From Balanoglossus misakiensis (taxonomy: Eukaryota; Animalia; Hemichordata): 64,000 bases of DNA. The notes beneath the pieces were generated by a model. That model saw only the letters and a list, made by a program, of their open reading frames with translations, ran no database searches and was not told where the DNA came from. Where the stretch lies: contig CM082587.2 in the NCBI GenBank assembly GCA_040954595.2, forward strand, positions 10,545,403 through 10,609,402, read 5' to 3'. This document shows positions 1-64,000 of this stretch, in pieces. The first letter of the stretch is position 1, and the number at the start of each line of letters is the position of its first letter. The position numbers were made by a program, and so were the translations under genes.

Positions 1-3000
1 TGTTGACGCAAAGGTTGACCCCACCAAACACTCAAAATTGATGGGCACGACACTGGCCACTAGCTCTGCATGGCCTGGTTAATCAATGTTGACGCAAAGG
101 TTGACCCCACCAAACACTCAAAATTGATGGGCACGACACTGGCCACTAGCTCTGCATGGCCTGGTTAATCAATGTTGACGCAAAGGTTGACCCCACCAAA
201 CACTCGAAATTGATGGGCACGACACTGGCCACTAGCTCTGCATGGCCTGGTTAATCAATGTTGACGCAAAGGTTGACCCCCACCAAACACTCGAAATTGA
301 TGGGCACGACACTGGCCACTAGCTCTGCATGGCCTGGTTAATCAATGTTGACGCAAAGGTTGACCCCACCAAACACTCAAAATTGATGGGCACGACACTG
401 GCCACTAGCTCTGCATGGCCTGGTTAATCAATGTTGACGCAAAGGTTGACCCCACCAAACACTCAATATTGATGGGCACGACACTGGCCACTAGCTCTGC
501 ATGGCCTGGTTAATCAATGTTGACGCAAAGGTTGACCACATCAAACACTCAAAATTGATGGGCACGACACTGGCCACTAGCTCTGCATGGCCTGGTTAAT
601 CAATGTTGACGCAAAGGTTGACCCCACCAAACACTCAAAATTAATGGGCACGACACTGGCCACTAGCTCTGCATGGCCTGGTTAATCAATGTTGACGCAA
701 AGGTTGACCCCACCAAACACTCAAAATTAATAGGCACGACACTGGCCACTAGCTCTGCATGGCCTGGTTAATCAATGTTGACGCAAAGGTTGACCCCACC
801 AAACACTCAAAATTAATGGGCACGACACTGGCCACTAGCTCTGCATGGCCTGGTTAATCAATGTTGACGCAAAGGTTGACCACACCAAACACTCAAAATT
901 GATGGGCACGACACTGGCCACTAGCTCTGCATGGCCTGGTTAATCAATGTTGACGCAAAGGTTGACCCCACCAAACACTCAAAATTAATGGGCACGACAC
1001 TGGCCACTAGCTCTGCATGGCCTGGTTAATCAATGTTGACGCAAAGGTTGACCCCACCAAACACTCAAAATTAATAGGCACGACACTGGCCACTAGCTCT
1101 GCATGGCCTGGTTAATCAATGTTGACGCAAAGGTTGACCCCACCAAACACTCAAAATTAATGGGCACGACACTGGCCACTAGCTCTGCATGGCCTGGTTA
1201 ATCAATGTTGACGCAAAGGTTGACCCCACCAAACACTCAAAATTAATGGGCACGACACTGGCCACTAGCTCTGCATGGCCTGGTTAATCAATGTTGACGC
1301 AAGGGTTGACCCCACCAAACACTCAAAATTGATGGGCACGACACTGGCCACTAGCTCTGGCCTGGCTAATTAATGTTGACGCAAGGGTTGACCCCACCAA
1401 ACACTCAAAATTGATGGGCACGACACTGGCCACTAGCTCTGGCCTGGCTAATCAATGTTGACGCAAGGGTTGACCCCACCAAACACTCAAAATTGATGGG
1501 CACAACACTGGCCACTAGCTCTGGCCTGGCTAAACAATGTTGACGCAAGGGTTGACCCCACCAAACACTCAAAATTGATGGGCACGACACTGGCCACTAG
1601 CTCTGGCCTGGCTAATCAATGTTGACGCAAAGGTTGACCCCACCAAACACTCAAAATTACGGGCACGACACTGGCCACTTAAGCTCTGCATGGCCTGGTT
1701 AATGAATGTTGACGCAAAAGTTGACCCCACCAAACACTCAAAATTAATAGGCACGACACTGGCCACTAGCTCTGCATGGCCTGGTTAATCAATGTTGACG
1801 CAAAGGTTGACCCCACCAAACACTCAAAATTAATGGGCACAACACTGGCCACTAGCTCTGCATGGCCTGGTTAATCAATGTTGACGCAAAGGTTGACCCC
1901 ACCAAACACTCAAAATTAATGGGCACGACACTGGCCACTAGCTCTGCATGGCCTGGTTAATCAATGTTGACGCAAAGGTTGACCCCACCAAACACTCAAA
2001 ATTAATGGGCACGACACTGGCCACTAGCTCTGCATGGCCTGGTTAATCAATGTTGACGCAAAGGTTGACCCCACCAAACACTCAAAATTAATGGGCACGA
2101 CACTGGCCACTAGCTCTGCATGGCCTGGTTAATCAATGTTGACGCGAAGGTTGACCCCACCAAACACTCAAAATTGATGGGCTCGACACTGGCCACTAGC
2201 TCTGGCCTGGCTTATCAATGTTGACGCAAGGGTTGACCCCACCAAACACTCAAAATTGATGGGCACGACACTGGCCACTAGCTCTGGCCTGGCTAATCAA
2301 TGTTGACGCAAGGGTTGACCCCACCAAACACTCAAAATTGATGGGCACGACACTGGCCACTAGCTCTGGCCTGGCTAATCAATGTTGACGCAAGGGTTGA
2401 CCCCACCAAACTCTCAAAATTGATGGGCACGACACTGGCCACTAGCTCTGGCCTGGCTAATCAATGTTGACGCAAGGGTTGACCCCACCAAACACTCAAA
2501 ATTGATGGGCAAGACACTGGCCACTAGCTCTGGCCTGGCTAATCAATGTTGACGCAAAGGTTGACCCCACCAAACACTCAAAATTGATGGGCACGACACT
2601 GGCCACTAGCTCTGGCCTGGCTAATCAATGTTGACGCAAAGGTTGACCCAACCAAACACTCAAAATTGATGGGCACGACACTGGCCACTAGCTCTGGCCT
2701 GGCTAATCAATGTTGACGCAAAGGTTGACCCCACCAAACACTCAAAATTGATGGGCACGACACTGGCCACTAGCTCTGGCCTGGCTAATCAATGTTGACG
2801 CAAAGGTTGACCCCACCAAACACTCAAAATTAATAGGCACGACACTGGCCACTAGCTCTGCATGGCCTGGTTAATCAATGTTGACGCAAAGGTTGACCCC
2901 ACCAAACACTCAAAATTGATGGGCACGACACTGGCCACTAGCTCTGGCCTGGTTAATCAATGTTGACGCAAAGGTTGACCCCACCAAACACTCAAAATTG

Positions 3001-4015
3001 ATGGGCTCGACACTGGCCACTAGCTCTGGCCTGGCTTATCAATGTTGACGCAAGGGTTGACCCCACCAAACACTCAAAATTGATGGGCACGACACTGGCC
3101 ACTAGCTCTGGCCTGGCTAATCAATGTTGACGCAAGGGTTGACCCCACCAAACACTCAAAATTGATGGGCACGACACTGGCCACTAGCTCTGGCCTGGCT
3201 AATCAATGTTGACGCAAGGGTTGACCCCACCAAACACTCAAAATTGATGGGCACGACACTGGCCACTAGCTCTGGCCTGGCTAATCAATGTTGACGCAAG
3301 GGTTGACCCCACCAAACACTCAAAATTGATGGGCAAGACACTGGCCACTAGCTCTGGCCTGGCTAATCAATGTTGACGCAAAGGTTGACCCCACCAAACA
3401 CTCAAAATTGATGGGCACGACACTGGCCACTAGCTCTGGCCTGGCTAATCAATGTTGACGCAAAGGTTGACCCAACCAAACACTCAAAATTGATGGGCAC
3501 GACACTGGCCACTAGCTCTGGCCTGGCTAATCAATGTTGACGCAAAGGTTGACCCCACCAAACACTCAAAATTGATGGGCACGACACTGGCCACTAGCTC
3601 TGGCCTGGCTAATCAATGTTGACGCAAAGGTTGACCCCACCAAACACTCAAAATTAATAGGCACGACACTGGCCACTAGCTCTGCATGGCCTGGTTAATC
3701 AATGTTGACGCAAAGGTTGACCCCACCAAACACTCAAAATTGATGGGCACGACACTGGCCACTAGCTCTGGCCTGGCTAATCAATGTTGACGCAAGGGTT
3801 GACCCCACCAAACACTCAAAATTGATGGGCACGACACTGGCCACTAGCTCTGGCCTGGCTAATCAATGTTGACGCAAGGGTTGACCCCACCAAACACTCA
3901 AAATTGATGGGCACGACACCCAGGCCACTAGCTCTGGCCTGGCTAATCAATGTTGACACAAAGGTTGACCCCACCAAACACTCAAAATTGATGGGCACGA
4001 CACTGGCCACTAGCT
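1..4015. repeat. Tandem satellite, 86-bp (A) and 82-bp (B) monomers, ~48 copies, runs off window start
   Basis: Unit TGTTGACGCAAAGGTTGACCCCACCAAACACTCAAAATTGATGGGCACGACACTGGCCACTAGCTCT(GCAT)GGCCTGG(T/C)TAATCAA repeated head-to-tail; B lacks the 4-bp GCAT. Confidence 0.98.
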
Positions 4016-4388
4016 AGATATTGTTTTCCACCAAGTTTTTGCCTTGTTTTCGACATTGTAAATGTGTATTCTTTTGTTGAAGTGATGCCGTGAAGTGTAG
4101 TGAAGTTTAATAGGTTTTTAATAGGTTTTTGAGGAGTTGTTGAAGTTTTTGTGATGACCACAAGAGAGACGGTCTGCTGATGAAGTCGAGATGTTTTAAT
4201 GACCGCAAGGGAGACGGTCTGGCGTATGAAAATGGCCCTTTGAGTTGGCATGTGAGTTCATACGAGGGACAAGAGAGAAGTCCCAGAGTGTAGTTGAAGT
4301 TGAGCGTGATTTTATTGTAGTCTTACGCATCCTTTCACATAAGAATTCGTGTCGTGGTTATTTTTGAACCTGACAGTATGATGAAGTG

Positions 4389-4800
4389 TATCTGTATCTG
4401 TATCTGTATCTGTATCTGTATAATACTGCAGAGTAACTCAGAAATTGAGCAGTAATCCTGCAGGTGCGCAAGGTGAATTTAGTCGTGATGACTAGTTATT
4501 CCTGAAAGACCAGTTTTAAAATGCTCTAGGTTTGTGCTAGTTACAATGTTATCAGGTAAGTGGTTCCAGTCAATAATGGTTCACGAAATGAAGGAGTGTT
4601 AACTGTGTAAGTATCTGTTTTGACATTGGTATGAACAGGGGTCTTGAGTGTGAATTACTGGATGTACGTGGGTTGAATTTAATATGACTTTCGGCTGGAG
4701 TTGCGATTTGGTTATTTACGATTTTGTACATAAGATGAAGCCGCTGTTCTCTCCTGCGATCAGATAGTGGTATTAAATTAAGATCTTTTAACATTCATTA
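4389..4800 (-). mobile_element. 5'-truncated LINE 3' end with (TACAGA)n microsatellite tail
   Basis: ORF 4570-4794 MLKDLNLIPLSDRRREQRLHLMYKIVNNQI resembles non-LTR ORF2 C-terminus; (TATCTG)n at 4389-4421 lies at its 3' end. Confidence 0.75.
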
Positions 4801-4899
4801 AATTCATTTTTACTGTTTATTACGAGCTTGTATTGCATTAGGATCCACTCTGAAATGCTCCGTACTTGGCGGTATTATCCGGAACCGTTATTGTGTTCG

Positions 4900-6115
4900 A
4901 GAGCATCTTTGGAATGTGCCTGCTCCGTTAGTACAGCAGTGAAGAGACTGTTTGTACGAAAGAACTATCAGACTTGATTTTTTACGCGGTTATTGACTGT
5001 TGAATTTTTCACTGGAAAAGAGACACTCTTTGACGAGAAGTCAGAACAGTGAAGTCGTTTTGAATTTTGACATTGAAAACGTTTTATGCGATTTTCTTTA
5101 ATTTGTTTGAACAGGCTGTGATATTTTAAAGGTGATTATTGAGTTTGATTTTGACGTAGTGTATTTAAAACCGATAGCGCAGATTTGGTTTTCGTTTTCA
5201 TTCTTTCTTTGATCGAACGTGGAAGTTCGATTATTGGAAAAGTGGGAAAGTGTCACGACTGAGTTTTAACGCTCACAGATCTTTTCTATGATTACGTAAG
5301 AAGTCATTCACTTGTATGGTTTTAGTCCAGTATTGACATAGGTACTTGACCCAGAGTAAACAAGATTGTGTAATTGATACATGTCAGAACGAGATAGAGA
5401 TATCACGCGCTAAGTTCATGTTTAAGATATATTAAGATGACGTGTTCCTTTTATGACTTAATACTTGACTAATGTATTAATAAGGTGTGGTGAAATTTGA
5501 GATCACACGTTTATCACCGGAGATCCGTGATAGGAGTCAACGAGCATTGATCGAGTCGTGTAATTCTTACGTGTGACCAGTAATAAACCAGAACTTTGTG
5601 TTACTCGGAAAACTTGTTGCAAGTCTCTGTCTACGAAAGGTTTACGATCTGCCGGGTACCTCTCTCGGACTTTATGAATATGTTGGGTGGAGAAGGAGAT
5701 GGAGAGAATGTACGCCGTCAGCCTTCGGACGTGGCTGATTCCCCACAGAAGCCGATGAGGTAAACGTCCGGAGGACGACCGGCCGTAACAACAAACTGCA
5801 TGAATTAAAGTTCAACAATCCTTAGAAGACAGGAACGTCAGAGGTTGAATCTTGATGGGAAAAGGCGAGGTATCGCTGGTTATCATCGGCGTACTGATGA
5901 AATTGTAGGATGTGGGGACGAATCGGTTTACTATAAAGTGGGGCTATATAAATGGTGAACAACAGAGGGGCAGTGGCACCCCGTATACGAGAGGTGACTG
6001 TGAACTTGCAGTGTTTTCGATGATTACAGTTTGATATCTATATTGAAGGTAAGATGTAAACCATGTTAGTACTGTGTCTGAGATGCCAAGGTTCGATAGT
6101 CTACAAAGAAGTATC
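4900..6115 (-). mobile_element. Degenerate L2/CR1-group LINE reverse transcriptase fragment
   Basis: HGILLCRLSNLGISDTVLTWFTSYLQYRYQTV..YGVP (ORF 5944-6126) and catalytic HQYADD encoded at 5882-5899 on minus strand; downstream frames broken. Confidence 0.8.
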
Positions 6116-7867
6116 CCGTGATGCAAATGTACAACTGAAGAAAAAAGGAATCACAAATCTTAAAACTAAGATGCCGTTAAGAATTAAATTTCGCGAAAAG
6201 GAAGTGACGAAATACGTACATTTTCAGGTGCTCTACAACAAGTAGTCTCCCTATCATCCCTATTGGAGCATGCAGCTAAAATTTACCATGACGTCATTGA
6301 TTCTACGCGAACGTTTTTCTAATAGCGATAAACATATTTTGTATAAATTGTGCTCAAACGCCCGTGAATCTCACTCGTAAAAATTCACAAGTGGCGCATA
6401 CAACACTAGGAAGAAAATTTTTTAGCAGTCTATAGAGTTTGTGACCTGAGATTTGGAAGTAAAAGTTAAACTTAAAAGTTGAGACAGAAGTGATTGAAGA
6501 GTAAAGAAACTTTTGAAGTGTTAAGAAAGTTATCGCATTCCTGATGAAAAGAAAAGAAAATACAATACATTCATTGTTTTAAGGAACACAAGGAAGACAA
6601 GTACTATGCAATCAGAGTATGCATGGATCATTCATCTAAAAATATATCTCCGCGTCTTTTGGCGGGTAAAAATAAAATGCTGGAACGGTCTTTTGGATGG
6701 CGGACTATTTGTGTCCTTCTTGTCCTCAGAACGCAAGTGGTCGAGTAGGTTTATTTCATTAAATTCTTATATTCTCAGTTGCTACCATAAATACCCAGTG
6801 TTCGTGTCGATGTATCTGGACGTCAGCACGATTCCATATAGGTACCTCTCAGTATTAGCCAAGCGAGTTATCCCCATCGATAGAGTTTAATTCCCCGTTA
6901 CATTCCCAACACCAATCCTCCCGCGTGACATTGAGGTTGAAGGTATACAAGCCTTAGGAATCATGCAACCATCCAGAAAGTGTAATAAATTTTGAAGCTA
7001 TGATGTGAGTTTTCAGTTCGTTTCTTCTTTTGATTTGTTGATGTAACATTGTGCGTTTTAAATAAAAGATAAAAAAATGTACAGCAATGACGTCACAAAA
7101 TTCACTGGTATTGATAAAGCTATATTATATCATATATGATATGTGTTAAATACTACCGTATCTCATTATTGCAGTATTTCGTGCTTTAACACAAAATACG
7201 CGAATAGGGTTTAATACAAAACTAAATGACACAATTTCTGTTTCTTTGCCAAAATTCTTAATCACAAGATCAACCCATCATTACGCCTCTACTCTATTGC
7301 TAAGAGAAACCAGCGTCCGTAACATGCATTGTGAAACCCCTTAACAACATGCATGTCAACACTTCATTTTTTCTCCAGCATTGTCAGTTTGGTACCCTGA
7401 CAACTCACGGGGCATCATGGGACAATATTAAAGCTGATTCAGTGTTTATGTGCATAAAACACACGGCGGTGGAAACATTCGTTTTAAATTATTGTGGACG
7501 CGCGCACGCCCTTGTCTGTGTACAGGTACTTGATGCTTGTCTACAGTCACGTGAAACGCTGTTGGTAGTACCCTAGAAGATAGATGTCTTTAATCAGAAC
7601 TTTGGTAAGGAAGGTTTGAGAAGTCCATTCTATGTAAAGAAAGTTTAAGAAGTGTGTTACCAAAGGGTGTGGGGGTGGCTGGGGGTCATCAATATATCAC
7701 TCTGCATCACGTTCACAGAAAAGGTCGCGACACGCCCACAAATTCACTCACGACTTGCGTCACCGGTTACAGGAGTTCGTACAAAAGTGTGGTTTATGCA
7801 CATTTACACTGAATCAGTTTTTTTGGCCCATGATGCCCATGGGCCAATACAGGCCACGATGCCTCCA

Positions 7868-7925
7868 GAATGATGATGGCAATGATGGTGATGATGATGA
7901 TTGTGGTGGTGGTGGTGGTGGTGAT
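7868..7925. repeat. (GAT)n/(GGT)n microsatellite followed by pyrimidine-rich low-complexity tract to ~8110
   Basis: Direct reading. Confidence 0.85.
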
Positions 7926-8757
7926 TGAGCTTTAATTTCCCTTTCTTCCTGTCTAACCACTTCCTCTCTCACCTTCACTTATTCGGTCTCTCCCCTCCCC
8001 TTCTGTCAAAGTCCTCCCCTCATTCCCTTTCCATCCTGACATTCTCATTTCCGCCCTCTTGCTTTTCTTCTCCTTTTTCACATTCCTTTTCTCACCTCTC
8101 TCCCCCCTCCGTAACATGTTATGTAATATATAAAGTAAAAAAGTCCAAAGCATGATGTTATCACAGATGACATTTGGAATGTATTATTGTACTATCTGGT
8201 TTAATTTCAAACATAGTGGAGTTATTTATTGGCCAGTATTTAAGCATGTTTAAAGAAGTCAAAAAGCATAATAGGCACATTTCATATCAAACAAAATTGA
8301 CCAAATAAGCTCAAAAGAGGATTTGAACAATTTGTCCCTTTAAGTAATGTTCAATATTGGATTTACACTTGTGATTGTATGTCATCTCCCTTTTGTTAGA
8401 AACCTCAGTCATATAATAAACAGGTGACCTGACAATCATTTGAAATACCAAACTTCGGCAGCTATTCCAGTTTGGTCCAAAAAATTGTGTCGAGCCATCT
8501 AATTTTAACTGGCACCTCAACTTTAGGACTATTATGGATGTTGCTGAAACTTGAAGTGGGCTGCTTGTGAAGAGGAAGACGTGGAGTGTCTCTCAGACTC
8601 CCTGCGCTCAGTCAGAGATAAAGTCAAAATATGGATTTGACTTGCAACAGTAATTTGTTAGTTAAGTCAAATTCAACTTAAATCTGTCTCTTTGGGTCAG
8701 TCTTAACGGGTGTAGCATGCTGGAAGGGTGTGCTTACCCATTTCCGACACCTAGTAC

Positions 8758-9206
8758 CACAGGGGGCTGCAAACATGAAAGTTATAAATGGCGAAGTACG
8801 TTCCATTCTGCGTTTTCCCAACCTGTCTTATCATTTGCTAATCCAGAATAAAAGCTATCCATTTCCCATTAATCACCTGCTAACGACTTAATCTGTGTGC
8901 CCCATCCACGGATTAAGTTAATAAAGTAAACATCGGTCAGCGAGTACTGGGTATTCTCTTACCAAGTGAGAACTGACCGATGTTTACTTAATCCACTAAA
9001 TCCGTGGATGGGGCACACAGATTAAGTCGTTAGCAGGTGCTTAATGGGAAATGCAATAGCCTTTATTCTGGATTAGCAACTGCTAAGACAGGTGGAGGTA
9101 ACACAGAAAAATAAACAAGCACAAAGACTGTTCATCAATTAATGTTTATTGGGGGAAAATGCAGGAACTCCGCCATTTATAACTTTCATGTTTGCAGCCC
9201 CCTGTG
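8758..9206. mobile_element. Foldback/MITE-like non-autonomous DNA element
   Basis: TIR CACAGGGGGCTGCAAACATGAAAGTTATAAATGGCG...CGCCATTTATAACTTTCATGTTTGCAGCCCCCTGTG plus inner inverted arms ~8820-8940/8972-9095. Confidence 0.85.
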
Positions 9207-10845
9207 CGAGTACTACCACTTAGCAGTGGTTCAAGATGATCCTGTTGAAATTGTAAGTTTTTCACTTATTTCTTTTTTGAACCTGGACCTGGTAATTAGC
9301 TTAGCTTGAGTAATATTGATTATTGGACCTGGTTTGATGTCTTATTATAACAACTACAGAAGAATCTCTGGACACAGTGAAATACACTCCAGGGTTATGG
9401 TAATGACTGACAAATTGTCAGTTTAAAAAAGTAGACAAAGAACTCAATTAAATATAATAATAAAAACATGCTTTTAATATAAGGAAAAGGTACAATTGAT
9501 ATACTTGTAATTAAAACATAAATATAATGATGAAATTCTTCAACTGTTCTGTAGTTGCACCAGTATTTGTATAAGCTAAAAATGTTGACTTCTGGCAGGA
9601 CAACTCTAACAGATATTAAACTTATTTATAGTACTTCCACTTCATGACTTTGTTCAAAAATTTCCCAAACTTATTTCATTGTTGATGAGTTGTCATCTCA
9701 GAACAACACAAAAAGGAACAGTTTGTATAAAAAAGTAATTTTGCATGAATCTTAAACATACATGCACAAGTTGAGTGAATAACACAACATAATCATATTC
9801 TACAATGAATTACAATATCAAGATTAAGGGTTTCACATATGACATTACATTGCTACATTTTATATACATGAATTTAATTTGAAAAATGTCCATTGATCTA
9901 TAACACCATGAATAATATAAAAATATGCGAATAAATACTTTGAATTATTATATATACATGTCAGGTCTCAAAGTGAGTAACTATATTTTCATTCACCTAT
10001 GAACTGGTTATTAACCAAATGAAATGATAGGATCTTTTATTTTGAGGATCTTATAATTGTGATCATACACATCCATATTCCAAAATTCGCATGCCAAACA
10101 AATATCAGATTTATACGGCCAGTTGTAAAGACAGTACAAGGGGCAAAAAAATTGATAATAGTTAATCATCATCTCCCTTCTTTTACAGTCTTGGAGAATG
10201 GTAACGGTTGAAGTCAAATTAAAGAAAAATATCAAGAAAAATATCAAAATTTGAAGCACTAATTCAGGAGGATATATAACATCGGGAGGTAGTCACTGAA
10301 TATATTGAGAGAAATAATTCATAATCTATGCATTTGGATGAAAAGACCTTCTATCTGATCAAGTTAAGGATAAATGCTGCTATGTATGAATACAGAAGCA
10401 AGTCAGCATGCAAAGGGAGAGCTGAATTGGTACACTGTTAAATTTGTCCTCCAAATTCAACACAAATATGTTGTTGTTTAGGAATTCTCGTATTATCATA
10501 TCTTTCTCTTTACACAATACCTTATAATAAGTCATAACAAATTTTTAAGGAAAATTCTTTAAAATATGTAAAATATATAGCCTTATAACCAACATACTTT
10601 AAAGATGATTATTTATGATCATTTCATTCAGATGTTGCTAAGAGTGTAATAATAAAGATCTGTTTCACTCCAACCAATTTAATGTGCGCTTATCACAGTA
10701 CTGTCGTCTGACAAAGCATAACTATTATTGTTATCATTTATGGGATTATACCAAGCTTATCACAGTACTGTGTCAACTCACAAAATGAAAACCATTCTAG
10801 TTATCATTTGAATTATACCATACATGTACACACAGAGATGGCACA

Positions 10846-11109
10846 TTAGAAGTATCTGTCTCCGTGACTCTCATGAAATAGTTCATTTCTACTCTTAAGA
10901 GGGCTTGGTCTCCATTCCTCACTTCCACTGGCACTACCACTGTCGCCACTATACATGGGATTGTAGTGATAGATTTCTCTGAAGGCTTCCTCATCTTCCA
11001 CACTTTCCCCTGCCTTGCTATCAACATCATCTGTATCATCAAACCAATGGATATCCATAGATGCCTCTTGTTCTTCCCAGCCCGGATGTTTCTTCCTCCA
11101 AGAGCACAC
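10846..11109 (-). CDS. Probable terminal exon: acidic cytoplasmic tail with NPxY (YNPMY) motif
   Basis: ORF ..DDTDDVDSK..EEAFREIYHYNPMYSGDS..RYF*; ttcag acceptor at 11110-11114; phase does not match the TM exon. Confidence 0.55.
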   Translation of the reverse strand: MCSWRKKHPGWEEQEASMDIHWFDDTDDVDSKAGESVEDEEAFREIYHYNPMYSGDSGSASGSEEWRPSPLKSRNELFHESHGDRYF

Positions 11110-11455
11110 CTGAATGTCAAGAACATCATCAATGTGGGATTTGTTGAGATGTGGTTACTACTGTAGAATATCGCAGGTGGTTGTTGGACACTTTGCGGTC
11201 TGGTCGCGTGACTTTGCCTTGTTAGCCGCCATGCATGTTGAACGCAAATTATACCATGATGCACTGCAGTTACCCTATACGCGAATAGGTCTATGCATGA
11301 ACTCTTTGAATAAATTTGCTTCCACGATACAGATGAGATTATTTTTCACGTTGCCTCATGCATGTATGGAAAGATACAGGTAAATTCCCAGTTTTCTGAT
11401 GGGCAACATTTCTACAGCTGTCTCGATTCTACTCTGGTAGTACTAAATAACTTAC

Positions 11456-11552
11456 CGTTGGTACATGAGTAACATTATTACACCAAGCACTAACACAGCC
11501 GCTAAACCTCCCGCAACACCACCAATGATGACAGCTGTGTCAACGGAGGAAT
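11456..11552 (-). CDS. Transmembrane exon
   Basis: DSSVDTAVIIGGVAGGLAAVLVLGVIMLLMYQR flanked by cag/gtaag. Confidence 0.9.
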
Positions 11553-11819
11553 CTGTAAGAGTTTAAATATTTCTATTTGTCACGGGGGCGATATGCTATG
11601 ATAAAAGCAAGAAAACCATTCATTATGATGCTTAACTATTGTAAAATGGTTAGTTGACCAAAAATCTAGTTATACTGCAGATGTTGCAGTTTCACCATTT
11701 TCACAAATATTTTCAAGACAACGTAAACTGTAATCATGTAGATCAAACAAATGTGTAAACTTTAGTGAATATTGTTTTTTAATCTTGAGTTATTAAAAGA
11801 CAAAGAAATGTATACACAC

Positions 11820-12383
11820 CTTTAACTTTCATTGGTATTCTCTGGCGGCAAGTTTCACCTTGATATTCATCAGTACATTCACAAACAGGATTGCCATCAC
11901 TGTCCTTGATGCAAACAGCATTGTTTGAGCAGAACCCTTCACATTTGTCTAGACACAAGAATAAAATCACATCACATTATTCTACCTGACGAACCATTTG
12001 TATTAGACAAGAACTAAACCCACTTGTAGATTGATTTCTTACAAACGGAATGGAAGTTGTGTGCTGTCGAACGTTGATTCACTATATATCCACATGTACC
12101 GGGTGAATAACATAAACAGTGTCTTGTATCAAACATAATTAATGGAAAAAGGGCAGCAAGAGAGATACTTTGTCCCTTTAATAGCATAAAATCAACAGTA
12201 GTGTCTACGTTTTAGCTGTACATATTTCTGTTGACATTTCAGTTGTAGATAGTTACATACCTGTACAAGTTATTCCATCACCAGTGAAACCAGTTTTGCA
12301 AGTGCATTCATATCCTGGTACAAGATTCCTGCAAGTGGCATTTGGGTGACAGTCATCCAGACCAAGACGACATTCATGTGCAT
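11820..12383 (-). CDS. Two juxtamembrane EGF-like exons (~12261-12383, ~11820-11948)
   Basis: DAHECRLGLDDCHPNATCRNLVPGYECTCKTGFTGDGITC; DKCEGFCSNNAVCIKDSDGNPVCECTDEYQGETC. Confidence 0.88.
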
Positions 12384-12463
12384 CTAGAAAACAAAAATTC
12401 TTGCAATGTCTTTAACTGACCACCAAATAAAACTATGGGATCTTCATACATATCACCAGTTAA

Positions 12464-12646
12464 AGGTATACGGTCACCTATGGAAAATTAGCTATAGTTA
12501 CCATGGCAAAAGGAGATCTAGCCAATCACAGATTTTCAGTGGGTGGCACATGCAAAAAAGAGCGCCACCATATGTTCTTTAGAACTCTCATATACTCCAT
12601 TTCAGCCATATATGGGCGTTTGTAAATTGGAGGTGACTGTATACCT
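12464..12646. mobile_element. Non-autonomous TIR element with TTAA target duplication (Kolobok-like); partial related copy ~25400-25477
   Basis: TTAA|AGGTATACGGTCACC...GGTGACTGTATACCT|TTAA. Confidence 0.75.
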
Positions 12647-12951
12647 TTAAGTTAGATGACTACCCAGATGCAGTGCATGGTTATCACATTCCATAGCCTA
12701 ACATGTAGAATTCTGAGAAAACAGTATTACAATATTGTTATTTCCGTGAAATTTTCAGAAAAGGTGTTAAAAGAGGAGCATTATTAAATTATATAAAAAT
12801 ATTGGATCACACAACATATCAAATGATACTCTAAATAAAGAAGAAAATTTCTTATAATGAAGTGTTTGTGTCAGATTGAACAGTTAAGGTTGATCTCCAC
12901 AAGCACTTCATGCATGTTATCAGTTCTATGATTATGAAAAATTATTCCTAC

Positions 12952-14247
12952 CAACACATTCTGTTTCATATAGGGCACCCTCTCTGCCTGTAGTGTAGCC
13001 AGTTGGGCATGGTTGACAAGCATCCTGGTTGAATTCAAAGTTATATGTTCCAACAGGGCATTTCTCACATCTATAGGACTCCTGATTCAAGTACCAACCA
13101 ACATTGCAGTAAGCTGTTGATGGAATGGAAAAAGAGCATAGAATAAAATTGGAGGACTATCATTATTCTGAACAACTGAGGCACAATAATACAACCTTCA
13201 GTTCAGTACAGTTGAGATACAACATGAAAAGTTGTATACATAATACTTACGAACATTACAATCTTCACTTAAGGTTGAACCGACTGTTCTTGTGGTGAAG
13301 CCAAATGGGCACGGCATACAAGATGGCTGAAGTTCAGCATTTGATCGATAGGTTCCCATGGGACACGACTCACAAGACCCATTGACACTAAGTTGGACTC
13401 CCACTGATTTACATACCTCTGTAATTGAGAAGATTAATTTTTTGATATTCACGATTATCTGCTTTTCACTCACGTGAATTTGTTAAACTGTTGAATATGT
13501 TACATATCTGGCGGTTCTAAAGTAAAAACCTACTCGGAAAAAAGTTTACTGGATGCCGAAATATTGCTTGCCTGTCACTTACAAATGATAACGCCATGGG
13601 TACGTCACATGGCCAGATCATGTGATTGATAGTCAAGAATAGCAAATAACACAAGTACCTACCCTGACATTGTGACTCATCAGTAGCTCCTTCAACTAAT
13701 GTAAGCATTCCCTTTGGGCAAGTATTACACACAAACTTTCCTTCTTCTGATTGCCAGAATCCAATGGGGCAGCTTTGGCACTGAGAAGTCCCGTTGTCAA
13801 AGTAGTGACCAACATCGCACCTCTCTGCAATAGACATCATTGTTGAAAAATTATTTTTTCAACCAAAGAGATGAACATTCCAATTGTCATTCTTTCCATA
13901 TTGGATCACACCACAATAATTTGATATATACGTCACAATTCCCGGCAAGGGGTATGGGGTTTTATCGGGCCAGTGGCATGAGTGAGGCTAGACGCTAGTT
14001 TTGGAAGCAAAGCGGACAAAATACGGCTAGATACTAGGCTATGGCTGTGGACGAGGAGGAGATATTGCCTTCTGTTATACATACCAAAACACTGCAAGAT
14101 GGATAATGATCTCTTTCCCCTGGTGACTCCCTTATTTGGACAGGCATTGCATGCTGTTTGTCCTTCAAGGGGTTGATAATATCCAATTGCACAAGGATGG
14201 CACTGACTCAGCTCAGTGTCATGGTACGACCCTTCAGGACACAATAC
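12952..14247 (-). CDS. Four GCC2/GCC3 (ephrin-receptor-like Cys-rich) repeat exons
   Basis: CPEGSYHD..CHPCAIGYYQPLEGQTACNACP; CDVGHYFD..CQSCPIGFWQ; CESCPMGTY; CNVGWYLN..CEKCPVGTY, with GT-AG edges. Confidence 0.88.
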
Positions 14248-14841
14248 TGTGGAAATACAAAATGTTGAAGGCAGATGTATACATTGTTCATGTACTGATC
14301 ATTATGCATTAATGGTTTAAAACACAACTACAATTGTAACACACAGCATTCATTTTGGCCAGTTTTTCACTCTTGTGTCTACAAGTGGGATGGCAGTTGT
14401 GTGTGGTTGAATGTTGATTCACTATATATCCACATGTAGAATAACATTAACTGTGTCTTCTATCAAACATAATTAATGGAAAAAGGGCAGCGAGAAAGAG
14501 ACTTTGTCCCTCCTTGGTATGAGCATATCAAATCAATTATTTCCTTATATCACCTCTTGGTTGGGTTGTATTTACCACTCACACTTGTCTTTGATTTGTA
14601 CACTGCGACTCACAACCACACTCGCAGCAATACGGCCCACCTAACAGGTCATATCAGGTGATATAAACATATTAACATCTACACCTTTTTATAATATTAA
14701 TTTTGGACACAGTTTTAATCCTTTCACCACCATGGTTCAGTCCAAACCAATTGTTTTCTATGGTAAGGTTTGACCTCTATAGAGGAAACTGGGAGTGAAA
14801 GGGTTAAAGTACATAATAACTGAGGAGAAATAGGCACTCAC

Positions 14842-15812
14842 CACATTCTTCTCCAACAAGAACACTACCATTGGAACAGAATATTGTACTTTCAACTTGT
14901 AATGTCTCAGCGTCGACTGAATATTCAGCTGTATCAAAAGTACCATTCTTGACTGCATCTTCAATAACTACAGCTGCAGCATCAGCAGAGCTAATGGATA
15001 AAACAACAGGCAAAAAATTCTTACATATGCCACATTACAATACCAACCAGAAGTGTGTACTGTAAACTGGGTTGTTTTCACGACAGGAAATTTTCGCGAT
15101 ATTAAAAGAGGCAACTGTTACGTGAGGACGAATTTTTGAGTTCTCGTATTTCACTAACTGCATCATTATCTCCAAAAACATTTTACACAACTTTTTATTT
15201 TAACGTTTTTTTGACCAGCGCATGTTTTGCAGAAATTTACTGCTCGCGAAAATAACATGTTTTGCAGTATATTTCGAATGCATGAATCTTTAGAATACAG
15301 GATGCCGCAACATGAAGGAAGGTGGGCAGAAATGATGGGGTTGCCAAAAACTGAAAATGTTTGAGTGTTAAGACACAAAATAATTTGTTTTCACTTGCAT
15401 GAATGGAATATTTTGCAATAATGCAAACACCAGCTGTATAGGGAATACAGAGCTGGTCCTCACACAGCCTGGGATCAGTACCCTAGACATGTCACCAAAG
15501 TCATTTCAATAGAACAGAAGGGGAATAAAATACTCGAAAAATAACAATTACTACTCACGCATTGGTTGTGAAACTGAACTGAACCACAAGCTGAGTATCA
15601 GCCTGTCTCTTTCTTCGGTTTGAGGCGCCGCAGGTTATTTGAAGGTCATCAAAGTTGCATTCACCGCCACAAATACCAAACAAATCATTCAGATAGTTGA
15701 TAGTGTTCATAAAACTGATCCTCAATTGCTGGATGACACCATTGTTACATGTACCAGCCTGTGAATTGTATGACACGCCACAATTCACTCCACGTTGAGT
15801 CTTCCCAGGAGC
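14842..15812 (-). CDS. SEA-like region exons (~15559-15812, ~14842-14990) with RRKR basic site
   Basis: ..CGGECNFDDLQITCGASNRRKRQADTQLVVQFSF..; ..AVVIEDAVKNGTFD..STIFCSNGSVLVGEEC. Confidence 0.7.
15058..15269. mobile_element. MITE family with TA|CTGTAAAA...TTTTACAG|TA ends (Tc1/mariner-pogo-like); other copies 19525-19718, 23696-23890, 26678-26886, ~42752-42920, 43511-43709, 45758-45966, ~58990-59093, ~62850-62997
   Basis: Shared ~200-bp core (GGAAATTTTCGCGATATCAAAAGAGGCAACTGTTACG) and terminal inverted repeats with TA flanks. Confidence 0.85.
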
Positions 15813-16190
15813 TGCAGTAGAACAATACAAACAAACAAATCTAGCGAACGATGTATTGACTTAGACTGCGAAACCGCTTAGCCAATCAGGAAAGTTACAG
15901 CTGCTTACCCAGAACAAAATATTAAGAAAATAGCTCAAATGTACTGGAGCTTTATATTGGGGTAAGCAGATATGATGTTAACAAATTATCTACCTGTAAT
16001 CACAACCTTGACATACTGTAAAGCAAGAATTTGCATTACTCATATTTCTCTTTTCATTTATAACTAAAAGAAAATTGTCTCAATGCTGGAATACCCCCTC
16101 TCACAACTCTCTCTCTTTGGAGAATTTTCTGAATGTGCATGTGCAACCTGATTATATTTCTTTACTGATACCAAATCATTTTTTTCTCAC

Positions 16191-18818
16191 CTGAACATCC
16201 AGGGAAGGTGAATTCCTCGTCTGGATTCTCAGGATTAATAGAATCCCACACCCCCAATGGTCTGAGATGAAATGTCTCACACGAGTTGGAGAATTTCTGT
16301 CTCACACGAGCCGAAGGCGAGTGTGAGACAGAAATTCTCCAACGAGTGTGAGACATTTCATCTCAGACCATTGGTGTGTGGGATTCTTTTTCTCACGTTC
16401 CTCCGATAATTGCAGAAATTTGTCTTTTTATGAACATTATTATACAATAATCAAAACCCATCAGCATCAACCACCTTCGATCAGTATCATTCCGCCCAGA
16501 AAATGTAGTTCCTACCATACACATCCATACGTTTTTATACACCAAGACATTTGTGACTGTAACATTGCAAAGATTTATTTACACAGATTTCTCATATAAA
16601 TCTGCATCATAGTGAGTTACAATTCAAAACAGCAACCACATAAACAACAAATTGTTTTTAAAAATCAGAACAAGTAGATGTGTACCCGTTTGACAAGGTG
16701 CAATTGTCTTTCAAACACATTTGAATAAACGAAGTTTGACTTTCAATTCAAAGTTTATCAAATAAAACAAGCCATTTTATAAAATTTGTCATTAAAATTC
16801 TAGTAGTGATGAATGTTATGTTCACATGTTTTGATACACCTGGTCAAAACATTTAAATATTTTCCTGACTGCTTTCAGAATCTGAATATATCACCCTTGG
16901 TCGTTTTTTGGAAGGTGGCCCAGTATCACTTTGGAAGTGCACTTGCACATTAAAATTACCACCTGAGACATGACAATTTTGGAAGATTGCAGATGACCCC
17001 AGAACATGGGATGCTTCCAATTTCTGTGTGTGCTTTGTTTCCTGATATTGCTGTGTCATATAGTTATTAGATGAGCCAGCAACAGCAGTAGGAAAGTAGT
17101 TTTGTGTCACATCTGTTTTCGTTGTCTCACTCAAAATGTGCGACATAGCATACTGTTGGTTATCTGAGAGTTTGCAATAGTTATTTATGGACTGGACATT
17201 TTTATGTGCACTCTTTTGCATTGTATGTGTTGGTGGGACCATGTTATCATTCAACTTTTGCAACAAGTACTTTCTAGCACTGGTATTAGTGAGTTTCTTG
17301 CCTAGTTCAGTTAGGCCACTCTCTGTTGACATGTTTTTCATGATGTTTGCAATAGTATTTGGACCCATGGGATAGCGTTTGAACCATGTCTTTTCAGATG
17401 GTTTTGGGTTGGCATCCTTGATGCCCAAATAGAAAGGGGTTTCTGGATCATTGAAATCAGTGGGTCGCAGAGATTTGTATAATTTATACAATGTTACTGG
17501 ACATCGCTCTGTGTTTGACGGAAACGCGTACATCTGCGGTTTGACGGGACGTACATCGTTGACATTTTCACCAGTTCTTGTTTTTGTTTAGTGTTCCCGA
17601 GACATTTCCAGGTATTCTCGCCCATGGTCATCACGTTTCAGCTGAATATCACCCCAGCAGAGGGACCGGTGTTCTTTTATGGCTCGCATGCCAAAATGCA
17701 GCATATTATTAAACCATAGAGTGTTAATAATGGACCGTGGGCTATGGCTTCCAAGCTGTCTCGTCGCATACAAATGATTGACGTTGTCATCACTCAGGGT
17801 TTCTGCCTTGTTAGGGAGGTTGCCTTTACCTTGTTTCCGCAAGTCTTTCTGTTTGGCCTTCAGTTGCTCCCGCGCCGAGAAAAATTCAGGGCCGTTGGTT
17901 AGAGATACACCATATTTCTTCCAGCGCAGATGTCGCTCAACACTACTGAACAAACCTCGCAAGTAGGATGGCTCATATTCAGATCCATCTTCCTTACGTA
18001 CGACGCAAAGAAACTTCCCAACTAACGGGTCCAGTTCGATAGGTGGTATATCACAAACGTCTCTGTGTTCACCATTTTCGACCAGAAACTGCTTCAACAG
18101 AGCGATGTGACTGTTTGTTTTTCGGACGGTCTCTTGATTTTGTTGTTCGGCAACAAACTTCTCCAGGTCGACGTTGGATAACGTAACGAAACGGCTCTGG
18201 CGGTCATTATTCGCGTCACTGTTGACGGCTGCAGCTGGTTCGGTCATGACGATGTCGAAATCTTTCGTTATCTGAATTGACGATAGTGTCAGTTCTTCAC
18301 CGGAAATATTATCGACGAGCGTAAACAGCCGATATGTTCCTAAAGGTCTAAATTCGCCCGTTACAACAAATATGCGGTTATTCTTCAAGTATTTGTCGCC
18401 GACGCTAACCATACTCGGAACCCGGAAATCCAAAAACCTTATCACTTTGCGATACAGTCGTCTGCCTGTTGTAGTTCCGGTTGTATATTACGCGACATTC
18501 TATTCGTCAAATATTACACATATGTATTAGAAGCGTGTCCAAATTGACCAATCAGCGCTCGCCCTATTAAAAGATTCTTTGTTCGCGCAATAATACAGAG
18601 TGTGAGAACAATTTGTTCTCACACTCTGTTCTCACACTCCCAGCGTGCGTAGAACGTGAGAATAAAATATCCTTCACTATGGCAGAGATAGTAAGGTGCT
18701 GGCAGGCTTGCAAACTTGTATCCTGGTAAACAATCCACCTGACAGAACACACCCGACTCAAACTCATTACAGATGGAAATACCTTTAACTGGTGGTGCTG
18801 GCTTTTCACAATCAAATG
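16191..18818 (-). CDS. Sushi/CCP exon split by the Crypton insertion (18666-18818 + 16191-16238)
   Basis: DCEKPAPPVKGISICNEFESGVFCQVDCLPGYKFASLPAPYYLCHSEGYF|NPENPDEEFTFPGCS rejoins in frame when the element is removed. Confidence 0.85.
16236..18665 (-). mobile_element. Crypton-type tyrosine-recombinase DNA transposon (DUF3504/KIAA1958-like)
   Basis: YR ORF; ~148-bp terminal hairpin 16240-16387; short shared core (TAA) at both junctions; no TIR/TSD of DDE type. Confidence 0.88.
16853..18445 (-). CDS. Crypton tyrosine recombinase, one in-frame nonsense codon (TAA at 17588-17590, probably from CAA)
   Basis: Two ORFs in the same frame; motifs VRKEDGSEYEP, FGMR, H*TKTRTG, RCPV, TNTSARK, SAHKN, SINNY match the YR R-K-HxxR-H-Y layout. 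Confidence 0.88.
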
Positions 18819-19317
18819 CTGTAAAAGAAAGGAGAACACAGTTTATTTGTCTATATATTTTTAATTTTATTTCATCTATCATCCAACAGGCAAATACTAC
18901 CCAAATGTCTGTGTCTCATATATCATCCAACAGGCAAATACTACCCAAATGTCCAGGTCTAGGTAACGAACCCACAACCCTAGCCACTAGGGCACAATGC
19001 CTCTTTTACCAGGTTCACACAGGGTAAAATTTGAGACACTATTTGCCAGTGCTAACCACAGAGCATTAATCCTTTGAGTCATGTTGTGTCCACACACACA
19101 AAGTTTATGTATGGGCGCTGAGGCTCGGCCCCATAGACAATGGGTTGCGGAGAGGTGTTAATCCTTACACCGGCTCAGGTCTGGCTGGCAGAGCCGTCTC
19201 AAATCTGAGACGTTTCAGGACCACTTACACCGTCCACACATGTTTTTTTAAGACAGTATCAATTCTGAGATGCTTCAGAACTGTCTTAATGGTGTATGTG
19301 TGACACCCATATTTATT

Positions 19318-19447
19318 ACACAGTCAAATCTTTTAAACAGAACACCAACACATTAACATGTTTCTATGTAAACGGGACTAGGAAAAGCTGTTGGTTGAAG
19401 AGAGGTTTCCCGATTAGACAGGGTTTGTTTTAGACGGGTTTGAGTGT
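19318..19447. mobile_element. Short MITE (CAGT(C/A)AAA.. ends); related copy 35698-35886
   Basis: TACAGTAAAAATTGTCTTAAC...TTTAGACAGGTTTTACTGTA in the 35.7-kb copy, similar internal sequence. Confidence 0.6.
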
Positions 19448-19813
19448 CCTTGTATGTTCTGAATGATGTTGTTATAATTTTTGATAGTTACATAGGGACA
19501 AAAGTGATAATGATGCAATCATATTACTGTAAAACGGCAAATTTTCCCAAACTTCGGCAAAAAAGAAGAAGTAAATAAAGTCGCATAAAATGTTTTTCAG
19601 AGATACCAGAGTAGTTAGTAAAATACTAGAATGCGGAAATTTAATTCTCGTGTCACAGTTGCCTCTTTTGATATATTGCAAAATATTTTCTGTCACGAAA
19701 ATGTCCCGTTTTACAGTATGTGACAAGACATAACAAGGGGTAGAGATGACAATTTGTCAAGATATTAATTAATTTGTAAAGTTTATGTATGAATGATAAA
19801 AAAATTCACTCAC

Positions 19814-20754
19814 GCAGTACATAGAGTAAAAAGTTGCACTGTGCATTGTTGCCAGCTGTATCTGAAGCAACATAGCTGATCTGGTAAGTTCCCCAGGAAA
19901 AGGTGTCACCTGTAAGAACAAAATTATGCACATCATTACAGGCATGGGTGCTAAAGCCAAAATAGCTTCCGTTTCTTGAATGTTTTTCATGATTTTCTTT
20001 TCAAACTTAGAATGGTCCATTTAAGTGAGCTATCTGGTGGGTATACACAGGCATATTATCAACTCCTGATTGTGACTGTACATATAAACATGAACAAGAT
20101 ATGTATACTAAACAGATATGGTGCCGCACACGTTTATTCAACTGCCCATTGTAAGAGAACACAACATTTGTGGTATGGGTATCCCCAGTAGTAGTGGAGA
20201 ATATTAAGTACTTTACTGATTAAAGGCCTTGCTCAACAGTTGGTCAAATCGTTTGTTTCCAATAAACAATTACGTGCAAACACAAATGCTTTCGAGTTTT
20301 AACTTCATTGTACTGCCTTGGGATCGAGGAAAGGGCCTATAAACATATGGTAATAGTATCAGCAATTGAGGCTTTAATACTTGGAAGCAAGATCATCTGT
20401 CGCACATAGGATGTGCTAGCCATATATGAGTAACGGCCACAAGAATAAACTGTACCAGTATGCTTCATACTGACCATAATCTTAGGAAAGTTGTCTCAGC
20501 TTGTTGGTTTCTGTTTAGATCAACTCCCCACCCCACCCCGATAAAAAAAACTTAGTTAGTGTGAATGTTATATATTATCTATAATCAGAAATGATATTTT
20601 ATAGGAAACTTACCCATTGTGTAGGTTTGTGTCACATTGGCAATGGCGACATCATCTGTAAATATAGGCTCCTGCCATACTCCTGTTGTCAAGCTATTAG
20701 GACTAATTATACGGGTCGTATTGGGACAGTAAATGACTTCAGGAGTGTGTTTAT
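19814..20754 (-). CDS. HYR domain split over two exons (~20614-20754, ~19814-19909)
   Basis: DKHTPEVIYCPNTTRII..VWQEPIFTDDVAIANVTQTYTM|GDTFSWGTYQISYVASDTAGNNAQCNFLLYV. Confidence 0.85.
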
Positions 20755-21053
20755 CTGAAGAAAAAAAAGTGAAAGAATAACAAATGTTTGTAAATTAAAC
20801 AACTGGTCCACACCCCCTATGCATACACTGGTACATTTAGGTAAATGCACTACTAGATGTTAATATCTGTCACATATTCATGAGAAATCCAGATATTGTT
20901 AAGTGCTTGTTTTCTGATACATGTGAATAGACTAGATCACTGTCAAGAAACACTACAAGATAGGACAGGAGTCATGAGATGGTATCCATAGGCATAATAA
21001 CTGATATGATCAATTACACTCATGATAAGCCTAGTTCTTGGAACAGCAGAAAC

Positions 21054-21151
21054 TGATGATGATGATGGTGATGATGATGACGATGATGATGATGGTGGTG
21101 GTGGTGGTGGTGGTGATGATGATTATGATGATGATGATGGTGATGGTGGTT
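21054..21151. repeat. Intronic (GAT/GGT)n microsatellite
   Basis: Direct reading; source of the poly-His ORF. Confidence 0.9.
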
Positions 21152-21491
21152 GTGAATAGTATCATTACATTCAGTGTTAAATACATCTACGGTAGAAACA
21201 AAAAGAGTGAGCGATACAGGCATGGGCAGATGATGATTCCCTATACTTCCTAAAGTAGGAAGATTGCAGGCTGTGTGATTGGAGTACAACACACAGCAGC
21301 TAGGGGCTGGTGAATGTACACAGGAAAAACTACTCAAAATTTCACACAGTTTTCCCTGGACAGACACAACATTACAAGGAGAGCTGTGTTAAAGTAAGGA
21401 TTTAGGATTAATCAACTCTGTGAATATGACCCAATTTCTCCTCGTCAGATTATGCATAAAATTGTTTGATAGTAATGAATAAGGCTATTTA

Positions 21492-23023
21492 CCAACAGGT
21501 GTGCATGGTGAACCAGAGTAACCAATTGGGCACCTGGTACTTCCACAAGCTGATGGCTGGATTTTGACCACACTACCCAATAACTCTTGATCCATTTCAA
21601 CCCACATGACATGATTGCCAAGTGGATTTTGTGAACAGTTCAAAGCCAGACTCTGGATTTCAACAGGAGTCAATACATAATCGTATACATTCATCTGTGT
21701 AACATCACCATGGAAGCTAAAGTAGTTGTCAAGGAGTCCATTTTCGTCATAGCTTTGACCAAGAATTACCATACAGCTGTTGAAAAACAAGAGAATAATG
21801 AATTCATTAAAAGTGCTGGTAAGAAGTTGTCAAAAATAAACTGTGAAAATCAGTATCGTTCCGCATAAGTTTGAATTTGAAAGTGCCACGAAGATAGCTT
21901 TGCTGATGTCCATAGTTTGCTCCCTTGAATTTTTTGGCCTGTTTTGTTGTAAGTCGCAACATGTTATGATGATATTGTATTGTCATGTAGGAGTAAGACA
22001 AGCTACCTAGCAGATAAGTTATAAACAAGATAACTGCTTCACAAATAAATGGTTCACTTCTCTTGAGGCTTGGGAAAACTTGACAGTATAGGAAAATATA
22101 GAATTTTAACATGTGATGATGACAATTTTCAATGGCTTTGTAGGAGTTAAAAATGTTCGGAGTTCCACTAGCAACTTACAATACTTTTCTGAGTCAGCGA
22201 TACCTGTCCAGGATGGAAGGGGTGATGTTACTGCAACACCATTCAAGTAAACTGCCACAATGCCTTCTTCAATTACCATGACAACATTATGCCACGAGTT
22301 GTCATCAACTGATACGGTTACACCATTTGTACTGACAGATAGACTTCTGTCCAGGACAAGAAGGGTACTATCAACTTGGGTTAAGCTGCCAAGAAATTCA
22401 AAACAGAGATTAGACATAAATCGGTGCATCAGCTGTTACTTTTGGGAAATTATCACACTTTTTTCAAACTGCACCACCTTTAGCCCATACAGAAGTATGC
22501 ACTGAACTATGTACAAGTATTATGAACCCTAAGTATGAGTGCATATGCAAGTTTAAACCAGACAAATAATAAATCTTTGCCGCAAAGGAATATGGTCGCC
22601 ACCGTGAGAAAATGCAAAATACAATGAGAAAACGTTGCATTTCCCACTTTGAAATTCCTAAACAAAGCATTATCTCATCCACTAGAACACATGGAAGTAA
22701 ATGAACTCCCGAGACATTATATTTCATTTCATTGTAATATTTATTTTTTTAGTGCAGGAACTTTCAACTGTACTGATTGGCCTGGCCACAACGGGAGGTT
22801 GAACTTCTGATTTTAATCAGATTGGTTGCAGACTAGAAAGAATAACATAAAGAGTACCTTGATCCTTGCAATGCTATGGTAAGATAGACACCTGGTGTTG
22901 ATTTATCAGTGGTGCTATATCTGACCCACAGTGATACACTGAAGTCTTGACTGCAATTAAATGTTGGTGAGACAACCATTGAGTCAGCTCCATCGAAGAA
23001 GAGATCATAATTGGATGACTTTT
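21492..23023 (-). CDS. Pentraxin/LamG domain, three exons, plus short EGF-like tail
   Basis: YDLFFDG..DFSVSLWVRY; VDDNSWHNVVMV..VYLNG; VILGQSYD..FHGDVTQMNVYDYVLTPVEI..NCS..GNHVMW. Confidence 0.88.
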
Positions 23024-23943
23024 CTGTTAGAAATATAAAAGCAAACATAACAGAACATTAGACTAAGCTTTACAACCAAAACATGTGCAGCTTATTATTA
23101 CTTGTTTGTACTGGAATGGTATGTACTATGTACTTTCATCTATAGAATATTATCAGTTCTATAAAACTGTACTTCAAGCTAAAATGAAAATACTAACATA
23201 TGAGTTTGTTTCCTGGATGGCTTGCTGGCTAACTGGTGTAGTGTTTGATTGATATTTACATTCGCTAGTTCTTTGCTTTCCTATTCTCAAATATTCACCT
23301 CATATGCACATAGAAAATCATGTCCTTTCTCAAGCCAATCTAAGCACTCGTTACAGAAGACATAATGCACCTGTCAGAACACATAGCAAAAAGCGTTAAG
23401 TTAGCTGCTTTTAGATTGGTTACTTTTGAAAAAACACATTCAACATTTTCAATGGAGTAGATTCAGATGTACATGTAGTGAGGCGTACATCCGAGAACAG
23501 AACAGCAAAGAACCAGCAAATGTAATGAAAGATCCAAGCCTCTATACATCTGATTGTGCAGCAAGCCTGCTTGCTTATTTATATAATACATTCAATGATT
23601 GGTAAATTGATCGACAGATTTCTGAGAAAGAAGAATACAGGTAAATGAAATTCAGGCTGTAAAAAGTAATATGCATGGTATAGCATGGAAATAAATACTG
23701 GAAAATGGGAAATTTTCGCGACAGGGAATTTTCGCGATATCAAAAGGGGCAACTGTTACACAACGATTAAGTTTCGTGTTCGTGTATTTCACTGCATTGT
23801 TATCTCCGAAATTTTTTTTACGCGACGTTTTATTTGCATGTTATTTTGGCTCTCGCGTAGTTTGCGGCAAAAATTTCCCATTTTACAGTAAACATTACTA
23901 AAGAAACCAAGAATAGGATCACAAATGGTCAGCACACAGTTAC

Positions 23944-26900
23944 CTTTATCACAAAGTGTCCCTTCGAACCTCGGAGGGCATTCACATGTGAATTCCATTA
24001 TTCCATCGTGACAAGTGGAACCATTTTGACATGTCATGTTACCATGGCAATCATCAATGTCCCACAGTGGCTGCCTTCAAATCCATTGATTAGCACACAA
24101 ACAATAATAACTGCCTAAAGTGTCGTAACATGTTGAATTATTCTCACAGGGGTACTCGTCACATTCATTGATATTATGTTCACAGAAGTCTCCTTCAAAC
24201 CCTGTTAATGTGAAGAAACAAAGGATTATGCCAAACAAATTTATAAAAAAGGGAAACAGCAGCAAACATTTCTGGGCTTGATTCGTGATGCAATCTAAAT
24301 AGAATGATTATGATATAAAAGCATCCACCACAAAATTAATATTCTCAGCCCTCTCCTGGTTCTTATGATAGACATACAACATACGACATACAGCCTTTGG
24401 TTGACACAACACTTCCTGGATCCATTCTAAATTTATACCTCTACAGCTGCCAATTTTTGAGCATTACACAGTATAAATGATTGTAGTGTGCTATCCGATC
24501 AGGTTCCACTATATCTTGTTTTTAAGAAAATGCACACTTTTGGGGGTTTATGACTTCGGTATTGGACAAAAAATACAATTCCCGGAAGGAAATCCAAATC
24601 TGTTAGTTACCTGGTTGACAATTACAAGTGTACGTGTTCAGTCCATCAATACATTCGGCTTCATTCTGGCACGGGTCACCAATGCAGTCATCAATATCCT
24701 CATCACAGTTCTTACCACCATACCCAACTACACATCTGTAGGAAAGGAATATTTCACATTATATTACAATTGCCTTTGCGTCGCATTTCAATTGGTCGAG
24801 ATGAACGATGTCACTGACCACAAATACTCAGTAATGGTTTGTTTACATGCGTGTAAATCTGAATGGTTATATTAACAAACAGTTCAGTGAATACAACATT
24901 TTGCGTAACACAAGTTCCGGGGCCCCAAGTCTTTTGCGTGGAACATTTTTGTAAATTTTGACGGTTTTCTTCAGTTCGTTGGTAATATAATGGAAATACA
25001 TGTAACCGACTCCAACCTGACCATTAACGTTTCTTTATGGGCTAGGGCTCGATGAAAGCCAAAATTCATGGGCACGGAAGCCTCGCCCATGAATTTTTGG
25101 CTTTCCCCTCGCCCATAAACAAACTTTAATGGTCAGGGCGTCGTCCATTATTTATATATTATCTGTCTGCTGGTTTTACCTGCCAATTATGTGCAACCAA
25201 ATTGATTTTTCATAATCGAATAAACATACAAAATTTGATATGGTACGTCAGCCTCATTGAATCTGGTTTCATGTATTTAGTGGTAGGATTGAGTTTATAG
25301 TCACTTCCAATTTACATACGTTCATATATGGCTGAAATGGCGTATTTGAGCATTCTAAAGAACATACTGGCCCTCTATTTTTGCGTGTGCTACCCACTGA
25401 AAATCTGAGACAGGCTAGATCCCAATTTACCATGGTAACTTTAGCTAAATTAGCATAGGTGACCATATACCTTTAACTTACTACATGTAATTAGATAGTT
25501 CAGCTTCCTGACTCATATGATTGGAAAATTTCAAGCATGACATGCAAAAGGATGTCTATACTCGTCATCAGATTTCACCCATTCATCCCAGTTCCCTCTA
25601 TAGAGGTCCAACCTTACCATAGATGACAATGAATTTGGACTGGACCATTGAAATTTGTGGTGAAAGGGTTAAGATAGATGTGACGTGGGATCAGCTTCTT
25701 CGTGGTGGGGGCATGTGTGCTTCTGCACAAAATTTGGCAAAACAAGTTTTCAAAACTAATGAATGAAATCAATATGTACCGATTAAAAAAAAAATGTATA
25801 CTCACTGGCAAATGTAATCATTGATGAGGTCAGTGCAGTTGCCACTATTCTGACATGGATCAGGAGCACATTCATTGATGTTTTGCTCGCAGCGAAGACC
25901 GGTAAAACCGTCAACACAACTGCATTCATATGCATTCACTAAATCATTACAAGTACCACCATTGACACAAGGATTGGACTCACATTCGTTGATTTCATCC
26001 TGAAAATACATGAATTTATTAGACATGTTATAGTATAAATTTATAAAATTTTAATGGGCAGATATCTTTATGTTTACTACTGATCAGGTTTTAGAATTTT
26101 TTCCACAGCAGATAACACTTAATTTCATTCAAACACTATCCACAAAACTAACAAGGTTATGACCATTTTAAAGTTTACTAGTATTTTGTATCACAGTGTT
26201 GTCATGGTAATGGATAGTACCCCACAGCTCTTAAATGTACGAGAAAACTACTGGGTTTGTTGCACTTTAGAAGTTGCAGTTAAGCATCTCTGGGTCTGGT
26301 CTGCAAAGGAAAATTCACTTTTCCATAATAATTGGAGTAATTGCTTAATCACAACATGTGAATATGTTAAGTTAAAAGACCAACCTGACAGTTTTGCCCA
26401 GTATATCCTGGCAAACAATGACACATGTATGCTTCAGTTTCAACAAGGACTTCACACACGCCTTCATTATGACATGGGTTTGGCATGCACGGTTCTGTCT
26501 GGTTTTGACAAAGGCAGCCTACAAAAATAATAACGCTAGAAATTAAATTTTGTTTTAGCGGTATGTTACATTCAGGACATAAAATGCCAGATGACATTAC
26601 TATTGAAAAACCTTACCGTGTAAGAGAATTGTGATCAAGTAATTATCATGCAGGGATTTAAAATATATGAATCTAAATACTGTAAAATGGGTTATTTTCG
26701 TGACAGGAAATTTTCGCGATATCAAAAGAAGCAACTGTGAGGATTACTTTTCTTGGTCTAGTATTTCACTTCATCGTTATCTCCGAAAAAAAAAAAAATT
26801 AGGCAACTTTTTATTTTCACGTTTTTTTGGCTCTTGCATATTTTGCGAAAAATGTATTGCTCGCGAAAATAACCCGTTTTACAGTATATAAATGTTCTGC

Positions 26901-28040
26901 CAATACAAATTGCACATCACTTTCTATTAATTTTAAAGCTCCATTAGCTGTAACTTTTTGGTATGTTTTCAATATTTTTGTTTTGTGTATTTACTGCAGG
27001 TTTTTGTTTGAATACTTAACACATAAGGAAATGCCTAGCATCTAGTTTATCACCAAAACATATATGTGTATATAAGTCACCATTATTACTGTGCAAAATT
27101 TGAATTTAAGTCCCGACCAGCATTCATTTGTCAACAATAAACAGTGACTGTTATGCACATACATACTATGGTGACAAGTAGAGTACTGGGCATATATAGC
27201 ATGCTGTTTTGTTCAGTGTCCAAAATTACATTACATTTGGTACACAGAACAAAAATACTGGAAATAAAGCCAAAAGTTATAGGTAATGTCCCTTTAAATT
27301 GAAACATGTACTTTCGTACGACAACAAACATTCAACAGACTCACCAGTCCAGCCATAAACACATGCACATGTGAATCCATTGACCTCATCTTGGCACATT
27401 CCACCATTTTGGCAGAGAACGTCCTGGCAATCATCTATGTTATGTTGACACATCGATCCTCGGAATCCTTCCACACATTCACATCTCCAGGAGTTCACAC
27501 GATCTAGACACGTTGCACCATTGTGACAAGGATTTGGTTGACAGTCATCTGTGATAAAAATTAAAATTTTAGATTTTATGAGATTATGAAGAAAGATTTA
27601 ATTTTAAGAATAAGGTGGATATAAATTATAATACCAGTTGTTTATACTGTACTGTACTAAGTTCTATTTGTCAGATAAAATTACGTACATGACATTTTGG
27701 AGAAGACTAAAAGATTTTCTATTCCAGCGTATTTAACATTCCCATTTTCCAAAGTCTGGGACTTTCAAGAATTTCCTAGATCAACACTTGATTCAAACAA
27801 AAGTTTGCGAAGAATTACCTATATTTTCTTCGCACAGCTCTCCTGTATATCCGGCTTTACACTGGCAAGCAAAGTCGTTGATCAAATTCTGACATTGCAT
27901 GGTTCCAACCAAGTCACAAGGGTCATCTGCACATTCATTGACATCCAATGAGCAGTCTCCTCCTTCATATCCAGGTGCACATGTACAGTTATAATCAGCA
28001 ATGAGGTCAATACAGGTGGCTCCATTTTGGCACGGATCAG
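23944..28040 (-). CDS. Ca-binding EGF repeat exon cluster (~23944-24201, 24611-24735, 25806-25999, 26385-26518, 27345-27548, 27820-28040)
   Basis: Repeated DINEC..PC.NG.TC.D.VN.Y.C.C..GF.G..C; the 24-kb exon carries an in-frame TGA. Confidence 0.9.
24751..25160 (+). mobile_element. Non-autonomous Crypton-like hairpin element (degenerate)
   Basis: Hairpin ~25008-25146 with CTCG bubbles; distal IR ATTTCACATTATATTACAA vs TTGGTAATATAATGGAAAT next to the hairpin; ATTGGTCGAG motif. Confidence 0.65.
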
Positions 28041-28101
28041 TTCAGTTCAGTTCAGTTCAGTTCAGTTCATAAGGGACAAATATCTAAGATAATAAGGTCC
28101 C

Positions 28102-30999
28102 TCAAATCCTATCAGTTGCTTGAAAATAAATGTCAATATTGTTCTTGAAATTGTTTGTATCCTTTGACATAATCACAAAGTCCGGTAAAGCGTTCCACTC
28201 GTTCACAACACGAACAGGAAATGAATATTTGCGAATGTCTAGTCTGGATGGCAGCTTTTGGAGCTTGTAGTCATGACCTCTAGTTGTTGAGCACAAACTT
28301 CTCATCAAGGTAACTGAGCAGCGATCTACGTTATTCAAAATTTTAAAAACCTCTATCATATCACCTCTTACACGGCGGGTTTCAAGGGTTGTAAGCCCTA
28401 ATATATGCATTCTCTCAGGGTAACTTTTTCCACGGCACTCTGTTACTAGCTTAGTAACGCGACGCTGAACTTTTTCCAGGGCAGCAATATCTTTTTTGAG
28501 CCATGGAGCCCAGGCTTGGGACGCATATTCCAAATGTGGTCTGACAAATTGTTTGTAAAGGCGTACTATGACGTCCTTGGTTCGAAGGGTAAAACTTCTT
28601 TTAATCATTCCAATGATCCTGGTCGCTTTCAGTACTGCTTCTGAACACTGTTTACTTGGTTTAAAACTTCTATCAATGATGACACCAACATCCTTTTCCT
28701 CTTCTACTTCTGCAAGCATGGATTCGTTCATACAGTATTCATAACCTGGGTTGTTTGAACCAGCATGTAAGACCTTGCATTTAGCTACATTAAACTGCAT
28801 AAGCCAATTATCTGACCAGTCAGTAAGTTTGTTAAGATCTTCTTGCAATACCAGGTAGTCGTCTTCATTTTCAACTTTCCTGTACACTTTCGTGTCATCT
28901 GCGAATTTCTTAATATTGGAAGATATGTTGATGTCAATGTCATTAATAAAGATAAGGAACAATACAGGCCCAAGGACAGATCCCTGTGGCACTCCACTGG
29001 ATACTGGTTCCCAGGATGAACTCCTTCCATGTATCACCACACGCTGTTTCCTATTGGCCAACCACTCAGCAATCCAATCACTTATGTGGCCTACTATACC
29101 ATGTGCCTGTAATTTCCTTATCAGCCTTTTATGTGCCACTTTGTCAAACGCCTTTGCAAAGTCCAGATAAATAATATCAACTGGATGACCTTCATCTAGA
29201 TACTCAGTTACGTCATCTAGGAACTCCAATAAATTAGTTAAACAGGACTTGCCAGAAGTGAAACCATGTTGTGATGGAAGTATCAATTGCTGTTCATCTA
29301 GATGCTTCACTATACTGTCTCTTAGGCATGATTCCATTAGTTTGCAAACCACCGATGTCAAACTCACTGGTCTGTAATTACCTGGAGTACTCTTCTTTCC
29401 TTTTTTGAAAATCGGGCACACATTTGCTTGTTTCCAATCCTCAGGAACAATCGTTTCCTTTAGTGATCTATTAAACAAAACTGTCAATGGATATGCAAGT
29501 TGAGAACAGCATTCTACTAAAACTCTTGTTGTTACACCATCAGGACCTGGTGCCTTGGTTACTTTGAGAGTTTTGATTTTTGACTCAACAGTCTCCTGTG
29601 TTATACTAATAGTGCTCAGCTTATTGGCTCCATCACCTGCAAAGTTCACTGGATCCGCTAAATCTGAGCTGTCTTCAGTTGTGAATACTGATGAAAAGAA
29701 TCTGTTCAATAGTTCTGCCATCTCTTTGTTGTCACTTGTCAATTCACCGTCTTCATTTACCAAAGGTCCAACAGTCTCCTTCGTTTTCTGCCTTGACCTT
29801 ACATATGAATAGAACAACTTTGGGTTATTTTTCACTTCATCACTCAGCGACCTCTCGTAATTCTGTTTAGCCTCTTTGACTTTTCTTGTCACTAAATTTC
29901 TACATTGTCTATACTCCATAAGGTCATTTAAATCTCTTGAATAACAGTACTTCTTCCACAACTTGTGTTTCTTCCTAATTGACCACAGAGTGTCTTTGTC
30001 TAACCATCTTGGTCTGTTTTTCCTCTGTTTCTTCTTCAGTGGTATATGTTTTGAAATGTTTTCCTGAATGGTGTCTCTTAAAAATTTCCAGCAGTCATTT
30101 AGTGGTACACTTGTATCAGCAACACGTTTATTCCAGTTTATTTGCTCAAATGCATTGTTCATCCCATCAAAATCTGCATTCCTTACATCCGGAATAGTGT
30201 CATTATCACAGACTTCTCTCCTTTCCACTGTGATGTCGCATTCAATAATAACATGGTCACTACTGCCAAGATGTCCAACCTGTCTGCAATCTTCCACCAT
30301 ATTGGCTTCTGATGTAAATACTAAGTCCAAAATATTCTGTCCTCTAGTAGTGAAATTTATATGCTGTGTTAAACAACACTCCAAGATACAGTCCAAGAAT
30401 AATCCACTGCTGCTACTTGCACTGAGCCTTCCCCACTCTATATCAGGGTAGTTAAAATCACCAACAATCACACAGTGTTTGGTAGATACAAGTTTCAGGA
30501 TTTGCAGAAGGTTCTCATTGTTCAGTTCACTACTGTTCGGGGATCTGTATACAACACCAAACAACAGGGGAGTCGACGAGGACTGTAGTTTCAGCAGACA
30601 CCATTTCGAATTCGTAAAAACTATATTTGTGGGAACTTCAAATTCACTAGCATCGATACCATCTTTGATATATATCAATACTCCACCACCACGACCTCCA
30701 TGTGTATCTTCTCTGTCCTGTCTAAACATTGTTGAATAGCCTTCAATGCTCAGCTCTGAATTCTTAATGTCTCTATGCGTCCATGTCTCTGTAATTGCAA
30801 TGACATCATACTTATTATCCAGTACTACTGCTTCAAGCTCTTCTCTCTTGTTCATCACACTCTGTGCATTGGTGTAGAGACATCGAAGATTAGCATTCAT
30901 ATTTACATATACATCTCTATCTGGCTTCCTCTTATCACTAGTTTTATTTACATTATGTACAGTCTTACTTGTTTTCAGTTTAGAATTAGAGTTTGTCAT
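28102..30999 (-). CDS. LINE ORF2: APE endonuclease + reverse transcriptase (965 aa, intact)
   Basis: YTNAQS, ITETW, VGDFNYP, SDH; NYRPVSLTS, DFAKAFD, SGVPQGSVLGP, FADD. Confidence 0.97.
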   Translation of the reverse strand: MTNSNSKLKTSKTVHNVNKTSDKRKPDRDVYVNMNANLRCLYTNAQSVMNKREELEAVVLDNKYDVIAITETWTHRDIKNSELSIEGYSTMFRQDREDTHGGRGGGVLIYIKDGIDASEFEVPTNIVFTNSKWCLLKLQSSSTPLLFGVVYRSPNSSELNNENLLQILKLVSTKHCVIVGDFNYPDIEWGRLSASSSSGLFLDCILECCLTQHINFTTRGQNILDLVFTSEANMVEDCRQVGHLGSSDHVIIECDITVERREVCDNDTIPDVRNADFDGMNNAFEQINWNKRVADTSVPLNDCWKFLRDTIQENISKHIPLKKKQRKNRPRWLDKDTLWSIRKKHKLWKKYCYSRDLNDLMEYRQCRNLVTRKVKEAKQNYERSLSDEVKNNPKLFYSYVRSRQKTKETVGPLVNEDGELTSDNKEMAELLNRFFSSVFTTEDSSDLADPVNFAGDGANKLSTISITQETVESKIKTLKVTKAPGPDGVTTRVLVECCSQLAYPLTVLFNRSLKETIVPEDWKQANVCPIFKKGKKSTPGNYRPVSLTSVVCKLMESCLRDSIVKHLDEQQLILPSQHGFTSGKSCLTNLLEFLDDVTEYLDEGHPVDIIYLDFAKAFDKVAHKRLIRKLQAHGIVGHISDWIAEWLANRKQRVVIHGRSSSWEPVSSGVPQGSVLGPVLFLIFINDIDINISSNIKKFADDTKVYRKVENEDDYLVLQEDLNKLTDWSDNWLMQFNVAKCKVLHAGSNNPGYEYCMNESMLAEVEEEKDVGVIIDRSFKPSKQCSEAVLKATRIIGMIKRSFTLRTKDVIVRLYKQFVRPHLEYASQAWAPWLKKDIAALEKVQRRVTKLVTECRGKSYPERMHILGLTTLETRRVRGDMIEVFKILNNVDRCSVTLMRSLCSTTRGHDYKLQKLPSRLDIRKYSFPVRVVNEWNALPDFVIMSKDTNNFKNNIDIYFQATDRI

Positions 31000-31025
31000 G
31001 TTATTTACACAATGAGCACCTCTTC

Positions 31026-31898
31026 TCAGTTTTTTGTATTCTCATTTTCTAATACTTGAGCTTCGGCATTGCTAACTTCAACAATTTTGCCTCTTCTTAT
31101 TCTCAAGTTCTTCTCTCCAGCCTTTCTTCTTTCCTTTAGTTCCAACCTCAGTTGTCTGTCCTTCTCTTGCTCTTGTTTTGTTAAATCTGGAGTAATATAA
31201 ATTGACTGGTATTCTTCAATTCCACTTTCTCTGAGTTTAGGAGCCACCTGTAACACCTTCTGTCTAATGTCTGGAGATGAAAGCCTTACTCTGATTGGTC
31301 TGTTATAGCTCTCTCCCCTCTGTATTCCGAGTCTTTGCACATTAATACTACCTAAGTCACATGCTGGCTCAATATCTTCAAAAATACTTTCCACCAAGCA
31401 TTTATCATCTCTGCCTATCACTTCTTTACAATTGCGAATTATCACATTACATCTTCTTTTTTCTTTGTCAAACTCATCAGATATACGTTTAGAGATATCG
31501 TCTTGCAGTTCATCAACATTCGACTGGAATTGGACAACACTCGTTTCTAGTTTGGTCACAGAACTTTTCAGACCAGTCAAGTCACACTGCATCTCTGCCT
31601 GCTTTTGTTCTATAACAGTTATTTTCGACATCAACTTTACCGCACAAGAGTTGCACTTCCTGCAATACCAATGTATCGGACTGTCATCTTCCTTCGTATT
31701 TTCATTCAGAAATTCGTACACACCCCTCGACACATTTTCACAGGAGGTGTGGTGCCAAAAGTTGCACATACCGCAAAGAAGGGCTGCCGTGTCTTCCTTT
31801 ATCGCCTTTCTACACGTCCCACATTCATTACCATGATGAATTCCCTCCTCTGACCTAGCTTTAGCACTTCCACGTCGTGTAACCACCTTGGCCGCCAT
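31026..31898 (-). CDS. LINE ORF1 with PHD finger and coiled coil (290 aa, intact)
   Basis: CGTC..CGMCNFWHHTSC..WYCRKC, heptad region, YITPDLT motif. Confidence 0.92.
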   Translation of the reverse strand: MAAKVVTRRGSAKARSEEGIHHGNECGTCRKAIKEDTAALLCGMCNFWHHTSCENVSRGVYEFLNENTKEDDSPIHWYCRKCNSCAVKLMSKITVIEQKQAEMQCDLTGLKSSVTKLETSVVQFQSNVDELQDDISKRISDEFDKEKRRCNVIIRNCKEVIGRDDKCLVESIFEDIEPACDLGSINVQRLGIQRGESYNRPIRVRLSSPDIRQKVLQVAPKLRESGIEEYQSIYITPDLTKQEQEKDRQLRLELKERRKAGEKNLRIRRGKIVEVSNAEAQVLENENTKN

Positions 31899-32137
31899 CT
31901 TGAATCACGTCTTCCTACGAACTCTCAGTGTCGCTGGAACTTCCTTCAATTTTCCAAGCCAATCGTGTTCATACCCGCTCAAAAAACCTCCAAAGTTAAT
32001 CTTGAACACTTCATGAACCGAACCTTGTAGGTTATTTTCGTCCACAAGAAAAATACAACGCTTGTTGAAATAGAGATTTTCAAGCAACTTTCAACATGTA
32101 CGCTCAGCGAAGAGCGCCCTCACGGTTTGTCCTCACG

Positions 32138-32305
32138 TCAGAAGCACACTCATCCACATCAATCTGGCAAAGATCACCTGAGTATCCATCTAGACATAGA
32201 CAGCTGTAGGTTGCATACTGTATGTCTGTTGTGTTAAATTCTTCACACAAGCCACCATTCTGACATGGCTCACTGCTGCACAGTGCAGGGATTTCACATT
32301 GATTT
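32138..32305 (-). CDS. EGF exon, 5' half (upstream of the LINE)
   Basis: NQCEIPALCSSEPCQNGGLC..CLCLDGYSGDLCQIDVDECASD. Confidence 0.88.
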
Positions 32306-32850
32306 CTATAAGAAAACAAAGAGTTTCCATAAAATATGCACAAAGTAAAACAATTCCAAAATACCTGCCTTCACTATTTCAGAACTACAGATTAATTGTT
32401 TTTATACAACACTGCAACTTGCAAGTCTTACTCCTGCATAATGGAAGAAATCTGAAGTTTTAGAACAGCCCAATGTGTTTTAACTTCACTTAAATTGATT
32501 CTTAATCAACACATAGATGTTACCATGGATAGTGTTCTTCAGGAGATTTGTATGTACAATTACCAGTAATGACTTAATGAAAGTGGTCCTTAGAACAAAG
32601 GTACTACACCTTTCCATGTGTTTTCGTAAACATGTAGTCATGAAGGTAGTAATACAAATGTATAATTGTGAGACAATGGCATCTAATTTCACTAAGTTAT
32701 GATCAGATGCATCTCTGTCATGCCACTGGCAAATGACTATATGTCTGTTCAATTTGGGATATATGTTTTCAATTCCTCTGATTTTGAGCATACTCCTCAT
32801 AAGCTGAACATTACAAACCTTTATGGATCTTTCAGGTTTGTTATAAGGAA

Positions 32851-33145
32851 TTATATTATACCAGTATATTGATGGTGTAAATCAAGCTATTTGATTGGTC
32901 GAGACACGACATGTGACCGTGATATAAAAGCCATATACCACAGTCATATATCATAGTCAAAGAAAATGCCTTTTTAAAATGTTTTAAGCAAAGTTTCAAT
33001 ATACTGGCATAATATAATAGCAATAAAACACCCCCAGCCATGGTATACAACTCCATATACGCACTCGCTATCGCTCGTGCATATATGTCGTGAACTGGTC
33101 AAAATCTCGTGGTATACCATGGCTGGGGGTGTTTTATTGCTTAAA
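32851..33145 (+). mobile_element. Non-autonomous Crypton-like hairpin element
   Basis: Hairpin 33019-33141 centred on GCA-CTCG-CTATCG-CTCG-TGC; distal IR TTATATTATACCAGTATATT vs AATATACTGGCATAATATAA. Confidence 0.75.
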
Positions 33146-33204
33146 TAAATACTGGTGCATATATATTAGGTATATCTGTACAATGTATGTGCACACTTGC
33201 GCAA

Positions 33205-33836
33205 ATAATTAGGGGTTATTACACGAATTTTGGTCGATAACGCGTCGTATTCGGGTGATTGTCCGTATTTTGACGAGTTGCGCTGCGCAACGAGTCAAAA
33301 TACGGACATCACGAGAATGCGTCGCGTTATCGACCAAAATTCGTGTAATAACCCCTTTATCATACATGCCTACCTATAAAACAGTACGATTTGCGAAAAT
33401 GCGCCGAGAAAAACAATTTCAAATTTGAACCGGGCGCTGGGATCACGGCAGTAGCCATGTTGTGACGTATGATGTGTGGGACGTAGTATCATTTTAAGGG
33501 GGTTGGCAGCTTCCATTACGATGGGCACATCCGCATTCTAAATAAAATTGTCTACGTTCACTTTCAAAATATCATGTTAACAATTTTGCATTGAGAATTT
33601 CGAAGAACTAAACATGACAAAACCGCCAGCTTTGAAAACTTTATTACAGCTTCTAATAACCGAATTTTACAACACCCCTCTCCACTAGAGTCCTATGGCT
33701 CGTGTGTCGCTCGCGCGCGCAGCGAACTGTCGCGCCGAGACGCGGACGCGATATTTTCACATTGTGAAATACCGTATAATATCTTCGGGGCGAGAACAAT
33801 AGAAAGTGTTAAATACAGGTGTTGCATGTATGATAA
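33205..33836 (-). mobile_element. Non-autonomous Crypton-like hairpin element
   Basis: Hairpin 33211-33356 with CGAG/CGAG at 33274/33291; adjacent TTATCATACATGC is inverted at 33824-33836 (GCATGTATGATAA). Confidence 0.78.
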
Positions 33837-33876
33837 AACACTTTAACATAACAAGAGAACATATTCGACTGCTTAC

Positions 33877-35386
33877 CCAATATAATGTGCTGAGCATTGA
33901 CAGCTATAACCATCTGCAGTGTTGGTACAGGTACCACCATTCAAACAAGGCAACATGTACTCGCATATATCAATAACTGAAATAAACGATGTAAACATAA
34001 AACCATAATGATCAAATTTGGTCAATATGTTTTTTTTTTTGCAAGAAACTCAAGAAATAGGAAAAGAATATGTAATCAATATATAAGTAATCCCTTCAAT
34101 TTTTATGCCAAATGTACCTACCTATACAGTCATCCAAACTATTGGCACCTTCATGGGTTGTACGCAGTCCTGTTGGACATGGGTTGCATTCTCTGGAACC
34201 ACTCTCATTCTGGTAATAGTGATGGGGACAAAGTACACATGGCTCAAGACCAGTGTTGGAATATGAGCCAACTGTGCATTTTTCTGGAAGTTAAATACAA
34301 ATTGAAATTTTAATATGATGTTGTATCCTGGAAAAGATGAAATGAGGCCAAAATAAAAAATATGTGCTGTTCCGATTACCCGACCTACCCTAATTATAAC
34401 CTGCTGACCCTAAACTTTTTAGAGCTTCGTAAACCCAGAAGTAAAAAAAAACATTGTTGTCAAACATACAAAATTTATGAAAATTGCGCAAATCATGCGA
34501 GAACTATGACGAAATCGCGCACATCACGCAGGACTATGATGTCATTCTTCTACACTATAGTTTTTTCTGATGTGAAATGCACATTGAGAGCTAAAAAAAA
34601 TCGCAAAATAAAAAAAAATCCTTACCTACCTACCTACCCTATTTCTGAAAACCATGTAATCGGAACAGCATATACTATTTTTTTGGCCCAATAAAAACTT
34701 GGCATTGTAAAATAATCTTCCTACCTTTGCAACTCTCTACTACAACTGCTACCCCGTGTGTTGACGTGTCATTTGGGCACAGATGACAATCAGTAGAACC
34801 ATAATCTGGTTGATAAGATCCTTGCACACATTGTGTACATGGAGCTTTACCATCATCTGAGTAATAGCCAGGTTTGCACAACTCTAAAAGTTAAAAAAAG
34901 ATCACAATTTGACCTTAAACACTATATATTCATAAACTGCATGTACTATTTAGTTTTGAATCATCACGTCATACAAAGATTGAAATCTAGAGATGTCAAT
35001 AGCAACACAGTCTTTTTACAATTACATCCAACAGAAGCACCTTGTTTGCATGATGTGCGATCTGTAAAATTCAAAGTATTCATGCAAAGTATTCATGTAA
35101 TGGCTTTTTTTAAAATCTCGTTTGTACGTGTTACCAAAACCGTATGTGGAATAAAATAAACGAGTCTGTCAGTCACAGTGCTAGCTCATCAGAGATGATG
35201 TGGTATTTGTTATAGACTATTTCTCTTACCAATACAGTCATCTTGACTCTTGCTGTGTTTATCGTGTGTACTATAACCTGATGGACAGGTAATGCATGAT
35301 GTTTGACCAGCGGAATTTTGATAAGATCCAACAGGACAGCTAGCACATTCATCTCCTGTATCATAAGTTCCAGCTGTACACGTCAC
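33877..35386 (-). CDS. EGF exon (~33877-33976) and three GCC2/GCC3 exons (~34121-34284, ~34725-34883, ~35230-35386)
   Basis: CTAGTYDTGDECASCPVGSYQ; CKPGYYSDDGKAPCTQCVQGSYQ; KCTVGSYSNTGLEPCVLCP; DICEYMLPCLNGGTC. Confidence 0.88.
34345..34688. mobile_element. Non-autonomous TIR element (GGCCAAAA..TTTTGGCC); inverted copy ~39030-39301
   Basis: TGCTGTTCCGATTAC...GTAATCGGAACAGCA inverted ends; two copies in window. Confidence 0.7.
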
Positions 35387-36141
35387 TACAATGTAACAGA
35401 TTAAAAAGACAAAGATGTTTAAAGTGAAGGGGTCATCGCGACACATTTGTTTGTTTATAAACATTATAATGCATCCACAAATCTCTGAAAATAGATAATT
35501 CTTAGGATGAATAACAAAGCAGCCAACCGCAGCATAGACTGGGCATGACAGAAACTGAAGATCCTAGTAGGTCTTGACGACTGCAGTGGGGTTTGTGCTT
35601 GTATTGGAGGACATATTCTCATCAAGGAGGACACCCACGCGGTGGGACAACCTCTTCCCTTTAACTCATCAAGGCACAGAAGTGACACATATACCAGTAC
35701 AGTAAAAATTGTCTTAACTGAACACCAAATGGACTGAAGAAACTGTTCAGTTTGCAGAGGTGTTTGGTTTTATAGACGTTCTTTTAACATGGTGTTCTAC
35801 ATGTATGTCGAAGAGACAGGACAATGCGTTTGGTTTACACAGGTTTCCAGATTCGACAGGGTTCAGTTTAGACAGGTTTTACTGTACTAATTAAATTATG
35901 CATTTTTTCGGAGCAACTGTCTATGAACAATTATATCAGGATAAATTGTGATGATAATGATGCTGTTTATAAGCTGTTGTGTAAGGTGTATATGCATGTA
36001 AGCCTTGGAGAGATGTCGAAGCATATGGTACACCAGTATAAGTCACTAGTGGGTTGGGATGAAAATATTTATAAGTTGACAAGTAATTGACACCATAAAC
36101 TTAGACTCTTGGTTCAAGGTATATTGGATTGATGATACTTA

Positions 36142-39100
36142 CAACAATAACAGCCACTGAGAATCTTTCCAGATGGACAGCAACATCCTGAGAACTCATT
36201 AGTTGGGGCTCCTGACAGATTCAATTCTGGACAAGCACCATTTGCCTCGATTTTGATGAGACTGTTGAATTGACTGAACTGAGTTGTAATTGCACTCATT
36301 ATACTATCACCGCAGGTTTGGAGATCTAAACTTGTTGCGTTGTCTGTCTTTGCAAGTAATTTCATGGCAACTGTTGCATTCACCTACCGGTATGAAAAAC
36401 ACCAAATAGAAAGTTTGGTTTAATGGGTTAAAAGGACTCAGTAGCTGTAACTTTTGGCTTTTTTTCAGTATTTTCTTCCGTGTATCAAACGCTATTTCTT
36501 GTTCTACTCCAAACAGCATGTTACTATACCCAGTACTTATCATGTATGCGTGTAACAGCCATTGTTATTGTTGACAAATGAATTCTAGTCTGAAATTAAA
36601 TTTTGCACAATAACAATGCTGACCATTCACATATATGTTGTGTTGATATTAAGCCAAATGCTCAACATTTTATGATTCTTCAGGTATTTGAACAAGAAAC
36701 TGCAGTAGATACACAAAACAAACACACTGAAAACGTAGCAAAAAGATAAAGCTATTATGGAGCATTTAAAGGGATTATGTTTGATACAATTACAAGACAC
36801 TGTTTATGTTATTCTACATGTGGATATATAGAGAATCAATGTTTGACCACACACAACTTCCATCCTCTTGTAGACGCGACAGTGAAAAAACACGCGAAAA
36901 ATGAATACCATTCATTCATTTTGGGCGAGTTTTTACTCTCATATCCTACAAACAAGATGGAAGTTGTGTGTGGTCAAATGATGATTCACTATATATCCAC
37001 ATGTAGAATAACATAAACTGTGTCTTGTATCAAACATAATTAATGGGAAAACGGCAGCGAGCGAGAGACTTTGTCCCTCCAATAACAAGATAATGCTTCT
37101 TAAAAATGACACACCTTGGAGAACCCAACCTTAGGGTAACACATTGTACAATAATGTAACGACAGAAATCAAATAAAGGATTACATCAACCTTTTTCTTC
37201 AGCATAAAACTGTAAAATTTTCCAGCAGGACAGATAATTATACCTGATTGGAGTCTACTATGGCCATTGTTGAATAGTCACTTTGAACTTCAACACTGTC
37301 TTCAATCGAGTTACACAGGACCGACAACAGTGGTTCAACAGACTGCACAATTCCAAGCAGACTCGACTCGTAATATGAGATACATTGGTTGGTATCACTT
37401 GGAATGGTTATCACAGAGTTGTATACACCTCCCACAGTCAGGCAATAATCTGGAACTTCCTTCTCTGTGGAAAGATCAATATGGAAGAGAATTTAACTTC
37501 AGGCCAACTAGTTGAATTGTCAATCGTCAATCCAGTTTTCGCTTTACTAAGCTGGTGAAAAAATCCCATTTTTGCTAATCCACTCAAATCTGGACTAGTG
37601 CCATCTTCCATGCGGTAATGTAGGTATTGACAGATTATAAAAATGTAGGTATTGACTGATTATAAAAATGTAGGTATTGACTGATTATAAAATGATCAGT
37701 TTATATAAGGGCACACATAGCAAACTGGAAAACACAAATTCCCTCACATATCAGCAATATACAGAGAAAATTTGAACCAACAGTAACACTGAATTAGTTG
37801 GTTATTTTGGTTCTTCAAGTTTATTATCTGCATCAGCATTCACATATTATTTTGGGGGCCTAATGAATATTGATATGATATCAGTTGAATTTCAATTACG
37901 CAAAAATAGATCAGTAGAAGCCCATACACACCAACACAATCAGGTACGTAATTATGGGGTAGCCATGTTCCACCAATTATGCAGGTGTACATTCCTCCAG
38001 GTGAATCAATTTCTTGAATGAAATCATAACCAGCTTGACAGGACAATGCACATGAGAATCCTGAACCCAGTGGTCCTCCAATGACACGGGTGCAAGTCTT
38101 CTGTCCACCTTCTGGTGTAGGTAGTGACCACTCTGGACATGTATCAGCTGAATAACAAAATGAGATGTTAAAAGGGGAAATGTCTAATGTCTCAAAACAA
38201 TGCCATATTAACTTCTAAATGTTTAAAGTCTCTGCCACCACTTTTTGCATTATTTTCGAAACTCAACTCAGTACCAGAACAACGCTCAAAGCAGCATGCA
38301 CACAAAAAGTATTATAAAGACAAAAAATCACCACAAACACACAAAAGTATTGAGATTCAAAATTCACCAAGCGACTAGTGGGCTAGTTTAGCTGAACACT
38401 TACGTTGAACAGAAACATCAAATTGACACTGAGCCTGGTTGCCACTGTAATCGGTTGCAGTAACAGTCACTGTGATGTAGTTCCTGGTTTCAACTGCAGT
38501 TCCATTTGGTGGTTCATATATGACGTCACTGATTCCGTGGTTGTCTACAACAGAGACTGCTGGATATGACACATTGTGTTCCACTTCATCAACAAGAATT
38601 ACGTACGTGTCTGGACAGTCTAGTGGCATGGTATCTGCAAGCCAAAATATATTTCATAAGATATGAGACTGTAATCTGCCAAGTTTGTAACCACAATACT
38701 TGCCAGCCATTAAAGCGACATAGTAATCTTGAATTCAGCTGGGAGAAGAACTGTTCTGTAGGTGGCTCCATGACAACCCCAATTGCAAAACCAGTTGAAC
38801 ATCGTCCTTTTTCCCAGTGATGTTGACAACCACTCCAATGATGGACCATTTATAAGCTTTGTGATTTCCACAAATGAAAGCAGGCAGACAATGCATGAAA
38901 TCAAATCAAATCAAATCAGAATGAAACACAATCAGAATCAAATTAGAATGAAACACAAACAAACATTAAAATCCAATTCCAACATTGGTGATTTCATTCA
39001 AGAACTCAATCTGGCGGATAAATTGCTAAATTGTGCTGTTCTGATTACATGGTTTTCAAAAATAGGGTAGGTAGGTAGGGAATGTTTTTTTATGTTGCAT

Positions 39101-40882
39101 TTTTTTTATTACTCTGGCCGCCGTAGTGTATAAGAATAACGTCATAATTCTTACGTGATTCTTGCAATTTTCATAAATTTTGTATATTTGACATTGTTTT
39201 TTATACTTCCGGTTTAGGAAGCTCTAAAACGTTTAGGGTCAGCGGGTTATAATTAGGGTAGGTCGGGTAATTGGAACAGCACATATTTTTTTATTTTGAC
39301 CTAATGAACATACCAATACAAACAGGTGCAGTGCCATTCCATTTAGCATTAGTGAGAAATGATGACTGTTCAGATGCATCCCTTCTTTTCCTCACAACTT
39401 CCACTGCGGCTGCTGTTGAAATAAGAAGAATTTTTTTTCTGTAAGTAATACTTAATTCATGCTTGTAACACACCGCTCATAGCATGCATTTACCTGATGA
39501 CCGTGCCTGTTTATGAAATACACATTACAGAGTCACGAATTTAGTCGATAATAGAAGAAAACTGCTGATTCAGCATTTTTCACCAATGGTTTGTCTATGG
39601 GCAAATTTTTTTTAATGCAATTTATCTCAAAATAGAGCAAGGTGACCCTTATATTTTAAGTGACCAATGAATTTATATTTACTGGACTGAGCTATGTAGA
39701 AAATTTTGTGACAATGACAATAGAAGAAGTTAGTTTTCTAGCAATTATCAATGTAATCCTATGGGAAAAAGACGGGTGCGTGCAGTTTTCCGGTTTATGT
39801 TCTGCGCGTACATCCTTAAAAGAAAAGAAGAGATATAAGCGCCACTTTAGTGTGAATAAAAATAATGATTTTATACATACTGCATCTGACACTCTGGAAG
39901 AGCTCATATCCTTCAGGACAACAGAATGTTGCATCATCTTCTTGAATTGGGTTTGCAGAAGATGATAGTTCTGGACAATTGTCTGAACTGTCAATGGCAA
40001 CCAAAACTGGAAATACACTTGGATGGTTGGTCAGATAAAAGATTAGTTGAAGACCACATCCCGACAATTCTGCATTGTCGTATCCAGGGCTCAATGGGTC
40101 TATGGGTTCAATCAGTAAGTTCAGCCCCACATCCATTAAAAGCTGCAGGTAATGAATATACAGTCATAAGCATTTGTTTTAAAAGATGTTATGTTTAATA
40201 TGCTTTATTATTATGCATCTGGCACCAAGAACAATAGAATTTAGCGTGTACTAAAAAGCCATACGGAACGGTACGTACGGAACGCGTGTTAAATACGCCT
40301 TAAGTTTCAAGGCGCCCCAACTCACCGTGTACAGGTATGTACTGTTATGCGGACGGTTTCAAGACACCCCCACTCCAACGCACGTAAACAAAAAAGAAAG
40401 ATGACTGCTCACTGTTTCAGCTGAGCAGTTTACGATCGATTGTATCGACAAAATTAAACATCGCATGGTTGTCACATTTGCATGAAAATATTCTCCCAAT
40501 ATGCATTTTTTCTTTGGATATGCAATCTGAAGAGCATGTGAGATAAAATGCTATGAAGTGAACAATTTGTTGAGTGTAATATTCTAGACTCCAGAAAGAG
40601 TCTACAAGATTTTCTGCAAGACTGAAAGAGACAGTTAGAGTACCCACCGAATTATCCGATAGCGAGGTGAGACTTATGGATAATGCGATATTGATTGTAA
40701 CCAGACCAGCAACAGGAACACATGCTCCTGATGGATCTTGAGACAGGAGTTGAGTTAAACCATTAACAAGTTGTGTTGTTATTTCTGTACCATAGTAGTT
40801 GCCACAGGATTGCTGGTCTGTAATCTGCCCACTACCATTATATGACACACTAAGCTGTGCACAGTAGTCAGGAACGTCACGG
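36142..40882 (-). CDS. Sushi/HYR/linker exons (~40625-40882, 39880-40142, 39313-39412, 38405-38634, 37932-38147, 37245-37464, 36142-36383)
   Basis: DTMPLDCPDTYV..VSYPAVSVVDNHG..VTVTATDYSGNQAQCQFDVSV (HYR); CPEWSLPTPEGG..ALSCQAGYDF..YTCIIGGTWLPHNYVPDC (Sushi); KWNGTAPVC. Confidence 0.8.
36771..37078. mobile_element. Palindromic non-autonomous repeat; partial copies ~12050-12178, 14388-14510, 63919-64000
   Basis: Inverted arms GACACTGTTTATGTTATTCTACATGTGGATATATAG.. / ..CTATATATCCACATGTAGAATAACATAAACTGTGTC. Confidence 0.75.
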
Positions 40883-41307
40883 TCTGCAAAGTAATTATCG
40901 AATAATTGTAAATACAGACCCATACAACTCCTATTCTCTTCAGGTCAATTTGTTCAAAGCATAAATGGGTTCAACTCTTTGTGGTTTATTCTGATTTTAA
41001 ATTTAACTGTATTATTACTTCATGGTGTGTATGAAAGATACAAGAAAAAAAATCACTTTTTGAAATAAACATTTCTCTGTTAATTATCAAGTTCTGTTAA
41101 TTATCGAGAATCCCCTAAAAGTATATATTTTCTGAAAGTAAATATAGGAGAACATTTTGGTGTGACCATTGTTTACACAACTGTCATGTGACAAGCAATT
41201 TAAATTAACTTCCAAAAACAAGTTTTCTGGATGTTTTGTTTTAACACTTTGAGACATCACTCAAGTACAACACGTTATCAACCAAACTAAGGGTAATATC
41301 TCTTACC

Positions 41308-42528
41308 TGGTAGTTGAGTTGGAGTTGGTAGGGTCGTAAGACCACCTGTTGTGGCTTTCAGAGTTGTTGCTGGTTTCGTAGTTGGTTTAGTACTGACATC
41401 ATGATATACTGTATAAATGAAATTGAATGAATACTTTATATTACACACTGGACATGGGTGTCTATATGATAAGAGTGGAAGAGTTATTTGACCAACCGTA
41501 TACAGATCAATTGCACTGAGCATTGTTATTGCCTCATTTGTGACATAGAGTCTGATTCAAACAACGATGATGATGGTAACTAACAATGTATAACTGTTTA
41601 ACTGTTTACATTGCAGGTATTATGATTTTTTTTTTTAATTGAAATTTTCACTGTACCCGTACATGAAGTTTCTATCAATAAAGCCAAATTTTCAATGTTT
41701 TATTATTCATAGTTTACTTTATCATAATAGGAAGTAAACCTACATTTCTTTGAAAAAAAAGTGAGGAGTGAATATGTTTTCTCCTTTCTTCCACCCCTCA
41801 CCCCCTAAAAATAATGGTGTCATCCAGGAGCTAGAGTCGTGTCAACTAAGTAAACAAGATCCATCCTTACTTTGGAGCTCATAATGCTGAAAAGTGTAGA
41901 AATTCGTATACATTCACCTTTTGATGTTAACAGATCATCGGTGCCTCAGTTGTATGTTTTCTTGTTGTTCTTCTTTGGGAAGTGGCAGTATCATCAGTTA
42001 TCATTTGTGTTTGCCATTCTGTGGTGCCTTCTACCGTTTGCCAATATTCTGTGGTGCCGTCCATTTTATTTGTTGTCAAAAGTGTCTCTGGTGTGGTGGC
42101 GTCCATTTTGTTTGTTGTCAACAATTTCTCTGGTGTGGTCCATGACTCTGTTGGCATCACATCACTTGCATCGTCATACTCTGAAGTCTGGTCTGCAGGA
42201 GTAATATCCACAGATTCTGCTGTTGACATCATTTCTGTTTTTGAGATCGGAGCAGATGTTGTCTTGTATGTACCCTCACCTTCTGTGCTTGACTGCTGAT
42301 CAGGCTTTTCAGAACTTGCCTCTACTGTTGTCACGACAACAGGCATGGTTACTGTAACCATAGTAACTGTTGTGGTTGACTTGCTTTTTCCAGTTGTCAC
42401 AGCCGGTATATTGTCTGTGTCCAACACAGTTGTCATTCTGGGCGAAGTTATGGCATATCCATCAGTTGAGATGCTTTTTTCTGTGCCTTCGGTGTAGGGA
42501 CTAGTTAAATATTCCAGCGTTGTTTCAT
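41308..42528 (-). CDS. Thr/Ser-rich mucin-like exons (41918-42528, ~41308-41408)
   Basis: T-rich ORFs; apparent 1-bp deletion near 41943 gives a premature TAA at 41927 just before the donor. Confidence 0.75.
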
Positions 42529-43075
42529 CTGTTGATAAAAATGAACATTACAATTTGAATAATCTAGAACAAGGAAATCTAATGTTATATTGTTCTCCAC
42601 TAACATGAACAGTATTGAATCAATGTTCCTGGCAGGAGACAATTTCAAGGTATTCTCATCCCGGTGTGTGATTCAAATGATATTGTGTTATTATTCTATT
42701 GCTTTCTTTAATGCAATTGTTTATGAGGGTGTTGAGATTTCTTATTCAAAATACAGTAAAATAGGAAATTTTCACGAACGATAAATTTACTGGTGAAAAA
42801 AAAAGTCGCTTATGGTTTTCAGAGATAACGATGCAGTGAAATACCAGAACGTGAAAATTAATCGCCACGTAACAGTTGCCACATTTGATATCATGAACAT
42901 TTCCTCTTGCGAAAATTTTGCATAAGAGTGTACCAGATATTGGTGTGCAAAACACAATATCAGATATCACAACTAATGTAACAAATTCAGCTACACTCCA
43001 TTGAAATCATCAGCAACATTGACCTATGTTATACAGTAAACTAATTACATATTGTATAAAATGAAACCATCTTAT

Positions 43076-44599
43076 CTTCAAGCGTACTCTCAATTGTTGT
43101 AACTATTCCAAAGTCTGGAAGTGTAGTAACTTCAAGCTCATCATCCTCACAATGTCGAAATTGCTTGGAGGTGTCAATAATCTCATCAAACTCAAAGTCT
43201 GTAACCCTGTAGTTAATTTTACCAGACACCGAATAGACCTTGACATTGAGAGGGGCTTGTATATCACCAGAACCAATGGGTGGTTCAAATAAGTTATCAC
43301 TGAGTCTGTCTAGAGTAATCCAGGGACCAGTTGTGTGGACTTCCACAGTGGTGACAGGGTAACGATGATCCAATATTAATAAGCTGAATGATGCAGAAAT
43401 GCTCTCTGCAAACTAAATAAACAAATCAATCAATCAATATGCAGTACACTAAAAAGATGAACAACACAGTCCCTGGTTGGTCCTAATACTTTGAAATTTA
43501 GAGCAAGACTTACTGTAAAATGGGTTATTTTCGCGAGCATAAATTTTCGCAAAATACGCAAGATCTAAAAGAGAAGTGAAAATAAATGTCGTGTGATTTA
43601 ACGATGCAGTTAGTGAAATACAAGAACGCCAAAATTAATCCTCGCGTAACAGTTGCCTCTTTTGATATTGCGAAAATTTCCTGGCGTGAAAATTTCCCGT
43701 TTTACAGTATTTGCAACAAATCATTGTCAATGACCTAGTCCCCACTGGATCTTCCCTTGTCCAAATCAGTTGAGACTGGTTTGATTTCCAGGAGATCTAA
43801 ACTTCCAGTAAAGAAACAGATGAATACTCTTGACAATTTAAACTTCAATCTTACAAATACTTAAAAAAATGGCTAGGGAGGTTTCAAACAAGTTTGCCAA
43901 GATGTGAAAATTAAAGACAAGGGTATATTAATTAGTTAATAATTGTTTTGTTTCACAAACCTTGAACTTGATGGAGACATCTTCAGGACAGGCAATAACA
44001 GAGTAGGATACAAAAAGAGATGAAGGACTTTCACCATCTGACAAGATGTTGTAAGCATCCTCACTTAGAACCAGACCATCTTCATCAATCATGCAGTACG
44101 GGTACATGCACATGTCTGTTACCCGGACAACTACAGATACATCATTTGAACCAATCACGTTCAGGCATTGCCCACAAACCTGCAATCACAGAAACCAAAA
44201 TCTCCTTCTTTAGACAACACTGGAAGTACTAAAGCCAGCAGGGTTTCTTCAAATACAAAGCGATTATATCAATCTTAGCTGAGAAAATTAAAAAAAACAG
44301 CGCAACACACAAAAACGAACAAGATGAAATAAAATTATTCATAACAAAAATTGTTACAAATCACAATGACTCGAAATGACAGACCATCCGGTCAGTATTG
44401 ACATCACAGCCAATCATGTACATAGTCTTTCAAGAACTAACGTTATCTATACTTACATGTGAATCTTGAAAATTGGCCATACCAGCAACCATACTTGTGT
44501 AAAATGTTCCAAATGAACAGGTACCATCAGTTGGTGTCTCACTGTACTTCTCACAAGTTGCATTTACAAAAGTCTCAAAGGTACCACATTCTCTACTGA
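43076..44599 (-). CDS. Expansin-like module copy C (exons 44457-44599, 43961-44179, 43076-43412)
   Basis: D1 DPBB motifs GTCSFG, CGQCL, VVVRVTDMC, GLVLS, SYSVIAC; D2 CBM63-like DHRYPV..W..L.R..N.F..PLNVKVYS.SG..QF. Confidence 0.8.
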
Positions 44600-44978
44600 C
44601 TGCAACAACAACATATGTTAACATATATTCAATCAATATGTAATCTTGGTTTCAATCAGAATCACACAACTATAAAAAATAATTTATGCACAAAAATTGA
44701 GGGTGTAATGTTATATGTCATAAACGATACTGATTTTTGAAAAACAGGCGTATTTTTCTTCGCCTCCAAGGCTCCATGACTTGTACACTTCTGCTGAATT
44801 TCAGCCAAATAGTGTGCATTTGGACAGTTGCTGGCAATTGCAAACAATGTACAAGACTTTTTTTCATAATGTCTGAAAGGTCCATTTTTGTATCTTTTAG
44901 CTATTTTTATTCTGAGTGGCAACCATTAGCTGCCCAAGATGAGTTTACATGTGTAGTCTTTATACGTAGTATAATTAC

Positions 44979-45590
44979 CTGTTGTTACAACATGAGAAGG
45001 TGTCACTGGTTTTGTTGTTGATATTTTAGTTGAAAGTGGTTCCGAAGATTTCGATTGAAATTCAGTGCGTTCGGTGGTCAGTTCTTGGACACTAGTTGTA
45101 GGCAGGGATGTACTTGTATCTACATCTGTTACTATTCTTGTTTTGGATTCTGTTGACCTGATTTCATATTCTGTTGTCAAAGACTTTTGTGTGACTGGCT
45201 CAGCTGTTGTTGGGTTAGGCTTGATATCAGTAGTTGCTCTTTGAGCACTTGTTACATCTGTTGCAGTTGGGCCTATATCAGTTCTTGTTGCTGTTTCTGT
45301 GGTGTCTTCTTCATCTTCCATCGTTGAAAGTATCGTAGGATTGACGCTTGTTGTTGATAGAGTTGCAGTTGTGACAGTCTCGGATATTGCTGAGCTGACT
45401 TCATCCTGATCTGTGACTATAACATGGGTGGTCGAGTGGATACCAGTTGTGATCTCTTCAGATGAAACTGTTGTACCACTTGTCACTTCAGTTCTTGTAG
45501 ACCGACTGGTGAAGGAATCAGTCTCAGGCCCCCGGGTTGTAATGTACCCAGGCAATGTTGTTGGACCCTCCTGAGTAGATTGCATCTCGT
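44979..45590 (-). CDS. Mucin-like linker exon (copy B)
   Basis: Thr/Ser/Glu-rich ORF with cag/gtaat edges; paralog of 58026-58966. Confidence 0.8.
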
Positions 45591-46109
45591 CTGTTTTGGC
45601 AGGAAGGATACATGAAGAATAAGCGCTTCTGATTTCTCACAAACCATAGAATGTCCACTACTTGCATTTAATATACATTCATACCTACATTCATACCTAC
45701 ATTCATACATACATACATGCATGCATGCATCCATCCATCCATCCATACATACAAACATACTGTAAAACGGGTTATTTTCGCGAGCATTAAATTTTTCGTG
45801 AAATATGCGATAGCCAAAATACATGAAAATAATAAGTCACATAAAATATTTTTCAGAAATAACTATCCAGTAAAAATAAGAGATCATGAAAATTAATCCT
45901 CGCGAGACATTTGCCTCCATTGATATCATGAACAATTTCGTCACGAAAATGACCCGTTTAACAGTACATACATACAGATAGACAGACAGGCATACAGACA
46001 TACAGACAGACAGACTACCTTGATCCCATAAGGTCCCATAGTATAGTATATATGTATACTGGTATATACCAAATTGGACCTAAACTATGAAACTGAAACG
46101 CAATCTTAC

Positions 46110-49100
46110 CTTCAAGCGTACTCTCGATTGTTGTAACTATTCCAAAGTCTGGAAGTGTAGTAACTTCAAGCTCATCATCCTCACAATGTCGAAATTGCTT
46201 GGAGGTGTCAATAATCTCACCAAACTGAAACTCTCTAACCCTGTAGTTAATTTTACCAGACACCGAATAGACCTTGACATTGAGAGGGGCTTGTATATCA
46301 CCAGAACCAATGGGTGGTTCAAATAAGTTATCACTGAGTCTGTCTAGAGTAATCCAGGGACCAGTTGTGTGGACTTCCACAGTGGTGACACGGTAACGAT
46401 GATCCAATATTAACCCTAACGCTGTCGAGTCCGTAGCAGACCGCCCGATTTCCGGTGTGGGTAGAAGTCGAACGTTGGCGAGTGATGAATGACCTAATCG
46501 GTATGAATCGATATGATTCACCGACTCGCTGGAGTCTCTAGGCGTTTGCGTGCGCTTCGCTATAACGGGTTGTCTTTGAACTACCGTTTTGAGGGCAAAA
46601 TCTGTTAGGACAGGAAAGTCTCGACAGGGTTATTTGCCTTGAACTACAAAGAGCACACTATCCTTAGAGGCAAATTCCGCCGGTCATTCCGACCCTGGGG
46701 AGACCGTTTTTTATGTGTCCGCAAAAACGTAATTGACAGCGATGCATAGTTTTCCATAGCAGACGATTCCACAACGACATAGGGTATCAACCTTTTCGAT
46801 GGCCAGACGTGTCGGACGCACTCGTGGGTGCCTGTTTAGGAGAGTGCGTTTTGGGATCGACTCGGGAAAACATGACGATTTTTGCCGATGGTGCGAACCG
46901 ATGACCGACGTCTTGGCGTGCGTGCGTCGCAGGCCATATCTTTCGCGACCGACTCGTAGCCTACAATTACTCGTGAAAGAAAACTTGGTACGGACAGGCT
47001 TTGACGGGACTTGGCTTGCGTAGCCAGCGGCACAAGTGTGTAAAAACGACTGGGTGTGCATTTTGACGTAACGGCCGACGATGTAGACCGACTCGTCGTT
47101 TACACCCCGGTTCGCGACACATTGGATCGGACAGGTTTTGACGGGACTTGGCTTTGCGTAGCCAGCGGCACGAGTGTGTAAAAAGCGACTGGGTGTGCAT
47201 TTTGACGTAACGGCCGACGATGTAGACCGACTCGTCGTTTACACCCCGGTTCGCGACACATTGGATCGGACAGGTTTTGACGGGACCTCGGCTTTGCGTA
47301 GCCAGCGGCACAAGTGTGTAAAAAGCGACTGGGTGTGCATTTTGACGTAACGGCCGACGATGTAGACCAACTCGTCGTTTACACCCCGGTTCGCGACACA
47401 TTGGATCGGACAGGTTTTGACGGGACTTGGCTTTGCGTAGCCAGCGGCACGAGTGTGTAAAAAGCGACTGGGTGTGCATTTTGACGTAAACAAAGCCGAC
47501 GAATACGCTCTCGGTCCGGTGGGTTTTGCGTTACTCACCATTAGAGAACGACACAGTGTGCGGATGCCTGTAACTCAGGCTGGTGAATTGGACGGGTGTG
47601 TGCCGTAACGGTTCCTCGGTGCTGCGTGTTACCGAGGGGTATGTACAGACACGGGCGAAAGGCGTGCCTTGCATTCGCGTAACATAGGGGACATGAGTTC
47701 TGCTTAGGCCGCACAGATGCGAAATTTTAACGTCATGGTCGATCAATACTTTCTGTATTGTTACGCAAATTGCCGTTCCAGATTTCCATTTCTGGCGGGA
47801 ATTTTGAGGAGCCCCATAGGTCCGATTGCCTGCGGACATATTTTTGTGTCACGTGTTTGCGTACCTATATATTAGGCGTCCAATTAGATGGGAGAACGCC
47901 TGTCACAGGTTCATGTGCGACTGCTTATAAAAGGGGTGTTTCGTGGACAGTTTTGTCAGTACCACTACAGACCATGAGTTTGACGGACCGAAAGAGTTTT
48001 TTGAAGGCAACCCGAAAGATTCGGAACCCGGAATCCAGTGGAACGGGCAGCGATCGCTATGATGTAGACTCCCCTGTTAGGAAGGGAAAGGCCAAGAAAA
48101 AGAAGGCAAAGAAACGCCTTTTGAGCGTCAGATTTGAGGAGACGGAAAAGCCTGGCGGGAAACGTAAGCGCAAGTCCAGTCGACCCGTTGTCGACTCGGC
48201 CGATGAGACAGAAGCTCCACCCCGGAGTGATGAGGTGACTGCGGAAGCGGGCGAACCAGCCAGTACCCCGACAGAAGCTCCACCCAGGAGTGACGAGGTG
48301 ACTTCAGAGGCTGACTTACAATCCAGTAAGCAGCAGAAGTCTGGCGGGAAATGTAAGCGCAAGTCCGATCGACCCGTTGTCGACTCGGACGGTGAGACAG
48401 AAGCTCCACCCAGGAGTGATGAGGTGACTGCGAAGGCGGGCGAACCAGCCAGTACCCCGACAGAAGTTCCACGCGGGAGCGATCAGACGACCCCAGAGGC
48501 GGGCGAACCAGCCAGTTCCCCGCCAGTGACCCCATGTACGACAGATGATAGTCACGAGACCTCCCCAGAAGTGCCATCTGCTGCTCAGATGAGCCCTCAT
48601 CAGGCAGTCGCCTCGACTTCCACTGGGAAGGTGGGATCATCCAAGAAAGCAGTAAAAAAAAGGTGCGCTACAGTCCACCTGAGTTTGAGCCCGAAAAGAT
48701 TTTGGACGCCAAAACAGGCTTGTTCCGATATAGACGGCCTGATGATGACCTTGAGGAGGATGAGGGAAACGTGACGGACATTGATGAGGATGCGGCAGAG
48801 GACGATAACTTTTACGAGCTGTCATTTCCTGGTACTCCATCTGAGGAGTCCGACTCCGAGAATGAAGCCGTAATAGAAGAGGCCATACGGCAGGCCTCCA
48901 AGGATGGGGACGAGTGGCGTCTTTCGCAGCATGAGGACACTGAGATATTTTCCGAACCCCTGTTCGAGAAAGAGCGTGGACCCACGTTTACTATGGCAAC
49001 ACATGCACGGGAGTTGGAATACTTCCTGAAATTTGTATCACCGGACATGATATCTCTGGCGGTGAAGGAAACGAACAAATATGCGTCGTATCACCAGCAT

Positions 49101-52100
49101 TACATCGCAAAGAAAATCGACTCTGAGTGGCGAGCGACCAATTACAGAGAGATGCAAGCCTTCCTGGGCGTTGTCATCATCATGGGCATTGACCGCAAGC
49201 CTGCTGTGGGCGACCATTGGTCCAGCGACATTTTCCTGCATAATGTTGGCATTTCGTCAGTCATGACCCGTCAACGCTACCACAGGTTGATGCGGTATTT
49301 CCACTTGGCTGACCCCCAGAAGGATCCAAGACGAGACCCTGACCCGAACAGACGGTCACGCCGTTGTCAGGACGACCCAATGTATAAAGTAAACCCATGG
49401 ATGGAGCCCCTTGTAAACAGTTGCGTACACAGCTATCAGATGGGACAGGAAATCTCCATCGATGAAGGCATGGTGAAGTTCAAAGGACGTTCGAAATTCA
49501 AACAGAGGCTTCCCCACAAGCCAGACAGAGACGGCTTTAAGGTATTAGTCCATGGGCCAGACAGGAATTTGGTATCAGAAAGATGGACAAAGCCTCACAT
49601 GGTTTTTTGGAAAGGCCTATATCTCTAGATTATAAATTGGGGTGATAGCCCTGCCTATCGAGTAGCTTTCTGCATTTTTCCCTCAAAAACTAATGTAAGA
49701 ACATAAAAATTTCCGACCCAAATTTTGGGGGTAGGGGAACTTTAAATTGCTGTAACTCCAGCAAAACTAAAGCCAGAACAGTCATTTACCACTCAAATTG
49801 TGTGTTTTTTAGAACTCTACCAATATAATATATTTTGGTGGTAATTCGTTTTGAATTGAGGTCAATAGAGGTCAAAAGGTCATGAAATTTGGGTCATTCT
49901 GAAAATTTGTAGTATGACTATTTCTTGAACGATTTTTTTTAACTTAAGTCTTTAAATGTCATTTACAAGATAAAATACTTTCCCAGAATCTATTTCAAAC
50001 CAATAGGAAACCTTATTATTCATTTATGACCAGAAAAACACAAATAAAGAGAAACGACAGAAAGACATCCAATTTTCCACTCAGATTTAAGGGTAGGGGA
50101 AACTTAAGTTCTTGTAACTCCGGCAAAAATAAACCCAGAACAGTCATCTACCACTCAAATTGTGTTTTTTTTAGAACTCTACCAATATAATATATTTTGG
50201 TGGTAATTCGTTTTGAATTAAGGTCAATAGAGGTCAAAAGGTCATGAAATTTGGGTCATTCTGAACATTTGTAGTATGACTATTTCTTGAACGATTTTTT
50301 TGAACTTATAAGTCTTTAAATGTCATTTAGAAGATAAAATACTCTCCCAGAATCTATTTCAAACCAATAAAAAACCCTATTATTCAATTACGATCAGAAA
50401 AACACAAATACAGAGATACGGAAGAATGGCACAAGACTTCAGACCCTGATATTGGGGTAGGGGAAACTTAAGTAGTTGTAACTCCGGCAAAAATAAAGCC
50501 AGAAAAGTCATCTACCTCTCAAATTGTGTGTTTTTAGCACTCTAGCGATTGTATATGTATTTGTTGCAATTTTGTTTTGAATTTAGGTCAAAGAGGTCAA
50601 AAGATCACAAGATTTGGGTAATTTCGAAAAATTATGGTACGAACATTTCCCGCATTAATTTTTTAAACCCAAGTCTTCAAATGTCATTTATGAGATAAAA
50701 TACTCTACACGATTTTTTTTCAGACCAATTGAAGACCTTATTATTCAATTACAATCAGAAAAAAAATTAGTAGAGAAACGGGATAATAACAAACAATTTC
50801 CCACGGATTTTGGGGTAGGTTTGGCCATCTAACAGGTAAGTATACACCCAACTGATCATGCACATATGGTATTTAGGAGAACGGATGTGCAAATTTGTGA
50901 ACCTTTGCATGCTGCTCATGTGCACTATACTTGTATGATGATTCCTAACAATACTACGAGAAGGGGCCATTATAGCATTGTAGCTCTGATTGTGTATTAT
51001 TGTTGGATACCATCCTACAGTGTACAGGCACAGCAGATGACAAGCCAAGCAAAGGTTCAAAAATCTGCTTATTTTTTTTCCTCAACACAATATGAGCATG
51101 ATCTATTTATATTCAGGTCCAGTATAATAAATAAAAAAATGGCCTCGTCACTCTACAAGATCACGCCTCCTGGATAACTTTGCTGAATACAGCTAACATA
51201 CAAAAATACAAACCAATTCAGGACCTCGCCATTGGTTTGGGCGAAGGTGAAATTCCTCAGGTGCAGTACCATCGGAAATGCCGAAGTCTCTTTACGATGA
51301 AAAAGGCTCTTGAATCTATCCTTTCTAAAGAGCAGTCGTCATCAACTGAGGGAACCAATACACTGGAACGTAAAAAAGAGGTCGAGCATACAAGGGTCTC
51401 GGTGTGATCACATTTGCCTATTTTGCTCCACCACCAAGTACATGAAGGGAAGTAGGACAAGAGCTCCTTTAGTTCGTTGTCAGCAATTGCGTACGGACAA
51501 CACATTTAGGGAGGCAGCAACAAGAAAAATGACAGTAAAATTTGTGCACTTCTCAGTCGTGAGTTGGTTGCTGCTGAGGGTCACTATCATAGAAAGTGTT
51601 ATAGGGACTATACAAGGCCTGATATTCAAGCAGGTTCAAGTCATATGGAGGTTGATGAAAGTCAACATGATCAAGATACTAGTTATGAGGATGTCCTGCA
51701 AATTGCTCAAGAAGAGTTATTTTCTTTTATCAGAAATGATTTGTTCACAAACCCTGAGGTAGTTCCCCTGACTGATCTATCAAACAAGTTAGTTACCAAA
51801 ATGCTCCAACTTGGTGTTAAACAGGTTAACAATTCCACCAACAAAACTTGCAGCATACGCTAAATACGGAATTCAAAGGGACATTGATTTTTTTGAATGA
51901 TGTAAATGGTAGGGTGCTTGTATATCCGTCATCACTAGATATAGGTACTGTTGACCTGAAGTACAATGCTGTAAGAAAAGAACTTCTTGCAGCAGAAAAA
52001 CAATCACATGAAAGTATCATCACCACATCTGCTCTAATCCTGCTTACGCTGCTTGAATATCAGGCCTTGTATAGTCCATATAACACTTACTAAGATAGTG

Positions 52101-55100
52101 ACCCTCAGCAGCAACCAACTCAAAACTGAGAAGTGCACGAATTTTACTGTCATTTTTCTTGGTGCTGCCTCCCTAAATGTGTTGTCCGTACGCAATTGCT
52201 GACAACGAACTAAAGGAGCTCTTGTCCTACTTCCCTTCATGTACTTGGTGGTGGAGCAAAATAAGCAAATGTGATCACACCGACACCCTTGTATGCTCGA
52301 CCTCTTTTTTACGTTCCAGTGTATTGGTTCCCTCAGTTGATGACGACTGCTCTTTAGAAAGGATAGATTCAAGAGCCTTTTTCATCGTAAAGAGACTTCG
52401 GCATTTCCGATGGTACTGCACCTGAGGAATTTCACCTTCGCCCAAACCAATGGCGAGGTCCTGAATTGGTTTGTATTTTTGTATGTTAGCTGTATTCAGC
52501 AAAGCTATCCAGGAGGTGTGATCTTGTAGAGTAACGAGGCTTGCTTTATGGTCGGATTCATGACAGTCGAGAAAACAATCCCGTCAGCCCTCTTGTGTGG
52601 AATAGAAGATGGGCTTGCCATTTTTTATTTATTATACTGGACCTGAATATAAATAAATCATGCTCATATTGTGTTGAGGAAAAAAAATAAGCAGATTTTT
52701 GAACCTTTGCTTGGCTTGTCATCTGCTGTGCCTGTACACTGTAGAATGGTATCCAACAATAATACACAATCAGAGCTACAATGCTATAATGGCCCCTTCT
52801 CGTAGTATTGTTAGGAATCATCATACAAGTACAGTGCACATGAGCAGCATGCAAAGGTTCACAAATCTGCACATCCGTTCTCCTAAACACCATATGTGCA
52901 TGATCAGTTGGGTGTATACTTACCTGTTAGATGGCCAAACCTACCCCAAAATCCGTGGGAAATTGTTTGTTATTATCCCGTTTCTCTACTAATTTTTTCT
53001 GATTGTAATTGAATAACAAGATCTTCAATTGGTTCGGGAAAAAAATGGTGTAGAGTATTTTATCTCATAAATGACATTTGAAGACTTGGGTTTAAAAAAT
53101 TAATGCGGGAAATGTTCGTACCATAATTTTTCGAAATTACCCAAATCTTGTGATCTTTTGACCTCTTTGACCTAAATTCAGAACAAAATTGCAACAAATA
53201 CATATACAATCGCTAGAGTGCTAAAAAACACACAATTTGAGAGGTAGATGACTTTTCTGGCTTTATTTTTGCCGGAGTTACAACTACTTAAGTTTCCCCT
53301 ACCCCAATATCAGGGTCTGAAGTCTTGTGCCATTCTTCCGTATCTCTGTATTTGTGTTTTTCTGATCGTAATTGAATAATAGGGTTTTTTATTGGTTTGA
53401 AATAGATTCTGGGAGAGTATTGTATCTTCTAAATGACATTTAAAGACTTATAAGTTCAAAAAAATCGTTCAAGAAATAGTCATTCTACAAATGTTCAGAA
53501 TGACCCAAATTTCATGACCTTTTGACCTCTATTGGCCTTAATTCAAAACGAATTACCACCAAAAATATATTATATTGGTAGAGTTCTAAAAAACACACAA
53601 TTTGAGTGGTAGATGACTGTTCTGGGTTTATTTTTGCCGGAGTTACAAGAACTTAAGTTTCCCCTACCCTTAAATCTGAGTGGAAAATTGGATGCCTTTC
53701 TGTCGTTTCTCCTTATTTGTGTTTTTCTGGTCATAAATGAATAATAAGATTTTCTATTGGTTTGAAATACATTCTGGGAGAGTATTTTATCTTCTGAATG
53801 ACATTTAAAGACTTAAGTTCAAAACTATCGTTCAAGAAATAGTCATACTACAAATTTTCAGAATGACCCAAATTTCATGACCTTTTGACCTCTATTGACC
53901 TCAATTCAAAACGAATTACCACCAAAATATATTATATTGGTAGAGTTCTAAAAGACACACAATTTGAGTGGTAAATGACTGTTCTGGCTTTAGTTTTGCT
54001 GGAGATACAGCAATTTAAAGTTCCCCTACCCCCAAAATTTGGGTCGGAAATTTTTATGTTCTTACATTAGTTTTTGAGGGAAAAAATGCAGAAAGCTACT
54101 CGATAGGCAGGGCTATCACCCCAATTTATAATCTAGAGATATAGGCCTTTCCAAAAAACCACATGAGGCTTTGTCCATCTTTCTGATACCAATTCATGAA
54201 AAATCGGGTCCTGGCCCATGGACTATATGGCAGTTGGCGGACTCTGTCACATCCTATGTGGCAAACTTTGCTCCCTACCTGGGGGTGAAGTACCTTGACA
54301 GGAATGACGGGAAAAAACAGGAGAGGGGAGTGGTGAAAAGAATAACGATTGAACTTGTTCAGCCGTTCTGCGGGTACAACCACATCCTCTTCTGTGACAG
54401 CCTCTTCACAACTGTGTTAACTGCGAGAGAACTGATGGAGATGGGCATGTATATGGTTGGAAGCTTCAACCGACGTAACCGTCGGAGTATGCCGCCCATG
54501 CTTATTCCCCCCGGGAAAAAGAAGAAGCTTCCACTGAAGGTCGGTGAAATGAAGGCAGCCACCCGAGTCGATTGCCGAATCAACCTGGCAGCTTATCAGG
54601 ATAGCAATGCACAGGTGTTGATCCTGAACAACGTTTATCCACCAATTGACACGGAGACAGTTGGCAGTGGTGAGGAAGAGAGAAATGTGCCCCTGAGTTT
54701 GTCGAAGTACCGCGTCTTCATGGGAGGCGTTGACCGCGCTAACCAGAAGCGAAAATACTACCACTGTGGGCGAAAGAACAACCGCTGGTGGGTATACATG
54801 GCCTGGTACCTGATGGATGTAGCATTGACGAATGCTTACGTATGTTTCAAAGACCTTAACCCCCAGACCAAGGTGAAGCACAAGTTCTTCAACCTACGTG
54901 TTGGGAAGCAACTCATTGGCGGATTCACCAGTCGTGGTCAAGGCAACGTACGGGAAATAGAGCGCACAGTTACTGACAGCTCTTTCATTTTCCCTGGAAA
55001 CATACCCCAACACGTCGAAAGTAGATTACCTGGACGGCAGAAAACCTGCAAGCTATGCAGTAGGGAAGGCAAGAGGACCCTTTCTGGACGGCGTTCGGAG

Positions 55101-57685
55101 ACTGTCATGGGATGTGCGCTCTGCCAAGTGCATTTGCATCAAGGCGAATGCTTCGCCTCGTTCCACCACCATATGATGCTACGAGGAAAGAAGAGCATCG
55201 GGACACAGTTTCCAGAAGGAGATGTGCGAGTTCGGCAGCCGAGACGGGACAAACCGCTCCGGCGAAGTTCCAGAAACACGGACCATTCCTAAATTATTCC
55301 CCTCCCGAGAGGGTGACACGGGCTTCCGGTGAACCAGCCCTGGCATTTGTGCGGACTTTAGTCATTTTTTTCTGTGGACCCCCACTAAATTATGCCCTTG
55401 AGTAGGGCTACGAGGTGACCGAGCCTCATTTACGGACAATGAAACACGGACTGTGAGAAACGGACAGGTTACTTGCGGACACTGAAACACGGATTGTGAC
55501 ATGGGCTCGTCTTGAACGAGCCCCGTTTGCGCGGACTTTAGTCATTTTTTTCTGTGGACCCCCACTAAATTATGCCCTTGAGTAGGGCTACGAGGTGACC
55601 GAGCCTCATTTACGGACAATGAAACACGGACTGTGAGAAACGGACAGGTTACTTGCGGACACTGAAACACGGATTGTGACATGGGCTTGTCTTGAACGAG
55701 CCCCGTTGCGCGGACTTTAGTCATTTTTTTCTGTGGACCCCCACTAAATTATGCCCTTGAGTAGGGCTACGAGGTGACTGAGCCTCATTTACGGACAATG
55801 AAACACAGACTGTGAGAAACGGACAGGTTACTTGCAAACACTGAAACACGGATTGTATGATGTTACTGTAACGGTGCACGAATCACTCTTTTTTAGGAAA
55901 TAAAGTGCTATTTATGAGGCAACCTGTGGTGGTGTTAATCCCTCTAATATGACGCACAGTAACGGGGGTCTTGTGTAAATAGTCGTCCGGTTCAACACTC
56001 GCCCCTGGCCGAAATGGTGCAATGGGGCCTGCAGAACTTGCGGGTTACCTGTGACCGTGTCGGTACAACCCTGTACCGTAAAAAACTATAGCGTATTAAC
56101 ACCGTAATGAACGTCTGTCTACTGTGCGTAACTAACCAACGTGTCGTTATCACAACGTCCGTGTGTGTCTTGTGTGCGAGAATGAGTCGTTGTCAGGCGG
56201 CTGTAGAGCGGAACACTGTGCGCCAGTGTCCAGTCGTTCGCATTACGTGTCGAACTAACTCGTACCCTACAGGAAAGTGGCAGGGGAAGGGGTGCCCGAA
56301 CACCCCTGGCGGTACACCCTGGGTACCCTACTAATAACTGATGGTGTCGTTGTTGTGACGTGATGTGGCGTGTACTAACACACTAACTTTATTTTCGTAA
56401 AAGTAAGCCTCGAAACGACGTTTACAGACGCTCCCCTCCCAGGGGAACGAACCCGATGACCCCACAACTTTTACCCGGTTAATTGTTGTTTGAGGTCCCG
56501 CCGACACGGGACTGTGCCAAACTTGAAGTCTAGCACGTTCAAAAGCAGCTAAAATGACCCTCCAAAAACCCAATTTTCAGGCAAAAAGCCTGGTAATCCA
56601 GCGGGTGTAGAGGCGGTCTCGTAACGAGTCGGCGGCCCAACGGGTTTTGACCCCCGGTAGCAAGAGGGTTAATAAGCTGAATGATGCAGAAATGCTCTCT
56701 GCAAACTAAATAAACAAATCAATCAATCAATATGTGATACACTCACAAAATGAATGACACATACCAGGTTCACACAGAGAAAAATGTGAGACACTATTTG
56801 CCTATGATAAACTCAGAGCATTGTGTCCACACACACAAAGTTTGTGTATATGCGTTGAGGCTCGGCCCCATAGACAATCATGAGTTAAAAATACTGTTAA
56901 GAAGATGGCTTGTGAGGTTTCAAACAATTTTGCAGTGATGAGACAACTACAAGTGAATATTTACTTTTAAGTAGCAATTTAAGACAAGGGTATCTAAATT
57001 AGTTAATACTTGTGTTGTTTCACAAACCTTGAACTTGATAGAGACATCCTCAGGACAGGCAACAACTGAGTAGGATACAAGAAGAGATGAAGGACTTTCA
57101 CCATCTGACAAGATGTTGTAAGCATCCCCACTTAGAACCAGACCATCTTCATCAATCATGCAGTATGGGTACATGCACATGTCTGTTACCCGGACAACTA
57201 CAGATGCATCATTTGAACCAATCACGTTCAGGCATTGCCCACAAACCTGCAATCACACATGAAGGTATCAAAATGCATGTATACTATTTCAACAAACCAA
57301 CTAACTCCTTCTTTAGACAACACTGCAGGTTTTGGTTTAAGTGCTTAATCAAATTAAGCTGAGGAAATTTCAAAGAAAAACAGTGCAACACACAAACTTA
57401 GACAAACACGATGAAATAAAATTATTCATAACAAAAGTTGTTACAAATCACAATGACTCAAAATGAGAGACTATCTGGTCAGTATTGACATCACAGCCAA
57501 TCATGTACAAGGACTTTCAGAACTAACGTTATCTATACTTACATGTGAATCTTGAAAATTGGCCATACCAGCAACCATACTTGTGTAAAATGTTCCAAAT
57601 GAACAGGTACCATCAGTTGGTGTCTCACGGTACTTCTCACAAGTTGCGTTTACAAAAGTCTCAAAGGTATCACAATCTTTACTGA
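46110..57685 (-). CDS. Expansin-like module copy B (57543-57685, 57028-57246, 56669-56705 + 46110-46413), third exon split by the piggyBac
   Basis: Near-identical to copies A and C; removing 46414-56672 restores GATCCAATATTAATAAGCTG as in the paralogs. Confidence 0.85.
46992..47490. repeat. ~139-bp tandem repeat x~3.6 in the piggyBac left subterminal region
   Basis: GGACAGG..ACGGGACTTGGC.. recurs at 46992, 47129, 47268, 47408. Confidence 0.92.
49546..54225. mobile_element. Academ-like foldback element, ~2.1-kb inverted arms, 3-bp TSD (TAT)
   Basis: TAT|TAGTCCATGGGCCAG...CTGGCCCATGGACTA|TAT; arms 49546-51633 / 52049-54225; remnant peptides YHRKCRSLFT and LVAAEGHYHRKCYRDYTR. Superfamily call from TAG ends, 3-bp TSD and motif recall. 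Confidence 0.75.
49720..50820. repeat. ~363-bp subterminal tandem repeat x3 in the left arm (mirrored ~52940-54040)
   Basis: GGGTAGGGGAA(A)CTT..GTAACTCC recurs at ~49729, 50091, 50455. Confidence 0.85.
55346..55857. repeat. ~180-bp tandem repeat x~2.8 in the piggyBac right subterminal region
   Basis: GCGGACTTTAGTCATTTTTTTCTGTGGACCCCC at 55351, 55531, 55710. Confidence 0.92.
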
Positions 57686-58025
57686 CTGCAAAAACAACAA
57701 CACCAGTATTAAGATAAATTATTTAATATTCAATCAATATGTAATCTTGGGTTCAATCAAAATCACACAACCATAAAACTTAATTTATGCACAAAAATTG
57801 ATGGTTTCATGTTATATGTCATAAACAATACTGATTTTTGAAAAACAGGTGTATTTTTCTTCACCTCCATGACTTGTATACTTCTGCTGAATTTCAGCCA
57901 AATAGTGTGCATTTGGACAGTTGCTGGCAATTGCAACCAACGTGTACAAGACCTTTTTCTTTGTGGCAACCATTAGCTGCCCAAGATGAGTTTACATGCG
58001 TAGTTTTTACAAGTAGTATAATTAC

Positions 58026-58966
58026 CTGTTGTTACATCATGAGAAGGTGTCACTGGTTTTGTTGTTGATATTTTAGTTGTTGAAAGTGGTTCTGAAGATT
58101 TCGATTGAAATTCAGTGCGTTCGGTGGTCAGTTCTTTGACACTAGTTGTAGGCAGGGATGTACTTGTTTTGGATTCTGTTGACCTGATTTCATATTCTGT
58201 TGTCAAAGACTTTGTAACATCAGGTGTGACTGGCTCAGCTGTTGTAGGGTTAGGCTTGATGTCAGTTGTTCCTCTTTGAGCACTTTTGTTACATCTGTTG
58301 CAGTTGGGCCTATATCTGTTCTCTCTGTGGTTGTGTCTTCTTCATCTTCAACTGTTGAAAGTATGGTTGGATTGACACTTGCAGACTCTGTTGTTGATAT
58401 TTTAGATGAAAGTGGTTCTGAAGATTTCGATTGAAATTCGGTGCGTTTGGTGGTCAGTTCTTGGACACTAGTTGTAGGCAGGGATGTACTTGTATCTACA
58501 TCTGTTACTATTCTTGTCTTTGATTCTGTTGACCTGATTTCATATTCTGTAACATCAGGCGTGACTTCAGGCTCGACTGTTGTTGGGTTAGGCTTGATAT
58601 CAGTAGTTGCTCTTTCAGCACTTGTTACATCTGTTGCAGTTGGGCCTATATCAGTTCTTGATGTTGTTTCTGTGGTTGTGTCTTCTTCATCTTCAACTGT
58701 TGAAAGTATGGTTGGATTGACGCTTGTTGTTGACAGAGTTGACGTTGTGAAAGTCTCAGATATTGCTGAGCTGACTTCATCCTGATCTGTGACTATAACA
58801 TGGGTGGTCGAGTGGAGACCAGTTGTGATCTCTTCAGATGAAACTGTTGTACCACTTGTCACTTCAGTTCTTGTAGACCGACTGGTGAAGGAATCAGTCT
58901 CAGGCCCCCGGGTTGTAATGTACCCAGGCAATGTTGTTGGACCCTCCTGAGTAGATTGCATTTCAT
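58026..58966 (-). CDS. Mucin-like linker exon (copy A) with internal duplication and +2 frameshift
   Basis: CACTTTTGTTACATC at ~58281 vs CACTTGTTACATC in the paralogous repeats. Confidence 0.8.
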
Positions 58967-59204
58967 CTGTTTTGGCAGAAATGAAACACGAAGAAAATAA
59001 GCAAATGCAAAAATTAATCCTCGCATAATAACAATTGCCTCCATTGATATCGCAAACAAATTTCCCATCACGAAAATAACCCGTTTTACAGTACATACAT
59101 ACAGACAGACTAAACTGATCCCATAAGGTCCCATGGTATAGTATACATGTATACTGGTATATACCAAACGGGACCTAAACTATGAAACTGAAACACAATC
59201 TTAC

Positions 59205-60538
59205 CTTCAAGCGTACTCTCGATTGTTGTAACTATTCCAAAGTCTGGAAGTGTAGTAACTTCAAGCTCATCATCCTCACAATGTTGAAATTGCTTGGAGG
59301 TGTCAATAATCCCACCAAAATGAAACTCTCTAACCCTGTAGTTAATTTTACCAGACACCGAATAGACCTTGACATTGAGAGGGGCTTGTATATCACCAGA
59401 ACCAATGGGTGGTTCAAATAAGTTATCACTGAGTCTGTCTAGAGTAATCCAGGGACCAGTTGTGTGGACTTCCACAGTGGTGACAGGGTAACGATGATCC
59501 AATATTAATAAGCTGAATGATGCAGAAATGCTCTCTGCAAACTAAATCAACAAATCAATCAATCAAAATGTGGTACACTCAAAAAATGAATGACAGTCCC
59601 TAGTCGGTCATAATATTTTGAAATTAGAGCAACACATTATTGTCAATGTCCTAGTCCCCACTGGATCTGCCCTAGTCCAAATCAGTTGAGACTGGTTTGA
59701 TTTCCAAGAGATCTAAACTTCCAGTAAAGAAACAGATGGACCACTCCTGACAATTTTAACTTCAATCTTACAAATACTATTTAAAATGTGGCTAGTGAGG
59801 TTTAAAACAATTTTGCAGTGATGTGACAACTACAGGAAATATTTACTTTTAAGTAGCAATTAAAGAAAAGGGTATCTAAATTAGTGAATAATTGTGTTGT
59901 TTCACAAACCTTGAACTTGATAGAGACATCCTCAGGACAGGCAACAACTGAGTAGGATACAAGAAGAGATGAAGGACTTTCACCATCTGACAAGATGTTG
60001 TAAGCATCCTGACTTAGAACCAGACCATCTTCATCACTCATGCAGTACAGGTACATGCACATGTCTGTTACCCGGACAACTACAGATACATCATTTGAAC
60101 CAATCACGTTCAGGCATTGCCCGCAAACCTGCAATTACACAAACCAAAAAACTCCTTTAGACAACACTGGAAATACTACAGTATGCAGTTTTTTTCAAGT
60201 ACATTTAGTGATTAAATCAATCTTGGGTGAGAAATTTAAAAAAATACAGTGCAACACATAAAACAAGACAAAATAAAATCATTCATAACAGTGTTACAAA
60301 TCACAATGAGAAATTGGAGACAATCTGGTCAGTATTGACACTGGAGCAAAACATTTACCGGTACATAGACTTTCAAGAACTAACTTTATACTTACATGTG
60401 AATCTTGAAAATTGGCCATACCAGCAACCATACTTGTGTAGAATGTTCCAAATGAACAGGTACCATCAGTTGGTGTCTCAATGTATTTCTCACAAGTTGC
60501 GTTTACAAAAGTCTCAAAGGTTCCACAATCTCTACTGA
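59205..60538 (-). CDS. Expansin-like module copy A (exons 60396-60538, 59910-60128, 59205-59541)
   Basis: Same D1/D2 motifs; canonical splice sites with compatible phases. Confidence 0.82.
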
Positions 60539-61237
60539 CTGTAAAATCAACAACACAAGCAAGATATTCTTTGCTGCAAGAAGAGTTAATATCCTAAAAT
60601 GGGTTTGTGTGGTACATTTTCTAATCTGGTGAAATGTGTTTGTGTGTAAGCTTTTATCATTTATTTACAGGTATGGGACCTTGTACAGTGGTGATATACC
60701 ATCTACAATGAAGACCAATTGATGATGTACAGAAGAGAAATTTCCTGATTTGTGCTGCTTTCTGATACTGAAACACATATCGACTAGCCATGTTCGGATA
60801 ACAGCATACGTTTGTGTCCCCTCGGGAATGCAAATTACCCCCAAAACAATCTGTTTCCATCGGCCTTCAGCCTCTAGAAACAGACTGTTCTGGGTTGACT
60901 CACAGTCCCTTAGGGAAACAAATGTATGCTGTTGCCCTCACTGCCAGTCAATATGCACAGTTTATCGGTACACACACACATTCAGCAGAAGCCATAATAT
61001 TGTTCAGTAATTGCAATGTATATTTTTTACTATATATGTGACAATGGGGCAAGACTTGACTAGCGCTATGCTATGTTTCTTGCTCCATATTGCCAATGTA
61101 AAAAATTAGATATACTGGTATACGGTATTAAGTATTTACCATTTCTCTGCCACAAAATATATTCCTTTCTTAAATTGTGGCAATAAAGGACAAATACTGA
61201 TATGAATACGAATTATACGAATACACAGTATAATTAC

Positions 61238-62337
61238 CTGTTGATACATCATGAGAAGGTGTCACTGGTTTTGTTGTTGATATTTTAGTTGAAAGTGGTG
61301 CACCAATAGTTTCAGATGTTGTAAATTCTTTATCTGAATCTGTCGTTGGTTTTCTTTCAGTCACAGTGATTGCCTGCGTTGATGGCGCCTCATAACCTGC
61401 ATATGGAAATCAAGTCATTCTGCATTAAAATATGTGAGATTCCATAGATCTCACTAATGATTATTTAATATCAATTATTTAATATAACTATATGATAAAT
61501 AACTTGACTGGAATGGAATTTGGATTTTATTGCTACATTTTGCTACACAACCTATTACTGATGTACACACAGAACGTAAACTTGTAAACTGCGCAAATTC
61601 GTGCACATTTGTCTCTTCGCATGGGATTAGATTGATATAAACTCACTACTATTGTCATTTTCATGACAATTTAGCTCAGTTAAATGAAAATAAATTCATT
61701 GGTCAAATAAAATTGTATGGTCACCACAGTCTATTCAGAGATAAATATCGTTAAATGTTTTTGGGTGAAGAAATGCTGACTCAGCTGTTTGTTTGTTTTT
61801 CAACTACACAAGGCCATGACTAAATTCAAGCATGGTGACCCCTGTATTATACAGCTTTTCATTATGCTAACAAATGAGAAACCAAAAATCCACAATTAAA
61901 AGAAATGAGATACTTTCACTTCCACTGAGAGGACATCTGTAAAGTAAACTTGTCATATTGTTTTCAGATATTCAGTGGATGTTTGTACTTGACGTACCTG
62001 TTGCATCTCTTGTTTGAGCATCAGTGTGTACTCTTGCCGTCGTGGTTACCAAATCATCTGTGTGTACTTTTGTCGCCGTGGTTGCCACATCATCTGTGTG
62101 TACTTTTGCCGTTGTGGTTACCATGCCATCTGTCTGTGCTCTCTTGGTGGTTCTCATAACATCTGTGTCTGCAGCTGCTGTGGAGATTTTCATCCGCAAT
62201 GTGGTCACTTCTTCCTCTTCTGTTGCCGCTCTATCAGTTCCATCCATTTCTGTCGTCCCAAGCTCTGCAGTTGACATGTCTGTGACCGTTTCCGTTTCTA
62301 TGACAATGGAGGCAATAGAGGTTATGCTGATTGAATT
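61238..62337 (-). CDS. Mucin-like exons (61238-61396; 61998-~62337)
   Basis: Thr-rich, repeated TTTAKVHTDD units. Confidence 0.7.
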
Positions 62338-62506
62338 CTGTTTGTCAAGTTTCACTTCAACATTCAAATAGCTTTTAAAGCCTCTCTGTTGTTTTGGAAG
62401 CGGGCATTCTGAACCATTTCTCCATATATCACACTACATGAACATAGAAGTTATCACGGTACTGTTTCAGCACACCACGATGTTTATAACAACAGTATAT
62501 ACACAC

Positions 62507-63852
62507 CAGTAGTTGTAGTAGAAGGTGTTGTTGGCAACACAGTCACAACATCTCCTTCACACATCAAAGGGTTTGGATGGCTTGGTGTGAATCCATAGTC
62601 ACAACTGAATGACACTATAGAACCAATGTCGAAATCATTGCCATGTCTCTGACCGTTGACTGGTGTACCAGGATCTTGACATTCTCCTGAGGTCAAGAAG
62701 CAAAGTATCTTATCAATATTAAATCATCAACTCAGACAGAAGTCATTCCTTACAAAAACATTCTATATACATCATTCTACAGAATTCATTAGCCTTTTGA
62801 ATTTCTATATAAGTTTAAATAATTTCTATGGACATCTATATATTTGTATGTAGTTTTCGAAGTTGCTTAAAATGTTTTTCGGAAATAACGATGCAGTGAA
62901 ATACAAGAAAGTGAAAAAGTAGTAGTCGCAGTGTAACAGTCGCCTTTTTTGATATTGCGAAAATGTCTGGCCCAAAAATTCCCCATTTTACACTGTATTC
63001 AAACAACACATTGTGTGTGAATGTCATGAATTTCATCAGAGTATAACTATTATCAAACAGAAGTGATTGCTTCTCTGAAAGAAATATTCTTTTCTACGTT
63101 ACCCTGAGCAACACATCTTGGTCTGGTGCCATTCCATGTTCCATCTTCAGTGCAATATCTCCTGGTGTTACCAAGTGCTTCATATGCCATGTTACACTGG
63201 AGTGTAGCAACACTATCATACCAAGTGCCATCACTATTCCCATGAGCCATCTTCAATCGCAGTCAACAAACCACAGTCAACACCTAGAAATAATAATAGT
63301 GAGTTCTTATATAGCGCACATATTTTCTTTGAAGTATTGAAGCCTGTTTCTATTGAATTCTATAGAAATGATAGAATCTATAGAATGACAATTCAGAGTT
63401 TTGCCGTGGTGATCTTCGGTACAATATGCATTAAAGTTATGTAGCACTCTTTGATCAACAGTTGAAATTACAGCATGAGCTTGGAATCTTCCACGAGTGC
63501 ATCTGAAGAAGGGGACTACATGTTCCCGAAAGCTCATGCTGTAGTTTCAACTGTTGATCAAAGAGTGTTACATAACTTTAATGCGTATTGCAATCTATAG
63601 AATGCAAAAGAATTCTAAGGAATATAAGGTACAGCATTATTCATTCCTGTTACTTACGTTGACAGACAGGAGGAGAGGAATTCCATCGGTAATCACCATC
63701 TTGATTGCTGTAGGTACACACTCTGACATGGCTACCATATAAGTTGTATCCAATGTCACAACTATAGGTCACTTCACTCTGATAGTTGTAGTTGGGATCA
63801 TTGACCTCGTAGCTGCCATGATCAATACTCTCTGGTTCACTGCAGACAGCAG
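62507..63852 (-). CDS. Three Sushi/CCP exons (63658-63852, 63103-63283, 62507-62686)
   Basis: CSEPESIDHGSY..VTYSCDIGYNLYGSHVRVC..WNSSPPVC; VDCG..ATLQCNMAYEALGNTRRYCTEDGTWNGTRPRC (+1 frameshift at 63239-63241); ECQDPGTPVNG..VSFSCDYGF. Confidence 0.88.
63422..63590. repeat. Intronic palindrome/MITE-like inverted repeat
   Basis: CAATATGCATTAAAGTTATGTAGCACTCTTTGATCAACAGTTGAAATTACAGCATGAGCTT vs its near-perfect reverse complement 63529-63590. Confidence 0.75.
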
Positions 63853-64000
63853 CTGTAGAAAATACACGTAGAGTTGAGTTGAAGGAAGAGCCTGGGATAA
63901 ATCTGTAATCACTTTTTAAGGGACAAAGTCTCTCTCTCGCTGCCCTTTTTCCATTAATTATATTTAATACAAGACACCGTTTGTGTTATTCTACATGTGG

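What the first reader, a model, noticed from the sequence alone, without database searches (positions are those of the whole stretch)
16236..18665. Crypton ends look built for folded single-strand (attC/CTXphi-like) recombination
Seen: the YR element ends in a ~148-bp palindrome (16240-16387) whose main defects are not random. CGAG faces CGAG twice (16282/16343 and 16307/16318), and the apex is GCC-GAA-GGC. Immediately inside, GGATTC-TTTTT-CTCACGTTC is an inverted copy of the two element ends joined together (GAACGTGAG-AATAATA-GAATCC), ~2 nt shorter at the TAA crossover core. CTCACAC motifs recur at both ends (also 18598-18640). Established: tandem sheared G.A pairs in CGAG/CGAG and C(GAA)G loops are unusually stable in ssDNA, whereas the complementary CTCG/TTC strand is not. 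Integron IntI (attC) and XerCD-CTXphi recombine folded single strands, and DIRS elements use an internal complementary region. Inference: one strand of the excised circle folds into a long stem spanning the end-junction with a small bulge, creating a strand-specific recombinase site, i.e. a possible eukaryotic ssDNA-hairpin tyrosine-recombinase system.
Basis: partly seen in the sequence, partly recalled or inferred. Interest (0 to 1): 0.88.

Follow-up and report, generated by a model that had tools for sequence, protein, structure and literature searches.

The report
Crypton transposon with integron-like folded end
A young 2.4-kb jumping gene in an animal exon, and about a dozen related families, end in a DNA hairpin completed by joining the element's two ends, so its enzyme likely cuts and pastes one folded DNA strand as bacterial integrons do, a testable route for a transposon class whose way of moving is unproven.

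Summary
Observation confirmed. 16236-18665 is a CryptonA-type (DUF3504) transposon inside a host exon; run contigs hold the empty site, fixing both ends, and read the one stop codon as a sense codon. Relatives were fetched by protein alone. In 30 of their 3' hairpins, 50 of 75 two-by-two mismatches are tandem G.A (about 1% expected), 44 on the antisense strand, and 13 of 14 triloops are GNA. The sequence inside the hairpin is complementary to the element's own 5' end in 17 of 25 loci, 2 nt shorter than the end junction in 16 of 19. The element's spacer stays at the 3' end (29 of 30) and is rare at the 5' end (2 of 32). That places the crossover on the antisense strand, the same strand that carries G.A/GNA. 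Best reading (0.65, inferred): an attC-like folded single-strand site with one strand exchange. No circle or biochemistry was seen; strand-biased bacterial SE elements leave a similar footprint; the enzyme folds closer to Cre than to IntI. Not found in seven literature searches (Repbase and Dfam not searchable). This scan noted the same design before on other genomes.

The parts
16236..18665 (-). CryptonA-type (DUF3504) tyrosine-recombinase DNA transposon; TAA shared by both ends (16236-16238, 18663-18665)
   Evidence: empty-site joint 16235->18663 in X1, X3, X4; Pfam
16853..18247 (-). Tyrosine recombinase gene, 464 aa, R188 K222 T322 R325 H348 Y357; one stop codon at 17588-17590 in the window, read as a sense codon in contigs of runs X1 and X2
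   Evidence: Cre-like fold Z 21
16240..16387 (+). Terminal hairpin, about 67 bp of stem; + is the strand with G.A pairs and the GNA loop (antisense to the gene)
16282..16346 (+). Outer CGAG/CGAG block (16282-16285 facing 16343-16346)
   Evidence: chemistry PMC10085684 passages
16307..16321 (+). Inner CGAG/CGAG block and C-GAA-G triloop apex (16311-16317); related contigs read GCA in the loop
   Evidence: chemistry PMC13037366 passages
16236..16242 (+). 7-nt element spacer; inferred cut on the + strand immediately before 16236
   Evidence: register; cut side inferred from general tyrosine-recombinase geometry
16243..16249 (+). Inferred recombinase box 1, pairs with 16378-16384
   Evidence: role inferred
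16385..16389 (+). 5-nt inner spacer facing the 7-nt spacer in the folded junction (2-nt asymmetry)
16390..16400 (+). Inner complement of the far end (pairs with 18652-18662)
18652..18662 (+). Far-end box (inferred box 2), completes the stem only after the ends are joined
18595..18637 (.). Perfect 17-bp inverted repeat of the same CTCAC box plus one further box, beside a CCAAT motif at 18548-18552; no G.A blocks, likely duplex binding sites
   Evidence: role inferred
16574..16579 (-). Only AATAAA/ATTAAA on the gene's strand within the element, about 180 nt before the hairpin region
18663..18818 (-). First part of the interrupted host exon (after an AG acceptor)
   Evidence: empty allele reads open across the site; neighbouring exons hit HYR and Ephrin_rec_like
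16191..16235 (-). Second part of the interrupted host exon (before a GT donor)

Best explanation
This is a young CryptonA-type transposon whose 3' hairpin, completed by its own 5' end, likely folds on the antisense strand into an attC-like recombination site, so that it likely moves as a single-stranded circle by one strand exchange. SHOWN: element limits and empty site; Cre-like enzyme with catalytic residues; hairpin; family-wide G.A/GNA design with antisense polarity; 5' end complementary to the inner base with a 7-versus-5 spacer; element spacer kept at the 3' end, target spacer at the 5' end, about one shared base; target preference A-N6-T-N-T on the gene's strand. INFERRED: (1) the antisense strand folds when exposed (replication or cruciform), G.A blocks and the GNA loop favouring it over its complement; (2) one exchange between the two ends releases that strand as a circle in which box-spacer-box is a folded duplex with two unpaired bases; (3) the enzyme cuts this strand at the 5' edge of the spacer and joins it to a duplex target with one base of homology; (4) the unmatched spacers block the second exchange and replication resolves the junction. 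In effect an integron cassette carrying its own integrase, reached by convergence.
For:: empty site; related contigs vary the loop to GCA and show complementary loose ends on the two sides of the inner stem (unphased); 27 of 42 loci with enough tail (of 82 fetched by protein) have a downstream hairpin scoring 50 or more, 0 of 42 in shuffles; two of the 27 (L040, L083) are other kinds of stem; 30 hairpins of 13 families; 50 of 75 2x2 loops tandem G.A (1.3% expected), all 50 in pyrimidine-GA-purine context; 44 antisense, 6 sense; 9 families to 1; 13 of 14 triloops C-GNA-G with a variable middle base; 17 of 25 loci (11 of 13 families) with 5' end complementary to the inner base at 2 or fewer of 200 shuffles; 2-nt asymmetry in 16 of 19; spacer at 29 of 30 3' ends against 2 of 32 5' ends; within-family identity falls from 0.72-1.00 at -10..-1 to 0.35 at +2 at 3' ends, and is mostly 0.2-0.4 before the cut at 5' ends. 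A at -7 in 28 of 32 targets. L071 holds the predicted junction as a head-to-tail joint. PMC2727003 passages: attC has an unpaired central spacer, unpaired bases and bottom-strand choice.
Against: No circle joint in any contig (contigs drop rare forms). No biochemistry. SE elements give a one-sided 6-bp spacer by strand-biased recombination with no folded site mentioned in the passages read (PMC9345347), so the footprint alone does not prove folding. Single mismatches show no wobble polarity (on the gene's strand G.T 14, A.C 9). Three copies have G.A blocks on the sense strand (L042, L063, L010); L063 shares its insertion with unflipped L025, so that flip came after insertion or in assembly. 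16 of 30 hairpins have no triloop; L060 has no G.A block; 15 of 42 loci had no strong hairpin; 8 of 25 missed the end-complement threshold. A minor joint 16242->18672 (depth 7, one contig) keeps the element spacer at an emptied site, as a cut at the other edge would. The enzyme is closer to Cre (Z 21.3, rmsd 3.8, 303 aligned) than to IntI (Z 16.4, rmsd 4.0, 271 aligned). Families share ancestry, many loci come from a few sample series, and end anchors were set by hand.
Confidence: 0.65

Rival explanations
1. Strand-biased recombination on duplex ends (as in bacterial SE elements) makes the one-sided footprint, while the folded antisense hairpin serves another step: priming second-strand synthesis on the released strand, protecting it, or bringing the ends together.
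For: SEs circularise one strand and place their 6-bp spacer on one side (PMC9345347 passages). GNA mini-hairpins, including CCGAAGG, occur in single-strand priming signals (PMC13037366 passages). The enzyme is Cre-like. The joined ends form an ordinary inverted box-7-box site in duplex form too.
Against: Does not explain why the inner complement tracks each family's 5' end with a fixed 2-nt shorter spacer exactly across the crossover (16 of 19). SEs share four coding sequences; this element has one gene.
Confidence: 0.22
2. Standard model (Goodwin; Tn916-like): a duplex circle, both strands exchanged, the palindrome being an array of duplex binding sites.
For: The model in print (PMC3212892, PMC13465315 passages). 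CTCAC boxes recur at both ends. The depth-7 joint would fit a cut at the far spacer edge.
Against: Two-strand exchange without spacer homology predicts the element spacer at either end and changing with each hop (Tn916 behaviour recalled); seen 29 of 30 versus 2 of 32. Duplex binding gives no reason for G.A opposite G.A or for GNA loops.
Confidence: 0.08
3. The hairpin acts as RNA (terminator or small-RNA precursor) or is an unselected palindrome left by template switching.
For: Tandem G.A also forms in RNA (recalled). Weak miRNA-precursor matches in Rfam.
Against: All Rfam matches are far below their cut-offs (best 35 vs 74 bits). The G.A strand is antisense and the hairpin lies beyond the only polyadenylation-like signal. 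A GA-capped mini-hairpin is far less stable as RNA than as DNA. Copies with corrected, perfect arms (L050, L052, L060) show that mutation erases the blocks. Does not explain the end complement or the footprint.
Confidence: 0.05

Closest known systems
CryptonA DNA transposons, DUF3504 group (Kojima and Jurka 2011, PMC3212892, passages; Glomhoppers, PMC13465315, abstract, Background and passages)
   Same: Single DUF3504 recombinase gene, no terminal inverted repeats, no target duplication, short microhomology, animal host, non-autonomous derivatives.
   Different: PMC3212892 reports no terminal repeats in animal Cryptons; 'hairpin' and 'palindrom' occur 0 times in either main text. The model there is a circle recombining on 4-6-bp direct repeats.
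Integron gene cassettes, attC x attI by IntI (PMC2727003, passages)
   Same: Folded single-strand site against a duplex site, strand choice, asymmetric unpaired central spacer between two boxes, unpaired bases. Recalled, not from a call: site downstream of the gene, completed by the cassette's own 5' end, with about one base of homology.
   Different: Eukaryotic; carries its own recombinase; no fixed attI, only a loose target; polarity marked by tandem G.A and GNA; enzyme closer to Cre than to IntI.
CTXphi integration by XerCD (one passage; details recalled)
   Same: Folded single strand, one exchange, replication resolves.
   Different: Host enzymes and a fixed dif site there; own enzyme and many targets here.
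SE strand-biased circularising elements (PMC9345347, passages)
   Same: Tyrosine recombinase, one strand circularised, spacer placed on one side after integration.
   Different: Bacterial, four shared coding sequences, site-selective; no folded end described in the passages read.
Starships (PMC10104507, passages)
   Same: Eukaryotic tyrosine-recombinase transposons; target with a short core plus one conserved A a spacer away (TTAC-N7-A); mechanism stated as unclear.
   Different: DUF3435 captain, large cargo, fungi; their ends were not examined here.
Eulor5/6 and salmon Crypton-N elements (PMC5753468, passages)
   Same: Non-autonomous animal Cryptons with conserved termini.
   Different: No sequences available here; whether they share this design is untested.

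Membership tests
CryptonA (DUF3504) | DUF3504 tyrosine recombinase as sole gene | tested here: met
   PF12012 E 8e-27; no other long ORF inside the element
CryptonA (DUF3504) | Catalytic R-K-H-R-H-Y | tested here: met
   R188, K222, R325, H348, Y357 in 55-58 of 58; first H is T here as in 23 of 58
CryptonA (DUF3504) | No terminal inverted repeats, no target duplication, short shared core | tested here: met
   3-nt shared core here; 0-1 nt right of the cut in 14 of 19 relatives
CryptonA (DUF3504) | Mobile: present/absent at a site | tested here: met
   empty site in runs of two studies
CryptonA (DUF3504) | Placement among Repbase CryptonA versus CryptonV/H/I by phylogeny | not testable with these tools
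   no Repbase or Dfam sequences; label rests on DUF3504 and KIAA1958/ZMYM-named hits
Integron attC cassette | Two box pairs with asymmetric unpaired spacer in a folded strand | tested here: met
   7 vs 5 nt here; 2-nt difference in 16 of 19
Integron attC cassette | One-strand exchange footprint | tested here: met
   29 of 30 vs 2 of 32; footprint only, shared with SE elements
Integron attC cassette | GTTRRRY / RYYYAAC core boxes (consensus recalled) | tested here: not met
   box at the crossover begins TTTAT in most relatives; no such core at this element's junction
Integron attC cassette | IntI-family enzyme with its extra helix, attI platform | tested here: inconclusive
   fold closer to Cre than to IntI; the insertion itself was not examined; no attI-like platform seen
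Integron attC cassette | Enzyme binds and cuts only the folded bottom strand | not testable with these tools
   needs biochemistry
DIRS retrotransposon | Reverse transcriptase/RNase H gene | tested here: not met
   2.4-kb element with one gene
Helitron / HUH rolling-circle element | HUH Rep/helicase gene | tested here: not met
   none; enzyme has a Cre-like fold
Known RNA family | Rfam match at curated cut-off | tested here: not met

The most novel reading that the evidence does not exclude
DUF3504 Cryptons are self-mobile eukaryotic counterparts of integron cassettes: a single-strand, folded-site tyrosine-recombinase system in animals, evolved on a Cre-like enzyme, in which tandem G.A blocks and GNA loops choose the strand and one base of homology suffices for insertion.
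Probability: 0.6. Interest if true: 0.9.

Novelty: new variant of a known kind. Interest (0 to 1): 0.8.

Why it matters
How Cryptons move has not been shown; even the circle is described as hypothesised but not demonstrated (PMC10104507 passage). The anatomy here gives a specific mechanism with named strand, cut position, substrate and target, and an apparently intact, recently inserted element with its empty site to test it on. If right, folded-strand recombination is not confined to bacteria, it arose again on a Cre-like enzyme, non-canonical G.A pairs have a selected role in animal genomes, and there is a compact one-gene system for inserting single-stranded DNA without double-strand breaks. 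It would also bear on what the domesticated DUF3504 proteins (ZMYM2-4, QRICH1, KCTD1, KIAA1958) inherited.

Tried and rejected
No whole genome is held for the window, so no genome-wide copy survey. Viral contigs: no relative by protein; the one DNA-pattern hit, L001, has no stem and is chance. No RNA holder listed. No circle joint listed in contigs, which cannot show absence. The energy model cannot test strand polarity. Wobble polarity of single mismatches: null. Control hairpins elsewhere in the loci were few (8) and three looked like ends of other Cryptons, so they are no clean control. TAG read as Gln changed nothing because the stop is TAA. My first register for L012 was off by 2 and was corrected (29 of 31, 29 of 30 after dropping L025 as a repeat of L063; L031 and L042 also share a flank by eye, which gives 28 of 29). 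Dropped before the loop counts: L057, L062 (repeats), L040, L076, L083 (other or no stem), L004 (weak); the parse of L018 failed but stayed in. Look-up of earlier findings by protein and by footprint words gave nothing. No tree was built, so family counts are not corrected for ancestry.

Full report
1. Observation. The palindrome is as described: arms 16240-16312 and 16316-16387, -77.6 kcal/mol as DNA, z -17.5, 0 of 200 shuffles as stable. From the apex out to 16254 the only mismatches are GA opposite GA in two CGAG/CGAG blocks, and the apex is C-GAA-G. The stretch 16390-16400 is complementary to 18652-18662; with the ends joined by coordinates the stem gains 11 bp and leaves T16236 and T16239 unpaired. 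The folding program scores both strands alike, as it has no term for sheared pairs. The chemistry comes from papers: CGAG facing CGAG forms tandem sheared G.A pairs (PMC10085684, passages) and GNA-capped DNA mini-hairpins are unusually stable (PMC13037366, passages).

2. The element. The minus strand encodes a 464-aa DUF3504 protein with one stop at 17588-17590. Contigs of runs X1 and X2 read G at 17590, a sense codon, so the window copy is a variant or an error. R188, K222, R325, H348 and Y357 are kept in 55-58 of 58 aligned proteins; the first catalytic H is T here, as in 23 of 58. The nearest proteins are from the hemichordate Ptychodera flava, 69% and 65% identical. The model (pLDDT 81.7) matches Cre best (Z 21.3, rmsd 3.8, 303 aligned) and IntI less (Z 16.4, rmsd 4.0, 271 aligned). 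A contig joint 16235->18663 in X1 and in X3/X4 gives the empty site. In X1 its depth is 2752 against about 310 along the element, with flanks near 3050; depth is no allele frequency, but it fits one full-length copy carried by a minority of molecules. The empty allele reads open between an AG acceptor and a GT donor, so the insertion breaks a coding exon of a gene with HYR and ephrin-receptor-like exons: young and probably harmful.

3. Relatives chosen without using the hairpin. A protein alignment retrieved 80 metagenome loci (the best 80 of 260) and 2 genome-collection loci, in 34 clusters besides this element. Of the 42 with at least 550 nt after the estimated stop, 27 have a downstream hairpin scoring 50 or more; shuffles gave 0 of 42 and the coding region 1 of 42. 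Two of the 27 are other kinds of stem. For loop counts I used 30 hairpins of 13 families, dropping 6 of 36 (two repeats, three other or no stem, one weak). Of 75 two-by-two loops, 44 are G.A/G.A on the antisense strand, 6 on the sense strand, 25 other; 1.3% would be expected. All 50 have pyrimidine-GA-purine context. Of 14 triloops 13 are C-GNA-G, 11 antisense, with a variable middle base; 16 hairpins have no triloop. By family the polarity is 9 to 1 (p=0.02), 3 without such loops. The sense-strand cases are L010 and locally inverted apices in L042 and L063; L063 shares its insertion with unflipped L025. Single mismatches show no polarity (14 vs 9). In this organism's own runs related contigs read GCA in the loop, and loose ends on the two sides of the inner stem are complementary to each other though unlike the window (unphased).

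4. The end complement. In 17 of 25 testable loci (11 of 13 families; 9 more lacked upstream DNA) the sequence at the inner base of the hairpin matches the element's own 5' end at 2 or fewer of 200 shuffles; 13 of the 17 also beat every other family's upstream region. This element scored 3 of 200. In L071 a full element is followed head-to-tail by a short derivative, and the joint is the predicted junction.

5. The footprint. Read on the gene's strand, each family keeps its spacer at the 3' end: within-family identity is 0.72-1.00 at -10..-1 and 0.35 at +2; at 5' ends it is 0.20-0.43 before the cut except at -7, and high after it. The spacer motif is at 29 of 30 3' ends (14 of 14 families) and 2 of 32 5' ends. 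Targets prefer A at -7 (28 of 32) and T at +1 and +3 (26 of 31 each). So there is one crossover at one edge of a 7-nt spacer, with about one shared base. Tyrosine recombinases cut each strand at the 5' edge of the spacer (established geometry, recalled; spacer length 6-8 bp in PMC3212892), so the exchanged strand is the antisense one, the strand that section 3 picks by chemistry. This agreement of two separate signals is the main reason for my confidence. Anchors were set by hand from family alignments, so the register carries about +-1 nt; L071 checks it. Against: one contig at depth 7 keeps the element spacer at an emptied site.

6. Mechanism. Most likely (0.65) the antisense strand folds, is released as a circle by one exchange, presents box-spacer-box as a folded site with two unpaired bases, and is joined to a duplex target by one exchange that replication resolves. 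All of these steps are inferred. The main rival (0.22) is strand-biased recombination on duplex ends, as shown for SE elements, which also place their spacer on one side (PMC9345347, passages), the hairpin then serving priming or protection; CCGAAGG occurs in a plasmid priming signal. That rival does not explain the covarying inner complement with its fixed 2-nt asymmetry. The two-strand duplex-circle model (0.08) fails on the footprint and on G.A polarity; an RNA or neutral origin (0.05) fails on strand, position and Rfam.

7. Known systems and novelty. It is a CryptonA-type element by protein and ends; it works like an attC cassette (PMC2727003, passages) but is not one: no attC core boxes, and the enzyme is not closest to IntI. 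In the two papers on this group that I searched for these words, 'hairpin' and 'palindrom' do not occur in the main text (PMC3212892; PMC13465315), and the first reports no terminal repeats in animal Cryptons; PMC5753468 (passages) notes only conserved termini. Seven searches (listings and abstract starts only) showed no paper proposing folded-strand recombination for Cryptons; the only listed paper with 'crypton', 'integron' and 'attC' together was the SE paper (20 of 117 listed). Repbase Reports, Dfam, subscription papers and supplements were not seen. Earlier notes of this scan describe the same design on other genomes; they are unchecked AI notes and I used them as leads only, one of them pointing to insertion footprints, which I then tested on my own loci.

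8. Verdict. Real, conserved and strand-specific; new variant of a known kind; interest 0.8.

Noticed in passing
window 16191-16235 and 18663-18818: The element interrupts a 201-nt coding exon of a host gene with HYR and ephrin-receptor-like exons; the filled allele has about a tenth of the flank depth in run X1.
   Followed up: yes
window 16242/18672: Minor joint at depth 7 in one contig keeps the element spacer at an emptied site; imprecise excision at the other spacer edge, or an error.
   Followed up: partly
L042:1089-1224, L063:5388-5546, L010:2093-2262: G.A blocks (and in L042, L063 the GNA loop) on the sense strand, in L042 and L063 by local inversion of the apex; L063 and L025 are one insertion in flipped and unflipped form.
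   Followed up: partly
L071:2375-2724: Short non-autonomous derivative sits head-to-tail behind the full element; the joint is the predicted circle junction.
   Followed up: yes
L069:2743-2846 and 3467-3574; L056:5676-5780; L007:49-154; L014:3691-3804: Further G.A/GNA hairpins of other short elements stacked beside or overlapping Crypton ends, suggesting that ends are preferred targets.
   Followed up: no
window 18595-18637; L003, L007, L016, L017, L018, L030, L064 upstream of the gene: Short inverted repeats without G.A blocks beside a CCAAT motif upstream of the recombinase gene; possible autoregulatory duplex sites.
   Followed up: no
window 16262-16353 and 18597-18648: Tens of contigs of related families share the apex, the left terminus and the far-end boxes but have different outer stems; one loose end in X5 begins with four letters matching the far end just before the spacer.
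   Followed up: partly
window 15058-15213 and 19525-19719: High-copy repeats with mutually inverted ends (TACTGTAAA type) flank the region; probably two MITE-like insertions.
   Followed up: no
window 1-4015; 46985-47489; 55313-55856: Tandem arrays, the first with a unit of about 82-86 nt and strong strand skew.
   Followed up: no
window 49546-51143 and 52617-54225: 1.6-kb inverted duplication at 97% identity with internal repeats.
   Followed up: no
L082, L083: DUF3504 Cryptons on contigs of bacterial genome bins; likely host-animal DNA in the bins, not checked.
   Followed up: no
target consensus of L-loci: A short core plus one conserved A a spacer away resembles in form the Starship target TTAC-N7-A.
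   Followed up: no

What the first reader, a model, noticed from the sequence alone, without database searches (positions are those of the whole stretch)
43076..60538. Three complete expansin-like (DPBB + CBM63) modules inside an animal EGF/Sushi membrane protein
Seen: each module is three GT-AG exons giving ..GTCSFG..CGQCLNV..VVVRVTDMC..GLVLSEDAY..SYSVVAC and ..DHRYPVTTVEV..GPWITLDRLSDNLF..PLNVKVYSVSGK..QF, separated by Thr-rich mucin stalks. Established (from recall): this tracks bacterial-type expansin EXLX1/YoaJ (VTD..ALDLS; NHKYPV..KW.N..NHF..LKVR..GK..QF). Expansins are typical of plants and microbes and are rare in animals. Inference: an old horizontal acquisition, intronised and exon-shuffled into a SVEP1/uninflatable-like receptor, possibly a tethered glycan/microbe-binding array. 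Introns and host MITEs argue against contamination.
Basis: partly seen in the sequence, partly recalled or inferred. Interest (0 to 1): 0.85.

Follow-up and report, generated by a model that had tools for sequence, protein, structure and literature searches.

The report
Disarmed expansins inside acorn-worm surface receptor
A giant membrane-protein gene, likely from an acorn worm, carries three copies of the fold that plants and microbes use to loosen cellulose, but the copies have lost the residues known to grip and loosen cellulose, so they likely serve as contact modules on a mucus-like stalk; the copy assembled here is broken by three transposons, while the database gene model of Saccoglossus has the same layout intact.

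Summary
The expansin call is right. Three 232-aa modules, each three exons in phase 1-0-0-1, match the EXLX1 family in order (NF041144; spliced modules score 81-85 bits against a myxobacterial-type expansin profile, 501 controls at most 4.7). They belong to the receptor: Saccoglossus kowalevskii XP_077862127.1 (4,825 aa, Uninflatable-like) is colinear with the whole window and also has three modules on Thr-rich stalks. Three corrections. (1) Module 2 is not complete here: a 10.3-kb piggyBac splits its third exon; a LINE and a Crypton split two other coding exons, so this copy is probably a dead allele. (2) All six receptor modules have Val for the essential Asp82 and lack the cellulose-binding aromatic triad, so a cellulose-binding or wall-loosening array is not supported. 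(3) The modules nest among free-standing acorn-worm expansins, some with all key residues. The immediate source is therefore likely exon shuffling from a resident animal family; whether that family came from microbes was not resolved. Animal expansins are already annotated in sponge, anemone, bivalves and a tunicate; this fusion was not found in four literature searches. Function is untested.

The parts
60396..60538 (-). Module 1 exon A (N-terminal part of DPBB domain 1), phase 1 to 0
   Evidence: weak profile match, positions 40-65
59910..60128 (-). Module 1 exon B (rest of DPBB; CGxC, D71 kept, V at D82), phase 0 to 0
   Evidence: NF041144 39-109, E 5.5e-7; Pfam DPBB_1 E 0.0024, below cut-off
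59205..59541 (-). Module 1 exon C (CBM63-like domain 2), phase 0 to 1
   Evidence: NF041144 119-193; PDB: 3 of 3 hits are expansins, YoaJ E 0.0043
58026..58966 (-). Thr-rich stalk exon 1; 2-nt frameshift in an A run near 58285 in the window
   Evidence: not resolved by contigs (table cut)
57543..57685 (-). Module 2 exon A
57028..57246 (-). Module 2 exon B
56669..56705 (-). Module 2 exon C, 5' piece up to the TTAA target
   Evidence: read-through stops after 42 codons
46414..56668 (+). piggyBac element inserted in module 2 exon C, TTAA duplicated (46410-46413 and 56669-56672), CCCT ends; transposase pieces 48552-49545 and 54226-55289
   Evidence: PF13843 E 3.6e-38 and 6.5e-22
49546..54225 (.). 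4,680-bp fold-back element nested in the piggyBac transposase; TAG...CTA ends, TAT duplication (Academ-like, label recalled)
46110..46409 (-). Module 2 exon C, 3' piece
44979..45590 (-). Thr-rich stalk exon 2, in frame, phase 1 to 1
44457..44599 (-). Module 3 exon A
43961..44179 (-). Module 3 exon B
   Evidence: NF041144 E 1.1e-6; PDB best hit 7wvr EXLX1, E 0.4
43076..43412 (-). Module 3 exon C; donor reads AT in the window, GT in 4 of 4 runs
41918..42528 (-). Thr-rich stalk exon 3; frameshift at 41937 in the window, in frame in 3 of 4 runs
61238..63852 (-). Upstream exons of the same gene: three Sushi exons and two Thr-rich exons; the gene continues beyond the window end (window starts at about residue 1004 of the ortholog); frameshift near 63235
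10849..41410 (-). Downstream exons of the same gene: HYR, Sushi-like, 3 Ephrin_rec_like, EGF array, LamG/pentraxin, HYR, Sushi-like, 4 Ephrin_rec_like, 2 EGF, transmembrane exon (about 11455-11550), cytoplasmic tail to stop near 10849
28037..32137 (-). Full-length LINE (PHD ORF1 292 aa, endonuclease-RT frame 979 aa, pentanucleotide tail) splitting an EGF exon; the ortholog runs straight across at residue 3543
16253..18670 (-). Crypton-type element (DUF3504 + tyrosine recombinase) splitting a Sushi-like exon

Best explanation
These are three expansin-fold (DPBB + CBM63) modules inside an Uninflatable-like single-pass receptor, likely of an acorn worm, that lack the known cellulose-binding and wall-loosening residues and likely act as non-catalytic contact modules held out on Thr-rich stalks. 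Shown: homology, order of domains, position in the receptor (Saccoglossus gene model), loss of Asp82 and of the aromatic triad in 6 of 6 modules, and a tree placing them among free-standing hemichordate expansins. Inferred: one three-exon, phase 1-1 cassette was shuffled in from a resident, already degenerate expansin paralogue before the window's species split from Saccoglossus, and the repeats were then homogenised or re-duplicated within each lineage. Inferred by analogy with Drosophila Uif (apical surface protein): the modules bind a partner of the apical matrix or mucus, glycan or protein, by a surface other than the cellulose face. The copy in this window is probably a null allele.
For: Profile and PDB matches in the right order. 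Ortholog XP_077862127.1 with three modules, NF041144 221.7 bits over 3 stretches, colinear with the window over residues 1004-4798; N-terminal C-type lectin, LDLa and 3 CUB. Val at 82, Ser/Pro/Ala/gap at 125-126 and Asp/Asn at 157 in 6 of 6 modules, against Asp82 in 120 of 120 and 109 of 111 bacterial sequences; Asp71, His134 and the core cysteines are kept. D82 is required for activity and W125/W126/Y157 for cellulose binding (PMC5072189, section 8 and passages). Tree of 34 rows: 6 receptor modules 97/94, sister to the two modules of Saccoglossus P0124 99/97, 13 hemichordate against 21 bacterial rows 99/97; window trio 100/99 and Saccoglossus trio 97/91; a clade of the two first modules is rejected, p-AU 0.0047. 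Exons 95-97% identical between units against 82-94% for introns; pN/pS 0.44-0.86 on few changes.
Against: No ligand, expression or localisation data; no RNA holder was available, so splicing in this species rests on splice signals and a predicted RefSeq model. Modules are only 41-44% identical between the species, lower than most flanking EGF and Ephrin_rec_like exons (about 45-68%), which also fits a weakly constrained spacer. pN/pS of 0.86 for modules 1 and 2 is near neutral. The grouping of degenerate modules could be long-branch attraction. A Stigmatella expansin with Leu at 82 has been proposed to stay functional (untested). Orthology to Drosophila Uif was judged by architecture only; FA58C domains are absent.
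Confidence: 0.6

Rival explanations
1. The modules are a tethered array that still binds cellulose or microbial wall glycans and loosens them.
For: Full two-domain fold, Asp71 kept in 6 of 6; filter-feeding host with mucus-rich pharynx (PMC4729200 passages); an acidic residue may sit near Thr12 (Glu in 6 of 6 in one alignment).
Against: Asp82 is Val and the aromatic platform is gone in 6 of 6, while free-standing hemichordate modules keep them (Ptychodera P0122 second module: T12, D71, D82, K119, Y125, W126, Y157). The Glu-at-12 placement is unstable (Lys, low posterior).
Confidence: 0.15
2. The modules are ligand-free structural beads: disulfide-bonded, protease-resistant spacers that stiffen or lengthen a mucin stalk.
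For: Binding residues lost; moderate conservation between species (41-44%); repeats turn over together with their stalks.
Against: Both species keep exactly three full two-domain modules; shared non-core residues (for example Val at 82 and the LDHRYP stretch) are kept across species; exons are more conserved than introns.
Confidence: 0.2
3. The module was transferred from a myxobacterium-like donor straight into this lineage and intronised inside the receptor.
For: Best bacterial matches are Cys-rich, acidic myxobacterial-type expansins at 30-34% identity.
Against: That bacterial set was fetched with a query built to resemble the modules. Hemichordate free-standing expansins are nearer in the tree. 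Expansin-like genes are reported in a sponge with best hits in a rotifer and Daphnia, in an anemone, bivalves and Oikopleura.
Confidence: 0.05

Closest known systems
Bacillus subtilis EXLX1/YoaJ and microbial EXLX expansins (PDB 2bh0, 7wvr, 9ms4, 9ms5, 4jcw; NCBIfam NF041144)
   Same: DPBB domain followed by CBM63 domain, colinear match over nearly the whole profile, Asp71 and His134 kept; cysteine pattern as in the myxobacterial type.
   Different: Asp82 is Val, W125/W126/Y157 lost, 19-34% identity, three copies inside a membrane protein of about 4,800 aa, split by two introns.
Free-standing hemichordate tandem expansins (Saccoglossus APU50764.1 'expansin-yoaj protein-like protein 170', XP_006812919.2, XP_006812521.1; Ptychodera XP_070533744.1)
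   Same: Nearest relatives in the tree; tandem modules; XP_006812521.1 also has two degenerate modules, a Thr-rich stretch and a hydrophobic C-terminal segment.
   Different: Small proteins without EGF/Sushi/CUB domains; some modules keep the full canonical residue set.
Drosophila Uninflatable (Uif)
   Same: Large single-pass protein with C-type lectin, three CUB, Sushi, HYR and EGF domains (PMC3340373 passages; PMC12867482 passages); same domains in the Saccoglossus ortholog.
   Different: Uif is 3,557 aa with two FA58C and three HYR domains and no reported expansin or long Thr stalks; Pfam finds no FA58C and two HYR stretches in the Saccoglossus protein.
Other annotated animal expansins: Spongilla yoaJ, Exaiptasia Expansin-YoaJ, bivalves, Oikopleura
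   Same: Expansin-like domains in aquatic invertebrates; the Exaiptasia protein is fused to an invertebrate chitin-binding domain.
   Different: Secreted or small proteins; none reported inside an EGF/Sushi receptor.

Membership tests
Two-domain expansin (EXLX) | N-terminal DPBB domain | tested here: met
   NF041144 39-109; profile positions 40-138; Pfam DPBB_1 below cut-off for single exons, above it for the ortholog as a whole (31 bits)
Two-domain expansin (EXLX) | C-terminal CBM63 domain directly after domain 1 | tested here: met
   model pLDDT 75 with top 12 Foldseek rows and top 6 VIA rows all expansin domain 2 or pollen allergens (best Z 8.5, rmsd 3.8, 85 aligned), but the model was led by an expansin alignment, and no Foldseek row reached E 0.001
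Two-domain expansin (EXLX) | Curated NF041144 cut-off of 100 bits | tested here: inconclusive
   single exons 24-29 bits; ortholog 221.7 bits summed over three modules, so probably under 100 per module
Two-domain expansin (EXLX) | Asp82, required for wall loosening | tested here: not met
   Val in 6 of 6 receptor modules; Asp in 120 of 120 and 109 of 111 bacterial rows
Two-domain expansin (EXLX) | Aromatic cellulose platform W125, W126, Y157 | tested here: not met
   125 and 157 non-aromatic in every alignment; 126 is Ser/Pro/Ala or Phe for the window modules, depending on one gap
Two-domain expansin (EXLX) | Asp71 | tested here: met
   6 of 6
Two-domain expansin (EXLX) | Thr12/Thr14 strand | tested here: inconclusive
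   no Thr at 12 in any alignment, but the register is unstable
Two-domain expansin (EXLX) | Cellulose binding and non-lytic loosening activity | not testable with these tools
   needs protein assays
Uninflatable (Uif) | C-type lectin, 3 CUB, Sushi, HYR, EGF array, single transmembrane segment | tested here: met
   in the Saccoglossus ortholog; the window holds only the part from the later Sushi domains on
Uninflatable (Uif) | Two FA58C domains | tested here: not met
   no F5/8 type C family among 14 Pfam families of P0121 at E up to 0.01 (that whole-protein scan also missed the lectin and LDLa domains found)
Uninflatable (Uif) | Orthology by phylogeny or synteny | not tested
   no Uif sequence was held; filed as Uif-like only
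SVEP1/polydom | Secreted, N-terminal VWA, long C-terminal Sushi array (features recalled) | tested here: not met
   transmembrane exon and tail present; no VWA listed

The most novel reading that the evidence does not exclude
Acorn worms turned a microbially derived wall-loosening protein into a new sensing module: the three expansin folds on the Uif-like receptor bind microbial or algal wall polymers through a re-shaped site (an acid near position 12 standing in for Asp82) and report particle capture at the filter-feeding epithelium, making this the first expansin-fold receptor ectodomain in an animal.
Probability: 0.15. Interest if true: 0.85.

Novelty: new variant of a known kind. Interest (0 to 1): 0.58.

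Why it matters
A 2019 survey left open whether the few annotated animal expansins are real genes or contamination (10.1101/637728, section 5). Here the fold is intron-split, embedded in an animal developmental-type receptor and shared by two species, which settles that point for hemichordates. It also gives a natural set of intact, half-degenerate and fully degenerate animal expansin modules on which to ask what the fold does without Asp82 and the aromatic face, and shows an Uninflatable-like receptor with a lineage-specific ectodomain insert. The limits: function is untested, the architecture already sits unannotated in RefSeq, and the copy in this window is probably broken.

Tried and rejected
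No whole genome was held. Word-index searches with exon C and exon B found nothing among 162 and 42 candidates, but covered proteins up to 2,000 aa only, which excludes the ortholog. Metagenome scans with both exons: 598 and 389 pattern matches, none confirmed. Single-sequence fold of exon C failed, pLDDT 34. The protein atlas did not complete, and a viral scan could not be run with the mixed alignment, so no other eukaryotic expansins were obtained. No RNA holder listed; no evidence either way on expression. A cryptic phase-0 acceptor at the end of the piggyBac that would rescue module 2: two AG sites in phase, both scoring poorly. The stalk-3 identities are an artefact of cheap gaps and are not used. 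The first tree (27 rows, bacteria only) left the modules on a long branch and says nothing on a donor. Separate-gene reading rejected by the ortholog. Contamination rejected. Literature: 'expansin'+'uninflatable' 0 papers; 'expansin','DPBB','invertebrate','marine' 0; 'expansin','sushi','EGF-like','invertebrate' 1, where expansin is only in a reference title; 'expansin'+'deuterostome' 6 papers, 5 listed, seen as listings only; one search was uninformative. [quoted passage not shown] The supplementary table of metazoan expansins of 10.1101/637728 could not be seen and may list hemichordate entries. The EXLX1 structure paper was not held.
Full report
1. What is in the sequence. The region holds three repeats of a minus-strand unit: exon A (143 nt), exon B (219 nt), exon C (337 nt), then a Thr-rich stalk exon. 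Phases are 1-0-0-1, so the three exons form a symmetric cassette of 232 codons without a stop. The modules are 94-95% identical as protein. Most flanking exons of the host gene are also phase 1. Module 2 is not complete in this copy: a 10,255-bp piggyBac element sits in exon C at a duplicated TTAA, and its transposase is itself split by a 4,680-bp fold-back element. Reading from the exon C acceptor into the element stops after 42 codons.

2. The expansin call. NCBIfam NF041144 (EXLX1) matches exon B at profile 39-109 and exon C at 119-193, E about 1e-5 to 1e-6, for the two modules scanned; exon A alone has no match. In the PDB all 3 hits of exon C up to E 10 are expansins, and the best hit of exon B is a fungal expansin at E 0.4. 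Spliced in a script, the modules score 40-49 bits against a profile of 111 bacterial expansins (from 115 loci) and 81-85 bits against 120 Cys-rich myxobacterial-type expansins, over profile positions 40-227 and straight across both introns; 500 shuffles and one reversal reach at most 6.6 and 4.7 bits. Both reference sets were gathered with queries derived from or resembling the modules, so they test homology, not the donor. A model of exon C built with an expansin alignment (pLDDT 75) returns only expansin domain 2 and pollen allergens at the top; this is partly circular, and the single-sequence model failed.

3. The host gene. Pfam on the flanking exons gives Sushi, HYR, Ephrin_rec_like, EGF, LamG/pentraxin, then a transmembrane exon and tail. 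A search of 1.84 billion representatives with exon C returned 4 proteins, all hemichordate. The best is Saccoglossus kowalevskii XP_077862127.1, 4,825 aa, with three matched stretches at 47% identity. It is colinear with the whole window over residues 1004-4798 and begins with C-type lectin, LDLa and three CUB domains. That is the domain set described for Drosophila Uninflatable, except for two FA58C domains (PMC3340373 and PMC12867482, passages read). The modules therefore belong to the receptor, on the strength of a predicted RefSeq model. The window is likely an acorn worm other than S. kowalevskii (inference from these hits; two unchecked notes on the same genome agree).

4. Functional residues. 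In EXLX1, Asp82 is required for loosening and W125, W126, Y157 bind cellulose (PMC5072189, section 8 and passages). All six receptor modules have Val at 82, no aromatic at 125 or 157, and Ser, Pro or Ala at 126 (Phe for the window modules under another gap placement); Asp71, His134 and the core cysteines are kept. Free-standing hemichordate expansins include modules with the full set (second module of Ptychodera XP_070533744.1) and degenerate ones. The loss is shared by both species, so it predates their split. A Glu may lie at position 12, the hydrogen-bond partner of Asp82, but the register there is unstable.

5. Origin. In a tree of 13 hemichordate modules and 21 bacterial expansins (LG+G4, 229 columns), the six receptor modules form a clade (97/94), sister to the two degenerate modules of Saccoglossus XP_006812521.1 (99/97); hemichordate and bacterial rows are split by a 99/97 branch. 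The window trio and the Saccoglossus trio each group by species, and pairing the two first modules is rejected (p-AU 0.0047; the group was named after the tree was seen). So the cassette likely came from a resident expansin paralogue and the repeats were homogenised or re-duplicated in each lineage. Long-branch attraction among degenerate modules is not excluded, and no other eukaryote is in the tree, so a microbial origin of the animal family is neither shown nor excluded. Expansin-like genes are already annotated in Oikopleura and bivalves, flagged as unconfirmed (10.1101/637728, passages and section 5; supplements not seen), in Spongilla with best hits in Rotaria and Daphnia (PMC10176882, section 10 and supplement passages) and in Exaiptasia (PMC6626399, one table passage).

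6. State of this copy. Besides the piggyBac, a full-length LINE splits an EGF exon and a Crypton-type element splits a Sushi-like exon; the ortholog runs straight across the LINE site. There are frameshifts near 63235, 58285, 41937 and 24080 and an AT donor at 43075. Public contigs show the intact base at 43075 in 4 of 4 runs and the intact frame at 41937 in 3 of 4. These runs also differ from the window at a few intron sites, including a 13-nt indel, so assembly error and a privately decayed haplotype cannot be told apart. The three insertions have clean junctions and look real. This copy is therefore probably a null allele. Against long-standing decay: no stop in any module, exons 95-97% identical between units against 82-94% for introns, pN/pS 0.44-0.86 on 13-14 nonsynonymous changes per pair.

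7. How it likely works. In the intact protein, three disulfide-bonded expansin folds would stand on Thr-rich, probably O-glycosylated stalks (30-57% Thr+Ser in the ortholog) between the N-terminal lectin/CUB/Sushi head and the EGF-rich stem. Uif is an apical surface protein in fly epithelia. The most likely role is non-catalytic contact with apical matrix or mucus by a surface other than the cellulose face (about 0.6 for the whole reading; the homology and receptor membership alone about 0.95). Rivals: inert spacers (0.2), retained wall-glycan binding (0.15), direct bacterial transfer (0.05). None of this is tested at the bench.

8. Novelty. Animal expansins are known from annotation; the fusion into an Uninflatable-like receptor with a shared loss of the working residues was not found in four targeted searches or in the searchable parts of the hemichordate genome paper (PMC4729200, passages and 2 of 4 supplementary files). 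The RefSeq entry is named 'uncharacterized'. Verdict: new variant of a known kind, interest 0.58.

Noticed in passing
window 46414-56668, 28037-32137, 16253-18670: All three large transposons in this gene (piggyBac, LINE, Crypton) lie in coding exons, which make up roughly a third of the rest of the gene span (rough chance about 0.03); fits a dead allele collecting insertions.
   Followed up: partly
window 49546-54225: Near-perfect 4.7-kb fold-back element with TAG...CTA ends and a 3-bp TAT duplication, nested in the piggyBac transposase; it carries short ORF remnants without Pfam match. Academ-like by recall.
   Followed up: partly
window 46406 and 56672: Run X2 has contigs that join the piggyBac ends to other flanks, and depth over the ends is several times that of neighbouring sequence: a multi-copy family.
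   Followed up: no
P0124 (Saccoglossus XP_006812521.1): 667-aa protein with two degenerate expansin modules, a Thr-rich stretch and a hydrophobic C-terminal segment: a second, small membrane-anchored expansin-fold protein and the sister group of the receptor modules.
   Followed up: partly
P0122, P0123/P0125 (Ptychodera, Saccoglossus): Secreted-type tandem expansins whose first module is more degenerate than the second; the Ptychodera second module keeps every tested EXLX1 residue and is the best candidate for an active animal expansin.
   Followed up: partly
window 39340-39412 and 15600-15620: Basic RRKR/RKRR stretches in the ectodomain, also in the ortholog: possible furin sites, one just downstream of the expansin-stalk block, which could be shed (inference from sequence).
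   Followed up: no
window 1-4000: GC about 0.50 against 0.35-0.40 elsewhere, without an open frame of 100 codons; probably a repeat.
   Followed up: no
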